Of a stretch of 64,000 bases of DNA, positions 1-64,000 are shown piece after piece. Both the position numbers and the translations under genes were made by a program. This DNA is from Candidatus Cloacimonadales bacterium. GTDB taxonomy: Bacteria > Cloacimonadota > Cloacimonadia > Cloacimonadales > DAONDQ01. The DNA is taken from contig OY759316.1 of assembly GCA_963662275.1 (NCBI GenBank), forward strand, positions 3,168,001 to 3,232,000, written 5' to 3'. The notes below the pieces were generated by a model. The model was not told where the DNA came from. It was given only the letters and a program-made list of their open reading frames with translations, and ran no database searches. The number at the start of each line of letters is the position of its first letter. Positions within the stretch are counted from its first letter, which is position 1.

Positions 1-76
1 AATCAGCAGCAATGGTACGATTACCTGTTACAGAAGGGAATCGTAATGAAATTCATTTATTAAGGAGGAGTGCTAT

Positions 77-1081
77 ATGAAAAGATTTTATCTGTTTCTG
101 TTACTCATCATCCTAAGTTCAACTGCTTGGGGAATTGGAGATATCCCTCCGTATGGCAAGAATTTGTATAAGGTATGCATCTTTAAAACTGATAACACGC
201 AGACCATTGGTTACATTGAAGTGTATCCCAATCCTTCTGACCAGGAGTATTACAAAGGTCCTGAAAGAGTGCCGATCAAAAAGAATACAGATGTTTTGCC
301 GTTATTACGAACAACCTATCAAAAGATCGATTCCCTGGAAGTCGATACCGAACTATATAAATATGGGGGAATGAATTTCATGATTGATTACTATAGAACT
401 TACCTCCACTTCAACAAAATTAACAAGATAGTCACTTTGGAAGATACTGAACCGATGGGCTCAGGCACTATATTTGTAAATTACGGTTCACTTCTTTCAG
501 GTGATGAGTATCATATACTTGAAGGTAAAACGAATCTCATGATGTATGGCTCATGCGGTGCATGTATTCTAAACGCAAACCCCGATTATGATAAGACTGA
601 TATATATATGGTCGCTTGTTTCCTGGGCTATGATCCTGATATTGACCAACGATCTTTCCATCCCTTTCTGTCTTCTGAACAAATGGAAGATTTTGAAGCT
701 AAAATGAGTGAATTTTGGGACGGCAATAACAAAAATAATGATATGTTCATAAAGACATTGACCCAATGCAAAAAAACTTGGTTGGAAATCGGCAAAAGAT
801 TGGTTAACAACCAGATCATCGTACCGAAACAGAAAGCTGAGACAATCGCTAATCTCGATACTTTGGCAGCAGAATGTGATAATACGATCCTATTGATACA
901 AGCGATCCAGAATCAAAAAAGCACTCAGCAAACAGCACAACAAATAACAGATATCTACTCAGCTATGAAGCATTGCATCTTCCCTAACCTCGCGCTTCCC
1001 AGTGATTTCGATGAAGAATTACTACCTCGCATTCTTCTGAAGAAAGGTGTTGTTGTGAAATATATGCATTATTACGATTGA
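77..1081 (+). CDS. Hypothetical secreted protein
   Basis: 334-aa ORF with strong RBS (AAGGAGGAG) and an N-terminal signal-peptide-like stretch; no recognisable motif. Confidence 0.75.
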   Translation: MKRFYLFLLLIILSSTAWGIGDIPPYGKNLYKVCIFKTDNTQTIGYIEVYPNPSDQEYYKGPERVPIKKNTDVLPLLRTTYQKIDSLEVDTELYKYGGMNFMIDYYRTYLHFNKINKIVTLEDTEPMGSGTIFVNYGSLLSGDEYHILEGKTNLMMYGSCGACILNANPDYDKTDIYMVACFLGYDPDIDQRSFHPFLSSEQMEDFEAKMSEFWDGNNKNNDMFIKTLTQCKKTWLEIGKRLVNNQIIVPKQKAETIANLDTLAAECDNTILLIQAIQNQKSTQQTAQQITDIYSAMKHCIFPNLALPSDFDEELLPRILLKKGVVVKYMHYYD

Positions 1082-1123
1082 TTGCTCTTATTTTAATGAA
1101 ACCGAGAACTGGAACGCTGATTT

Positions 1124-1208
1124 CCCCCTTGGTAAAAGACCTTTTCTTCTCCCCCCTTGGGAAAGGACCTTTTTCTTCTCCCCCCTTGGGAAGGGGGGTA
1201 GGGGGGTC
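1124..1208. repeat. Three degenerate copies of a CCCCCTT-(GGG)-AAGGGGG hairpin (REP-like)
   Basis: About 29-bp period; last copy cccccttgggaagggggtaggggggtc recurs at 2590-2623 and 39394-39423. Confidence 0.8.
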
Positions 1209-1244
1209 ATTCTTCTTCCTCTCAACCCTCTGCACCATTCAAAA

Positions 1245-2369
1245 TTAATCCAGCAGCATCTCCAGATAGTTCTCAGGATTCACCGTCATAAAAGCAGAAG
1301 CAGGATAAGCATTCTTAAAAGAAAGCGGTAGTTTAGCTTTTTTACCAGGATTCCATTTCAGGTCAAAAGCGCTCATTTTAGTACTGTCTATTTCAATGAG
1401 ATCTATTTCCTGTTGAGAAGTAGTACGCCAAAAGTAGTGCTCAAACGTGGCACGTTTGTTAAGCATGAGCTTCCTTCTTTCTGTAATGAAGTAATTCTCC
1501 CAAAGAGCACCTGTATCTGTGCGGAGTTCAAGACTATTGAAATTACCTATCAAAGCATTCCTGATACCTGTATCCCAAAAATATATCTTATTTGCTCTTT
1601 TCAGTTCATTCCGCAGATTCTTACTGTAAGAGTTGAGTTTATAGATGATGAAGCACTGTTCCAGCAAACCAATGTAACGTTCAACCGTTTTCTTATCCAT
1701 CCCGATCGTATTTGCCAACTCCTGGTATGAAACTTCATGACCTATTTGAAGAGCCAGGGCAATGAGCAATTTCTTCATTAAATCAGGTCGTTTTATATCC
1801 TGAAAAACTAATATATCTTTGAACAGATAGCTTCCTGCCAGTTCCTTCACTATTTCTTCAGCCATTTGCGGTTTCAGATATACTTCCGGATAATTCCCAT
1901 ATATGAGTCTTTGTGGAAGATCGCTTTTAACTGATTTGATACCTTCATAGTGATACATTTCTTCTGTTGAGAGTGAAGGTACGATAAATTCGAACTTGCG
2001 ACCGGTAAGCGGTTCGTTGATATAGTTAGACAGATCGAGGGAAGAGGAACCGGTTACAATAACCTGCAAATCTGGAAGTGCATCAATGATTGCTTTCAGA
2101 GATATGCCAATATTGTGGACACGCTGTGCTTCATCGATCAAGAGATAATCATATCTGCTGAATCTCAAGATAATATCCTGCTGTGACTTAACATTGAGCA
2201 GCTCTTGCCCGTCACTCAAATCACAGTTAACATATAGATAGTTGGACATGGTCTCAGCAAGGGCATTCAATATCGTTGTTTTACCCGTTCTTCTTGGTCC
2301 ATAGATAATGATTGCCCGGTTCTGATGCATAAAACCTGGTATCAATCCAAGTAAAGTTCTCTTGATCAT
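1245..2369 (-). CDS. AAA_14 family ATP-binding protein with C-terminal DUF4143-type domain
   Basis: Walker A GPRRTGKT, Walker B LLIDEAQ, VTGSSS, KIYFWDTG, C-terminal YFWRT..EIDL. Confidence 0.88.
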   Translation of the reverse strand: MIKRTLLGLIPGFMHQNRAIIIYGPRRTGKTTILNALAETMSNYLYVNCDLSDGQELLNVKSQQDIILRFSRYDYLLIDEAQRVHNIGISLKAIIDALPDLQVIVTGSSSLDLSNYINEPLTGRKFEFIVPSLSTEEMYHYEGIKSVKSDLPQRLIYGNYPEVYLKPQMAEEIVKELAGSYLFKDILVFQDIKRPDLMKKLLIALALQIGHEVSYQELANTIGMDKKTVERYIGLLEQCFIIYKLNSYSKNLRNELKRANKIYFWDTGIRNALIGNFNSLELRTDTGALWENYFITERRKLMLNKRATFEHYFWRTTSQQEIDLIEIDSTKMSAFDLKWNPGKKAKLPLSFKNAYPASAFMTVNPENYLEMLLD

Positions 2370-2589
2370 ATTCTTACCTCATATCAAAAAATGATCATGT
2401 AAGAATCAATGTCAAGTAATAATATGTAATTTAGGGATTGCACTCCCTAATTTATCATGTATTTCAGGGAGTGAAATCACCAATATATAGATATTCGATT
2501 GATAATAAATCAACTAAACTTGAACTGGAGCGATGATTTCTTATCCCTAAGGAATGGATTAGTTTCTTCCCAACTTGTAAAAGTGAGGA

Positions 2590-2663
2590 CTTCTCCCCCC
2601 TTGGGAAGGGGGGTAGGGGGGTCAATCTGCCTCTGCCCCATTCATAATTAATCCAGCAACCTC
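2590..2663. repeat. Direct-repeat copy of the hairpin and ATPase stop region at about 1174-1262
   Basis: cttctccccccttgggaaggggggtaggggggtc...ctctgccccattcataattaatccagca matches 1174-1258. Confidence 0.75.
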
Positions 2664-2681
2664 GGAATTCGGTAGTTATTT

Positions 2682-2734
2682 CTTCAGGAATGGTAAAGAT
2701 TACTTCAGGAATGGTAAAGATTACTTCAGGAATC
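2682..2734. repeat. 21-bp tandem repeat (cttcaggaatggtaaagatta x2 plus partial)
   Basis: cttcagg at 2682, 2703, 2724. Confidence 0.8.
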
Positions 2735-2740
2735 TTCTGC

Positions 2741-4633
2741 GGAGATGTCCCGAAACTAAATGATAGAAAAATAGCAACTATTAAATATTAATCATATTAC
2801 TTGACATATTGTTATAGGGTGTATTGTTGCCTTTAAAAACTAAGCATAGAGAGAATTATGAATTTCAGAGAGCACAATCCGAATCAGGGGACACTCTATG
2901 GACTTAATATTGAAGAGAGAATACCTCCCCAGCACATGGTTCGTTATGTTAACGATGTCGTTGAGCAACTGGACTTATCTGAGCTATACACAAGATACTC
3001 TGATGAAGGTACACCTGCTTATCATCCCAAGATGATGTTGAAGATCATTGTGTATGCCTATATCAATGGTATTTATACCTGTCGGAAGATAGCTAAGGCT
3101 GTTCGGGAGAACATCAATTTTATCTGGCTGGCAGGAGAACAGGAACCTGATTTCAGAACGATCAACACCTTTGCCTGGACTAAGTGTTCTGATATTCTTA
3201 TTGATGTATTTTATCAGGTAGTACTGAAAGCATCATCATTAGGATATCTTGATCTCGACACCTGTTTTGTTGACGGGACGACGATTCACGCAAATGCCGG
3301 CAAGAATTCCTACATCTGGAAAAGCAATGCGCTTCGTTATCAGGAACTGGTCAAGACACGAGTTGAGGGATTGTTTAAAAAGATCGAGGAATATAATCAG
3401 GAAGAGCAACAGCAATATGGAACCGCTGATCTTCTTGAGCTTGGTGAGCAATTGCATGCGGTTGAATCAGAGAAAACTGCTACAGTCGCATCTGAACAGA
3501 TCAGAGATAGACTGGTCTCAGCAGAAAACAAGCTGAAAGAAGCAATGTCCCGACTACAGAAAAATCATCCGTCAGATACTCGGGCTATCAAGAAAATCAA
3601 ATCTCTTTTGCGCGAAATCTCCAAATCAAAGAGCAATGATATAACTAAGCTGGAGAAATATGAGCAACAGCTTGAGATAATTGGAGAAGGACGCAGCAGC
3701 ACATCCAAGACTGATAATGATGCCACATTTATGCGATTGAAAAATGGACAGCTGGCACCGGGTTATGTTGCCAGTATCGGAACTTCAGAGCAATTTGTCA
3801 CAGGCATTCACTTATTCAATATCCCTAAAGAAACCGTTGAATTTCCCAATCTCATGGAGCAAATGCATGATGAATTGGGACAATATCCTACCGACGTTGT
3901 TGGAGATGCTGCCTATGGCACTGCGCTGAATTTGAATTATGCTGCTGAAAAAGAGATAACAAGCTATCTCAAGACCCAGGATTATAAGAGAGATTATCGG
4001 GACTCTCTTCTGACAGGCTTCAGCTATGATGAGGAGCATGATGAGTGGGTCTGTCAATTTAATCGGAGACTGGTCAAAATCAAGGAAGAAGAGACAGAGA
4101 AGAACGGTCCGAAACGAATCGTGAAAACCTATATATGTAATGACTGCAGAGAATGTCCTCACAATAAAAAGTGTATTCCCTACAAGGATAAAACTCATAA
4201 ATCACTGACCTACGATCCTCATATAGCTCCACTAAAACGTCAGACAGTCAATAATCTGCTTTCTGAAAAAGGCGACAAGCTGAGAAAGCAAAGAGGCATC
4301 GAACCGGAGGCTGTATTTGCTTTCATGAAGTGGAACAGGAAGTTTGAGAGATTTACTGTCCGTTCATTGAGAAAATGCAAGGAACAGTTATCCCTCCTCT
4401 TTTTAGGACATAATATAGGGAAAATGTTTCTGCACTTACAAAATACTGAAGGAAAAGCCTGATGAAGACTCTTCCTACCAGAATTCAAACATGAATTAGG
4501 TAAATATTACTCCGTTTTTCCTTGTCTTTGCATCGCTTTTCGGAAACTATTGAGTAATTTAGTTTGCCTGTAAAAACAATCACATATTTTACAACAGAAG
4601 AAAATAAAATCATGCTAGTTTCGGGACATCTCC
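2741..4633 (+). mobile_element. IS1182-family insertion sequence, complete
   Basis: Perfect 18-bp terminal inverted repeats GGAGATGTCCCGAAACTA (2741-2758) / TAGTTTCGGGACATCTCC (4616-4633) around an intact transposase. Confidence 0.92.
2858..4462 (+). CDS. IS1182 family transposase
   Basis: N-terminal GTPAYHPKMMLK (DUF772-like), PDFRTI, FVDGTTIHANA, TDNDATFMR, Cys-rich insert, C-terminal RGIEPEAVF. Confidence 0.93.
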   Translation: MNFREHNPNQGTLYGLNIEERIPPQHMVRYVNDVVEQLDLSELYTRYSDEGTPAYHPKMMLKIIVYAYINGIYTCRKIAKAVRENINFIWLAGEQEPDFRTINTFAWTKCSDILIDVFYQVVLKASSLGYLDLDTCFVDGTTIHANAGKNSYIWKSNALRYQELVKTRVEGLFKKIEEYNQEEQQQYGTADLLELGEQLHAVESEKTATVASEQIRDRLVSAENKLKEAMSRLQKNHPSDTRAIKKIKSLLREISKSKSNDITKLEKYEQQLEIIGEGRSSTSKTDNDATFMRLKNGQLAPGYVASIGTSEQFVTGIHLFNIPKETVEFPNLMEQMHDELGQYPTDVVGDAAYGTALNLNYAAEKEITSYLKTQDYKRDYRDSLLTGFSYDEEHDEWVCQFNRRLVKIKEEETEKNGPKRIVKTYICNDCRECPHNKKCIPYKDKTHKSLTYDPHIAPLKRQTVNNLLSEKGDKLRKQRGIEPEAVFAFMKWNRKFERFTVRSLRKCKEQLSLLFLGHNIGKMFLHLQNTEGKA

Positions 4634-4854
4634 GTCAATCCAACAGAGCAATCAACGCCTGAAGTCATTTCCACCAAGCCTTAAGGATGAGCTACCGACA
4701 GTAGTTATCTCTTTATGAGTGGTAGTGGTTTCTTCAGGACTCTTCCTCCATTGAAACAACAACTTTAGTCGTTGGCAGGTTTGAAACATCAAATACAACT
4801 CATTTCGGAAAGTAGAGTCGAGACATTTGGTATTGAATAGTTTAACAAGAAATA

Positions 4855-5601
4855 TCATCTTTTTATTAAATGTTGTATCCATCTTAACATACTAAGAATT
4901 ATTTGAAAGAAACTCTTTTTATGAACTTTCGGTATGACTAGTGGTGGTTCAGGTAAATCTTCTTTTAGATGTAATTGTTTATCATTTTTTTCCCCAGGTT
5001 GTTTTGGCTGCTGTGTTATAATAAACTTGTCCATTTGTGGTGATTTAGGCTTTTCCTGTTTTGGTTCCGTTTGATTGACTTGCTTTTCCTGTTTAAAAAC
5101 TGGTTTGATCTGTTGTTTTAAAAATGAATCTAAAATCAGAACATCAAAATCATTAAATAACTGCTCGACAGCTTTCTTTATTATTTTGGAGTATTGCTCG
5201 GGAGAATTGATAATATCACTCCATAAGAATGACGTTTTATGAAAAACCTCTGTGAATCTTATTTCCTTAAGATCGTAATCATTTGTTGAATTGACGATGG
5301 TACGTACTCTTTCTACAAAGCCACTTTTATTGACGGTAATATTTCTAACTACTTTTTCTGGAATATTCGGTAATTTATGATAAGTATCAAAATGGAAAAT
5401 ATAATAAATTATACATTTTCCATCATTGTTACTTAACTGCCCTACACAGACATGAAATATAGCATGATATTCTGAAATTTCAGGTCTGGATATTTCTATC
5501 CAATAGTCCTTACTTCTAGGGCGAACAAGATGGTCTCTTGTTGTATAATTTGCCTTTTTAAAACGATTTTCCATTTGTTTCAAAAACTCTTTTGGTTCCA
5601 T
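4855..5601 (-). CDS. Hypothetical protein
   Basis: 248-aa ORF with AGGAGG RBS; Q/K/P-rich linker then amphipathic C-terminus. Confidence 0.65.
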   Translation of the reverse strand: MEPKEFLKQMENRFKKANYTTRDHLVRPRSKDYWIEISRPEISEYHAIFHVCVGQLSNNDGKCIIYYIFHFDTYHKLPNIPEKVVRNITVNKSGFVERVRTIVNSTNDYDLKEIRFTEVFHKTSFLWSDIINSPEQYSKIIKKAVEQLFNDFDVLILDSFLKQQIKPVFKQEKQVNQTEPKQEKPKSPQMDKFIITQQPKQPGEKNDKQLHLKEDLPEPPLVIPKVHKKSFFQIILSMLRWIQHLIKR

Positions 5602-5834
5602 GTCGCTCCTCCTAAAGCTAATTCACTTTTAGCTTTATATATTACTTTTTGGATTTCTAAAATCTCTTCTTATTATTTATCTTGCATTATTTATTGCTTA
5701 CCTGTGTCCAAATAGCTGGTTATCTATGCGATTAGGTTCTTTCTGTATTTCTTCAATCTACAAGTTAATTCATACAATAGTCTTTTCTATATATTCTATC
5801 ATCGTATATCAATCCAAACGATATCTTAGCAAAA

Positions 5835-8042
5835 CTACTCCGCAATCCTGCAAACACGAAAGCCAAAAATATTAGCGATTTCCGTTGCATTGCTTCCTCC
5901 TCGATCCAAAACGTCGCATCCGTAATAGCTTCTCCAACTACCGCCTCGAGACACTATGTGGTTACCACTTTCATATCCATGTGGATTAGATTGATCTCTT
6001 AATGGAGGATAATACCCATAGCCTTCCCAACAGATATCCCAACACCATTCATATACATTACCGCTCATGTCAAACAATCCTAATTCATTCGCAAGTTTCT
6101 TTCCGACAGGATGGGTTATCTTAAGTGAATTTTTATCGTACCAAGCAACAGTGTTAATATCATTACTTCCACTATATTTATAATTATGTGTCTGATTACC
6201 GCCCCGAGCAGCATATTCCCATTCAGATTCAGTTGGAAGACGATAACCATTGGCTGTCCAATTACAAGAAACTTTTAAAAGTTTATCATTATGTTTATTC
6301 CATCCTGCTGGCCAAGTCGCAATATCTGTGCTAAATTTATCATAACTATAACACATCGTTAAACCTTCATTCATACTCCTTCGATTGCAATATTCAATAG
6401 CATTAAACCACGATACATTTTCAACAGGGAGGTTGATATTACTCTTAAAACTAGATGGGTTATTACCCATAACAGCTTTCCATTCAAGTTGAGTAACTTC
6501 ATATTTGCTCAGGAAGAAGGATGAAACAGTTACTTTGGAAGTACCACTAATAAATGATCCTCCTTCGACTAAAACAAATCCTTCAGGAACATCACGACCC
6601 TTCACCAAATGCAAATCCAACGTGGTTGTTTTATTTTCTTCAATTAATACATCTACTGTTTTTGTTTTATAGCCCACTGCTTTAGCTTGCACTGTATATT
6701 TTCCAATTTGAAGATTAGTTATAGTCTTTACTCCAGTCCAATTCTGAATTGATTCATCGCCTTTCATTAAAACAACAGTAGCATCCAAAGGAGTAACAGA
6801 AAACTGTAAGCCACCAGTAATCTGTTGAAGAGTGATATTTTTGGTATATACGCCACCTAATGCAATTTCATTTTTTTCCGTTTGCGGATAATAACCAGCC
6901 ATTTCAACATCAAAATTGTATTTACCAGGTGCTAACTCGATTGCTCTTTGCGTATTGTAATTAGAACCGTTTATAATTACTTGAGCATCATGCGGACTAA
7001 TAGTTAGATTAATAATGCCGGTATTTTTAGTTAAAGCAAAATCAAGTTTTTGAGTTTCTCCTAATTTTAGATTAACGGTTTCTTTCTTACTCAAGTATTC
7101 TGGTTTGGATACTTCTATTTCGTATAGACTTGGTGGCAATTCCAACCTTCTTTCGGTTCTTTCTGAACCATTCACTTTGACTTTAGCATCTGAGGGATTA
7201 ACCGTCAAATCTATGAATCCAGTATTTTTAATCAAGTTACCACTAAATGTGTTTGCTCCATTCTCTTTTATTTCGATATTCTGCTCCCAATCCAAATAGG
7301 AACTTCTTGTCAGTTTTAATGTGTATTTCCCCGGGTAATAGAATAACTCCTTATCCGTTTCTCCAACCAATTGATTATTTATATAAATTGATGCACCAGT
7401 AGGGTTCGATTTTACAATAATTGGCAATACTTTGATTCCCTGCATTTTGGGCATATTGATTAATGGTGTTTCTTTAGTAACTTTAATAATCTGCTCTAAT
7501 ACTTTAAAGCCATCTTTTTGCAATAGAAGTTTATGTTCACCAATCGTAAGGGGAAAGCTACTCGCTGTGCCCAGATTCACCCCATCCACCCATTTCTCTG
7601 CATCTGGGGGATCACTTATGATAGCAAAAGGAATCGTCTCATGTTCTGAGAAATTCTGCAGAATCAATTCATAGCAGCGTTTTTCTTTCACATCGATTCC
7701 ATATTCATTCAGCAGATTGACTTGGATGGTTTCATAGGCTGGAGCACCAATTTCCACAGAACGCTGCGATACATTCAGATAACATTTCCAGTATCCATGC
7801 ATTTTGTCATAAACAGGTGCATGCTTCGTTGGACGGCTCACATTCTGAAACTGAATACTCTCCAGATTTGTTTTTACTATTAAAAGAGGTGCCAGCTTAC
7901 CATCGGCATCATATTTCTCCAGTTGCAGATCAGTATCGGGAAGAGCTTTTAAACTCTCCACTTTCAGTGTGCCAAGGGCAAAGCAATTTAGAGCAATTAG
8001 AGATAACATAATTAAAAACAGATGTTTCAGAGTAACCTCCAA
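5835..8042 (-). CDS. Secreted PEGA-repeat protein with C-terminal FGE-sulfatase (SUMF1-like, C-type-lectin fold) domain
   Basis: Repeated S.P.GA.I..NG PEGA units; YEVTQ, PVENVSW, YRLPTESEWEYAARGG, GLFDMSGNVYEW, GFRVCR. Confidence 0.88.
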   Translation of the reverse strand: MEVTLKHLFLIMLSLIALNCFALGTLKVESLKALPDTDLQLEKYDADGKLAPLLIVKTNLESIQFQNVSRPTKHAPVYDKMHGYWKCYLNVSQRSVEIGAPAYETIQVNLLNEYGIDVKEKRCYELILQNFSEHETIPFAIISDPPDAEKWVDGVNLGTASSFPLTIGEHKLLLQKDGFKVLEQIIKVTKETPLINMPKMQGIKVLPIIVKSNPTGASIYINNQLVGETDKELFYYPGKYTLKLTRSSYLDWEQNIEIKENGANTFSGNLIKNTGFIDLTVNPSDAKVKVNGSERTERRLELPPSLYEIEVSKPEYLSKKETVNLKLGETQKLDFALTKNTGIINLTISPHDAQVIINGSNYNTQRAIELAPGKYNFDVEMAGYYPQTEKNEIALGGVYTKNITLQQITGGLQFSVTPLDATVVLMKGDESIQNWTGVKTITNLQIGKYTVQAKAVGYKTKTVDVLIEENKTTTLDLHLVKGRDVPEGFVLVEGGSFISGTSKVTVSSFFLSKYEVTQLEWKAVMGNNPSSFKSNINLPVENVSWFNAIEYCNRRSMNEGLTMCYSYDKFSTDIATWPAGWNKHNDKLLKVSCNWTANGYRLPTESEWEYAARGGNQTHNYKYSGSNDINTVAWYDKNSLKITHPVGKKLANELGLFDMSGNVYEWCWDICWEGYGYYPPLRDQSNPHGYESGNHIVSRGGSWRSYYGCDVLDRGGSNATEIANIFGFRVCRIAE

Positions 8043-8222
8043 GAAGAGAAGCTATTATTTAAATTCTATTTAATGATTAGTTTTGGTGATTACTTCAGGA
8101 ATCGTGGCAGCCTCGTTTACGTTGCTTTTCTCCAGATGGAAGAGAATCCGACATCTGAAGAAGTCTCCACATAGCCTAAAGGAATTGCCACATCAGAACA
8201 TACCTGAAGGATGCGCTACCAA

Positions 8223-10130
8223 TCAGTGTAGTGTAAAATACTCAGTATTTACCATTTTAGCTAAATCCCATTCACCAGGTTGCCAGACTCGTACATGAAT
8301 AAGAGGCTTTTCACCTCGAAAGTCCACTAGAAGAAATAAGTATCCTTCATCTTTGTAGGTGGTTGAATAATAATTCTGCTTCATTGCCATGCCATATACT
8401 TTACCTACGCTTGCCTGCTGAATATCGAATGTATCATACTGCAGCCAGACAGTCTTGTTAGTGGCGAAACAACGACGAAGATTCTCTATATACTGTTGTT
8501 TGGTTTGCTTTAGATAGGTGGCATCACTTCCAATTAGACTTTTCATTTCGATATTTGAGGGAACATGCTGAACTACTTTACCGGTGATAATCAGTGCATC
8601 TTCAGTGAATAAGTCGGTTACTGCTTTCAAATCTTTGGTAGTGAAAGCTGTTTTATAGTTCTCTAAAAACTTGATTCCAACTTCCCGGCTGTCCCAGTCA
8701 CCATTCGACATACTCTGGTTCTGAAAACGAATAAACGTAGCAGGATTGATTGTATAAGTGAGGTTATATATCCTTCCCTGAGAATCGAAGTCAACAACGA
8801 GACTTTCATTACGAGTGGGAAGACCTGCACATTGCACGGTGACACTTAATGGTCTGAGTTCGTAACCAACATCTGTTTTATTAATAGCACACTCTTGGGG
8901 CATTTTCGCAAGTTTTAGTCTATTTTCCCTGCATAATGCGATTGCTCTTTGATAGGCATTATTATCCGTAAAAAGCGTGGCATCTGTAACCTGCTGATCT
9001 GCAAATTGGGTAAAGAGTTTGTCTATGTTATTCATGGCAGCAGCTTGACATTCAGTAGGGCAATTAGCTGGATTTTGTATTTTACAATTAGGCAACTGGG
9101 AAAGATTCTTTGTAACGATTGGCAGTATTTTAAGAATATCCGGTGGACTGGTTACAATCATCTCTTTTGCTTCAGCTTTTTCCTTCTTCTCTTTATTGGC
9201 ATTATTTTTACTGCTCAGTGATATTGTTTTTACTACTTCCATGCTTTCGTGATTGAATAACTCTGCTAAACGGGAGGTCTGATCTTCGTAAGAATCAGCA
9301 TAAGATTCCCGAACATCTATTTTGACATCCAAGTTTTCCATTTTCTTGAATTGCTGACCAATCAAATCAACCTGGATCATACCATCATTTGTCGTAAATG
9401 GAATGTATCCGGTCAGATCATATACCTGTATCGTCAGACCATTAACTGGTTGGCTGTTATATTCAGCACTCAATATGATAATACGGGTATCGACATTAAA
9501 ATCATTGCTTACGACCTTGAAATCAATTTTACGGGCAATATCCTGGATTGAATGAAATAAGATACCGGAATCTATGGTTTTATTATTGTAATTAAATGAG
9601 CATTCTGGTAGAGATTCTATGGCAAGCGCACTCCGGTAATAATTACGAAATGCATTTCCCAATTCATTGTTATTTAGACAGAGTTCTGCTTCCCTTAAGA
9701 AACCACCAATCTCATTTTTCTTATATTCGAATATCTGATTATACTTGGTTTTCTCGATATAACGAAAGATATGAAAAGTAGAACCCTTCCTGTAATCTAA
9801 TTGACTTACACCTGGAAGACGACCATAAGAGTAAGTATCGATACTTGCCTTGATTGATTCATCCGAACGTGCTTGACATTGCTTATCTGTAGATTCGGTA
9901 TTGCTTACCTGTATATTGGATATGACCAAAACTGATATTTGCCCAAGCAGCTCTTGTAATGCCCTTTGATTAGCCTGGTCACGATCAGCACCTTCTGCAT
10001 ATCCATAAAAATAGATACTGGGTTGATTCTTAATGGCGTCCATTTCGTTTTGAATGCTTGTTACTGTTGATTCTGCAAACAGAAATACAGCATTAAGAAG
10101 GATAGCTATAAAGAGTATAATATTTCTCAT
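8223..10130 (-). CDS. Secreted hypothetical protein (LPP20-like N-terminus, possible NTF2-like C-terminus)
   Basis: 635 aa with signal peptide; GYAEG..A.QRAL.EL..QISV resembles LPP20-type domains. Confidence 0.6.
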   Translation of the reverse strand: MRNIILFIAILLNAVFLFAESTVTSIQNEMDAIKNQPSIYFYGYAEGADRDQANQRALQELLGQISVLVISNIQVSNTESTDKQCQARSDESIKASIDTYSYGRLPGVSQLDYRKGSTFHIFRYIEKTKYNQIFEYKKNEIGGFLREAELCLNNNELGNAFRNYYRSALAIESLPECSFNYNNKTIDSGILFHSIQDIARKIDFKVVSNDFNVDTRIIILSAEYNSQPVNGLTIQVYDLTGYIPFTTNDGMIQVDLIGQQFKKMENLDVKIDVRESYADSYEDQTSRLAELFNHESMEVVKTISLSSKNNANKEKKEKAEAKEMIVTSPPDILKILPIVTKNLSQLPNCKIQNPANCPTECQAAAMNNIDKLFTQFADQQVTDATLFTDNNAYQRAIALCRENRLKLAKMPQECAINKTDVGYELRPLSVTVQCAGLPTRNESLVVDFDSQGRIYNLTYTINPATFIRFQNQSMSNGDWDSREVGIKFLENYKTAFTTKDLKAVTDLFTEDALIITGKVVQHVPSNIEMKSLIGSDATYLKQTKQQYIENLRRCFATNKTVWLQYDTFDIQQASVGKVYGMAMKQNYYSTTYKDEGYLFLLVDFRGEKPLIHVRVWQPGEWDLAKMVNTEYFTLH

Positions 10131-10487
10131 AACACCTCTTTTTTAGGGGAATATTAGAGAATTAGTGTAATTTCATCGTACTTTTCATCATTGATAAACT
10201 GAATCCATTCTGTCAATAATCTTCTTGATTAAGAGAGTTAAATTGATAGTCTTGTTTCATATGAAAATCAGTGAAATGAATTTCAGCTATTAGGAAAACA
10301 GCTTTTTTAATGAGAACTCCCGAAATGTAATGTGACATAGCTAACCCTTTGAAATACAACCAGAATTCAGTCTTATTGCAGAAAAGAGAGGCGAAAAGAA
10401 TTCGCCTCGCACGCCGATAAGAAATCGGCGTTCCAATCAGCGTTCCAATTTAACTGCCATCAAACTCAAAATAAGCCGCAGAGATTA

Positions 10488-10597
10488 TACCAGTTTCAAT
10501 CCTGTTTCATACCTGTTTGAATCCTGTTTCATTCCTGTTTCATCAAATAGGAATGAACTTAGAATAACCTTAGTATGAACTTGGAGAGAACTTGGTA
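10488..10597. repeat. Five 11-bp units followed by five inverted, degenerate 11-bp units
   Basis: (atcctgtttca)-like x5 then (tgaacttagaa)-like x5. Confidence 0.7.
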
Positions 10598-10824
10598 TTA
10601 ATTAAGTGGAATAAATGGGGTTTATGAATAAATTCATTAGTAATGTTGTTTGGTGGCTACTCCTATAGTAAGCTGTGTGGAAATCACTTGTAGCAACTCC
10701 TTTAGGCTGTGTGAAGGCGACTTCAGGCGGTGGATGCTCTGCAGAAAAGCAACGTAAACGATGTTGCCACGATTCCAGAAGTAATCACCACCGTTGGATT
10801 TCAAATCTCCAATGCTATTATTGT

Positions 10825-11799
10825 TTACATCCTACTCACGATATCTTTTATCAGTGTTGGCAAATAAGCATCAAAAGCGATGTTAGTTAAATCTCGAGCG
10901 GATTCATAAGTCTTCAGAGCTTCCATCAGTAGGTGGATATATTCATAACCAAAGGTTTCGCACTTTTCCCGATTCTCATCACCGGTTTTCTGCCCATAAT
11001 ACTTTACCGCCAACCTGTGGGTCATAGCGCGGACAACTCCTTCCTGCAAGAAGGCACCTTCATAAAGAGAGCGGTCATCTTCTTTCAGATCTTTGGCGAT
11101 ACGTATGAAAACATCTTCATCAATCTCATACTCGTTCAGATAAGAATCAATGATGGGATTAACAAATCCATGTCCAAATTCGTGCCAGAGGAAATCCCGT
11201 AAACCAAATTCAGTCCAGTTAGATTGTTTGAGAGGATCATAACCGATTGTACAGGTAACATTCCTGGCATTTCCATACCCCTGTCCTCCACCATATCCTC
11301 CATCCTGGAGCGGTGAAGAAATGAATGAATAGTGGTCGAAACCCATTCCAAAATACGATTCAAGTTCACCTGGGATATCAAATAATACAAGCATCTTTTC
11401 CAACTTTTCAATAATAGACTTGTAATAATCCTGGTGAGTTTCCCAAAACCCCTGGAAGTTACTATCCCTTGCAAAATCCTTCAGCCCACCGTAAAATTGC
11501 ATCCAGTTATCTTTTCCCCATGAACGGTCATAAAAATAAGGAATAGGTTCAGATATCAATTCTAACTCTTTCCTGAATTGCATAAAGTGCATGGAATTAA
11601 TGGGAGCATCATAGCAGAAATGTCCCATAATCGATTGATAAAATTTGACGGCAGGATGCTCGGAATATGCACCGAACCAGGTTTGTGCTTCATCCTTGTA
11701 AGCACATTCTTTAGTTGACAGACGATGATCTCCTGAGACAAACTGTAATACAGACAGCAATTCCATGCGCGGATCAACACTGATTTGAAGAGATTTCAT
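10825..11799 (-). CDS. DUF4932-like protein (HExxH putative metallopeptidase)
   Basis: VDPRMELLS N-terminus, HEFGHGFVNP motif, EGVVRA. Confidence 0.75.
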   Translation of the reverse strand: MKSLQISVDPRMELLSVLQFVSGDHRLSTKECAYKDEAQTWFGAYSEHPAVKFYQSIMGHFCYDAPINSMHFMQFRKELELISEPIPYFYDRSWGKDNWMQFYGGLKDFARDSNFQGFWETHQDYYKSIIEKLEKMLVLFDIPGELESYFGMGFDHYSFISSPLQDGGYGGGQGYGNARNVTCTIGYDPLKQSNWTEFGLRDFLWHEFGHGFVNPIIDSYLNEYEIDEDVFIRIAKDLKEDDRSLYEGAFLQEGVVRAMTHRLAVKYYGQKTGDENREKCETFGYEYIHLLMEALKTYESARDLTNIAFDAYLPTLIKDIVSRM

Positions 11800-11841
11800 A
11801 ATTTCTTTACTCCCAATATAAGCTGGAAAGATAACTCTGCC

Positions 11842-11991
11842 GGGTTTGAACTTCCCTGAAAACTGGTTTTCGCTGCCGGGGATGAAAGGTCAGTTTGAAG
11901 TCCGAATGCCCTTTTAGTCAAGTATTCAATGATAATTTATTTAGGGCATTTGAACTCCAAAATCCTTAGCTTTCATGGAAACTTCAAACCC
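11842..11991 (+). repeat. Modular intergenic repeat family, copy 1 (modules A-B-C)
   Basis: tgaacttccctgaaaac..gaggatgaaag / tgaagtcc..atgccc..gggcat / tgaactcc..ttagctttcatg; shared with 19561, 45529, 62366. Confidence 0.85.
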
Positions 11992-12195
11992 TTAGTTTTC
12001 TTTTTCTTCATCCTTTTCAATAGGGATTCCCCCAGCACCCTTCACACCAAAGAATATACCTAATGCGAACAATACTACAAAGATATATACCTTGATTCCG
12101 GAATACATATTTATAATAATCATGAGTCCGGAGAAAAAGCATAGGAGAGAAAGTGCACTATACATTTTATTCTTCCAATTAAACTTAACTTTCAT
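11992..12195 (-). CDS. Small two-TM membrane protein
   Basis: AGGAGG RBS before ATG at 12195; two hydrophobic segments. Confidence 0.6.
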   Translation of the reverse strand: MKVKFNWKNKMYSALSLLCFFSGLMIIINMYSGIKVYIFVVLFALGIFFGVKGAGGIPIEKDEEKEN

Positions 12196-12317
12196 AGTCA
12201 GAACCTCCTGAGTTTGCTGTAACGCCTTATTCATAATGGCTAAGGTTTGATGAATCAAACCAACCAACGAATGAATTTGTTGCTACGGATTTGAATAAAA
12301 TTATTTGCAAAATAAAG

Positions 12318-12345
12318 GGGAGAAAGTAATCTCTTACTTTCTCCC
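12318..12345 (-). terminator. Intrinsic terminator downstream of gyrA
   Basis: gggagaaagtaa-tctc-ttactttctccc 12-bp stem with A/T flanks. Confidence 0.75.
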
Positions 12346-12364
12346 ATTATTTGTTGATTAGTGT

Positions 12365-14977
12365 TTATTCATCGAAAGTGAATTCATCAGACTCTTCTTT
12401 TTCTTCGATATCTGAATCATCTTCTTCGATCTCATCGTTTATTTCTTCATCAATTTCTTCGTCGATAGCATCATCGTCTTCATCGACATCGGGAGCATCA
12501 GTCCCTTCTTCAATGATTGGAACGGAGTGATCACTCTTGATTTCGTTCTCTTCCGGTTCTTCAGGAATGCGAGTGATATCAAACACCTTATCTTCTTCAT
12601 TCAGGTTGATCAGGCGTACGCCCTGGGTGTTTCTACCGATGGTATTGATATCCCTAACAGCCTGGCGAATGATCATACCGTCTTTCGTGATAATCATCAA
12701 ATCATCTGAGTCTTCCACTTCCATTAAGGCGACAAGATAGCCATTACGCATCGTGGTCTTCAGCGTGATAACACCTTTTGAACCGCGTTTGTGACTGGAA
12801 TAAGCAGAGGAATCCGTGCGCTTTCCATATCCGTTTTCTGAGATGGCAAGAAGTGTATTATCCGTACGAAGCACAACCATCGATACAACAAAATCACCGG
12901 TTCTCAGCCTGATTCCGCGAACACCCTGGGAGTTTCTGCCCATAGAGCGAACATCTGCTTCATTGAAGCGGTTGGAATATCCATCATGAGTAGCTAAGAG
13001 CACATCATTTGAACCTTCGGATACTTTTGCATCGATCAATTCATCTCCATCTACAAGCTTAATGGCAATGATACCGGACGTTCTTGGTCGTGAATACTTC
13101 GAAAGCTGTGTTTTCTTAATCAAGCCGTTGCGAGTACACATCACAATATAATGAGTCTCATCAAAATCCTTCACCGTTACAAAGGCTTTGATCTTTTCTC
13201 CTGATTGTAATGGAATGAGGTTCACCATTGCTTTTCCGCGAGCTTGACGACTGGCTTCCGGAATTTCAAAGACCTTCAGCCAGTAACATTTTCCGAAGTT
13301 CGTGAAGAATAAAATGTAAGAATGTGTAGAAGCCATGAAGATATTCTGAATGAAGTCATCTTCTTTCAGATTCGTTGCAGATTTGCCACGTCCACCACGG
13401 TTTTGAACTGTATATTCATCAAGCTTGATACGTTTTACATATCCTTCATGAGTAATCGTCACGATTACATTTTCTTCCTCAATCAGGTCTTCGATGTTAT
13501 AATCAGCGGAATGCTCTGTGATCCTGGTCTTGCGTGGATCACCGTATTTCGCTTTCATTTCCATTGTTTCATCTCTAATGATCTGCATACGGAGTTCTTT
13601 CTTTTCCAGAATCTCTTTCAGTTTGGCAACAAGAAGAACAAGCTCACGGTATTCAGCTTCAATCTTGTCGCGTTCCATGCCGGTAAGTCTTTGCAGACGC
13701 ATTTCCAGGATAGCTTTCGCCTGGATTTCACTAAGACCGAACTTAGCCTGTAACTGTTCGCTTGCTTCGACGACTGTTGCAGATGCACGGATGGTGGCAA
13801 TCACTTCATCAAGATGATCGAGAGCGATACGCAGACCTTCCAAAATATGGAGTCTTGCTTCTGCATTTCTCAATTCGAACTGAGTACGACGATAAATGAC
13901 TTCATGCCGGAAATCGAGGAATAACTGCAAGAGTGTCTGCATACTGAGAATCTTGGGTTCCCCATTAACCAGGCAAAGATTGATAACACCAAACGTGGAT
14001 TGAAGCGGTGTGTAGTGGAATAGCTGATTTTTTATCGTTTCTCCATCCGCATTACGCTTTACATGGATGACCAGTCGCATACCCTGGCGACCTGATTCAT
14101 CGCGGATATCACTGATGCCTTCGATACGTTTGTCTTTCACCAATTCAGCGATCTTTTCAATCAGCAGGGTCTTGTTCACCATATAGGGTATTTCTGTAAT
14201 TACGATGAGTTCTTTCCCATCTTTATTGATCTCAATATTCGCTTCACCCCTGACACGCAGACGTCCGCGACCTGTTTCGAAGTATTCATGAATACCTGAT
14301 TTACCATTGATTGTTCCACCGGTTGGAAAGTCAGGTCCCTTGATATAATTCAGTAATTCAATGGAAGTCAGTTCAGGATTATCAATCATGGCAATAAGAC
14401 CATCACATACTTCACCAACATTATGAGGAGCCATATTCGTTGCCATACCAACAGCGATACCAGTTGAACCATTAATCAAGAGATTAGGCAATCTTGAGGG
14501 AAATACTTCCGGTTCCTTGCGTGTATCATCATAATTTGGTCTGAAATCAACGGTTTCCTTATCAAGATCATCCAGCATTTCGGTGGTTACTCTTTGCAGA
14601 CGAGCTTCCGTATAACGCATTGCCGCAGGAGGATCACCATCAATGGAACCAAAATTACCCTGTCCATCTACGAGTGGATAACGCATATTCCAGGTTTGTG
14701 CCATACGTACGAGGGTAGGATAGACAACCTGCTCACCGTGTGGATGGTAGTTACCGGATGTATCGCCGGCGATCTTGGCGCATTTACGGAAGTGTCCGCC
14801 GGGGCTGAGATTCAACTCGTGCATGGCAAACAGGATACGTCTCTGGGAAGGTTTGAGACCATCACGGACATCCGGTAGGGCACGAGCAATAATCACGCTC
14901 ATGGAATACTCCAGGTAAGCGCGTTTCATTTCTTCTTCTATCTGCACTGTGATTAGTTTTGATTTATTTTCTATCAT
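12365..14977 (-). CDS. gyrA: DNA gyrase subunit A
   Basis: RALPDVRDGLKP, YHPHGE, AAMRYTE catalytic Tyr, GyrA-box QNRGGRG, acidic tail. Confidence 0.98.
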   Translation of the reverse strand: MIENKSKLITVQIEEEMKRAYLEYSMSVIIARALPDVRDGLKPSQRRILFAMHELNLSPGGHFRKCAKIAGDTSGNYHPHGEQVVYPTLVRMAQTWNMRYPLVDGQGNFGSIDGDPPAAMRYTEARLQRVTTEMLDDLDKETVDFRPNYDDTRKEPEVFPSRLPNLLINGSTGIAVGMATNMAPHNVGEVCDGLIAMIDNPELTSIELLNYIKGPDFPTGGTINGKSGIHEYFETGRGRLRVRGEANIEINKDGKELIVITEIPYMVNKTLLIEKIAELVKDKRIEGISDIRDESGRQGMRLVIHVKRNADGETIKNQLFHYTPLQSTFGVINLCLVNGEPKILSMQTLLQLFLDFRHEVIYRRTQFELRNAEARLHILEGLRIALDHLDEVIATIRASATVVEASEQLQAKFGLSEIQAKAILEMRLQRLTGMERDKIEAEYRELVLLVAKLKEILEKKELRMQIIRDETMEMKAKYGDPRKTRITEHSADYNIEDLIEEENVIVTITHEGYVKRIKLDEYTVQNRGGRGKSATNLKEDDFIQNIFMASTHSYILFFTNFGKCYWLKVFEIPEASRQARGKAMVNLIPLQSGEKIKAFVTVKDFDETHYIVMCTRNGLIKKTQLSKYSRPRTSGIIAIKLVDGDELIDAKVSEGSNDVLLATHDGYSNRFNEADVRSMGRNSQGVRGIRLRTGDFVVSMVVLRTDNTLLAISENGYGKRTDSSAYSSHKRGSKGVITLKTTMRNGYLVALMEVEDSDDLMIITKDGMIIRQAVRDINTIGRNTQGVRLINLNEEDKVFDITRIPEEPEENEIKSDHSVPIIEEGTDAPDVDEDDDAIDEEIDEEINDEIEEDDSDIEEKEESDEFTFDE

Positions 14978-14987
14978 TGAATCCTCC

Positions 14988-16934
<1,947 letters not shown>

Positions 16935-17128
16935 TTATTTATTTTCTAGGGATTAGAGTACATGAAATAGAAAACTGATATTATTCATTAATAGGAGTTA
17001 ATTTCATATATTTCTAATAAATACCTTAGCACAATTTGGGGGATATCTGTCAATAATAAATTGTCATTATTTGCTACTTTTCTTAGATGCCTGAAACACT
17101 GATTATATCTATGTTTAAAACATTTTTA

Positions 17129-17157
17129 TTGACAAGAAATCAAACGCACTTTATAAA
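17129..17157 (+). promoter_or_regulatory. Sigma70-type promoter
   Basis: TTGACA-17 nt-TATAAA upstream of the ORF at 17205. Confidence 0.65.
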
Positions 17158-17204
17158 AAAGATTGATCGTATTGAAATGCCTTCTCATCGAAAAGGAGTT
17201 TCTT

Positions 17205-17909
17205 ATGCTGGATAACATTGACCTGAATAAAATGATGAAAGTAAAACAGGTTGGATTGCTGCTACCCAAGGTGGTAGGTATTGTAAATTCGATTCATCAA
17301 TACTATAAATCAGCTATCCTGTATATTATTATAGCTATCGTTTTGTATAGCCGGTATGATTATCGCCTGATTGCCATTTCCATGTTAGTTATGAATGTCT
17401 TTACATATCTTATTGAAACTTTTTGGAGCAAACCAGAATACCGTAAATTTGTGGATCAATGCAGCAAATTTATGAAAGAGATAACAGGCAGTACTGAGGG
17501 TCATAAAGTATCATCTTCAGCCAAAAATCACTTTAGTAAGGACCTAGTGAAGGATGTGACCCGCATAATTGGCTGGATTGCAATTCCACTTATCTTGTAT
17601 TATTGGTTTGGCAAATGGGATAATATGCATTCAAGGGAATTTGCAATTACCATTATGTTCATATTTGCTATTAATTGGGTAATCCTTAATATCTTCCGAG
17701 CCATCTTACAAGGTAACATTCTCTATGCAGTATCATTATTACCAATCTATTTTATTTTCTGGAAATTGAAGATCGTGAATCGTGATGTGTTATTGTTACT
17801 GCTCCTGATCGGAACAATCTATTACTCTATCACAGCGGTTGTATTATCTATCACCTTTAAGATCGAAAAATACCAACAGAAATTCGAAAAAATTAAGTCA
17901 TCGGATTAG
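17205..17909 (+). CDS. Hypothetical multi-pass membrane protein
   Basis: AAAGGAG RBS before ATG at 17205; several hydrophobic helices. Confidence 0.7.
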   Translation: MLDNIDLNKMMKVKQVGLLLPKVVGIVNSIHQYYKSAILYIIIAIVLYSRYDYRLIAISMLVMNVFTYLIETFWSKPEYRKFVDQCSKFMKEITGSTEGHKVSSSAKNHFSKDLVKDVTRIIGWIAIPLILYYWFGKWDNMHSREFAITIMFIFAINWVILNIFRAILQGNILYAVSLLPIYFIFWKLKIVNRDVLLLLLLIGTIYYSITAVVLSITFKIEKYQQKFEKIKSSD

Positions 17910-17916
17910 AGGAAAT

Positions 17917-18753
17917 TTATCTTTCTTTAAGCTTTAAAGCCAGTTCATAAATCCGGTTCTTTTTCACTCCTGTCAGCTCGGAGACCTGTCTAATGACATC
18001 ACTTTGAGAAAGACCATTGGAAAGTAAATCCTCTAGCAATTTCTCAATATCTTCATTGGTAATAATCGTTGATCCGGCACCGGATACCAAGACCACAAAT
18101 TCCCCTTTTAAAACCATTCCCGAGGCATCATCCAATAAATCGGAGATCTTTCCGCGATAATATGTTTCATAGATCTTGCTGATTTCTCGACCAACTACGA
18201 TATTTCTATCACCAAAGATAGAGAGCCAAGTCTCAAGAGATTTAGTAAGACGATGGGGAGCTTCATAAAAGATCAAAGTTTCTGGATAACTCAAGACGCG
18301 ATGAAGCAGATGCGATTGGTCTTTCTGCTTTTCCGGCATGAAACCAAGAAAACAAAACTGTTCAGAAGGTAAACCGGAAGCTGCAAGGACAGGTACAAAG
18401 GCAGTCGCTCCCGGGAGGCAACAGACTTGGATATCATTAGCAATAGCTTCTTTCACGAAAATATAGGAAGGGTCAGAGATACCGGGTGTTCCGGCATCAG
18501 TGATCAAGGCGATATCCTCTCCCTCGATCAATTTATTTAACCAATTCAAAGAGCGACTTTTCTCATTGAATTTATGATAACTCTGAACCTTGGTTTCGAT
18601 TTCATAATGTTTTAATAAAATAGTAGATTTGCGTGTATCCTCTGCCCCGATCAGTGAGACTTCTTTTAGGATACGAATTGCCCGAAAGGTAATATCCTCA
18701 AGATTTCCGATGGGAGTGGGAACGAGATATAAAATACCTTTATCTTTCATCAA
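17917..18753 (-). CDS. rsmI: 16S rRNA (cytidine1402-2'-O)-methyltransferase
   Basis: LYLVPTPIGNLEDIT, AEDTR, DAGTPGISDP, FYEAPHR, REISK, KGEFVV. Confidence 0.96.
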   Translation of the reverse strand: MMKDKGILYLVPTPIGNLEDITFRAIRILKEVSLIGAEDTRKSTILLKHYEIETKVQSYHKFNEKSRSLNWLNKLIEGEDIALITDAGTPGISDPSYIFVKEAIANDIQVCCLPGATAFVPVLAASGLPSEQFCFLGFMPEKQKDQSHLLHRVLSYPETLIFYEAPHRLTKSLETWLSIFGDRNIVVGREISKIYETYYRGKISDLLDDASGMVLKGEFVVLVSGAGSTIITNEDIEKLLEDLLSNGLSQSDVIRQVSELTGVKKNRIYELALKLKER

Positions 18754-18908
18754 ACTAACACTGGTTTCTAAATGATTTCAATCAACTGACCTGTAATATT
18801 GTCACAGTCGTCTTATCGGTTTGAGTGATATACCAGAGACTAGAAGGTATTTTAAATTTATCGATATCTGTATAATCACTGAAATCAATACAAAAAACGC
18901 AACTAGTA

Positions 18909-19397
18909 TTACTCACCCTCAGCAGTACCCACTACGTCAAATACACGATACAATGGACCTGTGCTAGGCCAATATTCTTTGGGAAAATTAAAATTAGGTT
19001 CTATCAGGAACTCATATTTTCCAGGTTGAGTTTTTATGACAGTAAACGTATCTCTTAATTTATCACCTACCTCCAGGACACCATCGCTATCTAATGTATT
19101 CGAACTAAAAGTGCCTGACTCGTTCTTCACAGAATAGTAAGATTTCACTGAAATTGAAAACAGCGAATTGTTTTCTGAACTATACCTGTAAGAAATTGGA
19201 AATTCACTAATATTCCGTATTTCCAGGATATATTTAACGGGTTCATTAATGGCATATGAATTCTTAACCGTGTCTGTGGAATCTACGATCACACATGTTA
19301 CTTCGAGATAATCTCCCTTCGAAATATCCTGCTGTGCAAATAAACAACTCGCCAACATTCCAAAAACTATGATAATTAAAAGTGTCAGAGCCTTCAT
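18909..19397 (-). CDS. Hypothetical secreted protein (Ig-like, beta-rich)
   Basis: GGAGG RBS, signal peptide, 162 aa. Confidence 0.65.
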   Translation of the reverse strand: MKALTLLIIIVFGMLASCLFAQQDISKGDYLEVTCVIVDSTDTVKNSYAINEPVKYILEIRNISEFPISYRYSSENNSLFSISVKSYYSVKNESGTFSSNTLDSDGVLEVGDKLRDTFTVIKTQPGKYEFLIEPNFNFPKEYWPSTGPLYRVFDVVGTAEGE

Positions 19398-19560
19398 TAT
19401 ATTCCTCCATTTTGATTGAATAACAACTTATCTAGCCAATTTATAAACCAGATTTAGATCAAGTCCAGTATTTTTTCTGACCTGATAATGAAAAAGTAAG
19501 AACTTCTGTTTATCTGTCAAATATTACCTGAGTTTTTTTATCATAATCGCCGATTTTAAA

Positions 19561-19746
19561 ATCCTTTTGCCCTTTTTGTCAGATATTTAATGATAATTAG
19601 TTTGGGCATTTTGAACCTAACTGAAAGCAGGCTTTTGCTACCGAGGATGAAAGATCGGTTTGAAGTCAAATTTTCCTTTTAGCTAGGTGGTTACTGATAG
19701 TTTTGCTTGGGAAATTGAACTCCAAATCCTCAGCTTTCATATAAAG
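19561..19746 (+). repeat. Modular intergenic repeat family, copy 2 (B-A-B-C)
   Basis: tgccc/gggca stem, module A (gctaccgaggatgaaag), ttttcc/gggaaa stem, tgaactcc..agctttcat. Confidence 0.85.
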
Positions 19747-19782
19747 CACGGATAAATGAAAAGAAGAACGGGTTGACTGGTT

Positions 19783-21744
19783 CTAACTCATTCTACTTTC
19801 TGCAAACAGCTCTTCTATACATAGGATGAGAGGCAGATTGTGAAGCGATTTCTCAATAAATTTGACGACTCCCAGTGGTTTCAACTGTTCAATATCATCC
19901 TGTTTGAGCGCTCCGGTAAAAGCGATAGCAGGTAAAGTATATCCTGCATTTCTAATGAATTGCATAGCTTCAATCCCATTCATGCCAATCAGTTTCATAT
20001 CAATTATGATAACATCAAAAGGGTTTTGCGATAATACTTTAATAGCATCTTCCACATTACCTGCACTTTGGAAGCAATGACCTCTTTTTGTGGAAATTCG
20101 TTCAATCAGCATACGGATACTTTCTTCATCATCCAACATCAGGATTCGTACCTTTTTATTATCCTTTTCAAGTGGTGATGTGAGTAATTTTTTAATTTGA
20201 AAGGCGATCTCAACTGAAGAAAAAGGCTTCTGGATAAAAGGAACTCCCGGATCAAGCACACCGTGTCGTTCGATAGCATTATCAGTAAATCCTGACATAA
20301 AAAGAACTTTCTGTTCCGGCAAAATACTACAAATCTTATCAGATAATTCTTTTCCATTCATCTCCGGCATAACAACATCTGTTACGATCAAGTCAGGTTT
20401 AAATCCATCCTTGATCCACCCTAAAGCTTCCATGCTATTCGTAGTATTTGTTACTTCATATCCATATTTTTCGACCATTTTCCTGACTAATTGGCAAAGA
20501 GACTCTTCGTCCTCTACAATCAATACACGTTCTCCATTTCCCATCAGATCATTCTTCAAAAAAGGTTTTTGTTCATCTTCCTTGTTTTCTTGTAAAGCTG
20601 GTAGTAATATTTTTATGGTTGTCCCTTTTCCAGGTTCACTTTCAACAATGATGCTTCCCTCGGATTGTTTTACGATTCCATACACTGTTGAAAGCCCTAG
20701 TCCAAGTCCCTTGCTTCTATCTTTTGTTGTAAAGAAAGGATCAAAAATCTTGCTTTGCAGTTCTTTATCCATACCATAGCCAGTATCAGAGACAGCTATC
20801 ATTGAATATTGTCCAGGTTTCAAGTTGTTAAAAACAGAATTGGATTCTTTATCGCTCATTACATTCATCGTTTCAATCGTAATTTTTCCACCATTCGGCA
20901 TTGCATCTTTTGCATTTACAACCAGTTTGATAATAACTTCTTCGATATGCGTAGGATCTGCGTTCACAGGTGCAAGATCAGTTGCCAGGACAGTAACAAT
21001 CTCAATGTTTTCCCCGAGCAATCGATTCAGCATGTTACTCAGATTATTCACAAGAACATTAAAATCCATTATCTTTGGTTGAATTACATGTTTGCGACTG
21101 AATGTTAATAGCTGGTGAGTCAATTCAGCAGCTTTCTTACCGGCTATGATAATTTCCTCTGCATCTTTATGAAGAGGGCTGCCGGGCTCAAGATTTGAAC
21201 TCAATTCCTCACTATATCCCAGTATTACAGTTAAGAGATTGTTAAAATCATGTGCAATCCCCCCGGCAAGCTGACTAATGGCTTCCATTTTCTGTGAAGC
21301 TGCCAATTGTGCTTCCAATGTTTTCTGAGCTGTGATATCACTCATAAGACCAACGGAACCAATGACCTTGTTATCCTTGTCTCGAATAGGTGTACCACTT
21401 ATTTTAAGCCATATCGTTTCACCGGATAATTTCTTTCCCCTAACTTCATAAGAATCTACAATTCCATCCAGTCTTGATTTGTTTTTTTCTATAATAATAT
21501 GCTTATCATCTTCGTGTATTAAGAATTGGTAACCAATTTTTCCAATTAAATCTTCTGCCTTGTAGCCGTATATATCAGCACATCTTTGATTGATGTACTG
21601 GATCACATCGTCATTATCGACATAAACAACACCTTCGCTCATGGTTTCGACAAGGAGGCGGTATTTTTCTTCACTTTCCTTCAGTGCTTGCTCTGCAGCT
21701 TTCTGTCCTGTTATATCTGACCAAGGTTTGTTTTGGTTTGCCAT
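19783..21744 (-). CDS. Cytoplasmic hybrid sensor kinase (PAS-HisKA-HATPase-REC-REC)
   Basis: PAS/PAC, AGGIAHDFNNLL H-box, NAKDAM, DTGYG, FFTTK, GLGLGL, two receiver domains. Confidence 0.93.
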   Translation of the reverse strand: MANQNKPWSDITGQKAAEQALKESEEKYRLLVETMSEGVVYVDNDDVIQYINQRCADIYGYKAEDLIGKIGYQFLIHEDDKHIIIEKNKSRLDGIVDSYEVRGKKLSGETIWLKISGTPIRDKDNKVIGSVGLMSDITAQKTLEAQLAASQKMEAISQLAGGIAHDFNNLLTVILGYSEELSSNLEPGSPLHKDAEEIIIAGKKAAELTHQLLTFSRKHVIQPKIMDFNVLVNNLSNMLNRLLGENIEIVTVLATDLAPVNADPTHIEEVIIKLVVNAKDAMPNGGKITIETMNVMSDKESNSVFNNLKPGQYSMIAVSDTGYGMDKELQSKIFDPFFTTKDRSKGLGLGLSTVYGIVKQSEGSIIVESEPGKGTTIKILLPALQENKEDEQKPFLKNDLMGNGERVLIVEDEESLCQLVRKMVEKYGYEVTNTTNSMEALGWIKDGFKPDLIVTDVVMPEMNGKELSDKICSILPEQKVLFMSGFTDNAIERHGVLDPGVPFIQKPFSSVEIAFQIKKLLTSPLEKDNKKVRILMLDDEESIRMLIERISTKRGHCFQSAGNVEDAIKVLSQNPFDVIIIDMKLIGMNGIEAMQFIRNAGYTLPAIAFTGALKQDDIEQLKPLGVVKFIEKSLHNLPLILCIEELFAESRMS

Positions 21745-21869
21745 TCAGACTCCTTAGCGACACATTTCAAATTATATGTAAGACCCTTATGCATATAATA
21801 AATTGCTTTTTTTTCGTGTCAAGAAGAATGCTTGTAAGTAGCTGATTCGGACGAACCAAAAAATATAAT

Positions 21870-22949
21870 CTATACTTTCGTTCCAGATTTCCATCGATTA
21901 ATAGCTGAAATCAAGTCTTCATAATTATATTTGGTTTTAGCTAAAAGTTCTTTGACAAGAGCTTCAGAAGTATGATGTTCCTTTTCAACTCTTGTAAGAG
22001 CTTCTTCCCTTGTTACCTGCTTTTCCCGTATAAGACGACTTAACATACCATCTGCATCATTGTATCCCAATGTTTGATAATATAAGAAATTTTTTAATAG
22101 TGCGAGATTACAATCAGATCGCCAAGTTGATGCTGCATGTTCACTTTGCACCCATTTGAATTCTTCATCAAGAGTAGTAGTAATCTCCTTTTCATCCCAA
22201 TGGATGAATTTATAATAAGGAGAAATCGAATCCATACCATTTTTTTTCATTTTTTTTGTATACTTTTCTCCGGATTGGGACATAAATTCATTATAGAAGA
22301 CAGACAGATAGTATGGATTAGACACCCATCTGAGATTCATACTAATGTGTTTAATAAATCCCATCATTAATGATGATTTCGATTTGTCGAAGGGATTTTT
22401 TAAAAAAAGTCTCATTCTATATGGATTTGATTCAAAAGGTGTACTTCCCCAAATAAATACCTTACTATTGCTTTCCTGCATCAATTCAAATATCCCTTTT
22501 CGAAGCCCATATCTGCATCCAGCACATATTCCGGTTATCATTGCAGGATCAATTCTAGAAATCCAAGTCTCAAAATTATGAACAAAAGATTTTGTGAGGT
22601 AATTGTGCTTCTTGATAATTATATCTACGTTCAATTTTTTTGCAATTTTTTTCACGTTTTCCAAAGCAGATTCGCTCATATAACCATTATCAACCGTGAG
22701 TGCAACAACTTTGAGATTAAGTACTTTACTCATGTAATATAATAGGTATGTGCTATCTCTTCCTCCGCTAAATCCTACAGCACAATCGTATTTGGAATTG
22801 TTGTTCTTTGATTTGATATAATCGACTAACTCTTTAGGGTTACGATATTGAATTTTCGGTGTCTCACAACAAAAACTACAGACTCCCTCAGCATTGAAAC
22901 TCAAGCCTAAATAATTATCAGGGAGAATACAACTGTTACATCTGTTCAT
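21870..22949 (-). CDS. N-acetyl sugar amidotransferase-like PP-loop ATPase (WbpG-type)
   Basis: N-terminal CxxC..CxxC, YDCAVGFSGGRDS PP-loop, C-terminal REKQVTREEAL. Confidence 0.8.
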   Translation of the reverse strand: MNRCNSCILPDNYLGLSFNAEGVCSFCCETPKIQYRNPKELVDYIKSKNNNSKYDCAVGFSGGRDSTYLLYYMSKVLNLKVVALTVDNGYMSESALENVKKIAKKLNVDIIIKKHNYLTKSFVHNFETWISRIDPAMITGICAGCRYGLRKGIFELMQESNSKVFIWGSTPFESNPYRMRLFLKNPFDKSKSSLMMGFIKHISMNLRWVSNPYYLSVFYNEFMSQSGEKYTKKMKKNGMDSISPYYKFIHWDEKEITTTLDEEFKWVQSEHAASTWRSDCNLALLKNFLYYQTLGYNDADGMLSRLIREKQVTREEALTRVEKEHHTSEALVKELLAKTKYNYEDLISAINRWKSGTKV

Positions 22950-23177
22950 ATTGTTACCTCTTATAATTTATAAAAGATATCTAATTAATTGCTTATAGCT
23001 TGACAAGTTATTTTTTAAAAATCAATAATGTCAATCCTGATAGCCTTAAAAAGCATCAATTTTGAAGAGGTTTTAATAATCCGTAGAATATCTCCTTACT
23101 ATAAGCGTGATCTCACATTTAACTGATGTTAAATACACTGGAATAATTAAGAAATATCCATAGTATCTGATTTTTCT

Positions 23178-23263
23178 CACATAAGAGCATTACGGTACCA
23201 ATACGGTAGCATTACGGTAGCATTACGGTAAAAAACCGTATTCCAACCGTAATGCTACCGTAT
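23178..23263. repeat. 11-bp (ATTACGGTAGC) tandem array with inverted half; near-identical inverted copy at 45427-45503
   Basis: Direct sequence comparison, about 65 bp with 2 mismatches. Confidence 0.85.
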
Positions 23264-23506
23264 TTCATAAGTAATGCATTTAGTTGAACAGTAATAGCTG
23301 CTTCCAGCAAATTTTCTGCAAATGACTGGGAATTTGGATTTATCGGGATAGTATTTGCTGAGGGGCTAAAAGAATTTGTCCCTCCGCAGATGAAGAATCG
23401 GTGCTCCACATTCTGTAAAATCTTTCCTTGACTAGATTTCGTTTCTTTTTGAGTTGAAATTAACTCATATTTTGCAGAATTAAAATTATAAATAAATGGA
23501 GCCCAT

Positions 23507-25837
23507 ATGTTCAATAAAATAGGCTTAACTCTAATACTCTCAACTATGCTTGCTGTAAGTTATGCAGCTACGATCAGTGGATTTGTTACCCGTAAAGACA
23601 GTTCCGAACCAATGGAATATGTCAATATCCAGGTTCTTGAAATCCAAGCAGGAACTCAATCCAACAAAAAAGGGTATTATGTAGTTGAGATTAAAAAAAC
23701 TGGCACCTATACATTGAAAGCATCTACGATTTCATATCTCCCTATAACTCATACTTTTGAGATTAAGAACGAAGAGGATAAGGTACAATTCGATTTACCG
23801 ATGGAGAAATCATCGTACGAAATGGCGAAGACCGTCGTTACCGGAAAACGAGAAGAAGATGAAGTTAATACTCCCACAATTCATGTGGGTACGATTCGCC
23901 AAAGTACAGAAGATATCCTCAATACTGTTTCCGTCGCAGAAGCTGATGTATTCCGATCTGTCCTGACCTTACCGGGAGTCACTCCCATATCGGATTTTTC
24001 CAGCGGGCTATATGTTCGTGGAGGAAGTCCGGATCAGAACCTGATTCTTTTAGATGACATCGATGTTTATAATCCAAATCATTTTGGTGGTGTATTCAGT
24101 ACATTCAACGCAGATGCCGTGGATAAGGTTGAATTGATGAAAGGTGGGTATCCTGCGAAATATGGCGGAAGAATGTCTTCCGTCTTAGATGTAACCAATC
24201 GCCAGGGAAACAGGAATTATCACCAGGGCGTGGCAAGACTCAGTCTTATCAGCAGTAGTGCCACATTGGAAGGTCCCTGGTCTATTGGTAATGAAAAAGG
24301 TTCTTATATGGGTTCATTCCGCAGAACATATCTTGATTTATTGGAAGCATTAACAGATATAGGTTTACCTGATTATTACTTTTATGACGGACATATGAAA
24401 CTGAACTGGGATATTACAAACTATGATAAAGTAAGCACTAGCATGTATCTTGGGAAGGATAACCTGAATATGGATGTTGGCGCAAAACTTCATTTAGATT
24501 GGGGAAACAATACAGTAACCACCCAATGGATGCATGTATTTAACCCCACACTGTTTTCCCAGTTTATCCTAGCTGGTAGTCAATTTACCAGTCATTTTGT
24601 TCAATCTTCTGAAAATAGTGAATCATTCAAGCGCTTGAATGGGATTGATGATATCACCTTAAAGAATATCAGCAACTGGAAGTTAAACAACTCGAACCAG
24701 TTGGATTTCGGATTCGAACTGAAATGGAATAATACATATTTAAAACAAACCTCAGATTACCAATATGATCCAAACTCTTTACCAGATGTAGTTGTCAAAG
24801 CAGGAACATCATCCGCATTTATCCAAGATGCCTGGGATATAGATAAAAACTGGACTTTCCAACCAGGTTTACGACTCTCATGGTATAAGACGCTTGCTAT
24901 TTCCCTGGAAAGCCCACCTGATGCATCATATATGAACCTGGAACCCCGACTATCGATTCGACGTAAATTAGGTGTTACCTCCAATGTTTACGCGAGTTTC
25001 GGACAATACCACCAATACCTGACACTCATCTCCCAAGGTGAAAGTACGCCTTTTGATGTTTGGATGCCTCTTGATGGGAGCTTAAAACCAGGTTTATCCA
25101 ACCATTATATCCTGGGATTCAGAAAAGAGCTTTCCATTTACTTTGGATTTGATATTGAATTATATTATAAAACCTATCAGAATTTGTTGGAATATAATCC
25201 CGCAACAGATTATACATGGAATAATCAAACAGGGCAGTTAAAAGATATCTTCTATAATGGAAAAGGTACAACTTGGGGTAGCGATTTCATGTTGCGCAAT
25301 GAATGGAATGGATTGAAAGGATTCACGAGTTATACATTCAGTAAAACCCATCGTATCATGCCAGGAATGAATATTAATCCGGAAACTCAGGAAGCAGAAT
25401 ACTTCTATCCTAAATATGATAGGACGCATATGATCAATCTTGTCCAGAATTTCAATGTGTCTGAAAATACCGGTTGGCAATTATGGGGTTCTGATTTTAA
25501 AGTGGGATGTAATTTTTCCTATGCCACTGGTCAGCCATCTGAAATCCCCGAGAAAGTCTATTTTGATGGTCAGCAATACCAGATACTTTACAGTTACAAA
25601 GATCGGGTCAGATTACCTGCATATTGTCGTTTCGATATCAGCACAAAATATGAATGGCAGAAGAAATGGGGTTCTATTGAACCATATTTTGAAATCATCA
25701 ATGTTTTCAATCGCAAGAATGTCAGTTATAGAAATTACTATATTGTACCGGATGATAATACGGGCTATAAGTTGAAATCAGCAGATAGTACACAATTTCC
25801 GCTCGTGCCTTTCATCGGTTGTAATGTAACCTGGTAA
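23507..25837 (+). CDS. TonB-dependent receptor
   Basis: Carboxypeptidase-regulatory-like N-domain, plug motif VRGGSPDQNLILLD, KGGYPAKYGGR, aromatic C-terminus. Confidence 0.9.
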   Translation: MFNKIGLTLILSTMLAVSYAATISGFVTRKDSSEPMEYVNIQVLEIQAGTQSNKKGYYVVEIKKTGTYTLKASTISYLPITHTFEIKNEEDKVQFDLPMEKSSYEMAKTVVTGKREEDEVNTPTIHVGTIRQSTEDILNTVSVAEADVFRSVLTLPGVTPISDFSSGLYVRGGSPDQNLILLDDIDVYNPNHFGGVFSTFNADAVDKVELMKGGYPAKYGGRMSSVLDVTNRQGNRNYHQGVARLSLISSSATLEGPWSIGNEKGSYMGSFRRTYLDLLEALTDIGLPDYYFYDGHMKLNWDITNYDKVSTSMYLGKDNLNMDVGAKLHLDWGNNTVTTQWMHVFNPTLFSQFILAGSQFTSHFVQSSENSESFKRLNGIDDITLKNISNWKLNNSNQLDFGFELKWNNTYLKQTSDYQYDPNSLPDVVVKAGTSSAFIQDAWDIDKNWTFQPGLRLSWYKTLAISLESPPDASYMNLEPRLSIRRKLGVTSNVYASFGQYHQYLTLISQGESTPFDVWMPLDGSLKPGLSNHYILGFRKELSIYFGFDIELYYKTYQNLLEYNPATDYTWNNQTGQLKDIFYNGKGTTWGSDFMLRNEWNGLKGFTSYTFSKTHRIMPGMNINPETQEAEYFYPKYDRTHMINLVQNFNVSENTGWQLWGSDFKVGCNFSYATGQPSEIPEKVYFDGQQYQILYSYKDRVRLPAYCRFDISTKYEWQKKWGSIEPYFEIINVFNRKNVSYRNYYIVPDDNTGYKLKSADSTQFPLVPFIGCNVTW

Positions 25838-25848
25838 ATGAGGATATC

Positions 25849-26808
25849 ATGAAATATATTTTATTACTTCTCTCCCTTTTTGTGTTGCTGCTAACCGCTT
25901 GTAGTGATTTTACCGCACCAAAACGCTATCAAGCAGATCAATACACGCTGAGTGCAATATTAGTAGCAGGATCCACGATATCATTCGACAATCCTGTCAT
26001 TATCGGGAAGAGTGTAGATTTGGATCATTTGAATTCCCCTGATATGTTCGTACATAATGCTCATGTCAGAATGACCGAAAGCTACCTTGGAACCGTAATC
26101 AATGAATTTGATCTGCAACCATTCAGTATTGTACTGCCGAATACCACCGATAGCATAACATTTTATATCGATCCTGCAGAACACGTAATACAACCAACTC
26201 ATACATATCATATCGAAGTAACTATAGATGGGTATTCAAAGACAATTAGCGCAGAAACAACCGTACCTAAAATGTCACAATTAAATACAGATTTCTATCA
26301 TTGGAATGTTCCTGGTCAAGGCTATACAACTACTCTCTCTGATACTCTTCCCGTTATCCCCTATAAACGAATAGATCTCGATTATCCTGTAGCATTGCAG
26401 GTGGATGGCATTCAGGCGGCGAATACACTGGTGGAATTGTTTTGCATGGAAGAATTTTCTGATAGTTTGGAATTTACAACCCATTTTTTTGGGCAGGTAC
26501 ACCCCCCCGAATCAATGAGATCAGACTATTACGCTTCCTCTGGAGAAACCATCAGGCGCATCAATTTCATGGCAAGATTACAGTCTGGGCAGTTTGATGA
26601 CGGTAACTATTATCTGCTTCTCCAGGATTACAAAGTGGGCTTTATCTTTTATGGCAGATATATGGTGACTGCTTATACTATTGACGATAATTACTACTAT
26701 TATAAATTTATGCCGGATGGTTACTTCCATGGAGGAGTTCAGAATGCACTGGGGTGTTTTGGCTCTAAATCCGGTGGAACCATGTATACTAAGATTGTGA
26801 AGAGCTGA
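25849..26808 (+). CDS. Lipoprotein partner of the TonB-dependent receptor (DUF4249-like)
   Basis: Lipobox LLTAC; C-terminal GVQNALGCFG; directly downstream of the receptor. Confidence 0.7.
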   Translation: MKYILLLLSLFVLLLTACSDFTAPKRYQADQYTLSAILVAGSTISFDNPVIIGKSVDLDHLNSPDMFVHNAHVRMTESYLGTVINEFDLQPFSIVLPNTTDSITFYIDPAEHVIQPTHTYHIEVTIDGYSKTISAETTVPKMSQLNTDFYHWNVPGQGYTTTLSDTLPVIPYKRIDLDYPVALQVDGIQAANTLVELFCMEEFSDSLEFTTHFFGQVHPPESMRSDYYASSGETIRRINFMARLQSGQFDDGNYYLLLQDYKVGFIFYGRYMVTAYTIDDNYYYYKFMPDGYFHGGVQNALGCFGSKSGGTMYTKIVKS

Positions 26809-26861
26809 TTCAGAAATAACCGCCTGAAGTCAGCGCTACAAAATAAGGATAACGACTCGAT

Positions 26862-28550
26862 TTAGATGATCTTGGTAATCATATACTTCAAGTATAGAAC
26901 TTTCTTCACTAAGGGATAGATAAAATCAGTCTGCTTAGAGACAACCACTTTATAGAGACCTAGCTGATTAACTCTCTCCGAAATGTGCATATTGATCTTA
27001 CGATAATCCACTTGTCCGGTAAAGCAATTTCGATATAGATATCTATCTCTTGCAGAACGCATCTTTTTCAGAATTCGTACTATTTTTTCAGGATACTCCA
27101 GGGATTCAATCAATTTGATGTTGGTACCCAATTCAGCACGGTAAAGCCTGGTATTCATACTTTTCACAACAATTGCTTCCGGTCTGTAGGCTACGATAGT
27201 ACTTGGTTTATCCTGTTGAAGATTGCAATAGTGGGCTAAACCATAACCGCTGCTGAAAGTCGCACGCAGGACATCGATATCTAAAAATGGAAGATATTGG
27301 TAAAGACCAAGATTCTTGGCAATCATACATATTGGACTGATCTTTTTTGCCGGAAAATAGGCATAAACAAATTGAAGAAATGCCGGATAATTCTTTTTTT
27401 TATTAATATCCTTGAATTCATGACCAAATGCTTTCGCTAAATAGCTTTCCATATTCTTTTTAAAAACAGGGTCAAAATCTCCGAAATACTGATCCATTGC
27501 TTGTGATAATGTCAGTTTATTTGACAATACATCCTGGAGTGGTTGAGAAACACATGCATCAGACAATATTCCTTTAACGAATTCGCTGCCGAAATATCCT
27601 TCAAATATGGTTGCAGGAGTAGGTATGTTCTGATAAAAATGAATATCAAGAGTAGAATCAAGCAAGCCATTTGACATGGATAAACCTTCTTGAAGCTCTG
27701 TGTCAAAATTCTCTTCAAAGGATTGAAAGGTGACATAATTGATATCAAGCTTAATCTCTTTTGCTAATTTCTCAACTTTCTGACGTTCTACATATTGTTT
27801 ATCACCCCAGCTATATATTTTTGGCTTCATCTGATATTTCAACAGACATGATAAGATAGTCCGCGAATCCGAGCCGGCAGAGAATGAAATAGCCGCATCA
27901 GATACAGCAATTTTAGCTTTTTCAAAGAATTTTTCATATGCTGTCTGAATACGCAAACTTCCTTCTAAATTAAAAAGCTCCTCATACTTGTTTTGTTCGG
28001 TAATCGTGATCTTTCCTGTTATCAAATCGTAAACCAAAGCCTGGTTCGGCAAAAATACATTAATATCCTTGAATACAGTCTTGGCACCACGTGTAGAATT
28101 AAAAAACAACATTTCATAGAAAGCTTCCAGGTCTTGATCTTTATTCAAAAGCTTGGCTAGATGATAGACATTATTGGAAATGATTATTCTATGATTATCC
28201 ATATAATAAAAATAAGGAAAAATACCCCAGTAATCAGATTTGCATAAGATTTTCTCTGGACTACCATAAACAAAACTTACATAGGGATATGCTTTTACTC
28301 TTCCTAACAAATCAGGTGCATCTATGGTTCTAATAATGTTATTCTCGAGATCAGAAAATGAAAACTGCCGCATATTATAACTAGAAGAGTGGTTAAAATC
28401 TCCATTAGAAACCTCATGCTTAGTATAGATATGACAATTAACAAACTCCCCTTTAAACTCTCTATGATGAGAATATGAAGAATCTATCTGCTCTGTTACA
28501 CAAGTCTCCACATCTTGACATACTTCCAAAATGAAATCATCATTATCCAT
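26862..28550 (-). CDS. Divergent asparagine-synthase (AsnB)-like amidotransferase
   Basis: DYWGIFPYFY (DxxGxxPLY-like), SFSAGSDSR PP-loop, YLPFLD. Confidence 0.65.
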   Translation of the reverse strand: MDNDDFILEVCQDVETCVTEQIDSSYSHHREFKGEFVNCHIYTKHEVSNGDFNHSSSYNMRQFSFSDLENNIIRTIDAPDLLGRVKAYPYVSFVYGSPEKILCKSDYWGIFPYFYYMDNHRIIISNNVYHLAKLLNKDQDLEAFYEMLFFNSTRGAKTVFKDINVFLPNQALVYDLITGKITITEQNKYEELFNLEGSLRIQTAYEKFFEKAKIAVSDAAISFSAGSDSRTILSCLLKYQMKPKIYSWGDKQYVERQKVEKLAKEIKLDINYVTFQSFEENFDTELQEGLSMSNGLLDSTLDIHFYQNIPTPATIFEGYFGSEFVKGILSDACVSQPLQDVLSNKLTLSQAMDQYFGDFDPVFKKNMESYLAKAFGHEFKDINKKKNYPAFLQFVYAYFPAKKISPICMIAKNLGLYQYLPFLDIDVLRATFSSGYGLAHYCNLQQDKPSTIVAYRPEAIVVKSMNTRLYRAELGTNIKLIESLEYPEKIVRILKKMRSARDRYLYRNCFTGQVDYRKINMHISERVNQLGLYKVVVSKQTDFIYPLVKKVLYLKYMITKII

Positions 28551-28876
28551 ACATATTCTCCTTTGTCTCTGTATAGTGCAGCACAGAAGACAAGACTAAT
28601 CATGAAGGTAAACTGATAGTAAAAGAACGAGTAACCTCTTTGTCTTTTTTTGTCAGAAAGCAATCATGCTCACTGATTATACCTTATTTATGAAATAATT
28701 GATCGTGGCAAGAGAAATCTTCAATCTCGATACTCCTGATGATGCTGGTAAAGATAAAATTTAAGATTGTTATTGTGATAAAAAATGAATCAATCCTTTA
28801 GATAAAAAAATTATCTTGACTTATGAATGCTAACTATATTATCCTAAAACTGTGAACTTGAAAAGAAGGAGTTATC

Positions 28877-29752
28877 ATGTTTAATTTTGTTTCTCTGAAA
28901 GTTAAATGCCCGCACTGTGGTGCATCCTTTACGGACGAGGAGCACCTAATCGATAATCTGCCAAGTATGAAGATTTCGGTGAAAATAGGCGGACAAAAAG
29001 GTTCTATCTGGCTCTCATCAATCTATGGAAGTTACAATATCGATTCGGATATCATTGTTAAAGAAAATGAGATTGCCGAATTCTCTTGCTCGCATTGTTC
29101 CCAACCACTAACAAGCCAGGAATTATGTTCCGTTTGCAGCGCTCCTCTAGTTGATTTCAACTTGGAAGAGGGTGGAAAAGTTAGTATTTGTTCACGTGCT
29201 GGTTGTAAAAAACACAATGTTGAATTTGAAGACCTATCAACAGCTCTTGCTCATTTCTATGAGGATTTCTCTTACCGTGGACAAAAAACGCCGGATGTGA
29301 AAGACTCTTTGAATCAGCAAACTTCAAAAGAAGATGATCAACAGGAAAATAAAGCAATCATTGAATCTGGTACATACTTGCATTCATTCTGTCCCTATTG
29401 CAGAAAAAGCCTGAATGATCATGATATGCTCAAATTGAAGATTGAAAAAGGAGACGGAGAAATTGGTTTTCTACTTCTCAGTCCCTATTTAAATGTTTTT
29501 TCTCATAAATCAACGATTCAGCTTCCAGAACAGACTTCTGTAAAAGGAGTAAAATGCTGGCATTGTGACCATAGCCTGAAAGTGGAAGAAGAACCATGCC
29601 CAAAGTGCGGTTCAGAATTGATCAGGGTTCAAGTTGCCACTTTTACGAAAATGGCTGATTTCTATATATGCTCCAAAAAAGGGTGCACCTGGCATGGATT
29701 AAGTGATGAAGATCTGAACAGTATCATTCTCGAAGATAGTGAGGAATGGTAA
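28877..29752 (+). CDS. Cys-rich protein with two tandem copies of an about 110-aa multi-CxxC domain
   Basis: CPHC..LSS.Y..CSHC..CSVC..ICSRAGCKKH and CPYC..LSPY..CWHC..CPKC..ICSKKGCTWH; AAGGAG RBS. Confidence 0.8.
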   Translation: MFNFVSLKVKCPHCGASFTDEEHLIDNLPSMKISVKIGGQKGSIWLSSIYGSYNIDSDIIVKENEIAEFSCSHCSQPLTSQELCSVCSAPLVDFNLEEGGKVSICSRAGCKKHNVEFEDLSTALAHFYEDFSYRGQKTPDVKDSLNQQTSKEDDQQENKAIIESGTYLHSFCPYCRKSLNDHDMLKLKIEKGDGEIGFLLLSPYLNVFSHKSTIQLPEQTSVKGVKCWHCDHSLKVEEEPCPKCGSELIRVQVATFTKMADFYICSKKGCTWHGLSDEDLNSIILEDSEEW

Positions 29753-29753
29753 C

Positions 29754-30578
29754 ATGTTCGAGATTGTACGTAGAGATGAAATGGCAAAAGGTTCTATCAT
29801 TCGCTTTGATATCAGTGCTCCAGCTATCGCCAAGAAAATTAAGGCAGGACAATTTGTCATTTTACGTGTGAATGAGACAGGTGAAAGAATACCTCTAACA
29901 GTTGCTGATGTAGACCCATTTAGTGGTACGATAACACTCATCTTTCAAGTTGTTGGAAAAACGACGGCATTAATGCGGTCATTGAAGGAAGGTGGTTTTA
30001 TTCGGGATGTAGTTGGTCCATTAGGAAGACCGGCTCATATTGAGAAATTCGGTACGGTAGTCGTGATTGGTGGAGGAACAGGAATAGCCATTCTTCATCA
30101 TATCACGAAAGCACTCCAACAGGCAGGGAATAATATCCTGGGTATCATTGGTGCTCGAACGAAAGAGCTGTTGATTTTAGAACATGAGATAGCCTCGATG
30201 TGTGATGATCTTGTTATTACAACGGATGATGGAAGTTATGGTATACAGGGCTTTGTCACTGATCCCCTGAAGAAATGGCTTGATGAGAGAGACGATATCA
30301 AACTTGTCTACGCTATTGGTCCTATCATCATGATGAAAAATATATGCAATTTAACTAAAAAATACAAAATACCTACTATGGTAAGTTTAAATCCGGTCAT
30401 GATCGATGGAACAGGGATGTGTGGCGGATGCCGTGTCAATGTTGACGGCAAAACACAATTCTGTTGTGCTGACGGTCCTGATTTTGATGGTCATAAAGTC
30501 GATTTTATTGAATTGGAAAAGCGTAATTCCATGTATATCAAAGAAGAGAAAGACGCTTTGTTGTATTCTATCCGTTAA
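29754..30578 (+). CDS. nfnA: NfnA-type FAD/NAD-binding [2Fe-2S] subunit (electron-bifurcating transhydrogenase small subunit)
   Basis: AGQFVILR, GERIPLT, GPLG, GGGTG, TDDGSYG, DGTGMCGGCRV..C.DGPDF. Confidence 0.88.
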   Translation: MFEIVRRDEMAKGSIIRFDISAPAIAKKIKAGQFVILRVNETGERIPLTVADVDPFSGTITLIFQVVGKTTALMRSLKEGGFIRDVVGPLGRPAHIEKFGTVVVIGGGTGIAILHHITKALQQAGNNILGIIGARTKELLILEHEIASMCDDLVITTDDGSYGIQGFVTDPLKKWLDERDDIKLVYAIGPIIMMKNICNLTKKYKIPTMVSLNPVMIDGTGMCGGCRVNVDGKTQFCCADGPDFDGHKVDFIELEKRNSMYIKEEKDALLYSIR

Positions 30579-30599
30579 CCTTCGAATCGGAGAGTAACC

Positions 30600-32393
30600 A
30601 TGCTGGATTATGACGTAAAATATCTCAAATATAAGACCTACTTAAATACTTACTGCCCTCACTGTAACAACAGTTTTAATGTAAAGATCAAAGGAAACGA
30701 TATTATCCTTTTTGAAGGTATTTTCAAAGGGCAGGAAATGACTTTGAAATTAAGTCCTTATCTTGATGTCTTTGAAGTGGAAACATCCATTCCTATAAAA
30801 CAGGGCGAAGTCCTTGATGACCTACGCTGTCCGCAATGTAAGACTAGTCTTTTATCAAAAGAAATATCCTGCGGGGAATGTAATTCGCCGGTTGCCAAAA
30901 TCATTATTACTGCTTATTCAAAACTAATACCCTTCTTTATTTGCTTGAAATATGGCTGTGAATGGCATGGTCTTACAAAAGCAGATGAAAGAAAAATCAA
31001 ACTTAAAATACCCAGGCAGGAAATGCCGGAACAGGATCAGAAACTCAGGGCTCATAACTTCCAGGAAGTACCCTATGGGCTGACAACAGAACTGGCTCAA
31101 TTGGAAGCAGGACGTTGTCTGCAATGCGCCACACCGAAATGTGTATTAGGTTGCCCTGTTGGAGTAGATATTCCTTCCTTTATCAAGCTGATTCGGCAGG
31201 ATGATTTTGATGGTGCGGCAAAGAAGATCAAGGAAACCAATATCCTTCCTTCCGTCTGTGGTAGAGTATGTCCACAGGAAGACCAGTGCGAAAAGCACTG
31301 TGTTCTGGGTATACGTGATGAACCGGTTGCCATTGGTAACCTGGAACGCTTTGTTGCTGATTTCGAAAGAAAAATGGATCTTGTGAAACCTCCTGTTGTG
31401 GCAACCCGCAGAAATAAGAAGGTTGCTGTTGTAGGTTCAGGACCTGGCGGTATTACGGTTGCAGGTGATTTGGCTCAACTTGGATATTCTGTGACCATGT
31501 ACGAAGCTCTTCACGAATCGGGAGGCGTACTTGTTTATGGTATTCCTGAATTCAGGCTGCCAAAATCTATTGTAGGATTTGAAATAGACTATCTGCGAAA
31601 ACTGGGTGTCAAGATAGAAGTGAACCAAGTGATCGGTACTCTCTACACTGTTGATGAATTACTGGAGAACTTTGATGCCGTATATCTTGGTGTTGGAGCA
31701 GGACTTCCTAAGTTTATGGGTATTGAAGGTGAAAACCTGTGTAATATCTTCTCTGCCAATGAATACCTGACTCGAATCAATTTAATGAAGGCATATAGAT
31801 TTCCAGAATATGATACACCACTACCCAAAGGTCAGCATGTCGTTGTTATCGGTGGTGGAAACGTAGCCATGGACTGTGCCCGGTGTGCATTGAGAACCAT
31901 CTCAGGGCAAGTGACCATCGTCTATCGCCGTTCACGTAAAGAACTACCTGCCAGACAAGCTGAAACACATCATGCAGAAGAGGAAGGAATCAAGTTCAAG
32001 CTTCTAACCAATCCTGTACGCTTTATTGGTAATGATTTGAATTGGGTGAAAGGCATGGAATGCATCAAGATGGAATTGGGAGAACCGGATGATTCCGGTC
32101 GTCGCAGACCTGAACCTGTCAAGGACTCGAACTTCATCATCGACACAGACCTAGTTATTGTAGCTCTCGGTACTGATCCGAATCCCATCATTTTCAATAC
32201 AACTCCTGACCTGAAGAGAAATCGATGGGGCTATATCGATGTGAATCCTGATACAATGGAAACATCAAAGCCTAACGTCTATGCTGGTGGCGATATTGTC
32301 ACAGGGAGCGCTACTGTCATTTTGGCAATGGGAGCGGGTAGAATAGCAGCACAGGCGATTCATAAGAAGCTTTCCGGAAAAGCTGCTAAGTAA
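30600..32393 (+). CDS. nfnB: NfnB/GltD-like flavo-iron-sulfur subunit with N-terminal Cys-rich extension
   Basis: EAGRCLQC..PKC..GCP, CGRVCPQE.QCE, GSGPGG, YGIPEFRLP, GGGNVAMD, GDIVTGSATVILAMG; follows nfnA. Confidence 0.88.
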   Translation: MLDYDVKYLKYKTYLNTYCPHCNNSFNVKIKGNDIILFEGIFKGQEMTLKLSPYLDVFEVETSIPIKQGEVLDDLRCPQCKTSLLSKEISCGECNSPVAKIIITAYSKLIPFFICLKYGCEWHGLTKADERKIKLKIPRQEMPEQDQKLRAHNFQEVPYGLTTELAQLEAGRCLQCATPKCVLGCPVGVDIPSFIKLIRQDDFDGAAKKIKETNILPSVCGRVCPQEDQCEKHCVLGIRDEPVAIGNLERFVADFERKMDLVKPPVVATRRNKKVAVVGSGPGGITVAGDLAQLGYSVTMYEALHESGGVLVYGIPEFRLPKSIVGFEIDYLRKLGVKIEVNQVIGTLYTVDELLENFDAVYLGVGAGLPKFMGIEGENLCNIFSANEYLTRINLMKAYRFPEYDTPLPKGQHVVVIGGGNVAMDCARCALRTISGQVTIVYRRSRKELPARQAETHHAEEEGIKFKLLTNPVRFIGNDLNWVKGMECIKMELGEPDDSGRRRPEPVKDSNFIIDTDLVIVALGTDPNPIIFNTTPDLKRNRWGYIDVNPDTMETSKPNVYAGGDIVTGSATVILAMGAGRIAAQAIHKKLSGKAAK

Positions 32394-32531
32394 AGTTTAC
32401 TTCGCTGTAGAGTTTATCTCAGGAAACTGCGTCTGCATTAATTGGAGTTTGCATAAAAGCTAAGGTTTTGAGCTTAGAAACTATATTAAGTTCACAATCA
32501 GCTTTTCAAACTCTCCGACACTAAAGTGCCA

Positions 32532-32627
32532 CCTCTCTTTATCCAAAGAGAGGAATGGATAAACAGCATTCTGTCTGATTTCCCTCCCTTTGGATAAAGG
32601 GAGGGATTAAGGGAGAGTTTGATTCTG
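32532..32627. repeat. Pair of CCCTCCCTTT-GGAT-AAAGGGAGGG hairpins (REP-like)
   Basis: Hairpins at 32532-32553 and 32581-32606; second one nearly identical (inverted) to 62590-62634. Confidence 0.75.
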
Positions 32628-32682
32628 CAATTTGAACTCCAAATACTTTAATTTCACGGCACAGAATTCTAAAGAGGTAAAT

Positions 32683-33057
32683 GTGATATATGGTATAGGT
32701 ACTGATTTGATTGAAGTTGAACGGGTAAAAAAGCAAGTGGAAAGTGATAACGGTTTTAAAGAACGTGTCTTCACAGAGGCAGAGATTGCGTACTGTGACA
32801 GTAAACATCATAGATATCAGCATTATGCAGGAAGATTTGCAGCCAAAGAAGCTTTTATGAAGGCTTTGGGGACTGGATGGCAGGGTGGAGTTTCATTCCA
32901 GGATATTGAAATAATCACTACTCCCAATGGAAAACCTGAATTAAAACTGCATGGAAAGACTGCAGAAATAACCGAAGGCAAGTTCATTCAATCTATGTTT
33001 GTTTCTCTTTCCCATTTATCCAGTTTTGCGATGGCAACAGTTGTATTGGAACAGTAA
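32683..33057 (+). CDS. acpS: Holo-[acyl-carrier-protein] synthase
   Basis: GIGTDLIE, VFTEAE, AGRFAAKEAFMKALGTG, VSLSH; GTG start after AGAGG RBS. Confidence 0.95.
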   Translation: MIYGIGTDLIEVERVKKQVESDNGFKERVFTEAEIAYCDSKHHRYQHYAGRFAAKEAFMKALGTGWQGGVSFQDIEIITTPNGKPELKLHGKTAEITEGKFIQSMFVSLSHLSSFAMATVVLEQ

Positions 33058-33060
33058 AGC

Positions 33061-33616
33061 GTGGAGTAAGATGCCGATCCTACTGGTCTGCGTGGAGTAA
33101 GATGCCGATCCTACTGGTCTGCGTGGAGTAGGATGCCGATCCTACTGGTCTGCGTGGAGTAGGATGCCGATCCTACTGGTCTGCGTGGAGTAGGATGCCG
33201 ATCCTACTGGTCTGCGTGGAGTAAGATGCCGATCCTACTGGTCTGCGTGGAGTAAGATGCCGATCCTACTGGTCTGCGTGGAGTAAGATGCCGATCCTAC
33301 TGGTCTGCGTGGAGTAAGATGCCGATCCTACTGGTCTGCGTGGAGTAAGATGCCGATCCTACTGGTCTGCGTGGAGTAGGATGCCGATCCTACTGGTCTG
33401 CGTGGAGTAGGATGCCGATCCTACTGGTCTGCGTGGAGTAGGATGCCGATCCTACTGGTCTGCGTGGAGTAGGATGCCGATCCTACTGGTCTGCGTGGAG
33501 TAGGATGCCGATCCTACTGGTCTGCGTGGAGTAGGATGCCGATCCTACTGGTCTGCGTGGAGTAGGATGCCGATCTTACTGGTCTGCGTGGAGTAGGATG
33601 CCGATCCTACTGGTCT
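33061..33616 (+). repeat. Tandem array of 18 x 31-bp REP units (GTGG-AGTAGGAT-GCCG-ATCCTACT-ggtctgc)
   Basis: Units counted at 33061+31k, k=0-17; invariant linker, no spacers. Confidence 0.97.
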
Positions 33617-33642
33617 TTTTTTAATCTTATTCGGAGGTATTC

Positions 33643-34317
33643 ATGGATAAGGACAACACTATTAGTCAGAATAGTTTACAGTATATTTATCGATCACGAA
33701 ATCTCCCCCATAAATATGATACAGACAAACCTATCTTCATAACTTATCGATTGAAATTTACAATTCCAAATTCTATAAAGGAAGAAATGAATCTTCGAAA
33801 GAAGGAATGGCAAAAAAAATATGCTAGCCTGCCTGAGTCTGAGAAGCCTAATGCGCTAAAACTTAATGAATTAGAAACATTTCGAAGATTCGACGAATTG
33901 CTTCATAAGTCAGATGAAGTTCCAAGACTTCTTCATAGGGTTGATTTAACGAATGTAATAATAGATAACTTTCATTACTTTAACAACCAAAGGTATCAAC
34001 TCCAGGCATTTTGCATTATGCCTAATCATGTACATGTTCTTATTAAACCTCTCAAACAACCTGACGGTGAGGTTTTTTCCTTAGCACATATCAATTACAC
34101 TTGGAAGAGATTCACTTCCAACAAAATAAATAAGATATTGAATAGAACAGGGAGTCTTTGGCAAGATGAGTCTTATGATCATCTTATTCAATCAGACAAT
34201 GAATTCTATGCTACTTTAGAGTATATCATCAACAATCCGATAAAAGCTGGATTAGTTGATCATTGGAAAGATTGGCATGGAACATGGATAAGGGAAGATT
34301 TGAAGAGCAGACAGTAG
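33643..34317 (+). CDS. REP-associated tyrosine transposase (RAYT / TnpA-REP, Y1 HUH)
   Basis: IFITY, CIMPNHVHVL (HUH), LWQDESYDHLI, YIINNPIKAG (catalytic Tyr); flanked by inverted REPs. Confidence 0.93.
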   Translation: MDKDNTISQNSLQYIYRSRNLPHKYDTDKPIFITYRLKFTIPNSIKEEMNLRKKEWQKKYASLPESEKPNALKLNELETFRRFDELLHKSDEVPRLLHRVDLTNVIIDNFHYFNNQRYQLQAFCIMPNHVHVLIKPLKQPDGEVFSLAHINYTWKRFTSNKINKILNRTGSLWQDESYDHLIQSDNEFYATLEYIINNPIKAGLVDHWKDWHGTWIREDLKSRQ

Positions 34318-34406
34318 GATCGGCATCCTACTCCACACTCAGCAGACAGTAGGATCGGCATCCTACTCCACATTCAGCAGACAGTAGGATCGGCATCCTA
34401 CTCCAC
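34306..34406 (-). repeat. Three inverted REP copies, 35-bp period
   Basis: agcagacagtaggatcggcatcctactccac x3; reverse complement of the upstream REP; first copy supplies the RAYT stop codon. Confidence 0.95.
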
Positions 34407-34413
34407 TACATAC

Positions 34414-35604
34414 TTACTTCAATATCCCTAATTCCTTTCCAATCTTCACAAAAGAGCTAATAGCACGATCAAGATGAAATAGGGAATGTGCTGCTGAAAG
34501 CTGAACACGGATGCGTGCTTTCCCCACAGGAACAACTGGATATGTGAATCCAATCACATATATTCCCTCTTCAAGAAGGCGATTCGCCATTTCCACGGCA
34601 AGATTCTCATCATGAATCATAACCGGTACAATCGCAGTATCACTTGGAATAATGTCAAATCCGGCTTCTATCATACCTTTTCGGAAGTAATTAGCGTTTG
34701 TGATGAGATGATTTCTAAAATTAGTTGTTTCAATAAGCATATCAATCACTTTCATGACAGCACCAACTATGGGAGGTGCAATCGTATTGGAAAATATATA
34801 CGGTCTGGAACGTTGTCGTAAATATTCAATGACATCCCTGCTACTGGATATGCAACCACCGGAAGACCCGCCAAGTGCTTTACCAAAAGTAGTTGTGATA
34901 ATATCTACACGTCCTTCAACACCACAATATTCAACAGTACCTCTTCCGGTATCACCGATATAACCCGTTGCATGGGAATCATCCACCAGGACAAGAGAAT
35001 CATACTTTTCTGCAAGATCACAGATTGTTTGAAGATTAGCAATATCTCCATCCATGGAGAAGACACCATCAGTGACGATTAGGCGATACTTCATGTCTTT
35101 CGCCTTAGTTAGGATATCCTCTAATTCTGTCATATCAGCATGTGTATAACGAAATCGCTGCGCTTTGCATAAACGAACACCATCAATGATGGAAGCATGA
35201 TTCAAAGCATCTGAGATGATCGCACAATCTTCATCAAGTAGAGGTTCGAACACTCCACCATTGGCATCAAAGCAGGAAGAATAGAGAATTGTGTCTTCCA
35301 TACCCAGAAACTTGGATACTTTCTTTTCCAGTTGTTTATGTATTTCCTGTGTTCCACAGATGAAACGTACCGAAGCCAAGCCAAATCCCCACTCATCGAG
35401 TGTCTTCTTTACAGCCTTAATGACTTCCGGATGATTTGCCAAGCCCAGGTAATTATTTGCACAGAAATTGATAACTTTTTCACCATCGACCAAGGCAATC
35501 TCTGCCCCTTGAGGTGTACCGAGGATACGTTCAGTTTTGAACATACCTGACGTATTTATTTGATCCAACTGTTTCCTGATATCTCCATGGAATCTTTTAG
35601 ACAT
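34414..35604 (-). CDS. kbl: Glycine C-acetyltransferase (2-amino-3-ketobutyrate CoA ligase)
   Basis: NFCANNYLGL, SVRFICGTQ, SCFDANGG, NHASIIDG, DGVFSMDG, DDSH, TFGKALGG, ARIRVQLSAAH. Confidence 0.92.
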   Translation of the reverse strand: MSKRFHGDIRKQLDQINTSGMFKTERILGTPQGAEIALVDGEKVINFCANNYLGLANHPEVIKAVKKTLDEWGFGLASVRFICGTQEIHKQLEKKVSKFLGMEDTILYSSCFDANGGVFEPLLDEDCAIISDALNHASIIDGVRLCKAQRFRYTHADMTELEDILTKAKDMKYRLIVTDGVFSMDGDIANLQTICDLAEKYDSLVLVDDSHATGYIGDTGRGTVEYCGVEGRVDIITTTFGKALGGSSGGCISSSRDVIEYLRQRSRPYIFSNTIAPPIVGAVMKVIDMLIETTNFRNHLITNANYFRKGMIEAGFDIIPSDTAIVPVMIHDENLAVEMANRLLEEGIYVIGFTYPVVPVGKARIRVQLSAAHSLFHLDRAISSFVKIGKELGILK

Positions 35605-35623
35605 GATAACCTCTTTTTTCTTT

Positions 35624-35776
35624 GTAGAGTAGGATTCCGATCCTACTGAATACTAAACTCATCGTGGAGTAGGATTCCGATCCTACTGAATACTAAACTT
35701 CAGCGTGTTACACTCAGACTCAATTAACTTCTTCACTAATAGTCAACTGTTCAGTAGGATCGGAATCCTACTCCAC
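35624..35776. repeat. REP cluster (two direct, one inverted; TCCG loop variant)
   Basis: gtag/gtgg-agtaggat-tccg-atcctact at 35624 and 35664; inverted copy 35753-35776. Confidence 0.9.
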
Positions 35777-35850
35777 GTTATTGAGACGTCTCAGCGTTTA
35801 CAGTAATTCTGTCAATAAAAACAAGCGCCTTTTCCATCTATGGAAAAAGC

Positions 35851-37711
35851 GAGACTGTTCAAAATTAACCTCCATTTTACGCAGCCTTATTGGTAGTGAC
35901 AGAGAAAAAGTGGTCTAAGTGCGACCAATCCACATTTTCTTGACATATGCGGGAGATATTTAAACTTGCTAAAAGTGATTCCTGACGCATGATTGGTTGA
36001 CCTTTATCGACCAGTTCTTTGAACCAAAGCGAAAACACAAGGTTGCGGGTGGTTTCTTCAGATTTTAGTCCAAATCTACCGGATGTCACCTTCTTGATTT
36101 TGCGGTTCCAGCGTTCAGAGACATTGGAAGTCAAACCTTTGCTGAGGTGTCTCCAATCACTAATGATATTGCTTTTGATGTATTCGGCGGCGGTTGGGGG
36201 AGTAATAGCTGTCAGGCTTGCGATACCCTTTTTCCTTCCGCCCGCCGTTTCTCTTCGGAAAGCTTTCATAATCCTCTTCTTAAAGAACTTGTCCCTGTCT
36301 TCAGGGAGATGACATTGACTGATTCTTTTGAAGAGATTTCGTATCTTATGGAACTTACAGAGTTGGTAATGGACTTTTGGAAACACTGTTTTTCTTGCAA
36401 CTGCTAACGATTTACTGCCATCACTGACAATCAGGGTTGGATCTTTCCTGTAGAGCTGTCTGAAGGTTCTGAAACATGCTTCGAATGATTCTTTCTTTGT
36501 GTCAGGATACAACTCACAAAACAGAGGGATGTGAGTCACAAAATCAACAATACTGATGACATAGTACGGAATACCTTTGATCTTCACATATTTCTCATCA
36601 ATGCTGATCTTTCCGCTCCACTTACCGATTGAGTTCAGAATCAGGCTCTGCAGGTCAGCGATTTCATGCCAGAGATTTGAGACTGTAGCTTTACAGGTGT
36701 TGAGCAGCAAAGCTATCGTCTCGAAGTTCATACCGCTTCCAACCAGGTAATGTACCAGCAGACACAGGTTCTTGCGTTCCAGACTATGGAACGGCTTTGC
36801 ATCGGCGGTTCTATGGGATGTATTGCCTTTAGCAGTCTTCATTTGTTCCAGGAGTCTGTCACAGATAACAGGTGTATTCTGCTGACCGGCAAGCAGTTTC
36901 AGCAGATGTACAGCATCACCGCCTACTGTCTTTTTCAGAAGAAGCTTCTGAGCTTGCTTAACTACAGACAGAGAATTGACCTGAGAAGCATATTTGCAGA
37001 AAGTGGTATAGGACATTTTAAAATCATGATGGCTGATGAACTCCTGATACATGACATTTAAAGGTAAAAGCAGGTTATTGATAACAAAATTCTCGATCTG
37101 AGGAATACACTCCAGCAGGTCAACTTTCCGGCTTAAATATGCCAGGATATCATGACCATGCTGCTCAAACTCTTGCCAGAAATTATGTACATTCCTGCGG
37201 TCTGCGTAGTTAAACAGATCAGCTATTTGCTGAAGTGTAAGGAGGTTGTCTCCGCCTATTCCTACTAATAAGCGTAGAAACGCTATTAAGAACTTGTGGT
37301 TTGATGTTGTCTCAGGCAAAGTGAATGAAAATGGTACGTTAATACTTACATGGTATTGGTTACTTTCATGACTAACACTTACCGCTTCTTGAATTGGAGT
37401 GTTTTTTTGTCATAATATCCTCCCTTTTGTTACCAGGTAACAAATGCCATTGAAGCTATAGCAAAAAACTTGTAAAGAACTATTTTATATGATTTTAACT
37501 ACACATTTAGTCAGAAACGGCTTCGAAACATTACTTATAATCGCGTGTTTTTCAATTTTAGTCAAAAAGCTTAACTTGTGATTTGGTGTCCTTAGCAGAG
37601 CTTATCTGTCAATTCTGGAAGGTATGTTAAATTATGACCGTTTCGACCACTTTTTTCAACTTGCTACTTTCTAACTTATTGAATATTATGAATAACTTCA
37701 TGAACAGTCTC
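35851..37711 (-). mobile_element. Insertion sequence with Mutator/IS256-like DDE transposase, complete
   Basis: Terminal IR GAGACTGTTCA (35851-35861) / TGAACAGTCTC (37701-37711); 8-bp direct repeat GAAAAAGC at 35843-35850 and 37712-37719. Confidence 0.9.
35877..37319 (-). CDS. DDE transposase (CxxH Mutator-like motif); natural start appears frameshifted
   Basis: SIDEKY, IVSDGS, FPKVHYQLCKFHKIRN, TSNVSERWNRKIK; RBS+ATG at 37413 is out of frame by one base. Confidence 0.85.
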   Translation of the reverse strand: MPETTSNHKFLIAFLRLLVGIGGDNLLTLQQIADLFNYADRRNVHNFWQEFEQHGHDILAYLSRKVDLLECIPQIENFVINNLLLPLNVMYQEFISHHDFKMSYTTFCKYASQVNSLSVVKQAQKLLLKKTVGGDAVHLLKLLAGQQNTPVICDRLLEQMKTAKGNTSHRTADAKPFHSLERKNLCLLVHYLVGSGMNFETIALLLNTCKATVSNLWHEIADLQSLILNSIGKWSGKISIDEKYVKIKGIPYYVISIVDFVTHIPLFCELYPDTKKESFEACFRTFRQLYRKDPTLIVSDGSKSLAVARKTVFPKVHYQLCKFHKIRNLFKRISQCHLPEDRDKFFKKRIMKAFRRETAGGRKKGIASLTAITPPTAAEYIKSNIISDWRHLSKGLTSNVSERWNRKIKKVTSGRFGLKSEETTRNLVFSLWFKELVDKGQPIMRQESLLASLNISRICQENVDWSHLDHFFSVTTNKAA

Positions 37712-37757
37712 GAAAAAGCGCTTTAAATGTATTACTGAAGCTTATTCAGTGTAAATA

Positions 37758-39005
37758 TTATGAACTATACATTGCCATGATTTCATTCTTGGTTTTCCCA
37801 AGAATACCATATTTCTTTCCAACTTTAATGAATGCTGCCAGTGCTTTTTCGAGGTGATGCATCTCATGCGCTGCAGAGATCTGGGTACGAATTCTGGCTT
37901 TACCTTGTGGTACAACAGGGAAAAAGAAGCCTATTGCATAGACGCCTTCAGCATAGAGATCAGTTGCAAAGTCCTGTGACAGTTTCGAATCAAATAACAT
38001 CACGGGAACAATGGGAGTATCACCGGGTTGAATGATGAATCCGGCTTCAATGAGACCTTTTCTCCACCAGTTGGCACTGGCTTCCAACTTGTCCCTGCGT
38101 TCAGTTGTCTTGGAAAGGATATCCAAAACCCGAATTACACCGGCAACCACAGGTGGGGCAATAGTGTTTGAGAACAAATATGGACGTGCTTTCTGACGAC
38201 ACATCTCAACCAGTTCCTTCCGTCCGGATACGCATCCGCCGGAAGCACCGCCGAGACCTTTACCGAATGTGGTTGTGATGATGTCTATCTTGCCCATCAC
38301 GCCGCAAAGCTCATGCGTTCCTCTTCCGGTCTTACCGATAAAACCTGATGAATGTGAATCATCAACCAGCAGCATGGCATCATATTTTTCACATAATGCT
38401 ACCATTTCAGCAAGTTTTGCTGTATCGCCATCCATAGAGAAAACGCCATCTGTGATAACAAGCTTGTTGCGTTTGTCAGAATGGAGTTGAAGCTTCTCTT
38501 CCAAATGACCCATATCAGAATGCTTGAATGTATCCTGTACTGCCTTGCATAAGCGAATTCCATCGATCAGGGAAGCATGAACCAGACGATCTGATATCAT
38601 CACATCCTCTTCTGATAATATCGCTTCAAACACACCTGCATTTGCGTCCATACAGGAAGGGAAAAGAATAGTATCTTCAGTACCGAGGAATTCCGTCACT
38701 TTCCTTTCCAGCTCCTTATGTATATCCTGGGTTCCGCAAATGAAACGGACAGAGGACATACCGTACCCGCGGGCATCTAAACCTTCATGAGCAGCTTTGA
38801 CTACTTCAGGATGGCTGGATAATCCAAGATAATTATTAGCACATACATTTATGACTTTCTTCAGAGGGGCACCCGGAGGGAATTCAACTTCAATCTCTGC
38901 ATCCTGTACTGAATGAATGTAACGTTCAACCTTCAAGATACCTGCGTTCTTCAAGGCATCCACTTGTGCAGTATAAGTCGCTCTGACTTTATCGCTATAT
39001 GCCAT
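37758..39005 (-). CDS. Kbl-like alpha-oxoamine synthase (second paralog), next to the ACP gene
   Basis: NVCANNYLGL, SVRFICGTQ, HASLIDG, DDSH, TFGKGLGG; insertion EVEFPPGAPLKK. Confidence 0.88.
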   Translation of the reverse strand: MAYSDKVRATYTAQVDALKNAGILKVERYIHSVQDAEIEVEFPPGAPLKKVINVCANNYLGLSSHPEVVKAAHEGLDARGYGMSSVRFICGTQDIHKELERKVTEFLGTEDTILFPSCMDANAGVFEAILSEEDVMISDRLVHASLIDGIRLCKAVQDTFKHSDMGHLEEKLQLHSDKRNKLVITDGVFSMDGDTAKLAEMVALCEKYDAMLLVDDSHSSGFIGKTGRGTHELCGVMGKIDIITTTFGKGLGGASGGCVSGRKELVEMCRQKARPYLFSNTIAPPVVAGVIRVLDILSKTTERRDKLEASANWWRKGLIEAGFIIQPGDTPIVPVMLFDSKLSQDFATDLYAEGVYAIGFFFPVVPQGKARIRTQISAAHEMHHLEKALAAFIKVGKKYGILGKTKNEIMAMYSS

Positions 39006-39014
39006 TTCTCCTCC

Positions 39015-39263
39015 TTATTTAGCCAGGAATTCCTGAACGAGTTTCACAATTTTAGTTACACTATCAAAAGCTTCAGGGCTGGCTTTCTCATCAGGGATAG
39101 AAATTTTGTATTTGTTTTCCAGGAAGCGTTTCAGGGATACCATCGAGAAAGAATCTACTATACCACCTGAAATGAGTGGCGTATCAAAGCTTATTTCTTC
39201 ATCCGGATCTTCACAATATTCTTTGATCACATAGGCAAGAACGATGTCACGAATTTCTTCCAT
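39015..39263 (-). CDS. Acyl carrier protein (DltC-like)
   Basis: 82 aa, acidic, LISGGIVDSFSMV phosphopantetheine Ser motif, FDSVTKI. Confidence 0.9.
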   Translation of the reverse strand: MEEIRDIVLAYVIKEYCEDPDEEISFDTPLISGGIVDSFSMVSLKRFLENKYKISIPDEKASPEAFDSVTKIVKLVQEFLAK

Positions 39264-39393
39264 AATTAGTTAACTCCTTTATTGTTTTGGTTTTAATCTT
39301 TTGTGGCATAAGATTCCAATCTTATGATAATTAATTCCTTCATTTATTTTGTACTTTTTAATCGTCTTCAATGTTGATGTATGACCAAACTAT

Positions 39394-39423
39394 CCCCCTT
39401 GATAAGGGGGGTAGGGGGGTCAA
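39394..39423. repeat. CCCCCTT-GAT-AAGGGGG hairpin (same family as 1124-1208)
   Basis: cccccttgataaggggggtaggggggtcaa. Confidence 0.75.
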
Positions 39424-39429
39424 CCTGTA

Positions 39430-41133
39430 TTAATCATCTTCAAGTGTAGATATATCACCGATTTCCTCACCCCATTCCTGGGCTTTCAGGACACGGCGCA
39501 TGATCTTACCACTGCGTGTTTTGGGCAAATTAGGCACAAATTCAATCTCTTGAGGCATGGCAAGAGGTGATAACTTCCTGCGAATGAAGTTCATGATATC
39601 CAAATCCATTTCATCACTTGCTTCGAAACCAGGTTTCAGACAGACAAAAGCCTTTACCACTTCCATATTGACGAAGTCAGGTTTGGAAACGACTGCTGAT
39701 TCAGCCACTGCGGGATGTTCCAGCAATGCGGACTCCACTTCGAATGGACTGACCAAATGACCGCCTGTATTGATGATATCATCATCACGACCCACAAACC
39801 AATAGTAGCCGTCCATATCAATGTAAGCTCTATCACCCGGGAGATACCAGCCGTTTTTGAACTTCGCCTGGTAGGTGGCTTCATTATTCCAATAGGTACG
39901 CATCATGGCAGGCCAGCCTGGTTTGAAACCGATCAAGCCGATCTTACCTGTTTCCGTGATCGGTTCAAATGTCTCGGTATCCACAACACAAGCTGTGATT
40001 CCCGGGAATGGTTTACCCATGGAACCTGGCTTTATCTTCATATCGGGTAAATTAGTAATCATGATGGAACCGGTCTCTGTCTGCCAATAGGAATCATGGA
40101 ATTTTAAACCAAATACCTTATCAGACCAGACTACAGCTTCTGAATTCAATGGTTCACCTACACTGGCTAAATGGCGAAGAGAGGAAAGATCGAAAGTCTT
40201 AATAATGTCGTCACCGGCTTTCATCAGGGAACGAATTGCTGTTGGAGCTGAATACCAGACAGTAATCTTATGCTTTTGAATGAAGCTATACCACGCATCG
40301 GCTGAAAAGCCTATATCATTCACGCATTGTGTCACACCCATTGACCAGGGTCCGATAATACCATAGGAAATACCGGTTACCCAGCCCGGATCGGCGGTGC
40401 ACCAATAAATATCATCATCCTTCAGATCCAATACCCATTTCGTAGTGAGATACTGGGAAATGAGTGAATAATGCACATGCTTCACACCTTTCGGCATGCC
40501 TGTTGTACCTGATGTATAATGTAAAAGAGAGGGAGATTCAGCATGTGTAGGATAAGATTCAAACACATCCACACGTTCTACCTCTTCCATATTGAAGGCG
40601 ACCTCACGTTCCTGCAGAGGGCTTTTCTGATTGTCATCAACAATGATGATATGTCGTAATTCAGGAAGCTTGTCGATGATCTTGCGAAGCTTGCCAACAT
40701 GCTTCTTCTGGGTGAAGACAGCACATGTACCTGCATTCTCCAAACGAACCAATAAAGATTCATCACCGAAGGCAGAGAATAATGGCTGCGCAGCACAGCC
40801 TGCCTTGAGAACTGAAACAACACCGATGTACAGTTCAGGGATTCTATCCATGAAAAGACAAATACGTTCTTCGGGCTTGATTCCTAATTTCTGGATAAAG
40901 GTCGCAACCGTATTACTGAGTTGGCGGATATCATTGTAGGTATACTGTTTGGCTTTCCCTCCAAGTCCTTCCCACTTCAGGGCAAGCTTATCGCCCTTTC
41001 CCTGTTTACAGATTCGATCTGTGCAATACCAGCCGATATTAATGACATTACCAGGCTTGTACTCGAGTTCTTTTTCGGCAATTTCCCAGGAAAAGTTTTT
41101 GAGTCTTTCGTCGTATGATCCAATATTTGACAT
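39430..41133 (-). CDS. acsA: Acetate--CoA ligase-like AMP-forming adenylation enzyme
   Basis: YTSGTTGMPKG, WCTADPGWVTG, SVGEPLN, WQTETG, GRDDD, LPKTRSGKIMRR. Confidence 0.85.
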   Translation of the reverse strand: MSNIGSYDERLKNFSWEIAEKELEYKPGNVINIGWYCTDRICKQGKGDKLALKWEGLGGKAKQYTYNDIRQLSNTVATFIQKLGIKPEERICLFMDRIPELYIGVVSVLKAGCAAQPLFSAFGDESLLVRLENAGTCAVFTQKKHVGKLRKIIDKLPELRHIIIVDDNQKSPLQEREVAFNMEEVERVDVFESYPTHAESPSLLHYTSGTTGMPKGVKHVHYSLISQYLTTKWVLDLKDDDIYWCTADPGWVTGISYGIIGPWSMGVTQCVNDIGFSADAWYSFIQKHKITVWYSAPTAIRSLMKAGDDIIKTFDLSSLRHLASVGEPLNSEAVVWSDKVFGLKFHDSYWQTETGSIMITNLPDMKIKPGSMGKPFPGITACVVDTETFEPITETGKIGLIGFKPGWPAMMRTYWNNEATYQAKFKNGWYLPGDRAYIDMDGYYWFVGRDDDIINTGGHLVSPFEVESALLEHPAVAESAVVSKPDFVNMEVVKAFVCLKPGFEASDEMDLDIMNFIRRKLSPLAMPQEIEFVPNLPKTRSGKIMRRVLKAQEWGEEIGDISTLEDD

Positions 41134-41262
41134 ATCTTACACCCCTCTATCTTATTCAGTGATAATCAGAACCAAGATGAATTCTACTCATAAATTGTTT
41201 ATAAATTTGAATGTGATGATGTTTTTGTCAATAACAATTTAGAAGGCAATGAAGAAGGGGGT

Positions 41263-41494
41263 TAGGTGCTAGGTTCTAGGTGTTAGGTTCTAGTCCAGAA
41301 CAGCGCATGCGGAATATTAGCAATATTTGAACATATTCTTGATACCAGCTTCTATAGTAGTCATTCTTAAATTAATAACGACTATGCTTGGGCGTACGAG
41401 CTGTCACAGTGCAGATGTCGGTAGTCATCCTTGCGAGTGCGAGGATCCATCTTCTCCTCTTGAACCTAGCACCTGGAACCTAGCACCTGGAACC
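41263..41494. repeat. Inverted 7-bp tandem arrays (TAGGTGC/TAGGTTC ... GCACCTA/GAACCTA)
   Basis: 41263-41293 and inverted 41462-41494. Confidence 0.8.
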
Positions 41495-41500
41495 TTTTAC

Positions 41501-43051
41501 TCACTTCACCAACATCATCTTCCTAACTTCCTGCTTCCCTGATGAAGAAATACGACAGAAATACAAGCTGGAAGCTACTGCATTACCATTGTCATCTTTC
41601 CCATTCCAAGTCACAGAATGCTGTCCAGCTATTTGGTTTTCATTGATAAGAGTCTTAACATGCTGACCTTTGATGTTATAGACCGATAGTTCTGTTAGCC
41701 CTTTTACAGGCAGGCTGTAGGAGATAGTTGTGGTGGGATTGAAGGGGTTTGGGTAGTTGGAAATAGAAACCAAGGATGATGAGGGAATGACGGTATCATC
41801 CGTTGTTGGTGTATTATTCTGAGCCAAATATGGATAGCCACCATTCAAATTGGCGTTGATTGACCACATGTCATCGGTTCCATTTGCGGTTTCACTAATA
41901 AAGTCCCATCCCGCATTCAGATATGTGCTGATGTCCTGCATTTGGGTTGTGGTGCAGCCAGTACCCCCGGCACTTGTGGATTGGCCACTGGTTTCGGTGT
42001 TCCAGAAGCTGCTAATAACTGATTCATTGCTACTATACCCCCCAAGTCCGCCAGTGCTGACTAGCCCAGTAACATTACCCGTGGCGTAGCAGTTGCTTAT
42101 GATACCTGTGTTACCCCCCACCAGACCACCGGTGTTTTGATAGCCACTTACACTACCGGTGGCATAGCAGTTGTCTATCGTGCCGTAGTTAGAACCCACC
42201 AGACCGCCGGCAGAGTTGTGTGCGTAAGGGCATGTAACACTACCTGTTGCGTAGCAGTTGCTGATTGTGCTCCCTTCGCTTAACCCCACTAGACCGCCAG
42301 TTTCACCAGAATGACCAGTAACACTGCAACTGGAGTTGCAGTTGTTGATTGTACTGTAAGTGTTATCCCCTGACAGACCACCGGTGTAAACATAGCCACT
42401 TACGCTACCGATGGTGTAGCAGTTGCTTATAGTACCACTATAGTTCTGCCCCACCAGTCCGCCAGTGTAATTTGTACCGGTCACTGTTCCTGTGGCGTAG
42501 CAGTTGTCTATGGATCCGTGGTTATTACCCACCAGTCCGCCGGTGCGCGTGTCTCTACCAATAATACTACCAGTGACATGGCAGTTGTTTATGGCACTAC
42601 CTTGGTTATCCCCCACCAGACCGCCGGTGTAATTATCGCCATGCACTTCCAAATTGTTCAATCCAAGATTAGCTAAGATGGCCTCATTTGTATTTCCAAA
42701 CATGCCTTGTAAGCTTATATATGGTCTATTAATGAATAAATTTAAAATTATATGTCCCTGACCATCGTAGTTGCCGGTAAAATTGACGTAATCAGTGCTG
42801 GAGTTATAATAACCAATCGGATTCCATCCTTGTCCCCAATTCCAATTCCGAGTATCGTTGGCATCAATATCGGCAGTCTGGACAAACCAACTACCCCAAC
42901 TGCTGCTGTTCTCACTGATCCATTGAAGATTATCCAAACTGGCTACATGATATGGGCTGGCTTCGGTTCCTTCACCAGCAGGCTGAACCGCCACCGCACT
43001 TAAAGTACATACACAGAAAATAAAAATCAAGGCCAAGCAAACTGCCTTCAA
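41501..43051 (-). CDS. Secreted GLUG-repeat protein with C-terminal T9SS-like/FlgD-Ig sorting domain
   Basis: Repeated TGGLVG.N..G.I.NCYATG.V; FTGNYDGQGH; NYPNPFNPTTTISY..WNGKDDNG..KMMLVK. Confidence 0.9.
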   Translation of the reverse strand: MKAVCLALIFIFCVCTLSAVAVQPAGEGTEASPYHVASLDNLQWISENSSSWGSWFVQTADIDANDTRNWNWGQGWNPIGYYNSSTDYVNFTGNYDGQGHIILNLFINRPYISLQGMFGNTNEAILANLGLNNLEVHGDNYTGGLVGDNQGSAINNCHVTGSIIGRDTRTGGLVGNNHGSIDNCYATGTVTGTNYTGGLVGQNYSGTISNCYTIGSVSGYVYTGGLSGDNTYSTINNCNSSCSVTGHSGETGGLVGLSEGSTISNCYATGSVTCPYAHNSAGGLVGSNYGTIDNCYATGSVSGYQNTGGLVGGNTGIISNCYATGNVTGLVSTGGLGGYSSNESVISSFWNTETSGQSTSAGGTGCTTTQMQDISTYLNAGWDFISETANGTDDMWSINANLNGGYPYLAQNNTPTTDDTVIPSSSLVSISNYPNPFNPTTTISYSLPVKGLTELSVYNIKGQHVKTLINENQIAGQHSVTWNGKDDNGNAVASSLYFCRISSSGKQEVRKMMLVK

Positions 43052-43224
43052 TATTCCTCCTAATGACTATGTTGAAAATTATCTTCCTACCAAATTCCTT
43101 TGTTGTCAAGCCTTTTCCTCTTCAGCCGTGAGTTCACTCCAACAATTCAAAAGCATACTGTACATGTGCAGATAGAGTCATGGATTCTCTCATCCGCATG
43201 AATGACAATAATGACGACAATCAA

Positions 43225-43568
43225 GTCCAGTATGGACGATAGATATTAACGACGGATTTCAATCCGCGATACGTGACCCATAGCGACCACTAGCCCGGTA
43301 CGGACGGCGATGAGTATGAGTGCATATAGTCCGGTACGTGATAGTGTAGTGTATCGTCGCGATTGGACTTTGATCTCTTGTGGTCAGTTGCCACCGGATT
43401 GAAATCCAGTGTTATTATCTTCTTTCCCTACGGGAATTGTCTTCATTTCACTCATATCATCGCATTGAAATCCAGTATTAGTATATGTCGTCAGTACCTG
43501 ACTAATCCGTAAGCAATCAATTTCACAGGATATCAATCCAGTGTTATTATCTTTCATCCCGTTGGGAT
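43225..43568. repeat. Degenerate GGATTGAAATCC / TCCC-GGGA hairpin repeat cluster
   Basis: ggattgaaatccagtgttattatc..tccc..ggga-like units near 43395, 43462, 43527 and an inverted unit at 43225-43266. Confidence 0.65.
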
Positions 43569-43591
43569 TTAGAACAGCTCTAATTAATCAA

Positions 43592-44701
43592 TCAGTGAGC
43601 AGCCCTGCAAAGGCGCAAGCCTATGCTGTAGTCAGTGGTAGTCGCTACGTTGTTATAGCGGAAGGTATAATAACAGAAGCTTGCCCAGCCACCCCAATAG
43701 CCACCACGTCCTACACGGGTCAGCCCTGTTGTGGCTCCGTGCGGGTCTAACTGATCACCGCTGGGATAAGTACCCCTGATGTCCCAAACCCATTCATGGA
43801 CATTACCGCTCATATCGAATAGACCAAGTTCATTAGAAGCCAGATCGCCCACCGTATGCGTAGTATAATTTGCCTGTCCCCAATTCGTCCAAATCCATCC
43901 AACTTCATCGATATTGTCACTCCCGCTAAACTGGTATGCGTTGGGCTGATGTACCTGCAGTCCACCTCTCGCAGCGAACCACCATTCCATCTCAGTAGGC
44001 AGGCGATAACCGTTTGCATCCCAATTACAGGAGACATTCGTGTGGTTATTTATATCGGTATTCCAGCCCGTAGGCCAGCTTGGAGGATAAGAACCGAATG
44101 TTGAATAGGAATAACATGCTGTAAGACCTTCATTGATACTTCTTCTATTACAGTATTCAATGGCATTATACCACGAAACATTATAGACGGGATAATTGCT
44201 GCCGACTCCATAGCCGGTCGCAGGATTGATTCCCATCACAGCCTCATAACCGGACTGTGTAAGCTCATATTTATCTATATAGAAATCTGAGACGGTGACA
44301 TTAGATGTACCATTATTGAACATACCCCCGATTACATGAACCAGGCTATCATCTTCAGCGCAAACCTTAACTCTAAACTGGCTACCGATAATATTGTATG
44401 TCTCTGCTCCGATATTCCAGACGATATTCTTTCTATTCCCGGGTACGATTCCGGATCCGATATCTCCACTGAGGTTAGCACGAACCGGAATCAGAGTAAA
44501 AGAAACACCTGCATCAACCGAGACAATGACTGAGATCGTACAAGTGTCGGATTCAGCATCTGCGAGGTCATACGAAATATCTACAAGCATACTGTTGTCT
44601 GTACGCTGGATCATAGTTGCATTGATAACTGTAGGAGTTGAAGCTGCAAAGACAAATACTGTGAATAACAATAAACTGAATGAAATGATCATGTATTTCA
44701 T
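43592..44701 (-). CDS. Secreted FGE-sulfatase (SUMF1-like) domain protein
   Basis: AGGAAAGGAG RBS, ATG 44701, signal peptide; YELTQ, PVYNVSW, YRLPTEMEW, GLFDMSGNVHEW, GLRLCR. Confidence 0.88.
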   Translation of the reverse strand: MKYMIISFSLLLFTVFVFAASTPTVINATMIQRTDNSMLVDISYDLADAESDTCTISVIVSVDAGVSFTLIPVRANLSGDIGSGIVPGNRKNIVWNIGAETYNIIGSQFRVKVCAEDDSLVHVIGGMFNNGTSNVTVSDFYIDKYELTQSGYEAVMGINPATGYGVGSNYPVYNVSWYNAIEYCNRRSINEGLTACYSYSTFGSYPPSWPTGWNTDINNHTNVSCNWDANGYRLPTEMEWWFAARGGLQVHQPNAYQFSGSDNIDEVGWIWTNWGQANYTTHTVGDLASNELGLFDMSGNVHEWVWDIRGTYPSGDQLDPHGATTGLTRVGRGGYWGGWASFCYYTFRYNNVATTTDYSIGLRLCRAAH

Positions 44702-44717
44702 ATTATCTCCTTTCCTG

Positions 44718-45122
44718 CTACTTAAGTAAGACCAGTTTTTTGGTTTCATTTGCAGAAGGTGTGATCAGCTTATAAAAGTAGATACCGCTGCAGCAGTCTT
44801 TACCATCCCAGTTCAGGCTATGCACTCCTGCTGAAATTGGAAAGGATTTCACTGTCTGTCCCAGGATATTGAAGATAGTTACAGTCCCGATTTCTCCCAT
44901 CTTTATGGAAACGCTGATATTGACACTATGGCTATTATCAGTGTGGAAAGGATTAGGAAAGGCATTGTTCAGATGAGAAATTGCTATTGCAGGAATGATA
45001 TCATCATCAACAGCAACATCAGTGTTGTTTAGAATGGAGTTTTCTGTTGAAATCACAAATCCTGTCAGGGCAAAAATGCTTACTGTGAAGCAAAGCATAG
45101 CGATAAGAATGATTGTTTTCAT
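44718..45122 (-). CDS. Small secreted protein consisting almost only of a T9SS-like C-terminal sorting domain
   Basis: Signal peptide, short linker, AFPNPF, IFNILGQTVK, SGIYFYKL, KKLVLLK. Confidence 0.8.
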   Translation of the reverse strand: MKTIILIAMLCFTVSIFALTGFVISTENSILNNTDVAVDDDIIPAIAISHLNNAFPNPFHTDNSHSVNISVSIKMGEIGTVTIFNILGQTVKSFPISAGVHSLNWDGKDCCSGIYFYKLITPSANETKKLVLLK

Positions 45123-45426
45123 GTTCGCGGCTCCTGTTCATATTATTTTAATAAATTCCCGATTCATCAAGATCGATACAAATAAGCAGTTAGAGATACT
45201 CAAATTAATTGGTTCACCGCAAAGAGAGTGGTTGAGTGATTATGCTCTGATTATTTGAATATGTTCGAGACATAAATCTCTCCCTTATCTATGAACTGCC
45301 GATTTTCTTGTCAATTTCTTTTACGATTAACTCCTGTAAATTGAGAATCAGACAATTCCGTTCTGGATTGTAACAAAATGTAGCACTTAAATTGCTTCCC
45401 TATGAGTTACAATATGATTACTATAT

Positions 45427-45503
45427 CATTACGGTATTAATACGGTTTTTTACCGTAATGCTACCGTATTGCTACCGTATTGGTACCGTAATGCTCATAT
45501 GTG
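45427..45503. repeat. 11-bp array, inverted copy of 23178-23263
   Basis: cattacggtattaatacggttttttaccgtaatgctaccgtattgctaccgtattggtaccgtaatgctc. Confidence 0.85.
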
Positions 45504-45528
45504 CCACTAAGACAAAATAAAGCCTTTC

Positions 45529-45766
45529 TGAAGTCCATTTTCCCTTTTAGCTAGATTGTAATCAACACTTTGATAGAGTAATTGAATTTCCCAGAAAATG
45601 AGTTTTCGTTAACGAGGATGAAAGGTCGGTTTGAACTTCCCTGAAAACAGGTTTTCGCTACCGAGGATGAAAATGTTGCTCATGAAGTCCACATGCCCTA
45701 TTAGTCAGAGGTTTATTGAAAGTGATCTTGGGCATATGAACTCCAGAGCTTAGCTTTCATGTAAAC
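45529..45766 (+). repeat. Modular intergenic repeat family, copy 3 (B-A-A-B-C)
   Basis: Two module-A copies (gaggatgaaa) and atgccc/gggcat stem at 45693/45730. Confidence 0.85.
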
Positions 45767-45782
45767 TCAAGAAAGTGTGCAA

Positions 45783-47075
45783 CTACTTCCTCGAAATATT
45801 CACATCCTTGATCCTGATAAACGGTGCAATCGAGCCACCATCATTGATAGTTTCAGAAGAGATATCAGCGATATTATTGAACATCTCAATGAGATTTGCG
45901 CTCATCATGGTCTCACTGATAGGATATTGCAGTTTCCCGTTTTCAATATAATAGCTATTTTTAAGCACAGAGCTGAAATCGGTATTAGGATTTGGCGAAC
46001 CACCGGAATCACGAACACAGAGAACTCCCTTAGCTATATCTTTGATCATATCTTGAAGCTTAGTATTTCCTGTGCTGATTTTCCATCCCCCTGAATACCC
46101 AATAGTGCGTTGTTTTCCAACTTTATTGGCAGTAAATAAACTGATCGGATAGTGTTTCAAAACACCCTTTTCGAGAATGGGAGCATCAACGGCAAGATAG
46201 CCATCATAGGTAACAGGAGAAACATAACTAAACGCAGGATCGCTAGGTGTGGCATATAGGCTCAGTTTTTCATCAAACAGTTTCTGCTCCAGGTGATCGG
46301 GATACTTGCTTGTTTTCTTAATCAGGCTCGAATCACCAAATTGAGAATCGATCAACATTTCAACCATCGACATACTGACAAAAGGATATAAAATGACATC
46401 ACCGATGAAGTTTTCGGGGATAGGTTTGGTTACTGTCTGCTCGGTAATTTGTTTGATCAGATCATCCGTGAAATTCATGGAAAGAAGCGGTTGATCCAAG
46501 TCTTTGAAAGTGAACCCCGTATAATTGAAAGACGACATCTTTTTGCCTTCTTTAGCCGTAAACATCGTATTGAAACTGTAATATCCATTTTGTTCCTCAT
46601 AATCGACGCCATTACTATTGAGATAGAACCTGTGTTTTTTAAAATAGGACATCGTACCATCGAACTGGACAGTTGGATAACCTGTTTTCATCTGTTCAGA
46701 ATATTCAACTAAACGGTCACATAACTTATCGTAATCACCTTCCAAGGTTCCGGTTTTAAAACTTTTCGCCTCTTGAAAAGGGGCAATATCAAATGCTGGA
46801 TCCGGACTGGCAGAACTGATATCTACAAAGAGTCTGTCGATTGTTGTTTCGATGCTCGTTTTATCCAATTGGTTCAGTGTTGTATTTGCCTGCTTATGGT
46901 CTTTAATGATAGAGATGTTCATCGCAATACTATTCACTGAGCGGAGCAGGTTAAGCTCTTTATAAATGAGATTGAATTCTTCTTTATCAGATTTATTCAG
47001 AACCAGTTCGATCTTATCAGCACCTTTGTCTTTCAGCAATTGCATGGTGTTTTGGAGAATTTCGCGGTAGTTCAT
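45783..47075 (-). CDS. tldE: TldE/PmbA family protein
   Basis: YDGY..ILEKGVL, DFS, GKLQYPISETMMSANL; overlaps the tldD stop. Confidence 0.8.
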   Translation of the reverse strand: MNYREILQNTMQLLKDKGADKIELVLNKSDKEEFNLIYKELNLLRSVNSIAMNISIIKDHKQANTTLNQLDKTSIETTIDRLFVDISSASPDPAFDIAPFQEAKSFKTGTLEGDYDKLCDRLVEYSEQMKTGYPTVQFDGTMSYFKKHRFYLNSNGVDYEEQNGYYSFNTMFTAKEGKKMSSFNYTGFTFKDLDQPLLSMNFTDDLIKQITEQTVTKPIPENFIGDVILYPFVSMSMVEMLIDSQFGDSSLIKKTSKYPDHLEQKLFDEKLSLYATPSDPAFSYVSPVTYDGYLAVDAPILEKGVLKHYPISLFTANKVGKQRTIGYSGGWKISTGNTKLQDMIKDIAKGVLCVRDSGGSPNPNTDFSSVLKNSYYIENGKLQYPISETMMSANLIEMFNNIADISSETINDGGSIAPFIRIKDVNISRK

Positions 47076-48454
47076 TGTTTACCCCCAATATTGACTTTAC
47101 ATTTGATAGCAGGACCACCCATCCCAACGGGGATTGGCTGTTTCTTTCCGCACATGCCGGCACAGCTCCAATCCATTTCATCAGAAATCATAGTAACGGT
47201 CTTTAGTAAATCAAAAGCAACACCGGATATAGTTGTTTCCTTGATTGCCTTCCCCAATTTACCTTTGATAATTTCATATCCAAGAGTGATGCCAAACATA
47301 AATTCGCTGGTCGAATCAGCCTGTCCGTTGCTTGGATCGATCAGATAGTAGCCATTTTCGATGGATGCAATCATTTCCTGCAATTTGTCCTTACCAGGAA
47401 CAATCATCGTATTTCGCATACGGATTAGAGGTTCATCACTAAAAGAATAAGCACGTGCATTGCCGGTTAACTTGTGTCCCATTCGTTGAGCGCTTTCCTT
47501 ATTGTGCATGAATGCGCGCAGGTAACCATCTCTGATTACAACGCAATCCTCCGCTCTGGTACCTTCATCATCAATAAAAACGGGAACCGGGCACATCTTA
47601 TTATCCCAAGTATTTGCCACATCAATCAGCGTTACCAGGGGATTGGCTACTTGCTGGTTTAGATAATCTCCGGCAATGGAACCATTTAGGACAAGATCAG
47701 CTTCCGTCGTGTGTCCTATTGCTTCATGGGCTAGGATACCGGCAAGTTTCGAATCAAGGACACATTCAAAAGTACCTGGTTTTGCAAAAACGGCTGCTTT
47801 TTTATCCATGAGTTGCTCATAGAGCTTATCAATTTTACTAAAGAGGGTCTCCGGTTTCTCAAAATTATCTTCAAACTGCCCAAATCCATCGAAGATGGCA
47901 TAATGCTGAATTGGTTCTGCATTATGGATGATATTAAAGACCACTACAAGAATAATCCTGGGTGTCATTGATTTCATAACACTATTATCTGTAGTAACAA
48001 TATACTTTTCCATTTCGTGGGAACTCATGGCGACTGTCCTTGAACTAAGATCAGGATATTTTGACTGGATATAAGCATCAATTGCATTTAAAAATTCGAT
48101 CTTACGAGCTGTAGTCCACAACTCCTTCTTGGTATAAAAAAGATATTCACCATGAGCCGGGCTGGATGGCAGTGACACATGATTACCCTTTAATCGTTTG
48201 CTAAGATATTGGGCATTTTCAGATGCCTTGTTTATGATGGATTGCATACTTTGGGGTGTAATATCAGGAGAGCTGGCAAGTCCCCAAGCCCCCTTCTCAA
48301 AAACCCTTGCCATCAACCCACCGGTAGCAGATAAGTTATTTTGGATCAAGGTTCCGTCATTCAAAACCAGAGATTGACTCCGATTCTCCTGGATTTTAAG
48401 TTCAGCATAGCTCAAACTAACAGGTAATAATTGTTTTAAATCAAATGAATTCAT
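47072..48454 (-). CDS. tldD: TldD family metalloprotease
   Basis: GILAHEAIGHTTEAD, DDEGT, TGNARA, PLIRMRNT, CGKKQPIPVGMGGP; AGGAG RBS at 48454. Confidence 0.92.
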   Translation of the reverse strand: MNSFDLKQLLPVSLSYAELKIQENRSQSLVLNDGTLIQNNLSATGGLMARVFEKGAWGLASSPDITPQSMQSIINKASENAQYLSKRLKGNHVSLPSSPAHGEYLFYTKKELWTTARKIEFLNAIDAYIQSKYPDLSSRTVAMSSHEMEKYIVTTDNSVMKSMTPRIILVVVFNIIHNAEPIQHYAIFDGFGQFEDNFEKPETLFSKIDKLYEQLMDKKAAVFAKPGTFECVLDSKLAGILAHEAIGHTTEADLVLNGSIAGDYLNQQVANPLVTLIDVANTWDNKMCPVPVFIDDEGTRAEDCVVIRDGYLRAFMHNKESAQRMGHKLTGNARAYSFSDEPLIRMRNTMIVPGKDKLQEMIASIENGYYLIDPSNGQADSTSEFMFGITLGYEIIKGKLGKAIKETTISGVAFDLLKTVTMISDEMDWSCAGMCGKKQPIPVGMGGPAIKCKVNIGGKQ

Positions 48455-48907
48455 TATGACTCCTAAAGAAATCTTCTTAGTAAGTACTGTGAGATTCAAG
48501 TAATTCTTGTCAATGTTTTTTACACACTTAACAATGATTGTGAGAATCGGATACTCGTAATACTTTACTATTGCTCTAAGGCATACGGAGTGTGCAAATG
48601 ACTAACCAAATATACATTGACATCACATAAATAGTCCTATTATTTGACGTACTGTCAATATAAGGAAATAAAAAATGAATTATAGTGGAATGTTCCATAA
48701 TCTTGAATTGTGGAAAGAATCGATTGTGTCTCCGATTATTTGCAAGAAAATCCCTTCAGATTTATTCTTAATTCCCTATAATCTCATGACCAATATTGAT
48801 ATCAGTTGCGGATATGGAAATGAGACTGTTTGAAACGAGACGAGGGAAAATTGAAAGCAATATTAAGTGTTAGCACTGATGAATTCAATATTTGGGAATC
48901 ATAATAA

Positions 48908-49366
48908 GTGTTTCAATTAAATATAGATATTCCCAAGCTGCTCAAAAAACGTGTTTCCAAATTTTTGGTAACTGGAACTGCGGGTGCTCTCATCAATCTT
49001 GCAGCCATGTTCCTGATCGTGAGAATATTTAAGATGACATCAGCTATTCAGAGCAATATAGCAAATTTGCTCAGTATTGAGGTCAGCATCTGGTTTAGTT
49101 TTATCATGAACCGGAATTGGACTTGGTCTGAACGACCTCTGTTCAGTAATCTCAAATTAGTGAAGCAATTTATGGTATTCCATATTGCTGTTGGGGCATC
49201 TGTTTTATTTCGAGCCGGGCTGTATCCTCTTCTGCAATTAACGGGGATGTACTATTTGGTTAATTCAGCCATTGGTATTGCCTTAGGTTCAATTATCAAC
49301 TACTTTTTCTTTGATAAACTGATCTTTATTGGACATAACTCAACGATTGAAAGGGAGGAAACTTGA
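48908..49366 (+). CDS. GtrA family flippase
   Basis: Four TM segments, KFLVTG..GALIN, F.MNR.WTW, INYF. Confidence 0.85.
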
Positions 49367-50409
49367 AGACAGCATTGATAACCGGTCTAACCGGTCAGGA
49401 TGGATCATACCTTGCCGAATTACTTTTAGAAAAAGATTATAAAGTCTATGGAATGGTTAGGCGTTCTTCTTCATTTAATACTAGCCGAATAGATCATATA
49501 TTAAGCGATTCACATACACCTGAAATTAGATTGTTTCGCGAATACGGTGATCTATCTGATAGTTCCAATATTTCCAGGGTCATTGAAAGAATCAAACCAG
49601 ATGAAATTTACAATTTAGGAGCTCAGTCTCATGTTAGGGTTAGCTTTGATATTCCGGAATACACTGCCGATGTAAATGGCATTGGAGTATTAAGGGTTTT
49701 GGATGCGATCAGAGACACAAGAATTCAAACAAGGTTCTACCAAGCTTCCAGTAGTGAATTATTTGGCGATGCCCCAGCTCCACAAAATGAAAACACTAAT
49801 TTTCAACCGCGCAGCCCATATGCAATTTCCAAACTGTTTGGATATTGGACAACAGTAAACTATCGAGAAGCTTACAACATTTTTGCCTGTAATGGTATTC
49901 TATTTAATCATGAGTCCCCTCGTAGAGGAGGTACTTTTGTAACCAGAAAGATAACCAGGGGCATGGTACGCATTAAACTTGGTCAGTTAGATTGCTTATA
50001 TATGGGTAACATGAATGCACAACGGGATTGGGGTTATGCGAAAGATTTTATGGAAGGTATCTGGAGTATGCTGCAGCAAAACACTCCTGACGATTTTGTC
50101 TTAGCTACCGGAGAAACTCATACTGTCAGAGAATTCGCAGAGACGGTTGCTGGATTCTTGGATATCGATCTGGTCTGGAAGGGTTCTGGCATAGAAGAAA
50201 TAGGAATTGATAACAAAACGGGGAAAACAATTATTCGAATCGATCCATTCTTTTTTAGACCAACCGAAGTAAACTTGTTACAGGGAGATTATAGCAAAGC
50301 CAAGAGAATTCTCGGCTGGGAACCGAAAATATCATTTAAAGAGCTTGTTCGGATAATGGTTGAAGCTGATTATAATGATGTAAAAAAAGGTACGAACGCA
50401 AATGTCTAA
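49363..50409 (+). CDS. gmd: GDP-mannose 4,6-dehydratase
   Basis: [56 protein letters not shown]. Confidence 0.96.
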
Positions 50410-51613
50410 AGTATTAATAACCGGAGCAAGTGGTTATTTAGGCTTTAACCTGTTAAACTTCTTATCAACTCATGGATTCGACACAGTCGGGTTGGATATT
50501 CGGAATCCTTATAATCTGGAGCAAATCCATCTGGTTGATATCACGGATCAATCAAGTTTGGATGAATTGATTCATCGTGTTTGTCCCGATATCCTCATTC
50601 ATACTGCTGGTATAAAAAATATCGAATTGTGCGAAAAAGAACCTGATTTAACGTTCAGAACTAATATAGAAGCTACGACAAATATTATTAACTCCTTAGT
50701 TAAATCCAGTCCTCAAACAAAGCTAATTTTTATTTCATCAGATTATGTTTTTGACGGTGTGCGGGGAAATTATACAGAGTCCGACACCCCCAATCCCACT
50801 ACCGTTTATGGAAAATCCAAGCTTGCAGCGGAACAGCAGATTACAGATTCATCAATAAATCACCTCATCATAAGAACATCAAATCTTTTTGGCAAGGGAG
50901 GTGGGTTTTATGGCTTTGTAAAACAAGCAATTGAACATAATGAGAAGTTAGAAGCATATTCAGATACTTACTTTACTCCTACATATATTGATTATTTTAT
51001 GCATACCATTATTCGGGCAATCAAATTAAACACTAACGGTCTTCTTCATATCAGTGGCAGTCAAAGAGTTAACAGGTATCAATTTGCCCGATTAATCGCA
51101 GCGATATATGGAAAGGAGCAACTAATTACGCACTCAATACAGCCACCCATGGGATTCTTGGCAAAAGATTCATCCTTAGATAGTGCCTTAGCGGCTAAAA
51201 CGCTAAAAAGCTATCTACCTGATATTGAAACTGCCATTTATGTAGATCATGGATTTATTACTTTCCCATACTTTTCGCATATTGACGAAAGAGGCTCAAT
51301 ACTAGGCTCTTCCAATGAACAACAATGGGAAGAAATCAATTTTATTACTTCTATGAAAGGATCGGTTCGGGGTGGACACTACCATAAATCATGCATGGAA
51401 GGCATTCTAATCACAGAGGGAATTGTTGCTATCGTGTTTCGTGATACACGCAGCAAACAAGTTTACACGTTTACGGCAAAAAAGGGTAGTTTAATCAACA
51501 TACAACCTTATGTAGAACACACATTCACGGCATTAACGGATGTCAGTTGGGTCAATATGCTTACTCGGAAATTTGATCAGGAATTTCCGGATATCTATTC
51601 TTTTGTAGAGTAG
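50402..51613 (+). CDS. RmlD-like NDP-4-keto-6-deoxysugar reductase fused to a C-terminal cupin (epimerase/isomerase-like)
   Basis: [28 protein letters not shown]-terminal DERG..RGGHYHK..H cupin. Confidence 0.85.
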
Positions 51614-51706
51614 AATTCCGATACTGATGATATGGTGATATAACTTGTATCGCGACTTTGGATTCAGCAAGTATGGCATTTATTTAATATGGAAACTTTG
51701 AGGTAA

Positions 51707-52426
51707 ATGATGGCGTATAATCTTAATATAATAATTCCTGTTTATAATGAAGGTGAATTAATCGTCAAAACCATTAACGAGATTGAGAAATGTGTCAAAA
51801 CTTCGCATAATATCATCATCGTCTATGACATGGATGAAGATACATCAATTTCTTCGATCAAGCAAAGCAGCATTGATACCTTAAATATCAAACTAGTTAA
51901 AAATAAGTTTGGAAGAGGAGGTTTAAATGCTTTGAAATCCGGGTTTGATGAAATTGATGCCCCAGTTTTTATAGTCCTCATGGCTGACTTGGCAGACGAT
52001 ATTACTCAGATCGATAAGATGTATTTAATTCTATCAGAAGGTTTTGACGTAGTATGCGGATCAAGATATGTTCGTGGCGGTATGCAAATTGGTGGTGGCA
52101 GATTAAAAAAAACACTGTCACGATTGGCTGGTATCTCGCTTCATTATCTTATAGGTATTCCCACTCATGATATATCCAACAGTTTCAAGATGTATCGTTC
52201 TGAGGTGTTGCGAAGTATTAAGCTTGAAAGTTCAGCCGGATTCGAAATCATGATGGAGCTAATCATAAAAGCATATCTGAAAGGGTATAAAATATCTGAG
52301 ATACCTTCTACCTGGAAAGATAGAACTAGTGGCGACTCCAGATTCGATCTGCGTAAATGGTTGAAGCATTATATCAAATGGTATATTTATGCTATAAAAG
52401 GCAAATATTTTGGAGTGCAATCCTGA
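51707..52426 (+). CDS. GT2 polyprenol-phosphate glycosyltransferase (DPM1/GtrB-like)
   Basis: IIIPVYNE, MADLAD (DxD), GSRYVRGG, DISNSFK, EIP..W.DR..G.S. Confidence 0.88.
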   Translation: MMAYNLNIIIPVYNEGELIVKTINEIEKCVKTSHNIIIVYDMDEDTSISSIKQSSIDTLNIKLVKNKFGRGGLNALKSGFDEIDAPVFIVLMADLADDITQIDKMYLILSEGFDVVCGSRYVRGGMQIGGGRLKKTLSRLAGISLHYLIGIPTHDISNSFKMYRSEVLRSIKLESSAGFEIMMELIIKAYLKGYKISEIPSTWKDRTSGDSRFDLRKWLKHYIKWYIYAIKGKYFGVQS

Positions 52427-52505
52427 AGTAGTTCACAGATAATTCTGAGGATAGCATCATAGTAACATTGGGATGTATAGCTGTTTAAAGGAAATGTGAG
52501 AAATT

Positions 52506-54212
52506 ATGTCTAATACGAGCATTATATATATATTCGTTTTTGCTGCTGTTGTATTATCAATGGCGATATTTCTCTGGAGTTTTGATAAAGGATTCGATCT
52601 GACTGATGGAGGGTATTATGTATTGAGATATCAGCAAAACCAACCAATTGAACCAAGTAATTATTTATTTGACCATGTTTTAGTTAAAGCCATAATTCCA
52701 CCTTCCATGCGCTCAATTGAATCCTTACGGTATCTGGGATTATTGTTAAACATAATAAGCACGGCACTTTTTGCTTATGCAATATCCAAATTTTACAAAA
52801 AAATTCATGGTCATAAGATTAACCTTGCCTCATTGATATTAATGATGTTAGCTGGATTTGTATTATCTTATGCTGGAACGCCAAGCGACTTATCTTACAA
52901 TTCTTTAAATCAGTTCTTTCTGATCAGTGCTGTTGCTTTTCTCATTCTTTCTTTCCTTGAAGAAGGTTTCTTATCATTAGCCTTAGTATCTTTGACAGGA
53001 GTTGTTTGTAGCTTTCAATATCTAACCAAGCCAACATCTGGATTTTTAATGAGTTTGATCGGTGGATTAGTCTTATTATTATCCGGAAAGCCCCGCTGGT
53101 ACCGGATTTTATTCTTCTGGGGATCAAGCTTAATCGCATTGCTCCTTTTAAGCATATTACTTAAGCCAAATTTCATTGTTTATTATTATAATGCATATCA
53201 TAATGTGATTGCGGGGAATAGTCATAGTTTAAGGATGCTGATTAATTCAATTATAAATGCAGTTTTGTTGAATATTGAGGTATTTGAATTATCGCTAATT
53301 ATTGCCACAGTATTTTGGTTATCGTACCTGATACGTAATCAAAAAGTACTTTCTCGGATTTGTTGGTGGGCAGGAATATCTTTGATCATGCTCATATATG
53401 GTGTGCAAGTAATGCATCATATGCGTGGTAAAATGGTATATTCAGCGTTTCTTATTATGACCATAATATTAATGTTCATGAGTTGGCTGCTTCAATATGT
53501 AAAACCCCATTACTGCAAATCATACATAGGTTTTGCATTAAAGCCATATTACCGCTATATACCACTATTTCTGTTGCTATATATTATCCCTTATATTGGC
53601 GCATTTGGTTCTGATAACTCACTTGACTGGGGAGCCAAGTTCTACAATACATCATTTATGGGCTTGATTGTTCTATTAATGCCCTTCCAAAGACAAAAAC
53701 TAATCAAAGCAGCATTGATCTGTTTTTCGTTTTATTTAATTACCATTGGTCTGTTTCAATACGTACAATTCCCCTATAGATCCAGCCCCCTTTATACTCA
53801 AACTGAAAAATATAAAGGCATAAAGTATAATCCAGAGAAATATGTGTTTCTAAAAAAAACTGAAGCTATTTTGGCTAAACACAGGTTTAATCGTAACCAA
53901 GGTATGATTGTGGCTTATCATGAGCCAGGACTTGTTTATTTAATGGGCACTTTCCATCCTGGTGGTATCCTTTGGTCGGAACCTTTTCAACGGGGGTATT
54001 TCGAGAATCTCAAAAGAAGCACGCTTACATATAAACCAGTAATATTTGCCTTTGGAAATGAGCCTGGCAAGGAGTTCCAAACCAGCTTTAAGCGAGCAAC
54101 TGGATTGGATTTTCAAAAGGACTACAGGATAATAGAAACATATAAATCTTATGATGGAATAACACCGGTATATATATATTTCCCTTACTCTTCGGAAATG
54201 CCTTTGCTTTGA
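52506..54212 (+). CDS. Polytopic membrane protein, putative GT-C glycosyltransferase
   Basis: Many TM helices; GFDLTDGGYY in first loop; position after gtrA and the GT2 gene. Confidence 0.6.
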   Translation: MSNTSIIYIFVFAAVVLSMAIFLWSFDKGFDLTDGGYYVLRYQQNQPIEPSNYLFDHVLVKAIIPPSMRSIESLRYLGLLLNIISTALFAYAISKFYKKIHGHKINLASLILMMLAGFVLSYAGTPSDLSYNSLNQFFLISAVAFLILSFLEEGFLSLALVSLTGVVCSFQYLTKPTSGFLMSLIGGLVLLLSGKPRWYRILFFWGSSLIALLLLSILLKPNFIVYYYNAYHNVIAGNSHSLRMLINSIINAVLLNIEVFELSLIIATVFWLSYLIRNQKVLSRICWWAGISLIMLIYGVQVMHHMRGKMVYSAFLIMTIILMFMSWLLQYVKPHYCKSYIGFALKPYYRYIPLFLLLYIIPYIGAFGSDNSLDWGAKFYNTSFMGLIVLLMPFQRQKLIKAALICFSFYLITIGLFQYVQFPYRSSPLYTQTEKYKGIKYNPEKYVFLKKTEAILAKHRFNRNQGMIVAYHEPGLVYLMGTFHPGGILWSEPFQRGYFENLKRSTLTYKPVIFAFGNEPGKEFQTSFKRATGLDFQKDYRIIETYKSYDGITPVYIYFPYSSEMPLL

Positions 54213-54327
54213 TTATTCCGTATCATACTCGCTTTTATCTTAAGATTGTTTGCTCACAGCGAATGACAAAAACCGGCGATTAAATCTAGTTTATGCCTAT
54301 AATGTCTGTTCTTCGTTTGCTTCAATC

Positions 54328-54909
54328 TTATTTATTGATGAGGGGTTTACCAAAAGGTAATACAACTCTGCCAGCCTGGTCATTAATGATATTCGCCAAC
54401 ATCATATACATGGCTGCCGCGGCACAGACAATTAACTCATAACCTGCAACAACATTCCATTTAGGATCACCGAAATGACCGATAACTAATAGCATGAAAC
54501 CAAGCAGAAGAAGGAAAATGGTTAGAGACATCGCAGTGTGTATTCTTAATGAAGCTAAAAACATCACAAAAGTATAGATCATCCAGGCAAAAAGGTACCA
54601 GCCAATATCAGTAGTACTTGCCTTATATACTTCGAAGTGATTCAGTAGAAATATTATTCCCAATCCAATCCAGAAACTGCCGTAAGATACAAAAGCACTG
54701 TATCCGAAATTATTGCCCATCTTCTGTTCCTGAAAACCAGCTATCATTTGCGCCAAGCCACCGTAGATCAAACCAACAGCAAGGACAGGACCAATTCCGC
54801 ATAAACCGATGTTATGAAACTGTAAAATCAGAGTTGTCAGGGAGAAACCTGCAAGACCAACGACTGCAGGATTGGCGTATTTTCTTTCTTCCACGTTGAG
54901 CTCCTTCAT
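54328..54909 (-). CDS. satP: Acetate uptake transporter, GPR1/FUN34/YaaH (SatP) family
   Basis: ANPAVVGLAGF, YGGLAQ, NNFG..AF.SYG.FW. Confidence 0.88.
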   Translation of the reverse strand: MKELNVEERKYANPAVVGLAGFSLTTLILQFHNIGLCGIGPVLAVGLIYGGLAQMIAGFQEQKMGNNFGYSAFVSYGSFWIGLGIIFLLNHFEVYKASTTDIGWYLFAWMIYTFVMFLASLRIHTAMSLTIFLLLLGFMLLVIGHFGDPKWNVVAGYELIVCAAAAMYMMLANIINDQAGRVVLPFGKPLINK

Positions 54910-54917
54910 TATTTTTT

Positions 54918-55631
54918 TTAGCGACTATTGATCAGCATTTTCATCGTACGAACGGATTCAGCGAGACCACTGAAAACAGCACGTGAAATGATACTGTGAC
55001 CTATATTGTATTCTTCGATTATCTGTAATTGAACCAATTGAACGATATTCTGATAATTAATTCCATGCCCGGCAATCACACGCATATTGGCTGCACGTAT
55101 GACTTTGCAAGCTTTTTCAATGCGTTTCAGTTCTTCAGCAACTTCCTTTGCATTCTTCGCATTCGCATACCTGCCTGTATGAATTTCAACTGCATTTGCT
55201 TTATAGCGATCTGCCAGCTTAATCATATCAAGATCAGGCTCAATAAATACAGATACTTCAATCCCAGCAGCTTGCAGGTCTGCAATTACGTCTTCAAATC
55301 GCCGAGAAGAAATATCCAACCCACCTTCAGTAGTAATTTCTTCACGTTTTTCCGGAACTAAAGTAACAATATGAGGTATAAGATTTTTGGCGATTGTCAC
55401 CATTTCCGGTGTTGCTGCCATTTCCAGGTTCAAGCGAGTCTGAATAGTATCTTTCAGTATTTTGATATCTCTATATTGGATATGCCGACGGTCTTCTCGA
55501 AGATGAACTGTGATTTGGTCTGCCCCATTCTGCTCTGCAATGAATGCTGCATAAACAGGATCAGGCTCTATTCCTAATCTTGCCTGTCTAATTGTAGCTA
55601 TGTGATCTATATTGATACCCAATTCAGCCAT
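54918..55631 (-). CDS. pdxJ: Pyridoxine 5'-phosphate synthase
   Basis: LGINIDHIATIRQAR, HLREDRRHI, NLEMA, LVPEKREEITTEGGLD, AGHG, NIGHSI; GGAGG RBS before 55631. Confidence 0.97.
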   Translation of the reverse strand: MAELGINIDHIATIRQARLGIEPDPVYAAFIAEQNGADQITVHLREDRRHIQYRDIKILKDTIQTRLNLEMAATPEMVTIAKNLIPHIVTLVPEKREEITTEGGLDISSRRFEDVIADLQAAGIEVSVFIEPDLDMIKLADRYKANAVEIHTGRYANAKNAKEVAEELKRIEKACKVIRAANMRVIAGHGINYQNIVQLVQLQIIEEYNIGHSIISRAVFSGLAESVRTMKMLINSR

Positions 55632-55653
55632 ATTGACTCCTCCATAAAAACTA

Positions 55654-55676
55654 ACAGCCGTCCAGGGAACGGCTGT
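55654..55676 (-). terminator. Hairpin/terminator after the tRNA
   Basis: acagccgt-N7-acggctgt followed on the minus strand by tagttttt. Confidence 0.65.
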
Positions 55677-55682
55677 CAATTA

Positions 55683-55770
55683 TGGTGCAGAAAGCGGGAC
55701 TTGAACCCGCACGCCCTTAACAGGCACAAGATCCTTAGTCTTGCGTGTCTGCCAATTCCACCACTTCTGC
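55683..55770 (-). tRNA. tRNA-Leu (anticodon AAG)
   Basis: Minus strand GCAGAAG..GGAATTGGCAGAC..CAAGA-CTAAGGA-TCTTG..long variable arm..GGTTCAAGTCC..TTTCTGC-A-CCA; A73 discriminator. Confidence 0.95.
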
Positions 55771-55778
55771 GCGAAAGT

Positions 55779-56099
55779 TTATTTCTTAACTGGAGCAGGT
55801 TTAGTAGTCTGCTTCAGTTCCTTGAATAGCTTGCTTTTTTGTTGATTGCTACTATTTCCGGTTAAATTCGAATGCTTCACTGTCAGAGCCAATATGATGC
55901 AGGAGCATAGAAATGCAGCACCAAAGATCTGAGTCCATTTTTTTAAAGCAGCGGAACCACCTGAACCACCCAGAACATTCTGAGCTGCTCCGCCAAGGTT
56001 GCTATCCAGTCCGCCTTTTGAGCTTTGTGACAAGATAATAAGTATAAGAATCACTGCGATCGCTACGTGTATCAAGAGTAATGTATAAAACAGTAACAT
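55779..56099 (-). CDS. secG: Preprotein translocase subunit SecG
   Basis: Two TM segments, ILSQSSKGGL..GG motif; tRNA-Leu immediately downstream. Confidence 0.9.
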   Translation of the reverse strand: MLLFYTLLLIHVAIAVILILIILSQSSKGGLDSNLGGAAQNVLGGSGGSAALKKWTQIFGAAFLCSCIILALTVKHSNLTGNSSNQQKSKLFKELKQTTKPAPVKK

Positions 56100-56295
56100 T
56101 GCTTCTCCAACGTTATTTATTGTGCTTTTTTATTTGGTGCCTGCATATTGTCAATGAAAATTCAGATTTGTATATAAATCGTAAGATACAAGGTCAACAT
56201 TTCCCCTGCTGGCAGTTCAATTGCCAGTAGGAGTGATAGACAATAGACTTCAACTCAAGACTAATCTATATAACAAGTTACGTTTGGAAAAAAAC

Positions 56296-56323
56296 AAAGC
56301 CTGTGGTTTCAATCACAGGCTTT
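56296..56323 (-). terminator. Intrinsic terminator
   Basis: aaagcctgtg-N8-cacaggcttt with A/T flanks, downstream of the large secreted-protein gene. Confidence 0.7.
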
Positions 56324-56413
56324 TGTTTCGTGTTCTATTTCTTCGTTATCCGCGAAATCACTTCAGACGAAATATTAATTTGGACAGACGCATGATCTAT
56401 CCATTTAAAACAC

Positions 56414-59400
56414 TTATTTCAACATCAGCATTTTCTTCGTCAGGCATTTATCATTGGCGTTTAGACGATAATAATAAACACCACTGGCACAGGATTTTCC
56501 TCCATCGTCCTTCCCATCCCAAACGATACTATGTGTTCCCATAACCTGTTCCGTGTTGACGAGGTTTTTAACCACTTGCCCTTTGATATTAAATATGGAA
56601 AGAGTTACTTTTCCATCTTTAGGCATTTGATAGGATATCGTTGTATTGGGATTGAATGGATTAGGGTAATTTTGTGCAAGTAAGGTTTCAGTGATAATTG
56701 GTAGGATGCTATTTACATCTGATATTGTAATATAGTAGTATGGAGTGTTACCTTTTGTAGATGCCAGAGATTTATCATTTAAAGTATAAGTCTTCCTATT
56801 ATCAAACGCTGATTTAGTATTATAGTAGAATACTAAATGTGAATTTTCAGGTGTGATAACTTCTTCTGCATCCAGATAGGCACAGATTTGTACCAGGCTA
56901 TCAATAACAACACTTGCACCTTTACATACATCATTTACATAGAGACCAATTTCTGAAGGCTTCAAACCATTATTGGTAGTATTCAACTGAATATAAAGAG
57001 GAGTATAATCATCTTTTTCAGTAAATACAAAATTCTGAGGAATTGCTACTTTTTTCGGATCAACTGGCTGATCATTATTCCATGAAAAACTACAATTATG
57101 ATCAGCTTTAAGAATAACCATATCCTCATAATTAAGAACTGGTCTTCCACCAATATTACAAATCCAATTTCCATGAACATCTTTATCCAGGCACCAGTAT
57201 TGTGCCTTAATCTGTACCAGACGATCTGTAATTGCAGAAAGGGCAACTAAAGGATCAACACTCTCATGGCAGAAGTATCCAACCCAATTTTCTTCAAAAT
57301 TTCCTTCCAAATTTATTACGGTATGAGGACTCTGTATATAACCGGATGTAGGATTATAAACCGATCTTGATGGGGCAGTTAGAAATATTTTGTATCCTTG
57401 CATGCTATTGACGATCTCATTCCCATTGACTAGTGTTTCACCACTCCAGTATATGGATCGTTCTCTTTCAAACATGGGTTTATAGGATATCCGATCAAGC
57501 AATGCTTGATTTTTTACAATAGGACCAAAGAATTTACCATTAACTGTGTAGGAAGAAGTAATCCTATCCAGTACAGGGAAACTCATCCATTTGATCCCCC
57601 TGCCATCACCACCACTCACAAAGTCATAATTTTCATAATCATGAGTTATCGCTAACCTGCCACCGATGTCTGATGGTGATCCATCATCATCAAATATCGT
57701 TTGATCACCCTTATCTATACAAATCGATTTGATCGTTGTATTCCAGATAGGATCATATGTTGCTGATAAATTAGGATTCGAAGTGCTGTTTGTTGTTGGC
57801 AAAACATAATTTGTATTCTCGTCATTCATTAGCTTCGTGTTATACAATATATTGTAAGTGAATGTTGCAGGAGCATACATACTATATGCTACACGACCAC
57901 CATTTAGTAAGGCATTGCTAAATACGTTATTTTTAACAGTTACTCCCTGGTTAGTATATCGGAAAATACGAATAGCCCATTTTGCTAAATTGTTAAAAAT
58001 CGTATTATTCTGATACAACATAGGAGCAATTCCAGTTCCCTGAGAACAGGATTGTAAAAACACCGAAGGATCCGTATTCGTTCCATTTGGAGTGTAATTA
58101 TTGACGAATAAATTCCATTTTATGCTAATCTGCTTTGCATCAAATACTTTCAATGCATTTCCATCACCACCATAATTATCAGTCAGATTATTGTGACTGA
58201 ACGTAATATTTCCTGCTCCAGTTATCCCAACTGCACCAGAATACTTACCATTATTACTTGAGAATGTGTTATTATCCACCAAGATTTCACTTGATGTTTC
58301 ATTTTTGAGGAATAAAGCTCCATAACCACTATGATCAATTGGATGTAAACCCCACAAAACATTATTTGTGAAAGTTGAATATGTTACTGATCCTGCGCCT
58401 TCAAATTGAATACCTGCCCCATAAATTCCATCCTGTGCTGGATTTCCTCCCAAATTGTAAAAAGAACAGGTTACGATATTTAAAATAATTCTTGGAATTG
58501 TAGTTCCATCATCCAGCGAACAAGTAAATCTTATACCCTGCATGGCACTCGTAAATTTTAGATTCGAAAATATGTATGTGGAAGTCAGCGATGGTAATCC
58601 TTCATAATTGGGGAATGGATTCATAGAAATACAACTTCCAGCATTATCACCATCGATAATCACGTTAGTACCGTTACCTGTAATCGTAAATGAAGGAACA
58701 AAATAATTATCGTTTTCTGTTAGGAAATCAAGATTCAATGACTCTGTATAAGTACCATTCCCAACATAGATTTTTATTGGGCTATGATCATACAATCCAC
58801 TATCAATCAAACTATGAAGATATTCCAAGGCTGCGTTTATCGTTTCAAAACTACCTGTTGAATTAGCTGCAACTATGATTGCATTGTAATTAAACGGGAA
58901 GAGAGTAACTTGTACACCCGTAATTGAATTTGCAACACTTGTAGCTTCATTATAGTCTATATGGACATTCTTGAAGGTTGGCATGCAACCGGATTTCTCG
59001 AAGACTAGTCTGACATCTGCGTCTTGAAGTAGAGTATAAGGAACACTAAATGTTCCATCCGAATTTACATGATTAAAATCTAAGCTAGTAGGCAAGAGAA
59101 TACCGTTCACATAAGCTGAAATAGAAATATTGCTATAATTTGAAGCATGGACATTACCGGATATATAGCATATGGCACGATTATCTACTTTGAATGACCA
59201 ATCAAGAGCACGTTTAAATACATTATGAGTATTATTCTCTGAATAATCAGTATCTAGACAATGAGTCCATCCCCATTCGGGATCAGAGTATGATTGCTTT
59301 AACATGACTTGATCGAAATAGGAATGATCTGTAAGATAATCTTCAGATGTAACTCCCTGAGGAATCTGAATATTCGTATAGTTACTAAAATCCAATTGAT

Positions 59401-60910
59401 TATCAACAACATTCGGATTAGATTTACTCGTTGGTTTTAAATATAATGCTGATCGAGTTGGTGATATAATGGGATCGTAATCGAAGGGAATAATATCGTC
59501 ACTATTGAATCCCGTTGTTGACCCAGGTTGCGTATCATAATCCTCGGAGCCAACATCAAATTCGAAAAGCCCTGGGAAAAAGTAAAATACTAAAAAGCCT
59601 CCGTTGATATTACCAGATCTTGTGAGGCTGCCATTTGAAACAGCAAGACATTTAATGTCATTTTGCTTATATGGGAAACCAGGTCTCAAATTCAAAGGAT
59701 CAGAATTTAATGGAACTGTAGGTGTATCTATATGATCCTCTTCGTTTATTTCAGAAAATAATTTATTCGATTCGTATGTCCCATCAATATACGCTTGATT
59801 CAATTCAGAAGCTCCGGCATATTTATTGGTACGTATGAGTTGCTTTGAGGAAAATGAATTTATTCCTTGCTTTACGATACCGGTCGCTTTCAATAATTGA
59901 TTAGCGAGGGTACCATGATGTTCAAAAGCAGCCCATCCTGCCAAATTTAACGTATGATTAATATCGTCATTCTTCTGTTGAAGTTTTGCATTGAGTAATG
60001 AACCACGCTGAGGACTATCTATTGCAATATATTGTGAACAATAGTGAAGGAGATTATGCTCTTCAGCGAAAGCTAAGGCATATCTTGAGACTATACCACC
60101 CAAAGAAAATCCAGCAACTACTGTTCCTTCCGTTTTATGACCTGCATACGTGGAATGAACGTATTGCATCGCCATAAGGGTTGACATCGCATTTTGACGT
60201 ACGTCTCTTCGGCAATCTCTAAACATGAGAAGATAAATATCTTTCCCACTTAAATCCATATTCAGATGAGTCAGATGTTCTTCCCAATACGTAAATCGGC
60301 TTTTACTATTGACTGGGTCATCTCCATCAACAAAAAGCACTGGTTGGTTTATACCATTGAGAGTGAAATTATTCTGGAGATGATATAATTCATCACCATT
60401 TGGATTCTGATATACCGTATTTGTCGGAACGATTGAAAATTGCATCTTTTCTGATGCTGGAAAATCCCAAGCATCAGCGATTTCATCACCAAGTATATTA
60501 TTAACAGAAAACTCAAAATAATGCAAACCAAAACTTAGGTCCTGAATTGTATATACATTATGCAGATAAGCTCCTGCCAAGTTAAATATGAGATTGTGAG
60601 TTTCTCCTCCATCGATCTTCAGTTTGATGAGATAATTTCCATTGGCTAATCCAGAAGGTTTACCGATCTTAAAATCAACATCAACAGTCGATGTTATCGG
60701 AAGGCTAGAATTTACATAATGATTGTAATTACAGATCCCTAGGCAATCGGTTCCATCCAAATTCACTCCCAAAAAGTCATAATTAACTATACTGAATGTA
60801 CCGAGAGGCTCGGGAGGATAAACGACATCAACACCATTGGGACTAATATAAGTTTCCGCAAATAAGGTAGAAAAAAAGATTAGGCAAAAGAGAAGGAAAA
60901 TGTGTCTCAT
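56414..60910 (-). CDS. Large secreted multidomain protein: alpha/beta-hydrolase-like, beta-helix and T9SS-like/FlgD-Ig tail
   Basis: Signal peptide; GFSLGGIVSRYAL nucleophile elbow, IDSPQRG; Asn-rich F..N repeats; LAQNYPNPFNP..KKMLMLK. Confidence 0.82.
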   Translation of the reverse strand: MRHIFLLFCLIFFSTLFAETYISPNGVDVVYPPEPLGTFSIVNYDFLGVNLDGTDCLGICNYNHYVNSSLPITSTVDVDFKIGKPSGLANGNYLIKLKIDGGETHNLIFNLAGAYLHNVYTIQDLSFGLHYFEFSVNNILGDEIADAWDFPASEKMQFSIVPTNTVYQNPNGDELYHLQNNFTLNGINQPVLFVDGDDPVNSKSRFTYWEEHLTHLNMDLSGKDIYLLMFRDCRRDVRQNAMSTLMAMQYVHSTYAGHKTEGTVVAGFSLGGIVSRYALAFAEEHNLLHYCSQYIAIDSPQRGSLLNAKLQQKNDDINHTLNLAGWAAFEHHGTLANQLLKATGIVKQGINSFSSKQLIRTNKYAGASELNQAYIDGTYESNKLFSEINEEDHIDTPTVPLNSDPLNLRPGFPYKQNDIKCLAVSNGSLTRSGNINGGFLVFYFFPGLFEFDVGSEDYDTQPGSTTGFNSDDIIPFDYDPIISPTRSALYLKPTSKSNPNVVDNQLDFSNYTNIQIPQGVTSEDYLTDHSYFDQVMLKQSYSDPEWGWTHCLDTDYSENNTHNVFKRALDWSFKVDNRAICYISGNVHASNYSNISISAYVNGILLPTSLDFNHVNSDGTFSVPYTLLQDADVRLVFEKSGCMPTFKNVHIDYNEATSVANSITGVQVTLFPFNYNAIIVAANSTGSFETINAALEYLHSLIDSGLYDHSPIKIYVGNGTYTESLNLDFLTENDNYFVPSFTITGNGTNVIIDGDNAGSCISMNPFPNYEGLPSLTSTYIFSNLKFTSAMQGIRFTCSLDDGTTIPRIILNIVTCSFYNLGGNPAQDGIYGAGIQFEGAGSVTYSTFTNNVLWGLHPIDHSGYGALFLKNETSSEILVDNNTFSSNNGKYSGAVGITGAGNITFSHNNLTDNYGGDGNALKVFDAKQISIKWNLFVNNYTPNGTNTDPSVFLQSCSQGTGIAPMLYQNNTIFNNLAKWAIRIFRYTNQGVTVKNNVFSNALLNGGRVAYSMYAPATFTYNILYNTKLMNDENTNYVLPTTNSTSNPNLSATYDPIWNTTIKSICIDKGDQTIFDDDGSPSDIGGRLAITHDYENYDFVSGGDGRGIKWMSFPVLDRITSSYTVNGKFFGPIVKNQALLDRISYKPMFERERSIYWSGETLVNGNEIVNSMQGYKIFLTAPSRSVYNPTSGYIQSPHTVINLEGNFEENWVGYFCHESVDPLVALSAITDRLVQIKAQYWCLDKDVHGNWICNIGGRPVLNYEDMVILKADHNCSFSWNNDQPVDPKKVAIPQNFVFTEKDDYTPLYIQLNTTNNGLKPSEIGLYVNDVCKGASVVIDSLVQICAYLDAEEVITPENSHLVFYYNTKSAFDNRKTYTLNDKSLASTKGNTPYYYITISDVNSILPIITETLLAQNYPNPFNPNTTISYQMPKDGKVTLSIFNIKGQVVKNLVNTEQVMGTHSIVWDGKDDGGKSCASGVYYYRLNANDKCLTKKMLMLK

Positions 60911-61285
60911 GTTTACTCCATTCATTACTCTAAAGTGAGAAATTTGTGATCATCAATACGAGGATCGGTTACTTTTGACGTTAAATTTTTGAACGCACTA
61001 ATCCCTATATGATATAAGTGGAATTATCGATGGTTGTTAGTGGACAGGATGAATTTAACTGATTGAATGATAATTAAATAAATTTATTGAATTGAGTTAT
61101 TTAACTTACGTTTATATTTAACATATAACTAAAGTGAATATTGAAATGAAGAGAAGTGAAGAGTAGAATTGAAAGACGAATAACAATAAAGTCGTTCAGT
61201 TCGAACGTCTGTCAATCAGTTTGTCAATCTACTGGGGTTTCTTGTTATTGTTAATTATTGGATATTACGATAACTTGTCCTTCAT

Positions 61286-62290
61286 TTATGGAGTCTCAAC
61301 TCCGACAGCTTTCCTTAACCTGGAAAGAGTTTGAGATGCTACTTCTCGAGCTTGTTCTGAACCTTTCTTTAACAAGCCATCAATGTAAACATGATCACTA
61401 ATGATTGCATCATATCTTTCCCGTAGAGGTTTCAGATGCTCATTCATCACTTCAAACAATTCCTGCTTTGCATGACCCCAACCCATTCCTCCAGCCAAGT
61501 AACGTTGTTGCAGAGCTTCAATCTGATCTGGTGTCCCAAACAATTTATAGAGGGAGAAGATACTGCTTTCCTCTGGGTCTTTGGCTTCTTCGAGAGTCTG
61601 GGAATTCGTCACGATCTTCATCAATGTCTTTCTCAATTCTTTTTCAGGAAGGAAGATTGGAATTGCGTTATTATAACTCTTACTCATTTTACGACCATCA
61701 AGACCAACTACGGTTGCAGTTTCTTTTGTCGCCAGCGGTGCTGGAATCTTCAGTAAAGGAGCCTGGTAGTTAAAATTGATACTCTCGGCAATATCCGAAG
61801 CCATTTCAAGATGCTGGAACTGATCTTTTCCGACAGGTACCACATCTGTATCAAAAAGAAGAATGTCTGCAGCCATGAGAACAGGATATGTGAACAGACC
61901 CATGTTTACATCTTCATCAATGTCTTTACCTGTTTCTTTATTTGACTGTACCATTGCTTTATAAGCATGAGCTCGATTCATCAAACCTTTCGGTGTAAAT
62001 GCCATGAGAATGATTGCCAATTCAAATGTCTCAGGAACAGCAGATTGCTTATAGAATAGCATAGTATTGGGATCAAGACCGCATGCTAACCAGGCTGCGG
62101 CTATTTCATAGATCATTTGACGCATAACTTCAGGATCGCGTACTTGGTTTAGGGCATGATAATCTGCGATAAAATACCTGGCTTCATATTCTTTAGCCAA
62201 TTCTATAGCAGGACGTATCGCACCGACATAATTTCCAATATGCGGAACACCTGTTGGTTTGATTCCGGTTAAAGCTATCTTTCGTGACAT
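61286..62290 (-). CDS. trpS: Tryptophan--tRNA ligase
   Basis: TGIKPTGVPHIGNY, YPVLMAADIL, VPVGKDQ, GRKMSKSY. Confidence 0.97.
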   Translation of the reverse strand: MSRKIALTGIKPTGVPHIGNYVGAIRPAIELAKEYEARYFIADYHALNQVRDPEVMRQMIYEIAAAWLACGLDPNTMLFYKQSAVPETFELAIILMAFTPKGLMNRAHAYKAMVQSNKETGKDIDEDVNMGLFTYPVLMAADILLFDTDVVPVGKDQFQHLEMASDIAESINFNYQAPLLKIPAPLATKETATVVGLDGRKMSKSYNNAIPIFLPEKELRKTLMKIVTNSQTLEEAKDPEESSIFSLYKLFGTPDQIEALQQRYLAGGMGWGHAKQELFEVMNEHLKPLRERYDAIISDHVYIDGLLKKGSEQAREVASQTLSRLRKAVGVETP

Positions 62291-62308
62291 TTATTCTCCC
62301 TTTGAAGA

Positions 62309-62717
62309 AGGTTCTAGGTTCTAGGTTCTAGGTGCTAGGTGTTAGGTGCTAGGTGCAGAGAAGAACTAAGGTTTGGAGTTCAAATTTCCAGCGAATCTAA
62401 TACGACTTCTCAAATAGAAGGAAATTCGGACTTTACATGAAAGCTAAGAGTTTGGAGTTCAATTTCCCAAGCAAAACTATCAATTACCACCTGGTTAAAA
62501 GGGAAATTGGACTTCAAACCGACATTTTCATCCTCGGTAGCGAAAATCCTTTTCAGGGAAGTTCAAACCATCTTTGGAAAAGAGAAGAGCAGAATCAAAC
62601 TCTCCCCTACCCCTCCCTTTATCCAAAGGGAGGGAGATAAGTCTCTATTTATCTTCTTCCTAGTACCTAACACCTAGCACCTAGTACCTAGCCACTAACA
62701 CCTAGCACCTAGCACCT
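62309..62717. repeat. Inverted 7-bp tandem arrays bracketing other repeats
   Basis: (TAGGTTC/TAGGTGC)n 62309-62356 and (CCTAGCA/CCTAGTA)n 62659-62717. Confidence 0.85.
62366..62569 (-). repeat. Modular intergenic repeat family, copy 4 (inverted; A-B-C-B-C)
   Basis: Reverse complement matches modules at 11842/19561/45529; aatttccc/gggaaatt stem at 62461/62501. Confidence 0.85.
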
Positions 62718-62741
62718 TCTGCAATTTTTTATTCTCTGCTG

Positions 62742-64000
62742 CTACTTCGTACTTCGCACTTCGAACTTCGCACTTCCTATGAGGTCATATTCCCAATGAT
62801 CGATGATCTCAAGTTTAACGATCTCACCTGGCTTGTATTTCCCTTTTGGAATGTATACTTTTCCGTCAATATCAGGGGCATCGAAATAGGTTCTTCCCAT
62901 CCATTGATATTCAGGTAATTCGCTTTTTCCGTCAATGATTACATCCAGTTTTTTACCAACAAATGAAGATAAGAATTCTGCTGAGATTTCTTGTTGAATC
63001 TGCATCAATTCATCTTTTCTTTTCTGCGCCATTTTCTTTGGGACAGGATGGGATTTCTTAGCAGCCGTTGTTCCTTCTTCTGAAGAATATGTGAAGATGC
63101 CTAATCTTCCGAATTTCTGTTCGCAAATGAACTGCTTCAATTCTTCAAAATGCTTCTCTGTCTCTCCGGGGAAACCTACTAACAGAGTGGTTCTCAGCAC
63201 TGCTCCTGGTATCTTTGTGCGAATCGTATCCAGCATATCAGTGATATTCTTTTTCGAATTACCACGATTCATACTTTTCAGAATTGTATCACTGATGTGC
63301 TGGATTGGTATTTCGAAGTACTTGCAAATCTTTGGTAAGCCGGCAATCGTATCAACCAACTGTTCCGTGATTCGATTCGGATGAAGATAGAGCAAGCGTA
63401 TCCATTGAATTCCCTCGATTTTATGCAGTTCTGTCAATAATCCGGGTAAACGTGATTCACCATACAGGTCTTCCCCATAGCGAGTGGTATCTTGGGCAGT
63501 CAGGATTAATTCTTTTACACCTTTATCAGCTAAAGATTGTGTTTCTTTCACTAATTGTTCAATTGATACACTCGTCAGACATCCGCGAATGGAAGGAATA
63601 GCACAATAACTGCACCAGTTATTGCAGCCATCGCTGATTCGAAGATAGGCATAATGACCAGGTGTCAGCAGCTTACGAGGAAAACCGCAATCAATGACTT
63701 CGGGAAAGAGGGTTTCAAAATTAGAGAAATCCTTCAGATCAATCCAATCATCCACTTCTGGAATCAACTTTTCGAGTTCTTCCCGATATCTCTTCACAAG
63801 ACAACCGGTCACAACAAGTCGTCTATTTTTGCCGTCATCTTTCCATGCTGCAGATTCAATGATTGTCTGTATCGCTTCTTCCCTCGCATCATTGATGAAA
63901 CCGCAGGTATTGATGATGATCATATCTGCCAGACTCTCGTCATCCGTATAGAAATAACCATGTGCTTCCGTGATACCGGCAAAAATCTCACTATCAATAA
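62742..64000 (-). CDS. rimO: Ribosomal protein S12 methylthiotransferase (5' end beyond window)
   Basis: INTCGFI..A.EE, YLRISDGCNNWCSYCAIP radical SAM motif, WIRLLYLHP, APDIDG TRAM; frame open to the window edge. Confidence 0.95.
   Translation of the reverse strand, partial: IDSEIFAGITEAHGYFYTDDESLADMIIINTCGFINDAREEAIQTIIESAAWKDDGKNRRLVVTGCLVKRYREELEKLIPEVDDWIDLKDFSNFETLFPEVIDCGFPRKLLTPGHYAYLRISDGCNNWCSYCAIPSIRGCLTSVSIEQLVKETQSLADKGVKELILTAQDTTRYGEDLYGESRLPGLLTELHKIEGIQWIRLLYLHPNRITEQLVDTIAGLPKICKYFEIPIQHISDTILKSMNRGNSKKNITDMLDTIRTKIPGAVLRTTLLVGFPGETEKHFEELKQFICEQKFGRLGIFTYSSEEGTTAAKKSHPVPKKMAQKRKDELMQIQQEISAEFLSSFVGKKLDVIIDGKSELPEYQWMGRTYFDAPDIDGKVYIPKGKYKPGEIVKLEIIDHWEYDLIGSAKFEVRSTK

Follow-up and report, generated by a model that had tools for sequence, protein, structure and literature searches.

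The 64,000-nucleotide stretch of contig OY759316.1 analysed here (the window), from a Candidatus Cloacimonadales bacterium, places genes for an acetate ligase, a small carrier protein and a glycine C-acetyltransferase (Kbl) side by side. This raises the question of whether the Kbl reaction can run on a private carrier protein instead of on CoA. These three genes, which form the core of the module, are all on the minus strand: acs (39430-41133, 567 aa), encoding the predicted acetyl-carrier ligase; acp (39015-39263, 82 aa), encoding the carrier with its DSFS serine motif; and kbl1 (37758-39005), which starts 9 bases past the acp stop. A second gene, kbl2 (34414-35604, minus strand), encodes a canonical-type glycine C-acetyltransferase, and a gene for a SatP/AceTr acetate transporter (54328-54909, minus strand; NF038013) is located 13 kb upstream of the module. 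On the plus strand are a gene for a Cys-rich protein (28877-29752), nfnA-like (29739-30578) and nfnB-like (30600-32393) genes, and acpS (32632-33057), encoding an AcpS phosphopantetheinyl transferase. The likely GTG start of acpS at 32683 (124 aa) was inferred from orthologue length and an upstream GAGGT.

All of the genes in a preliminary description of this DNA proved real and correctly placed, and we re-derived their identities. Its picture of two convergent units held for the genes themselves, but missed a passenger region between them (33059-34406), which consists of a REP-like array of 18 copies of a 31-bp palindromic repeat, a gene for a REP-type tyrosine transposase (33643-34317, plus strand) and three more repeat copies. 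This region is missing from a genome of the same genus (G001). The IS element with a DDE transposase gene (35877-37319, minus strand) between kbl1 and kbl2 lies outside the module and is a recent insertion: the transposase has 39 full-length tblastn matches across its own genome, and G001 lacks the IS and has a kbl1-kbl2 gap of 134 bases. An Rfam search of positions 28000-42000 at E 0.01 gave no matches, and a promoter and terminator scan gave counts close to the shuffled background (38 vs 30.9 +/- 5.4 and 13 vs 9.3 +/- 2.9).

The acs-acp-kbl1 set is a conserved unit. Among 61 related genomes, the carrier (at least 67% identity) and Kbl1 (at least 78%) were present in the identical 17, and the next Kbl matches reached at most 62%, leaving a clear gap below the Kbl1 orthologues. 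We also inspected 80 loci from many phyla. The Kbl1 motif followed the carrier in 77/77 assessable loci, the remaining three being cut off by a contig end in two cases and by an N gap in one, and the ligase was upstream of the carrier in 72 of 74 assessable loci. The canonical Kbls of the 44 non-carrier relatives were accompanied by no such carrier. Frequent yet optional neighbours are an ordinary second Kbl (36/80 loci), acpS (at least 33/80) and an acetate transporter (SatP motif in 24/80, often directly beside the module; sodium/solute symporter plus DUF4212 in 2/16 relatives). The counts for acpS, Tdh, SatP, Kbl2 and NfnB in the 80 loci are lower bounds from exact-motif scans. Thus, of the acs-acp-kbl-acpS-nfn synteny put forward in the preliminary description, the acs-acp-kbl1 part was upheld and kbl2 and acpS were often linked, but nfn (3/80) was not. 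The hosts belong to many, mostly uncultured, bacterial groups, and in a collection with one genome per species the carrier motif is estimated to occur in about 1100 stored stretches. A literature search, largely of open-access articles, found no description of the module.

The carrier has an invariant GG-x-VDSFSMVSLK motif, and its Ser38 is invariant in 30 sequences. It is 77-90% identical to 29 aligned homologues and is conserved at 68-85% across phyla, and its match to PF00550 is weak. The nearest solved chains are stand-alone type II peptidyl carriers (6cxt, PigG, PltL). The earlier label of "DltC-like" is therefore dropped, as the carrier is nearer to these chains than to DltC and DltC models score far below cut-off; a Dlt system was likewise rejected, as there is also no MBOAT gene at this locus. 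AcpS matches TIGR00516 and is the sole PF01648 match in the genome, so that it is probably the housekeeping enzyme as well. Elsewhere, acpS usually lies directly upstream of acs, and here it has shifted behind nfnB. With both the phosphopantetheine serine and a transferase present, the carrier is predicted to be modified. The preliminary description had reported an absence of fatty-acid or PKS genes; for fatty-acid genes this held at the locus but not for the genome, where fabF and a canonical carrier adjoin each other at another site.

The ligase scored above cut-off for acetate--CoA ligase NF003313/PRK04319 (754.5 bits vs 729), and is 69-84% identical to 11 aligned orthologues. Its closest solved structure is 9g79 (E 4.5e-164, with similarity along the whole length), an acetyl-CoA synthetase of the AMP-forming kind that is presumably Bacillus subtilis AcsA. 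The two share pocket and lysine motifs, and the acyl-pocket motifs, which we take to line the acetate pocket, match those of acetyl-CoA synthetases. The R191/R194 CoA loop is missing from the module ligase and equally from 9g79, its relative of the CoA type, and the sequence of the module ligase gave no sign of lost CoA use. What sets it apart from 9g79-type enzymes is its tie to a carrier protein in nearly all assessable loci.

Both Kbls scored above the TIGR01822 cut-off of 493 (Kbl1 561.7 bits, Kbl2 619.7 bits), and they are 57% identical to each other. Kbl1 shares the fold of solved Kbls (TM 0.88-0.90 for its model in a fold search) and, by alignment, retains the catalytic residues of canonical Kbl (H143, S190, D215, H218, K249 and R373); the PLP lysine and the catalytic residues are kept in both paralogues. 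Like the Kbls of the Tdh-Kbl pathway (TIGR01822; solved Kbls 1fc4, 7bxp, 7v58, 3tqx; SDR-type Tdh 2yy7 and relatives), Kbl1 has threonine dehydrogenase (Tdh) as a partner. In contrast to canonical Kbls, which use CoA and have no adjoining carrier or ligase, Kbl1 has a different strand, loop and C-terminus: the basic strand QRFRY is replaced by [VMI][QHT]D[TS][FI] in 10/10 close orthologues aligned, and there is a DRLVHAS motif, a 5-aa loop insertion and an extra C-terminal helix. Kbl2 has the canonical LNHAS and QRFRY, outscores Kbl1 against solved Kbls and is likely, from these sequence features, to be an ordinary CoA-dependent enzyme.

In 5-aminolevulinate synthase (ALAS), Lys156 binds the CoA adenosine, and His and Thr are tolerated at this position (PMC4615937). 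The equivalent residue, placed by its offset from the catalytic His and by model secondary structure, not by superposition, is Arg in Kbl2 and Gln, His or Thr in Kbl1. In the Kbl1 model, strand 156-160 and helix 144-152 are placed like strand 156-159 and helix 143-150 of ALAS. This suggests that Kbl1 has lost the basic residue where CoA adenosine is predicted to bind, although the tolerance of His and Thr in ALAS makes the signature no more than suggestive. The changed site would give indirect support to a carrier-dependent Kbl.

A precedent for such an arrangement exists in Caulobacter crescentus, where, as reported, AasR acylates AcpR alone and not CoA, serine palmitoyltransferase (SPT) prefers acyl-AcpR, the triad also occurs in other Rhodobacteria, and its proposed purpose is to steer the acid away from the CoA pool (PMC9386255). 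The module resembles this triad in combining an adenylating ligase, a dedicated carrier and an alpha-oxoamine synthase, which co-occur and are here linked. It differs in that its ligase is of the acetate type (PRK04319), not long-chain, its partner reductase is Tdh, and no lipid genes are conserved beside it. It is not the sphingolipid system proper, since the ligase is acetate-type and Kbl1 fell below the cut-offs of all three SPT models (at most 306.8 bits against 500-670). By analogy, the best reading of the module may be as a C2/glycine counterpart of the triad. Our main reading is that the Kbl reaction takes place on a private carrier, with the ligase loading the carrier and Kbl1 using it; for the two jointly, we put the probability at roughly 0.8.

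In the forward direction, AcpS would put phosphopantetheine on the carrier, which the ligase would charge with acetate while splitting ATP into AMP and PPi, Kbl1 would couple the carrier-bound acetyl group to glycine to give 2-amino-3-oxobutyrate, and Tdh would reduce this to threonine. A private carrier would separate an ATP-driven acetyl pool from acetyl-CoA; since acetyl-CoA is drained through acetate kinase in these fermenters, a separate pool would avoid a futile cycle and push the uphill condensation. We put forward this ATP-driven conversion of acetate and glycine to threonine tentatively, at slightly less than even odds. The Tdh and acetate-transporter genes that accompany the module speak for it. 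The lack of a soluble pyrophosphatase match in 42 of 57 carrier genomes would weaken the forward pull, and Kbl2, where it lies in the same cluster, would cleave the product again, a point against the forward route. A strict replacement of the aspartate route to threonine was not supported: homoserine dehydrogenase was not found in the window's own genome nor in 38/57 carriers, but was present in the other 19, and its absence does not mark carriers, as none of the 24 non-carriers tested has it.

The redox partner of the module is Tdh, which was missed in the preliminary description because its gene, of the SDR type, lies elsewhere in the window's own genome (G000:C1:1976194-1977147). We found Tdh of either type in 37/40 diverse carrier genomes, with the other three having none above cut-off. 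In 11 of 16 relatives tdh belongs to the locus itself, often as the first gene of the operon.

The same proteins could run in reverse, with Tdh oxidising threonine, Kbl1 cleaving the product onto the carrier, the ligase making ATP from AMP and PPi, and SatP exporting acetate. Tdh-Kbl is usually catabolic, and the frequent first place of tdh in the operon fits this direction. So does Kbl1 as the sole Kbl-class enzyme found in 10/40 diverse carriers and 3/17 relatives, as well as a variant (G054) in which a Kbl1-like gene adjoins the carrier and an MBOAT gene and the ligase was not found, which points to carrier loading through cleavage. The scarcity of soluble pyrophosphatase, together with a membrane pyrophosphatase in 5/5 carriers tested, recalls Syntrophus aciditrophicus, an organism without acetate kinase (PMC4992975). 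However, a match to soluble pyrophosphatase of family II is present in the window's own genome, and the search for family I drew a blank in 5/5 non-carriers too, so that its absence seems to be a trait of the lineage. Acetate kinase is present in 55/57 carriers, making a reversed ligase unnecessary for ATP; a module that replaces acetate kinase was rejected on this count. Two uphill steps would also be stacked in this direction. Syntrophus Acs1 is a precedent for an ATP-forming reverse reaction, but it uses acetyl-CoA, and the loop described as setting its ATP-forming bias, with G196/T197 at the CoA-loop start, is deleted in the module's ligase subfamily, so that direction cannot be scored from it (PMC4992975 and PMC13404658). 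The preliminary description's appeal to this precedent fits only in part, because of the acetate kinase in 55/57 carriers. We regard the reverse route as doubtful, with less weight than the forward one. It would be an undescribed substrate-level phosphorylation, shared by hundreds of species of uncultured anaerobes from many phyla, in which threonine would be cleaved onto a private carrier and acetyl-carrier would drive ATP formation from AMP and pyrophosphate.

Other readings depart further from the main one. If the ligase and Kbl1 were simply a normal acetyl-CoA synthetase and a normal Kbl, with the carrier serving something else or nothing, their scores above the curated cut-offs of ordinary families and the ligase's whole-length likeness to a CoA-type enzyme would be explained, but not their strict joint occurrence with an adjacent carrier that is conserved across phyla, the frequent linkage of acpS, or the canonical Kbls of non-carriers that manage without such a carrier; we consider this improbable. 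We think a relay between the two Kbls equally improbable. Here acetyl groups would pass between carrier and CoA via 2-amino-3-oxobutyrate with glycine recycled, a roundabout way to convert acetate and acetyl-CoA into each other. Loci of Bacteroidales and Aminicenantes with co-oriented kbl2-acpS-acs-acp-kbl1(-satP), the presence of both Kbls in 29/40 diverse carriers and 14/17 relatives, and the three carriers without Tdh above cut-off agree with such a relay, but Kbl2 was not found in 10/40 and 3/17 carriers and Tdh is the steadier partner. Since many of these genomes are not complete, such counts may mislead in either direction. A different carrier-bound product (another short acid or another amino acid, decarboxylation to aminoacetone, or acetyl-carrier as donor for an acyltransferase) would suit the altered sequence of Kbl1 near the cofactor site (FPSCMDANAG vs YSSxFDANGG in Kbl) and the MBOAT neighbour in G054. 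We rate it a shade lower still, given the acetate-like pocket motifs of the ligase and the conserved neighbours, which are Tdh and acetate transporters, with no conserved tailoring, lipid or MBOAT gene among the loci read.

Under the labels that annotation pipelines assign (acetyl-CoA synthetase, ACP and Kbl), the module goes unseen when the metabolism of common anaerobes of digesters and sediments is modelled. Carrier dependence, if true, would place a central-metabolic acetyl reaction on a protein thiol instead of CoA; it would mean threonine from acetate and glycine with the aspartate pathway bypassed in the forward direction, or a new recovery of ATP from pyrophosphate in reverse. The module involves four small soluble proteins, and both directions are open to in vitro testing.

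The preliminary description had also assigned redox balancing of the pathway to the Cys-rich/NfnAB unit. This did not hold: the NfnB motif was found in only 3/80 loci, all labelled Cloacimonadota, and the unit was not found in 11/17 carriers. It was detected in 6/17 carriers vs 2/44 non-carriers, counts in which kin are not independent; it adjoins the module in the window's own genome (G000), G001 and G040, with acpS ending the nfn unit in the first two, but lies on other contigs in 3/6. It is convergent to the module, and in established chemistry no core step uses NADPH or ferredoxin. An obligate link is already contradicted by these counts, and a dedicated redox arm is the least probable of the readings, rejected as a pathway part. 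The unit is a local neighbour, independent of the carrier module and not needed by it.

The unit has features of its own. The adjacent NfnA (FNR-like, 2Fe-2S; NF004862 above cut-off, PF10418) and NfnB (a GltD-like flavoprotein) subunits have the Nfn domain sets of 4ylf and 5jca, and bifurcation is predicted only. Residues 136-594 of NfnB match the solved large subunits, but in contrast to these NfnB has an additional domain at its N-terminus, about 130 aa long, in which residues 13-136 of NfnB are homologous to the two-repeat protein encoded upstream. That Cys-rich, zinc-ribbon-like protein belongs to no named family and had no convincing solved relative (one profile match, E 0.004; best fold Z 3.5 for the whole two-domain model), and its Atlas matches are zinc-ribbon clusters without names. 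It has an internal repeat with 27% identity and 677 homologues, and its gene lies beside the extended nfnB in 7/7 genomes where the copy is complete or nearly so.

The ten genes claimed in the preliminary description were present in the window in the arrangement that it gave. On the minus strand, acs (39430-41133), encoding an acetate-type ligase, is followed by the carrier protein gene acp (39015-39263) and by kbl1 (37758-39005), which lies 9 bases past acp and encodes a divergent glycine C-acetyltransferase paralogue. A minus-strand DDE transposase gene of an IS (35877-37319) lies between kbl1 and the canonical-type paralogue kbl2 (34414-35604, minus strand). The plus strand carries a Cys-rich gene (28877-29752) and then nfnA, nfnB and acpS (phosphopantetheinyl transferase), and a REP-like array with its own transposase gene separates the minus-strand and plus-strand units. 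The IS had 39 full-length matches in the same genome, 34 of them at ≥99.5%, and fell under every IS family cut-off, with IS256 and IS6 as top models. Within 33059-34406 and 35619-35777, a palindromic repeat of 31 bp forms a tandem array of 18 copies ahead of the REP-type tyrosine transposase gene and recurs past that gene and ahead of kbl2; this transposase gave 12 tblastn matches in the genome. G001, a genome of the same genus, has neither IS nor repeat array, and its kbl1 and kbl2 are spaced by 134 bases. Judging by how its closest homologues are named, the host is probably a member of Cloacimonadota.

Among 61 genomes of the order, the present one included, the carrier (≥67% identity) and Kbl1 (≥78%) occurred in the identical set of 17, and the next Kbl matches beyond this set reached at most 62%. 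In all 16 relatives the carrier gene lay between an upstream acs and a downstream kbl1, with an unrelated gene block separating acs from acp in four. A single genus (loci L040, L041, L042 and L044) has paralogous lipoprotein-like genes inserted in runs after acs and before acp; there, kbl1 is followed by a gene for an MFS monocarboxylate transporter. A carrier-motif scan of one genome per species gave an estimated ~1100 stretches. The best 80, which may overlap the 16 relatives, were analysed, and were labelled Bacteroidales, Aminicenantes, Delongbacteria, Zixibacteria, KSB1, Ignavibacteriales, Acidobacteria, Cloacimonadota and others. Exact motif scanning detected the Kbl1 motif DRLVHAS in 77 of these loci (of the three misses, two fell at contig ends and one in an N gap) and the ligase P-loop in 71, with one more ligase confirmed by ORF and family search. 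Six of the remaining ligase misses were cut by contig ends and two were genuine exceptions: L089, with its ligase orthologue on a different contig, and L126, for which no ligase orthologue was found. The synteny survey envisaged in the preliminary description, covering 16 of 16 relatives and the 80 loci, showed that the acs-acp-kbl1 linkage is conserved. This module is real, conserved and uncharacterised, and we found no description of it in the open full-text papers searched.

Other neighbours are variable. As lower bounds from exact motif scanning of the 80 loci, acpS was present in at least 33, canonical Kbl in at least 36, the acetate transporter SatP in at least 24, threonine dehydrogenase (Tdh) in at least 11 and NfnB in at least 3. 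The layout tdh-acpS-acs-acp-kbl1(-transporter) recurred among the 16 relatives, with the tdh part in 11, and kbl2-acpS-acs-acp-kbl1(-satP) recurred in Bacteroidales and Aminicenantes. In the present genome, acpS is displaced to behind nfnB, satP is 13 kb from the module and tdh is distant (C1:1976194; 68% to operon-type tdh). Tdh is the most constant partner outside the module: 31 of 40 diverse genomes with the module's carrier had the SDR type, and six of the other nine had the zinc type over cut-off. Kbl2 is optional, as both Kbls occurred in 14 of the 17 carrier genomes of the order and in 29 of the 40 diverse ones (26 by search, three added by motifs); ten of the latter had Kbl1 without a second Kbl, and one had no match. 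Two second Kbls (L055:8252-9538 and L050:5565-6818) pair the canonical CoA-site motif with a Kbl1-like loop insertion, that of L055 having a C-terminal extension as well; judged by these features, they are possible intermediates or chimeras.

The earlier proposal that Nfn is the redox partner of the module was not borne out. The Cys-rich protein and extended NfnB were found in eight of 61 genomes (6/17 carriers, 2/44 non-carriers) and adjoined the module in three, and are a unit separate from acs-acp-kbl1. The Cys-rich domain, present twice in the upstream protein (28877-29752) and once at the NfnB N-terminus (30600-31010), matched no named family and gave no clear fold match in our searches; the protein has 677 homologues and is possibly a third subunit of an Nfn variant.

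The ligase scored over the PRK04319 acetate--CoA ligase cut-off and aligned end to end with 9g79, also across the pocket and lysine motifs. The nearest solved relatives of the carrier are stand-alone peptidyl carriers, which are loaded by adenylating enzymes. The ligase lacks the loop bearing R191/R194 of Salmonella Acs (PMC13404658); since 9g79 lacks it too, this absence is uninformative on CoA use. Kbl1 was modelled with the Kbl fold and shares the catalytic residues of canonical Kbls. All ten aligned orthologues are set apart by DRLVHAS, FPSCMDANAG, a five-residue insertion and a C-terminal helix, and have lost two basic residues from the strand that follows the catalytic histidine. At every one of these positions Kbl2 has the canonical form. 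In ALAS, Lys156 opens the corresponding strand and touches the CoA adenosine (PMC4615937), and the secondary-structure register of the Kbl1 model agrees with this placement. The signature fits a switch away from CoA, but is only suggestive because ALAS tolerates His or Thr at this position (PMC4615937) and the site was located in Kbl1 by its distance from the catalytic His and by modelled secondary structure.

In G054 (99% complete), a divergent Kbl1-like gene (58%) with the same DRLVHAS directly adjoins a different carrier gene (41%) and an MBOAT gene in one co-oriented run (L048:7594-11443), and no ligase or Acs-family match was found in the genome. In this single case the signature thus travels with carriers, and the Kbl may charge a carrier with acetyl for use by the membrane O-acyltransferase. 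The module shares the architecture of AasR-AcpR-SPT, in which the dedicated carrier is the sole acylation target of the ligase and the synthase favours acyl-carrier (PMC9386255). We put the probability that the module depends on its carrier at roughly 80%. Threonine formation by Kbl-Tdh from glycine and acetyl-CoA is already known (PMC11906848); the new element is a private carrier with a dedicated ligase. The module is a variant of a known enzyme triad.

Which way the module runs is less certain. We tentatively favour synthesis, in which acetate and glycine would be converted to threonine on the private carrier. The neighbouring transporters belong to acetate-uptake families, homoserine dehydrogenase had no match in the present genome or in 38/57 carrier genomes, and acetate kinase, against which we infer that a CoA-acylating ligase would cycle, was present in 17/17 carrier genomes of the order and 38/40 diverse ones, so that ligase reversal is not needed for ATP. 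The presence of acetate kinase also weighs against the somewhat less likely opposite course, threonine cleavage, which draws on Kbl1 often being the only Kbl, on the ligase-free G054 variant and on pyrophosphatases: the soluble enzyme had no match in 42/57 carrier genomes and the membrane one was present in 5/5, the pattern described for S. aciditrophicus (PMC4992975). The controls blunt the arguments for both directions: homoserine dehydrogenase was present in 19/57 carrier genomes and in 0/24 non-carriers tested (of 44), family I pyrophosphatase was likewise found in 0/5 non-carriers, and the present genome encodes a protein matching family II, and in all such profiles many genomes are incomplete and related ones are not independent.

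The present genome has three membrane pyrophosphatase matches, one gene lying immediately behind a DHHA2 (family II pyrophosphatase-like) gene (C1:3381990-3384695). Its sole GcvT match is under the family cut-off, and glycine decarboxylase P subunits are encoded at C1:2626191-2627171 and 3147099-3149334. This genome is complete and gave no match to homoserine dehydrogenase, although thrC adjoins a sulfhydrylase-like gene and a gene for a proposed homoserine kinase (TIGR02535) at L130:3804-7937 (C1 about 2712800-2716900); threonine may here derive from methionine or homoserine.
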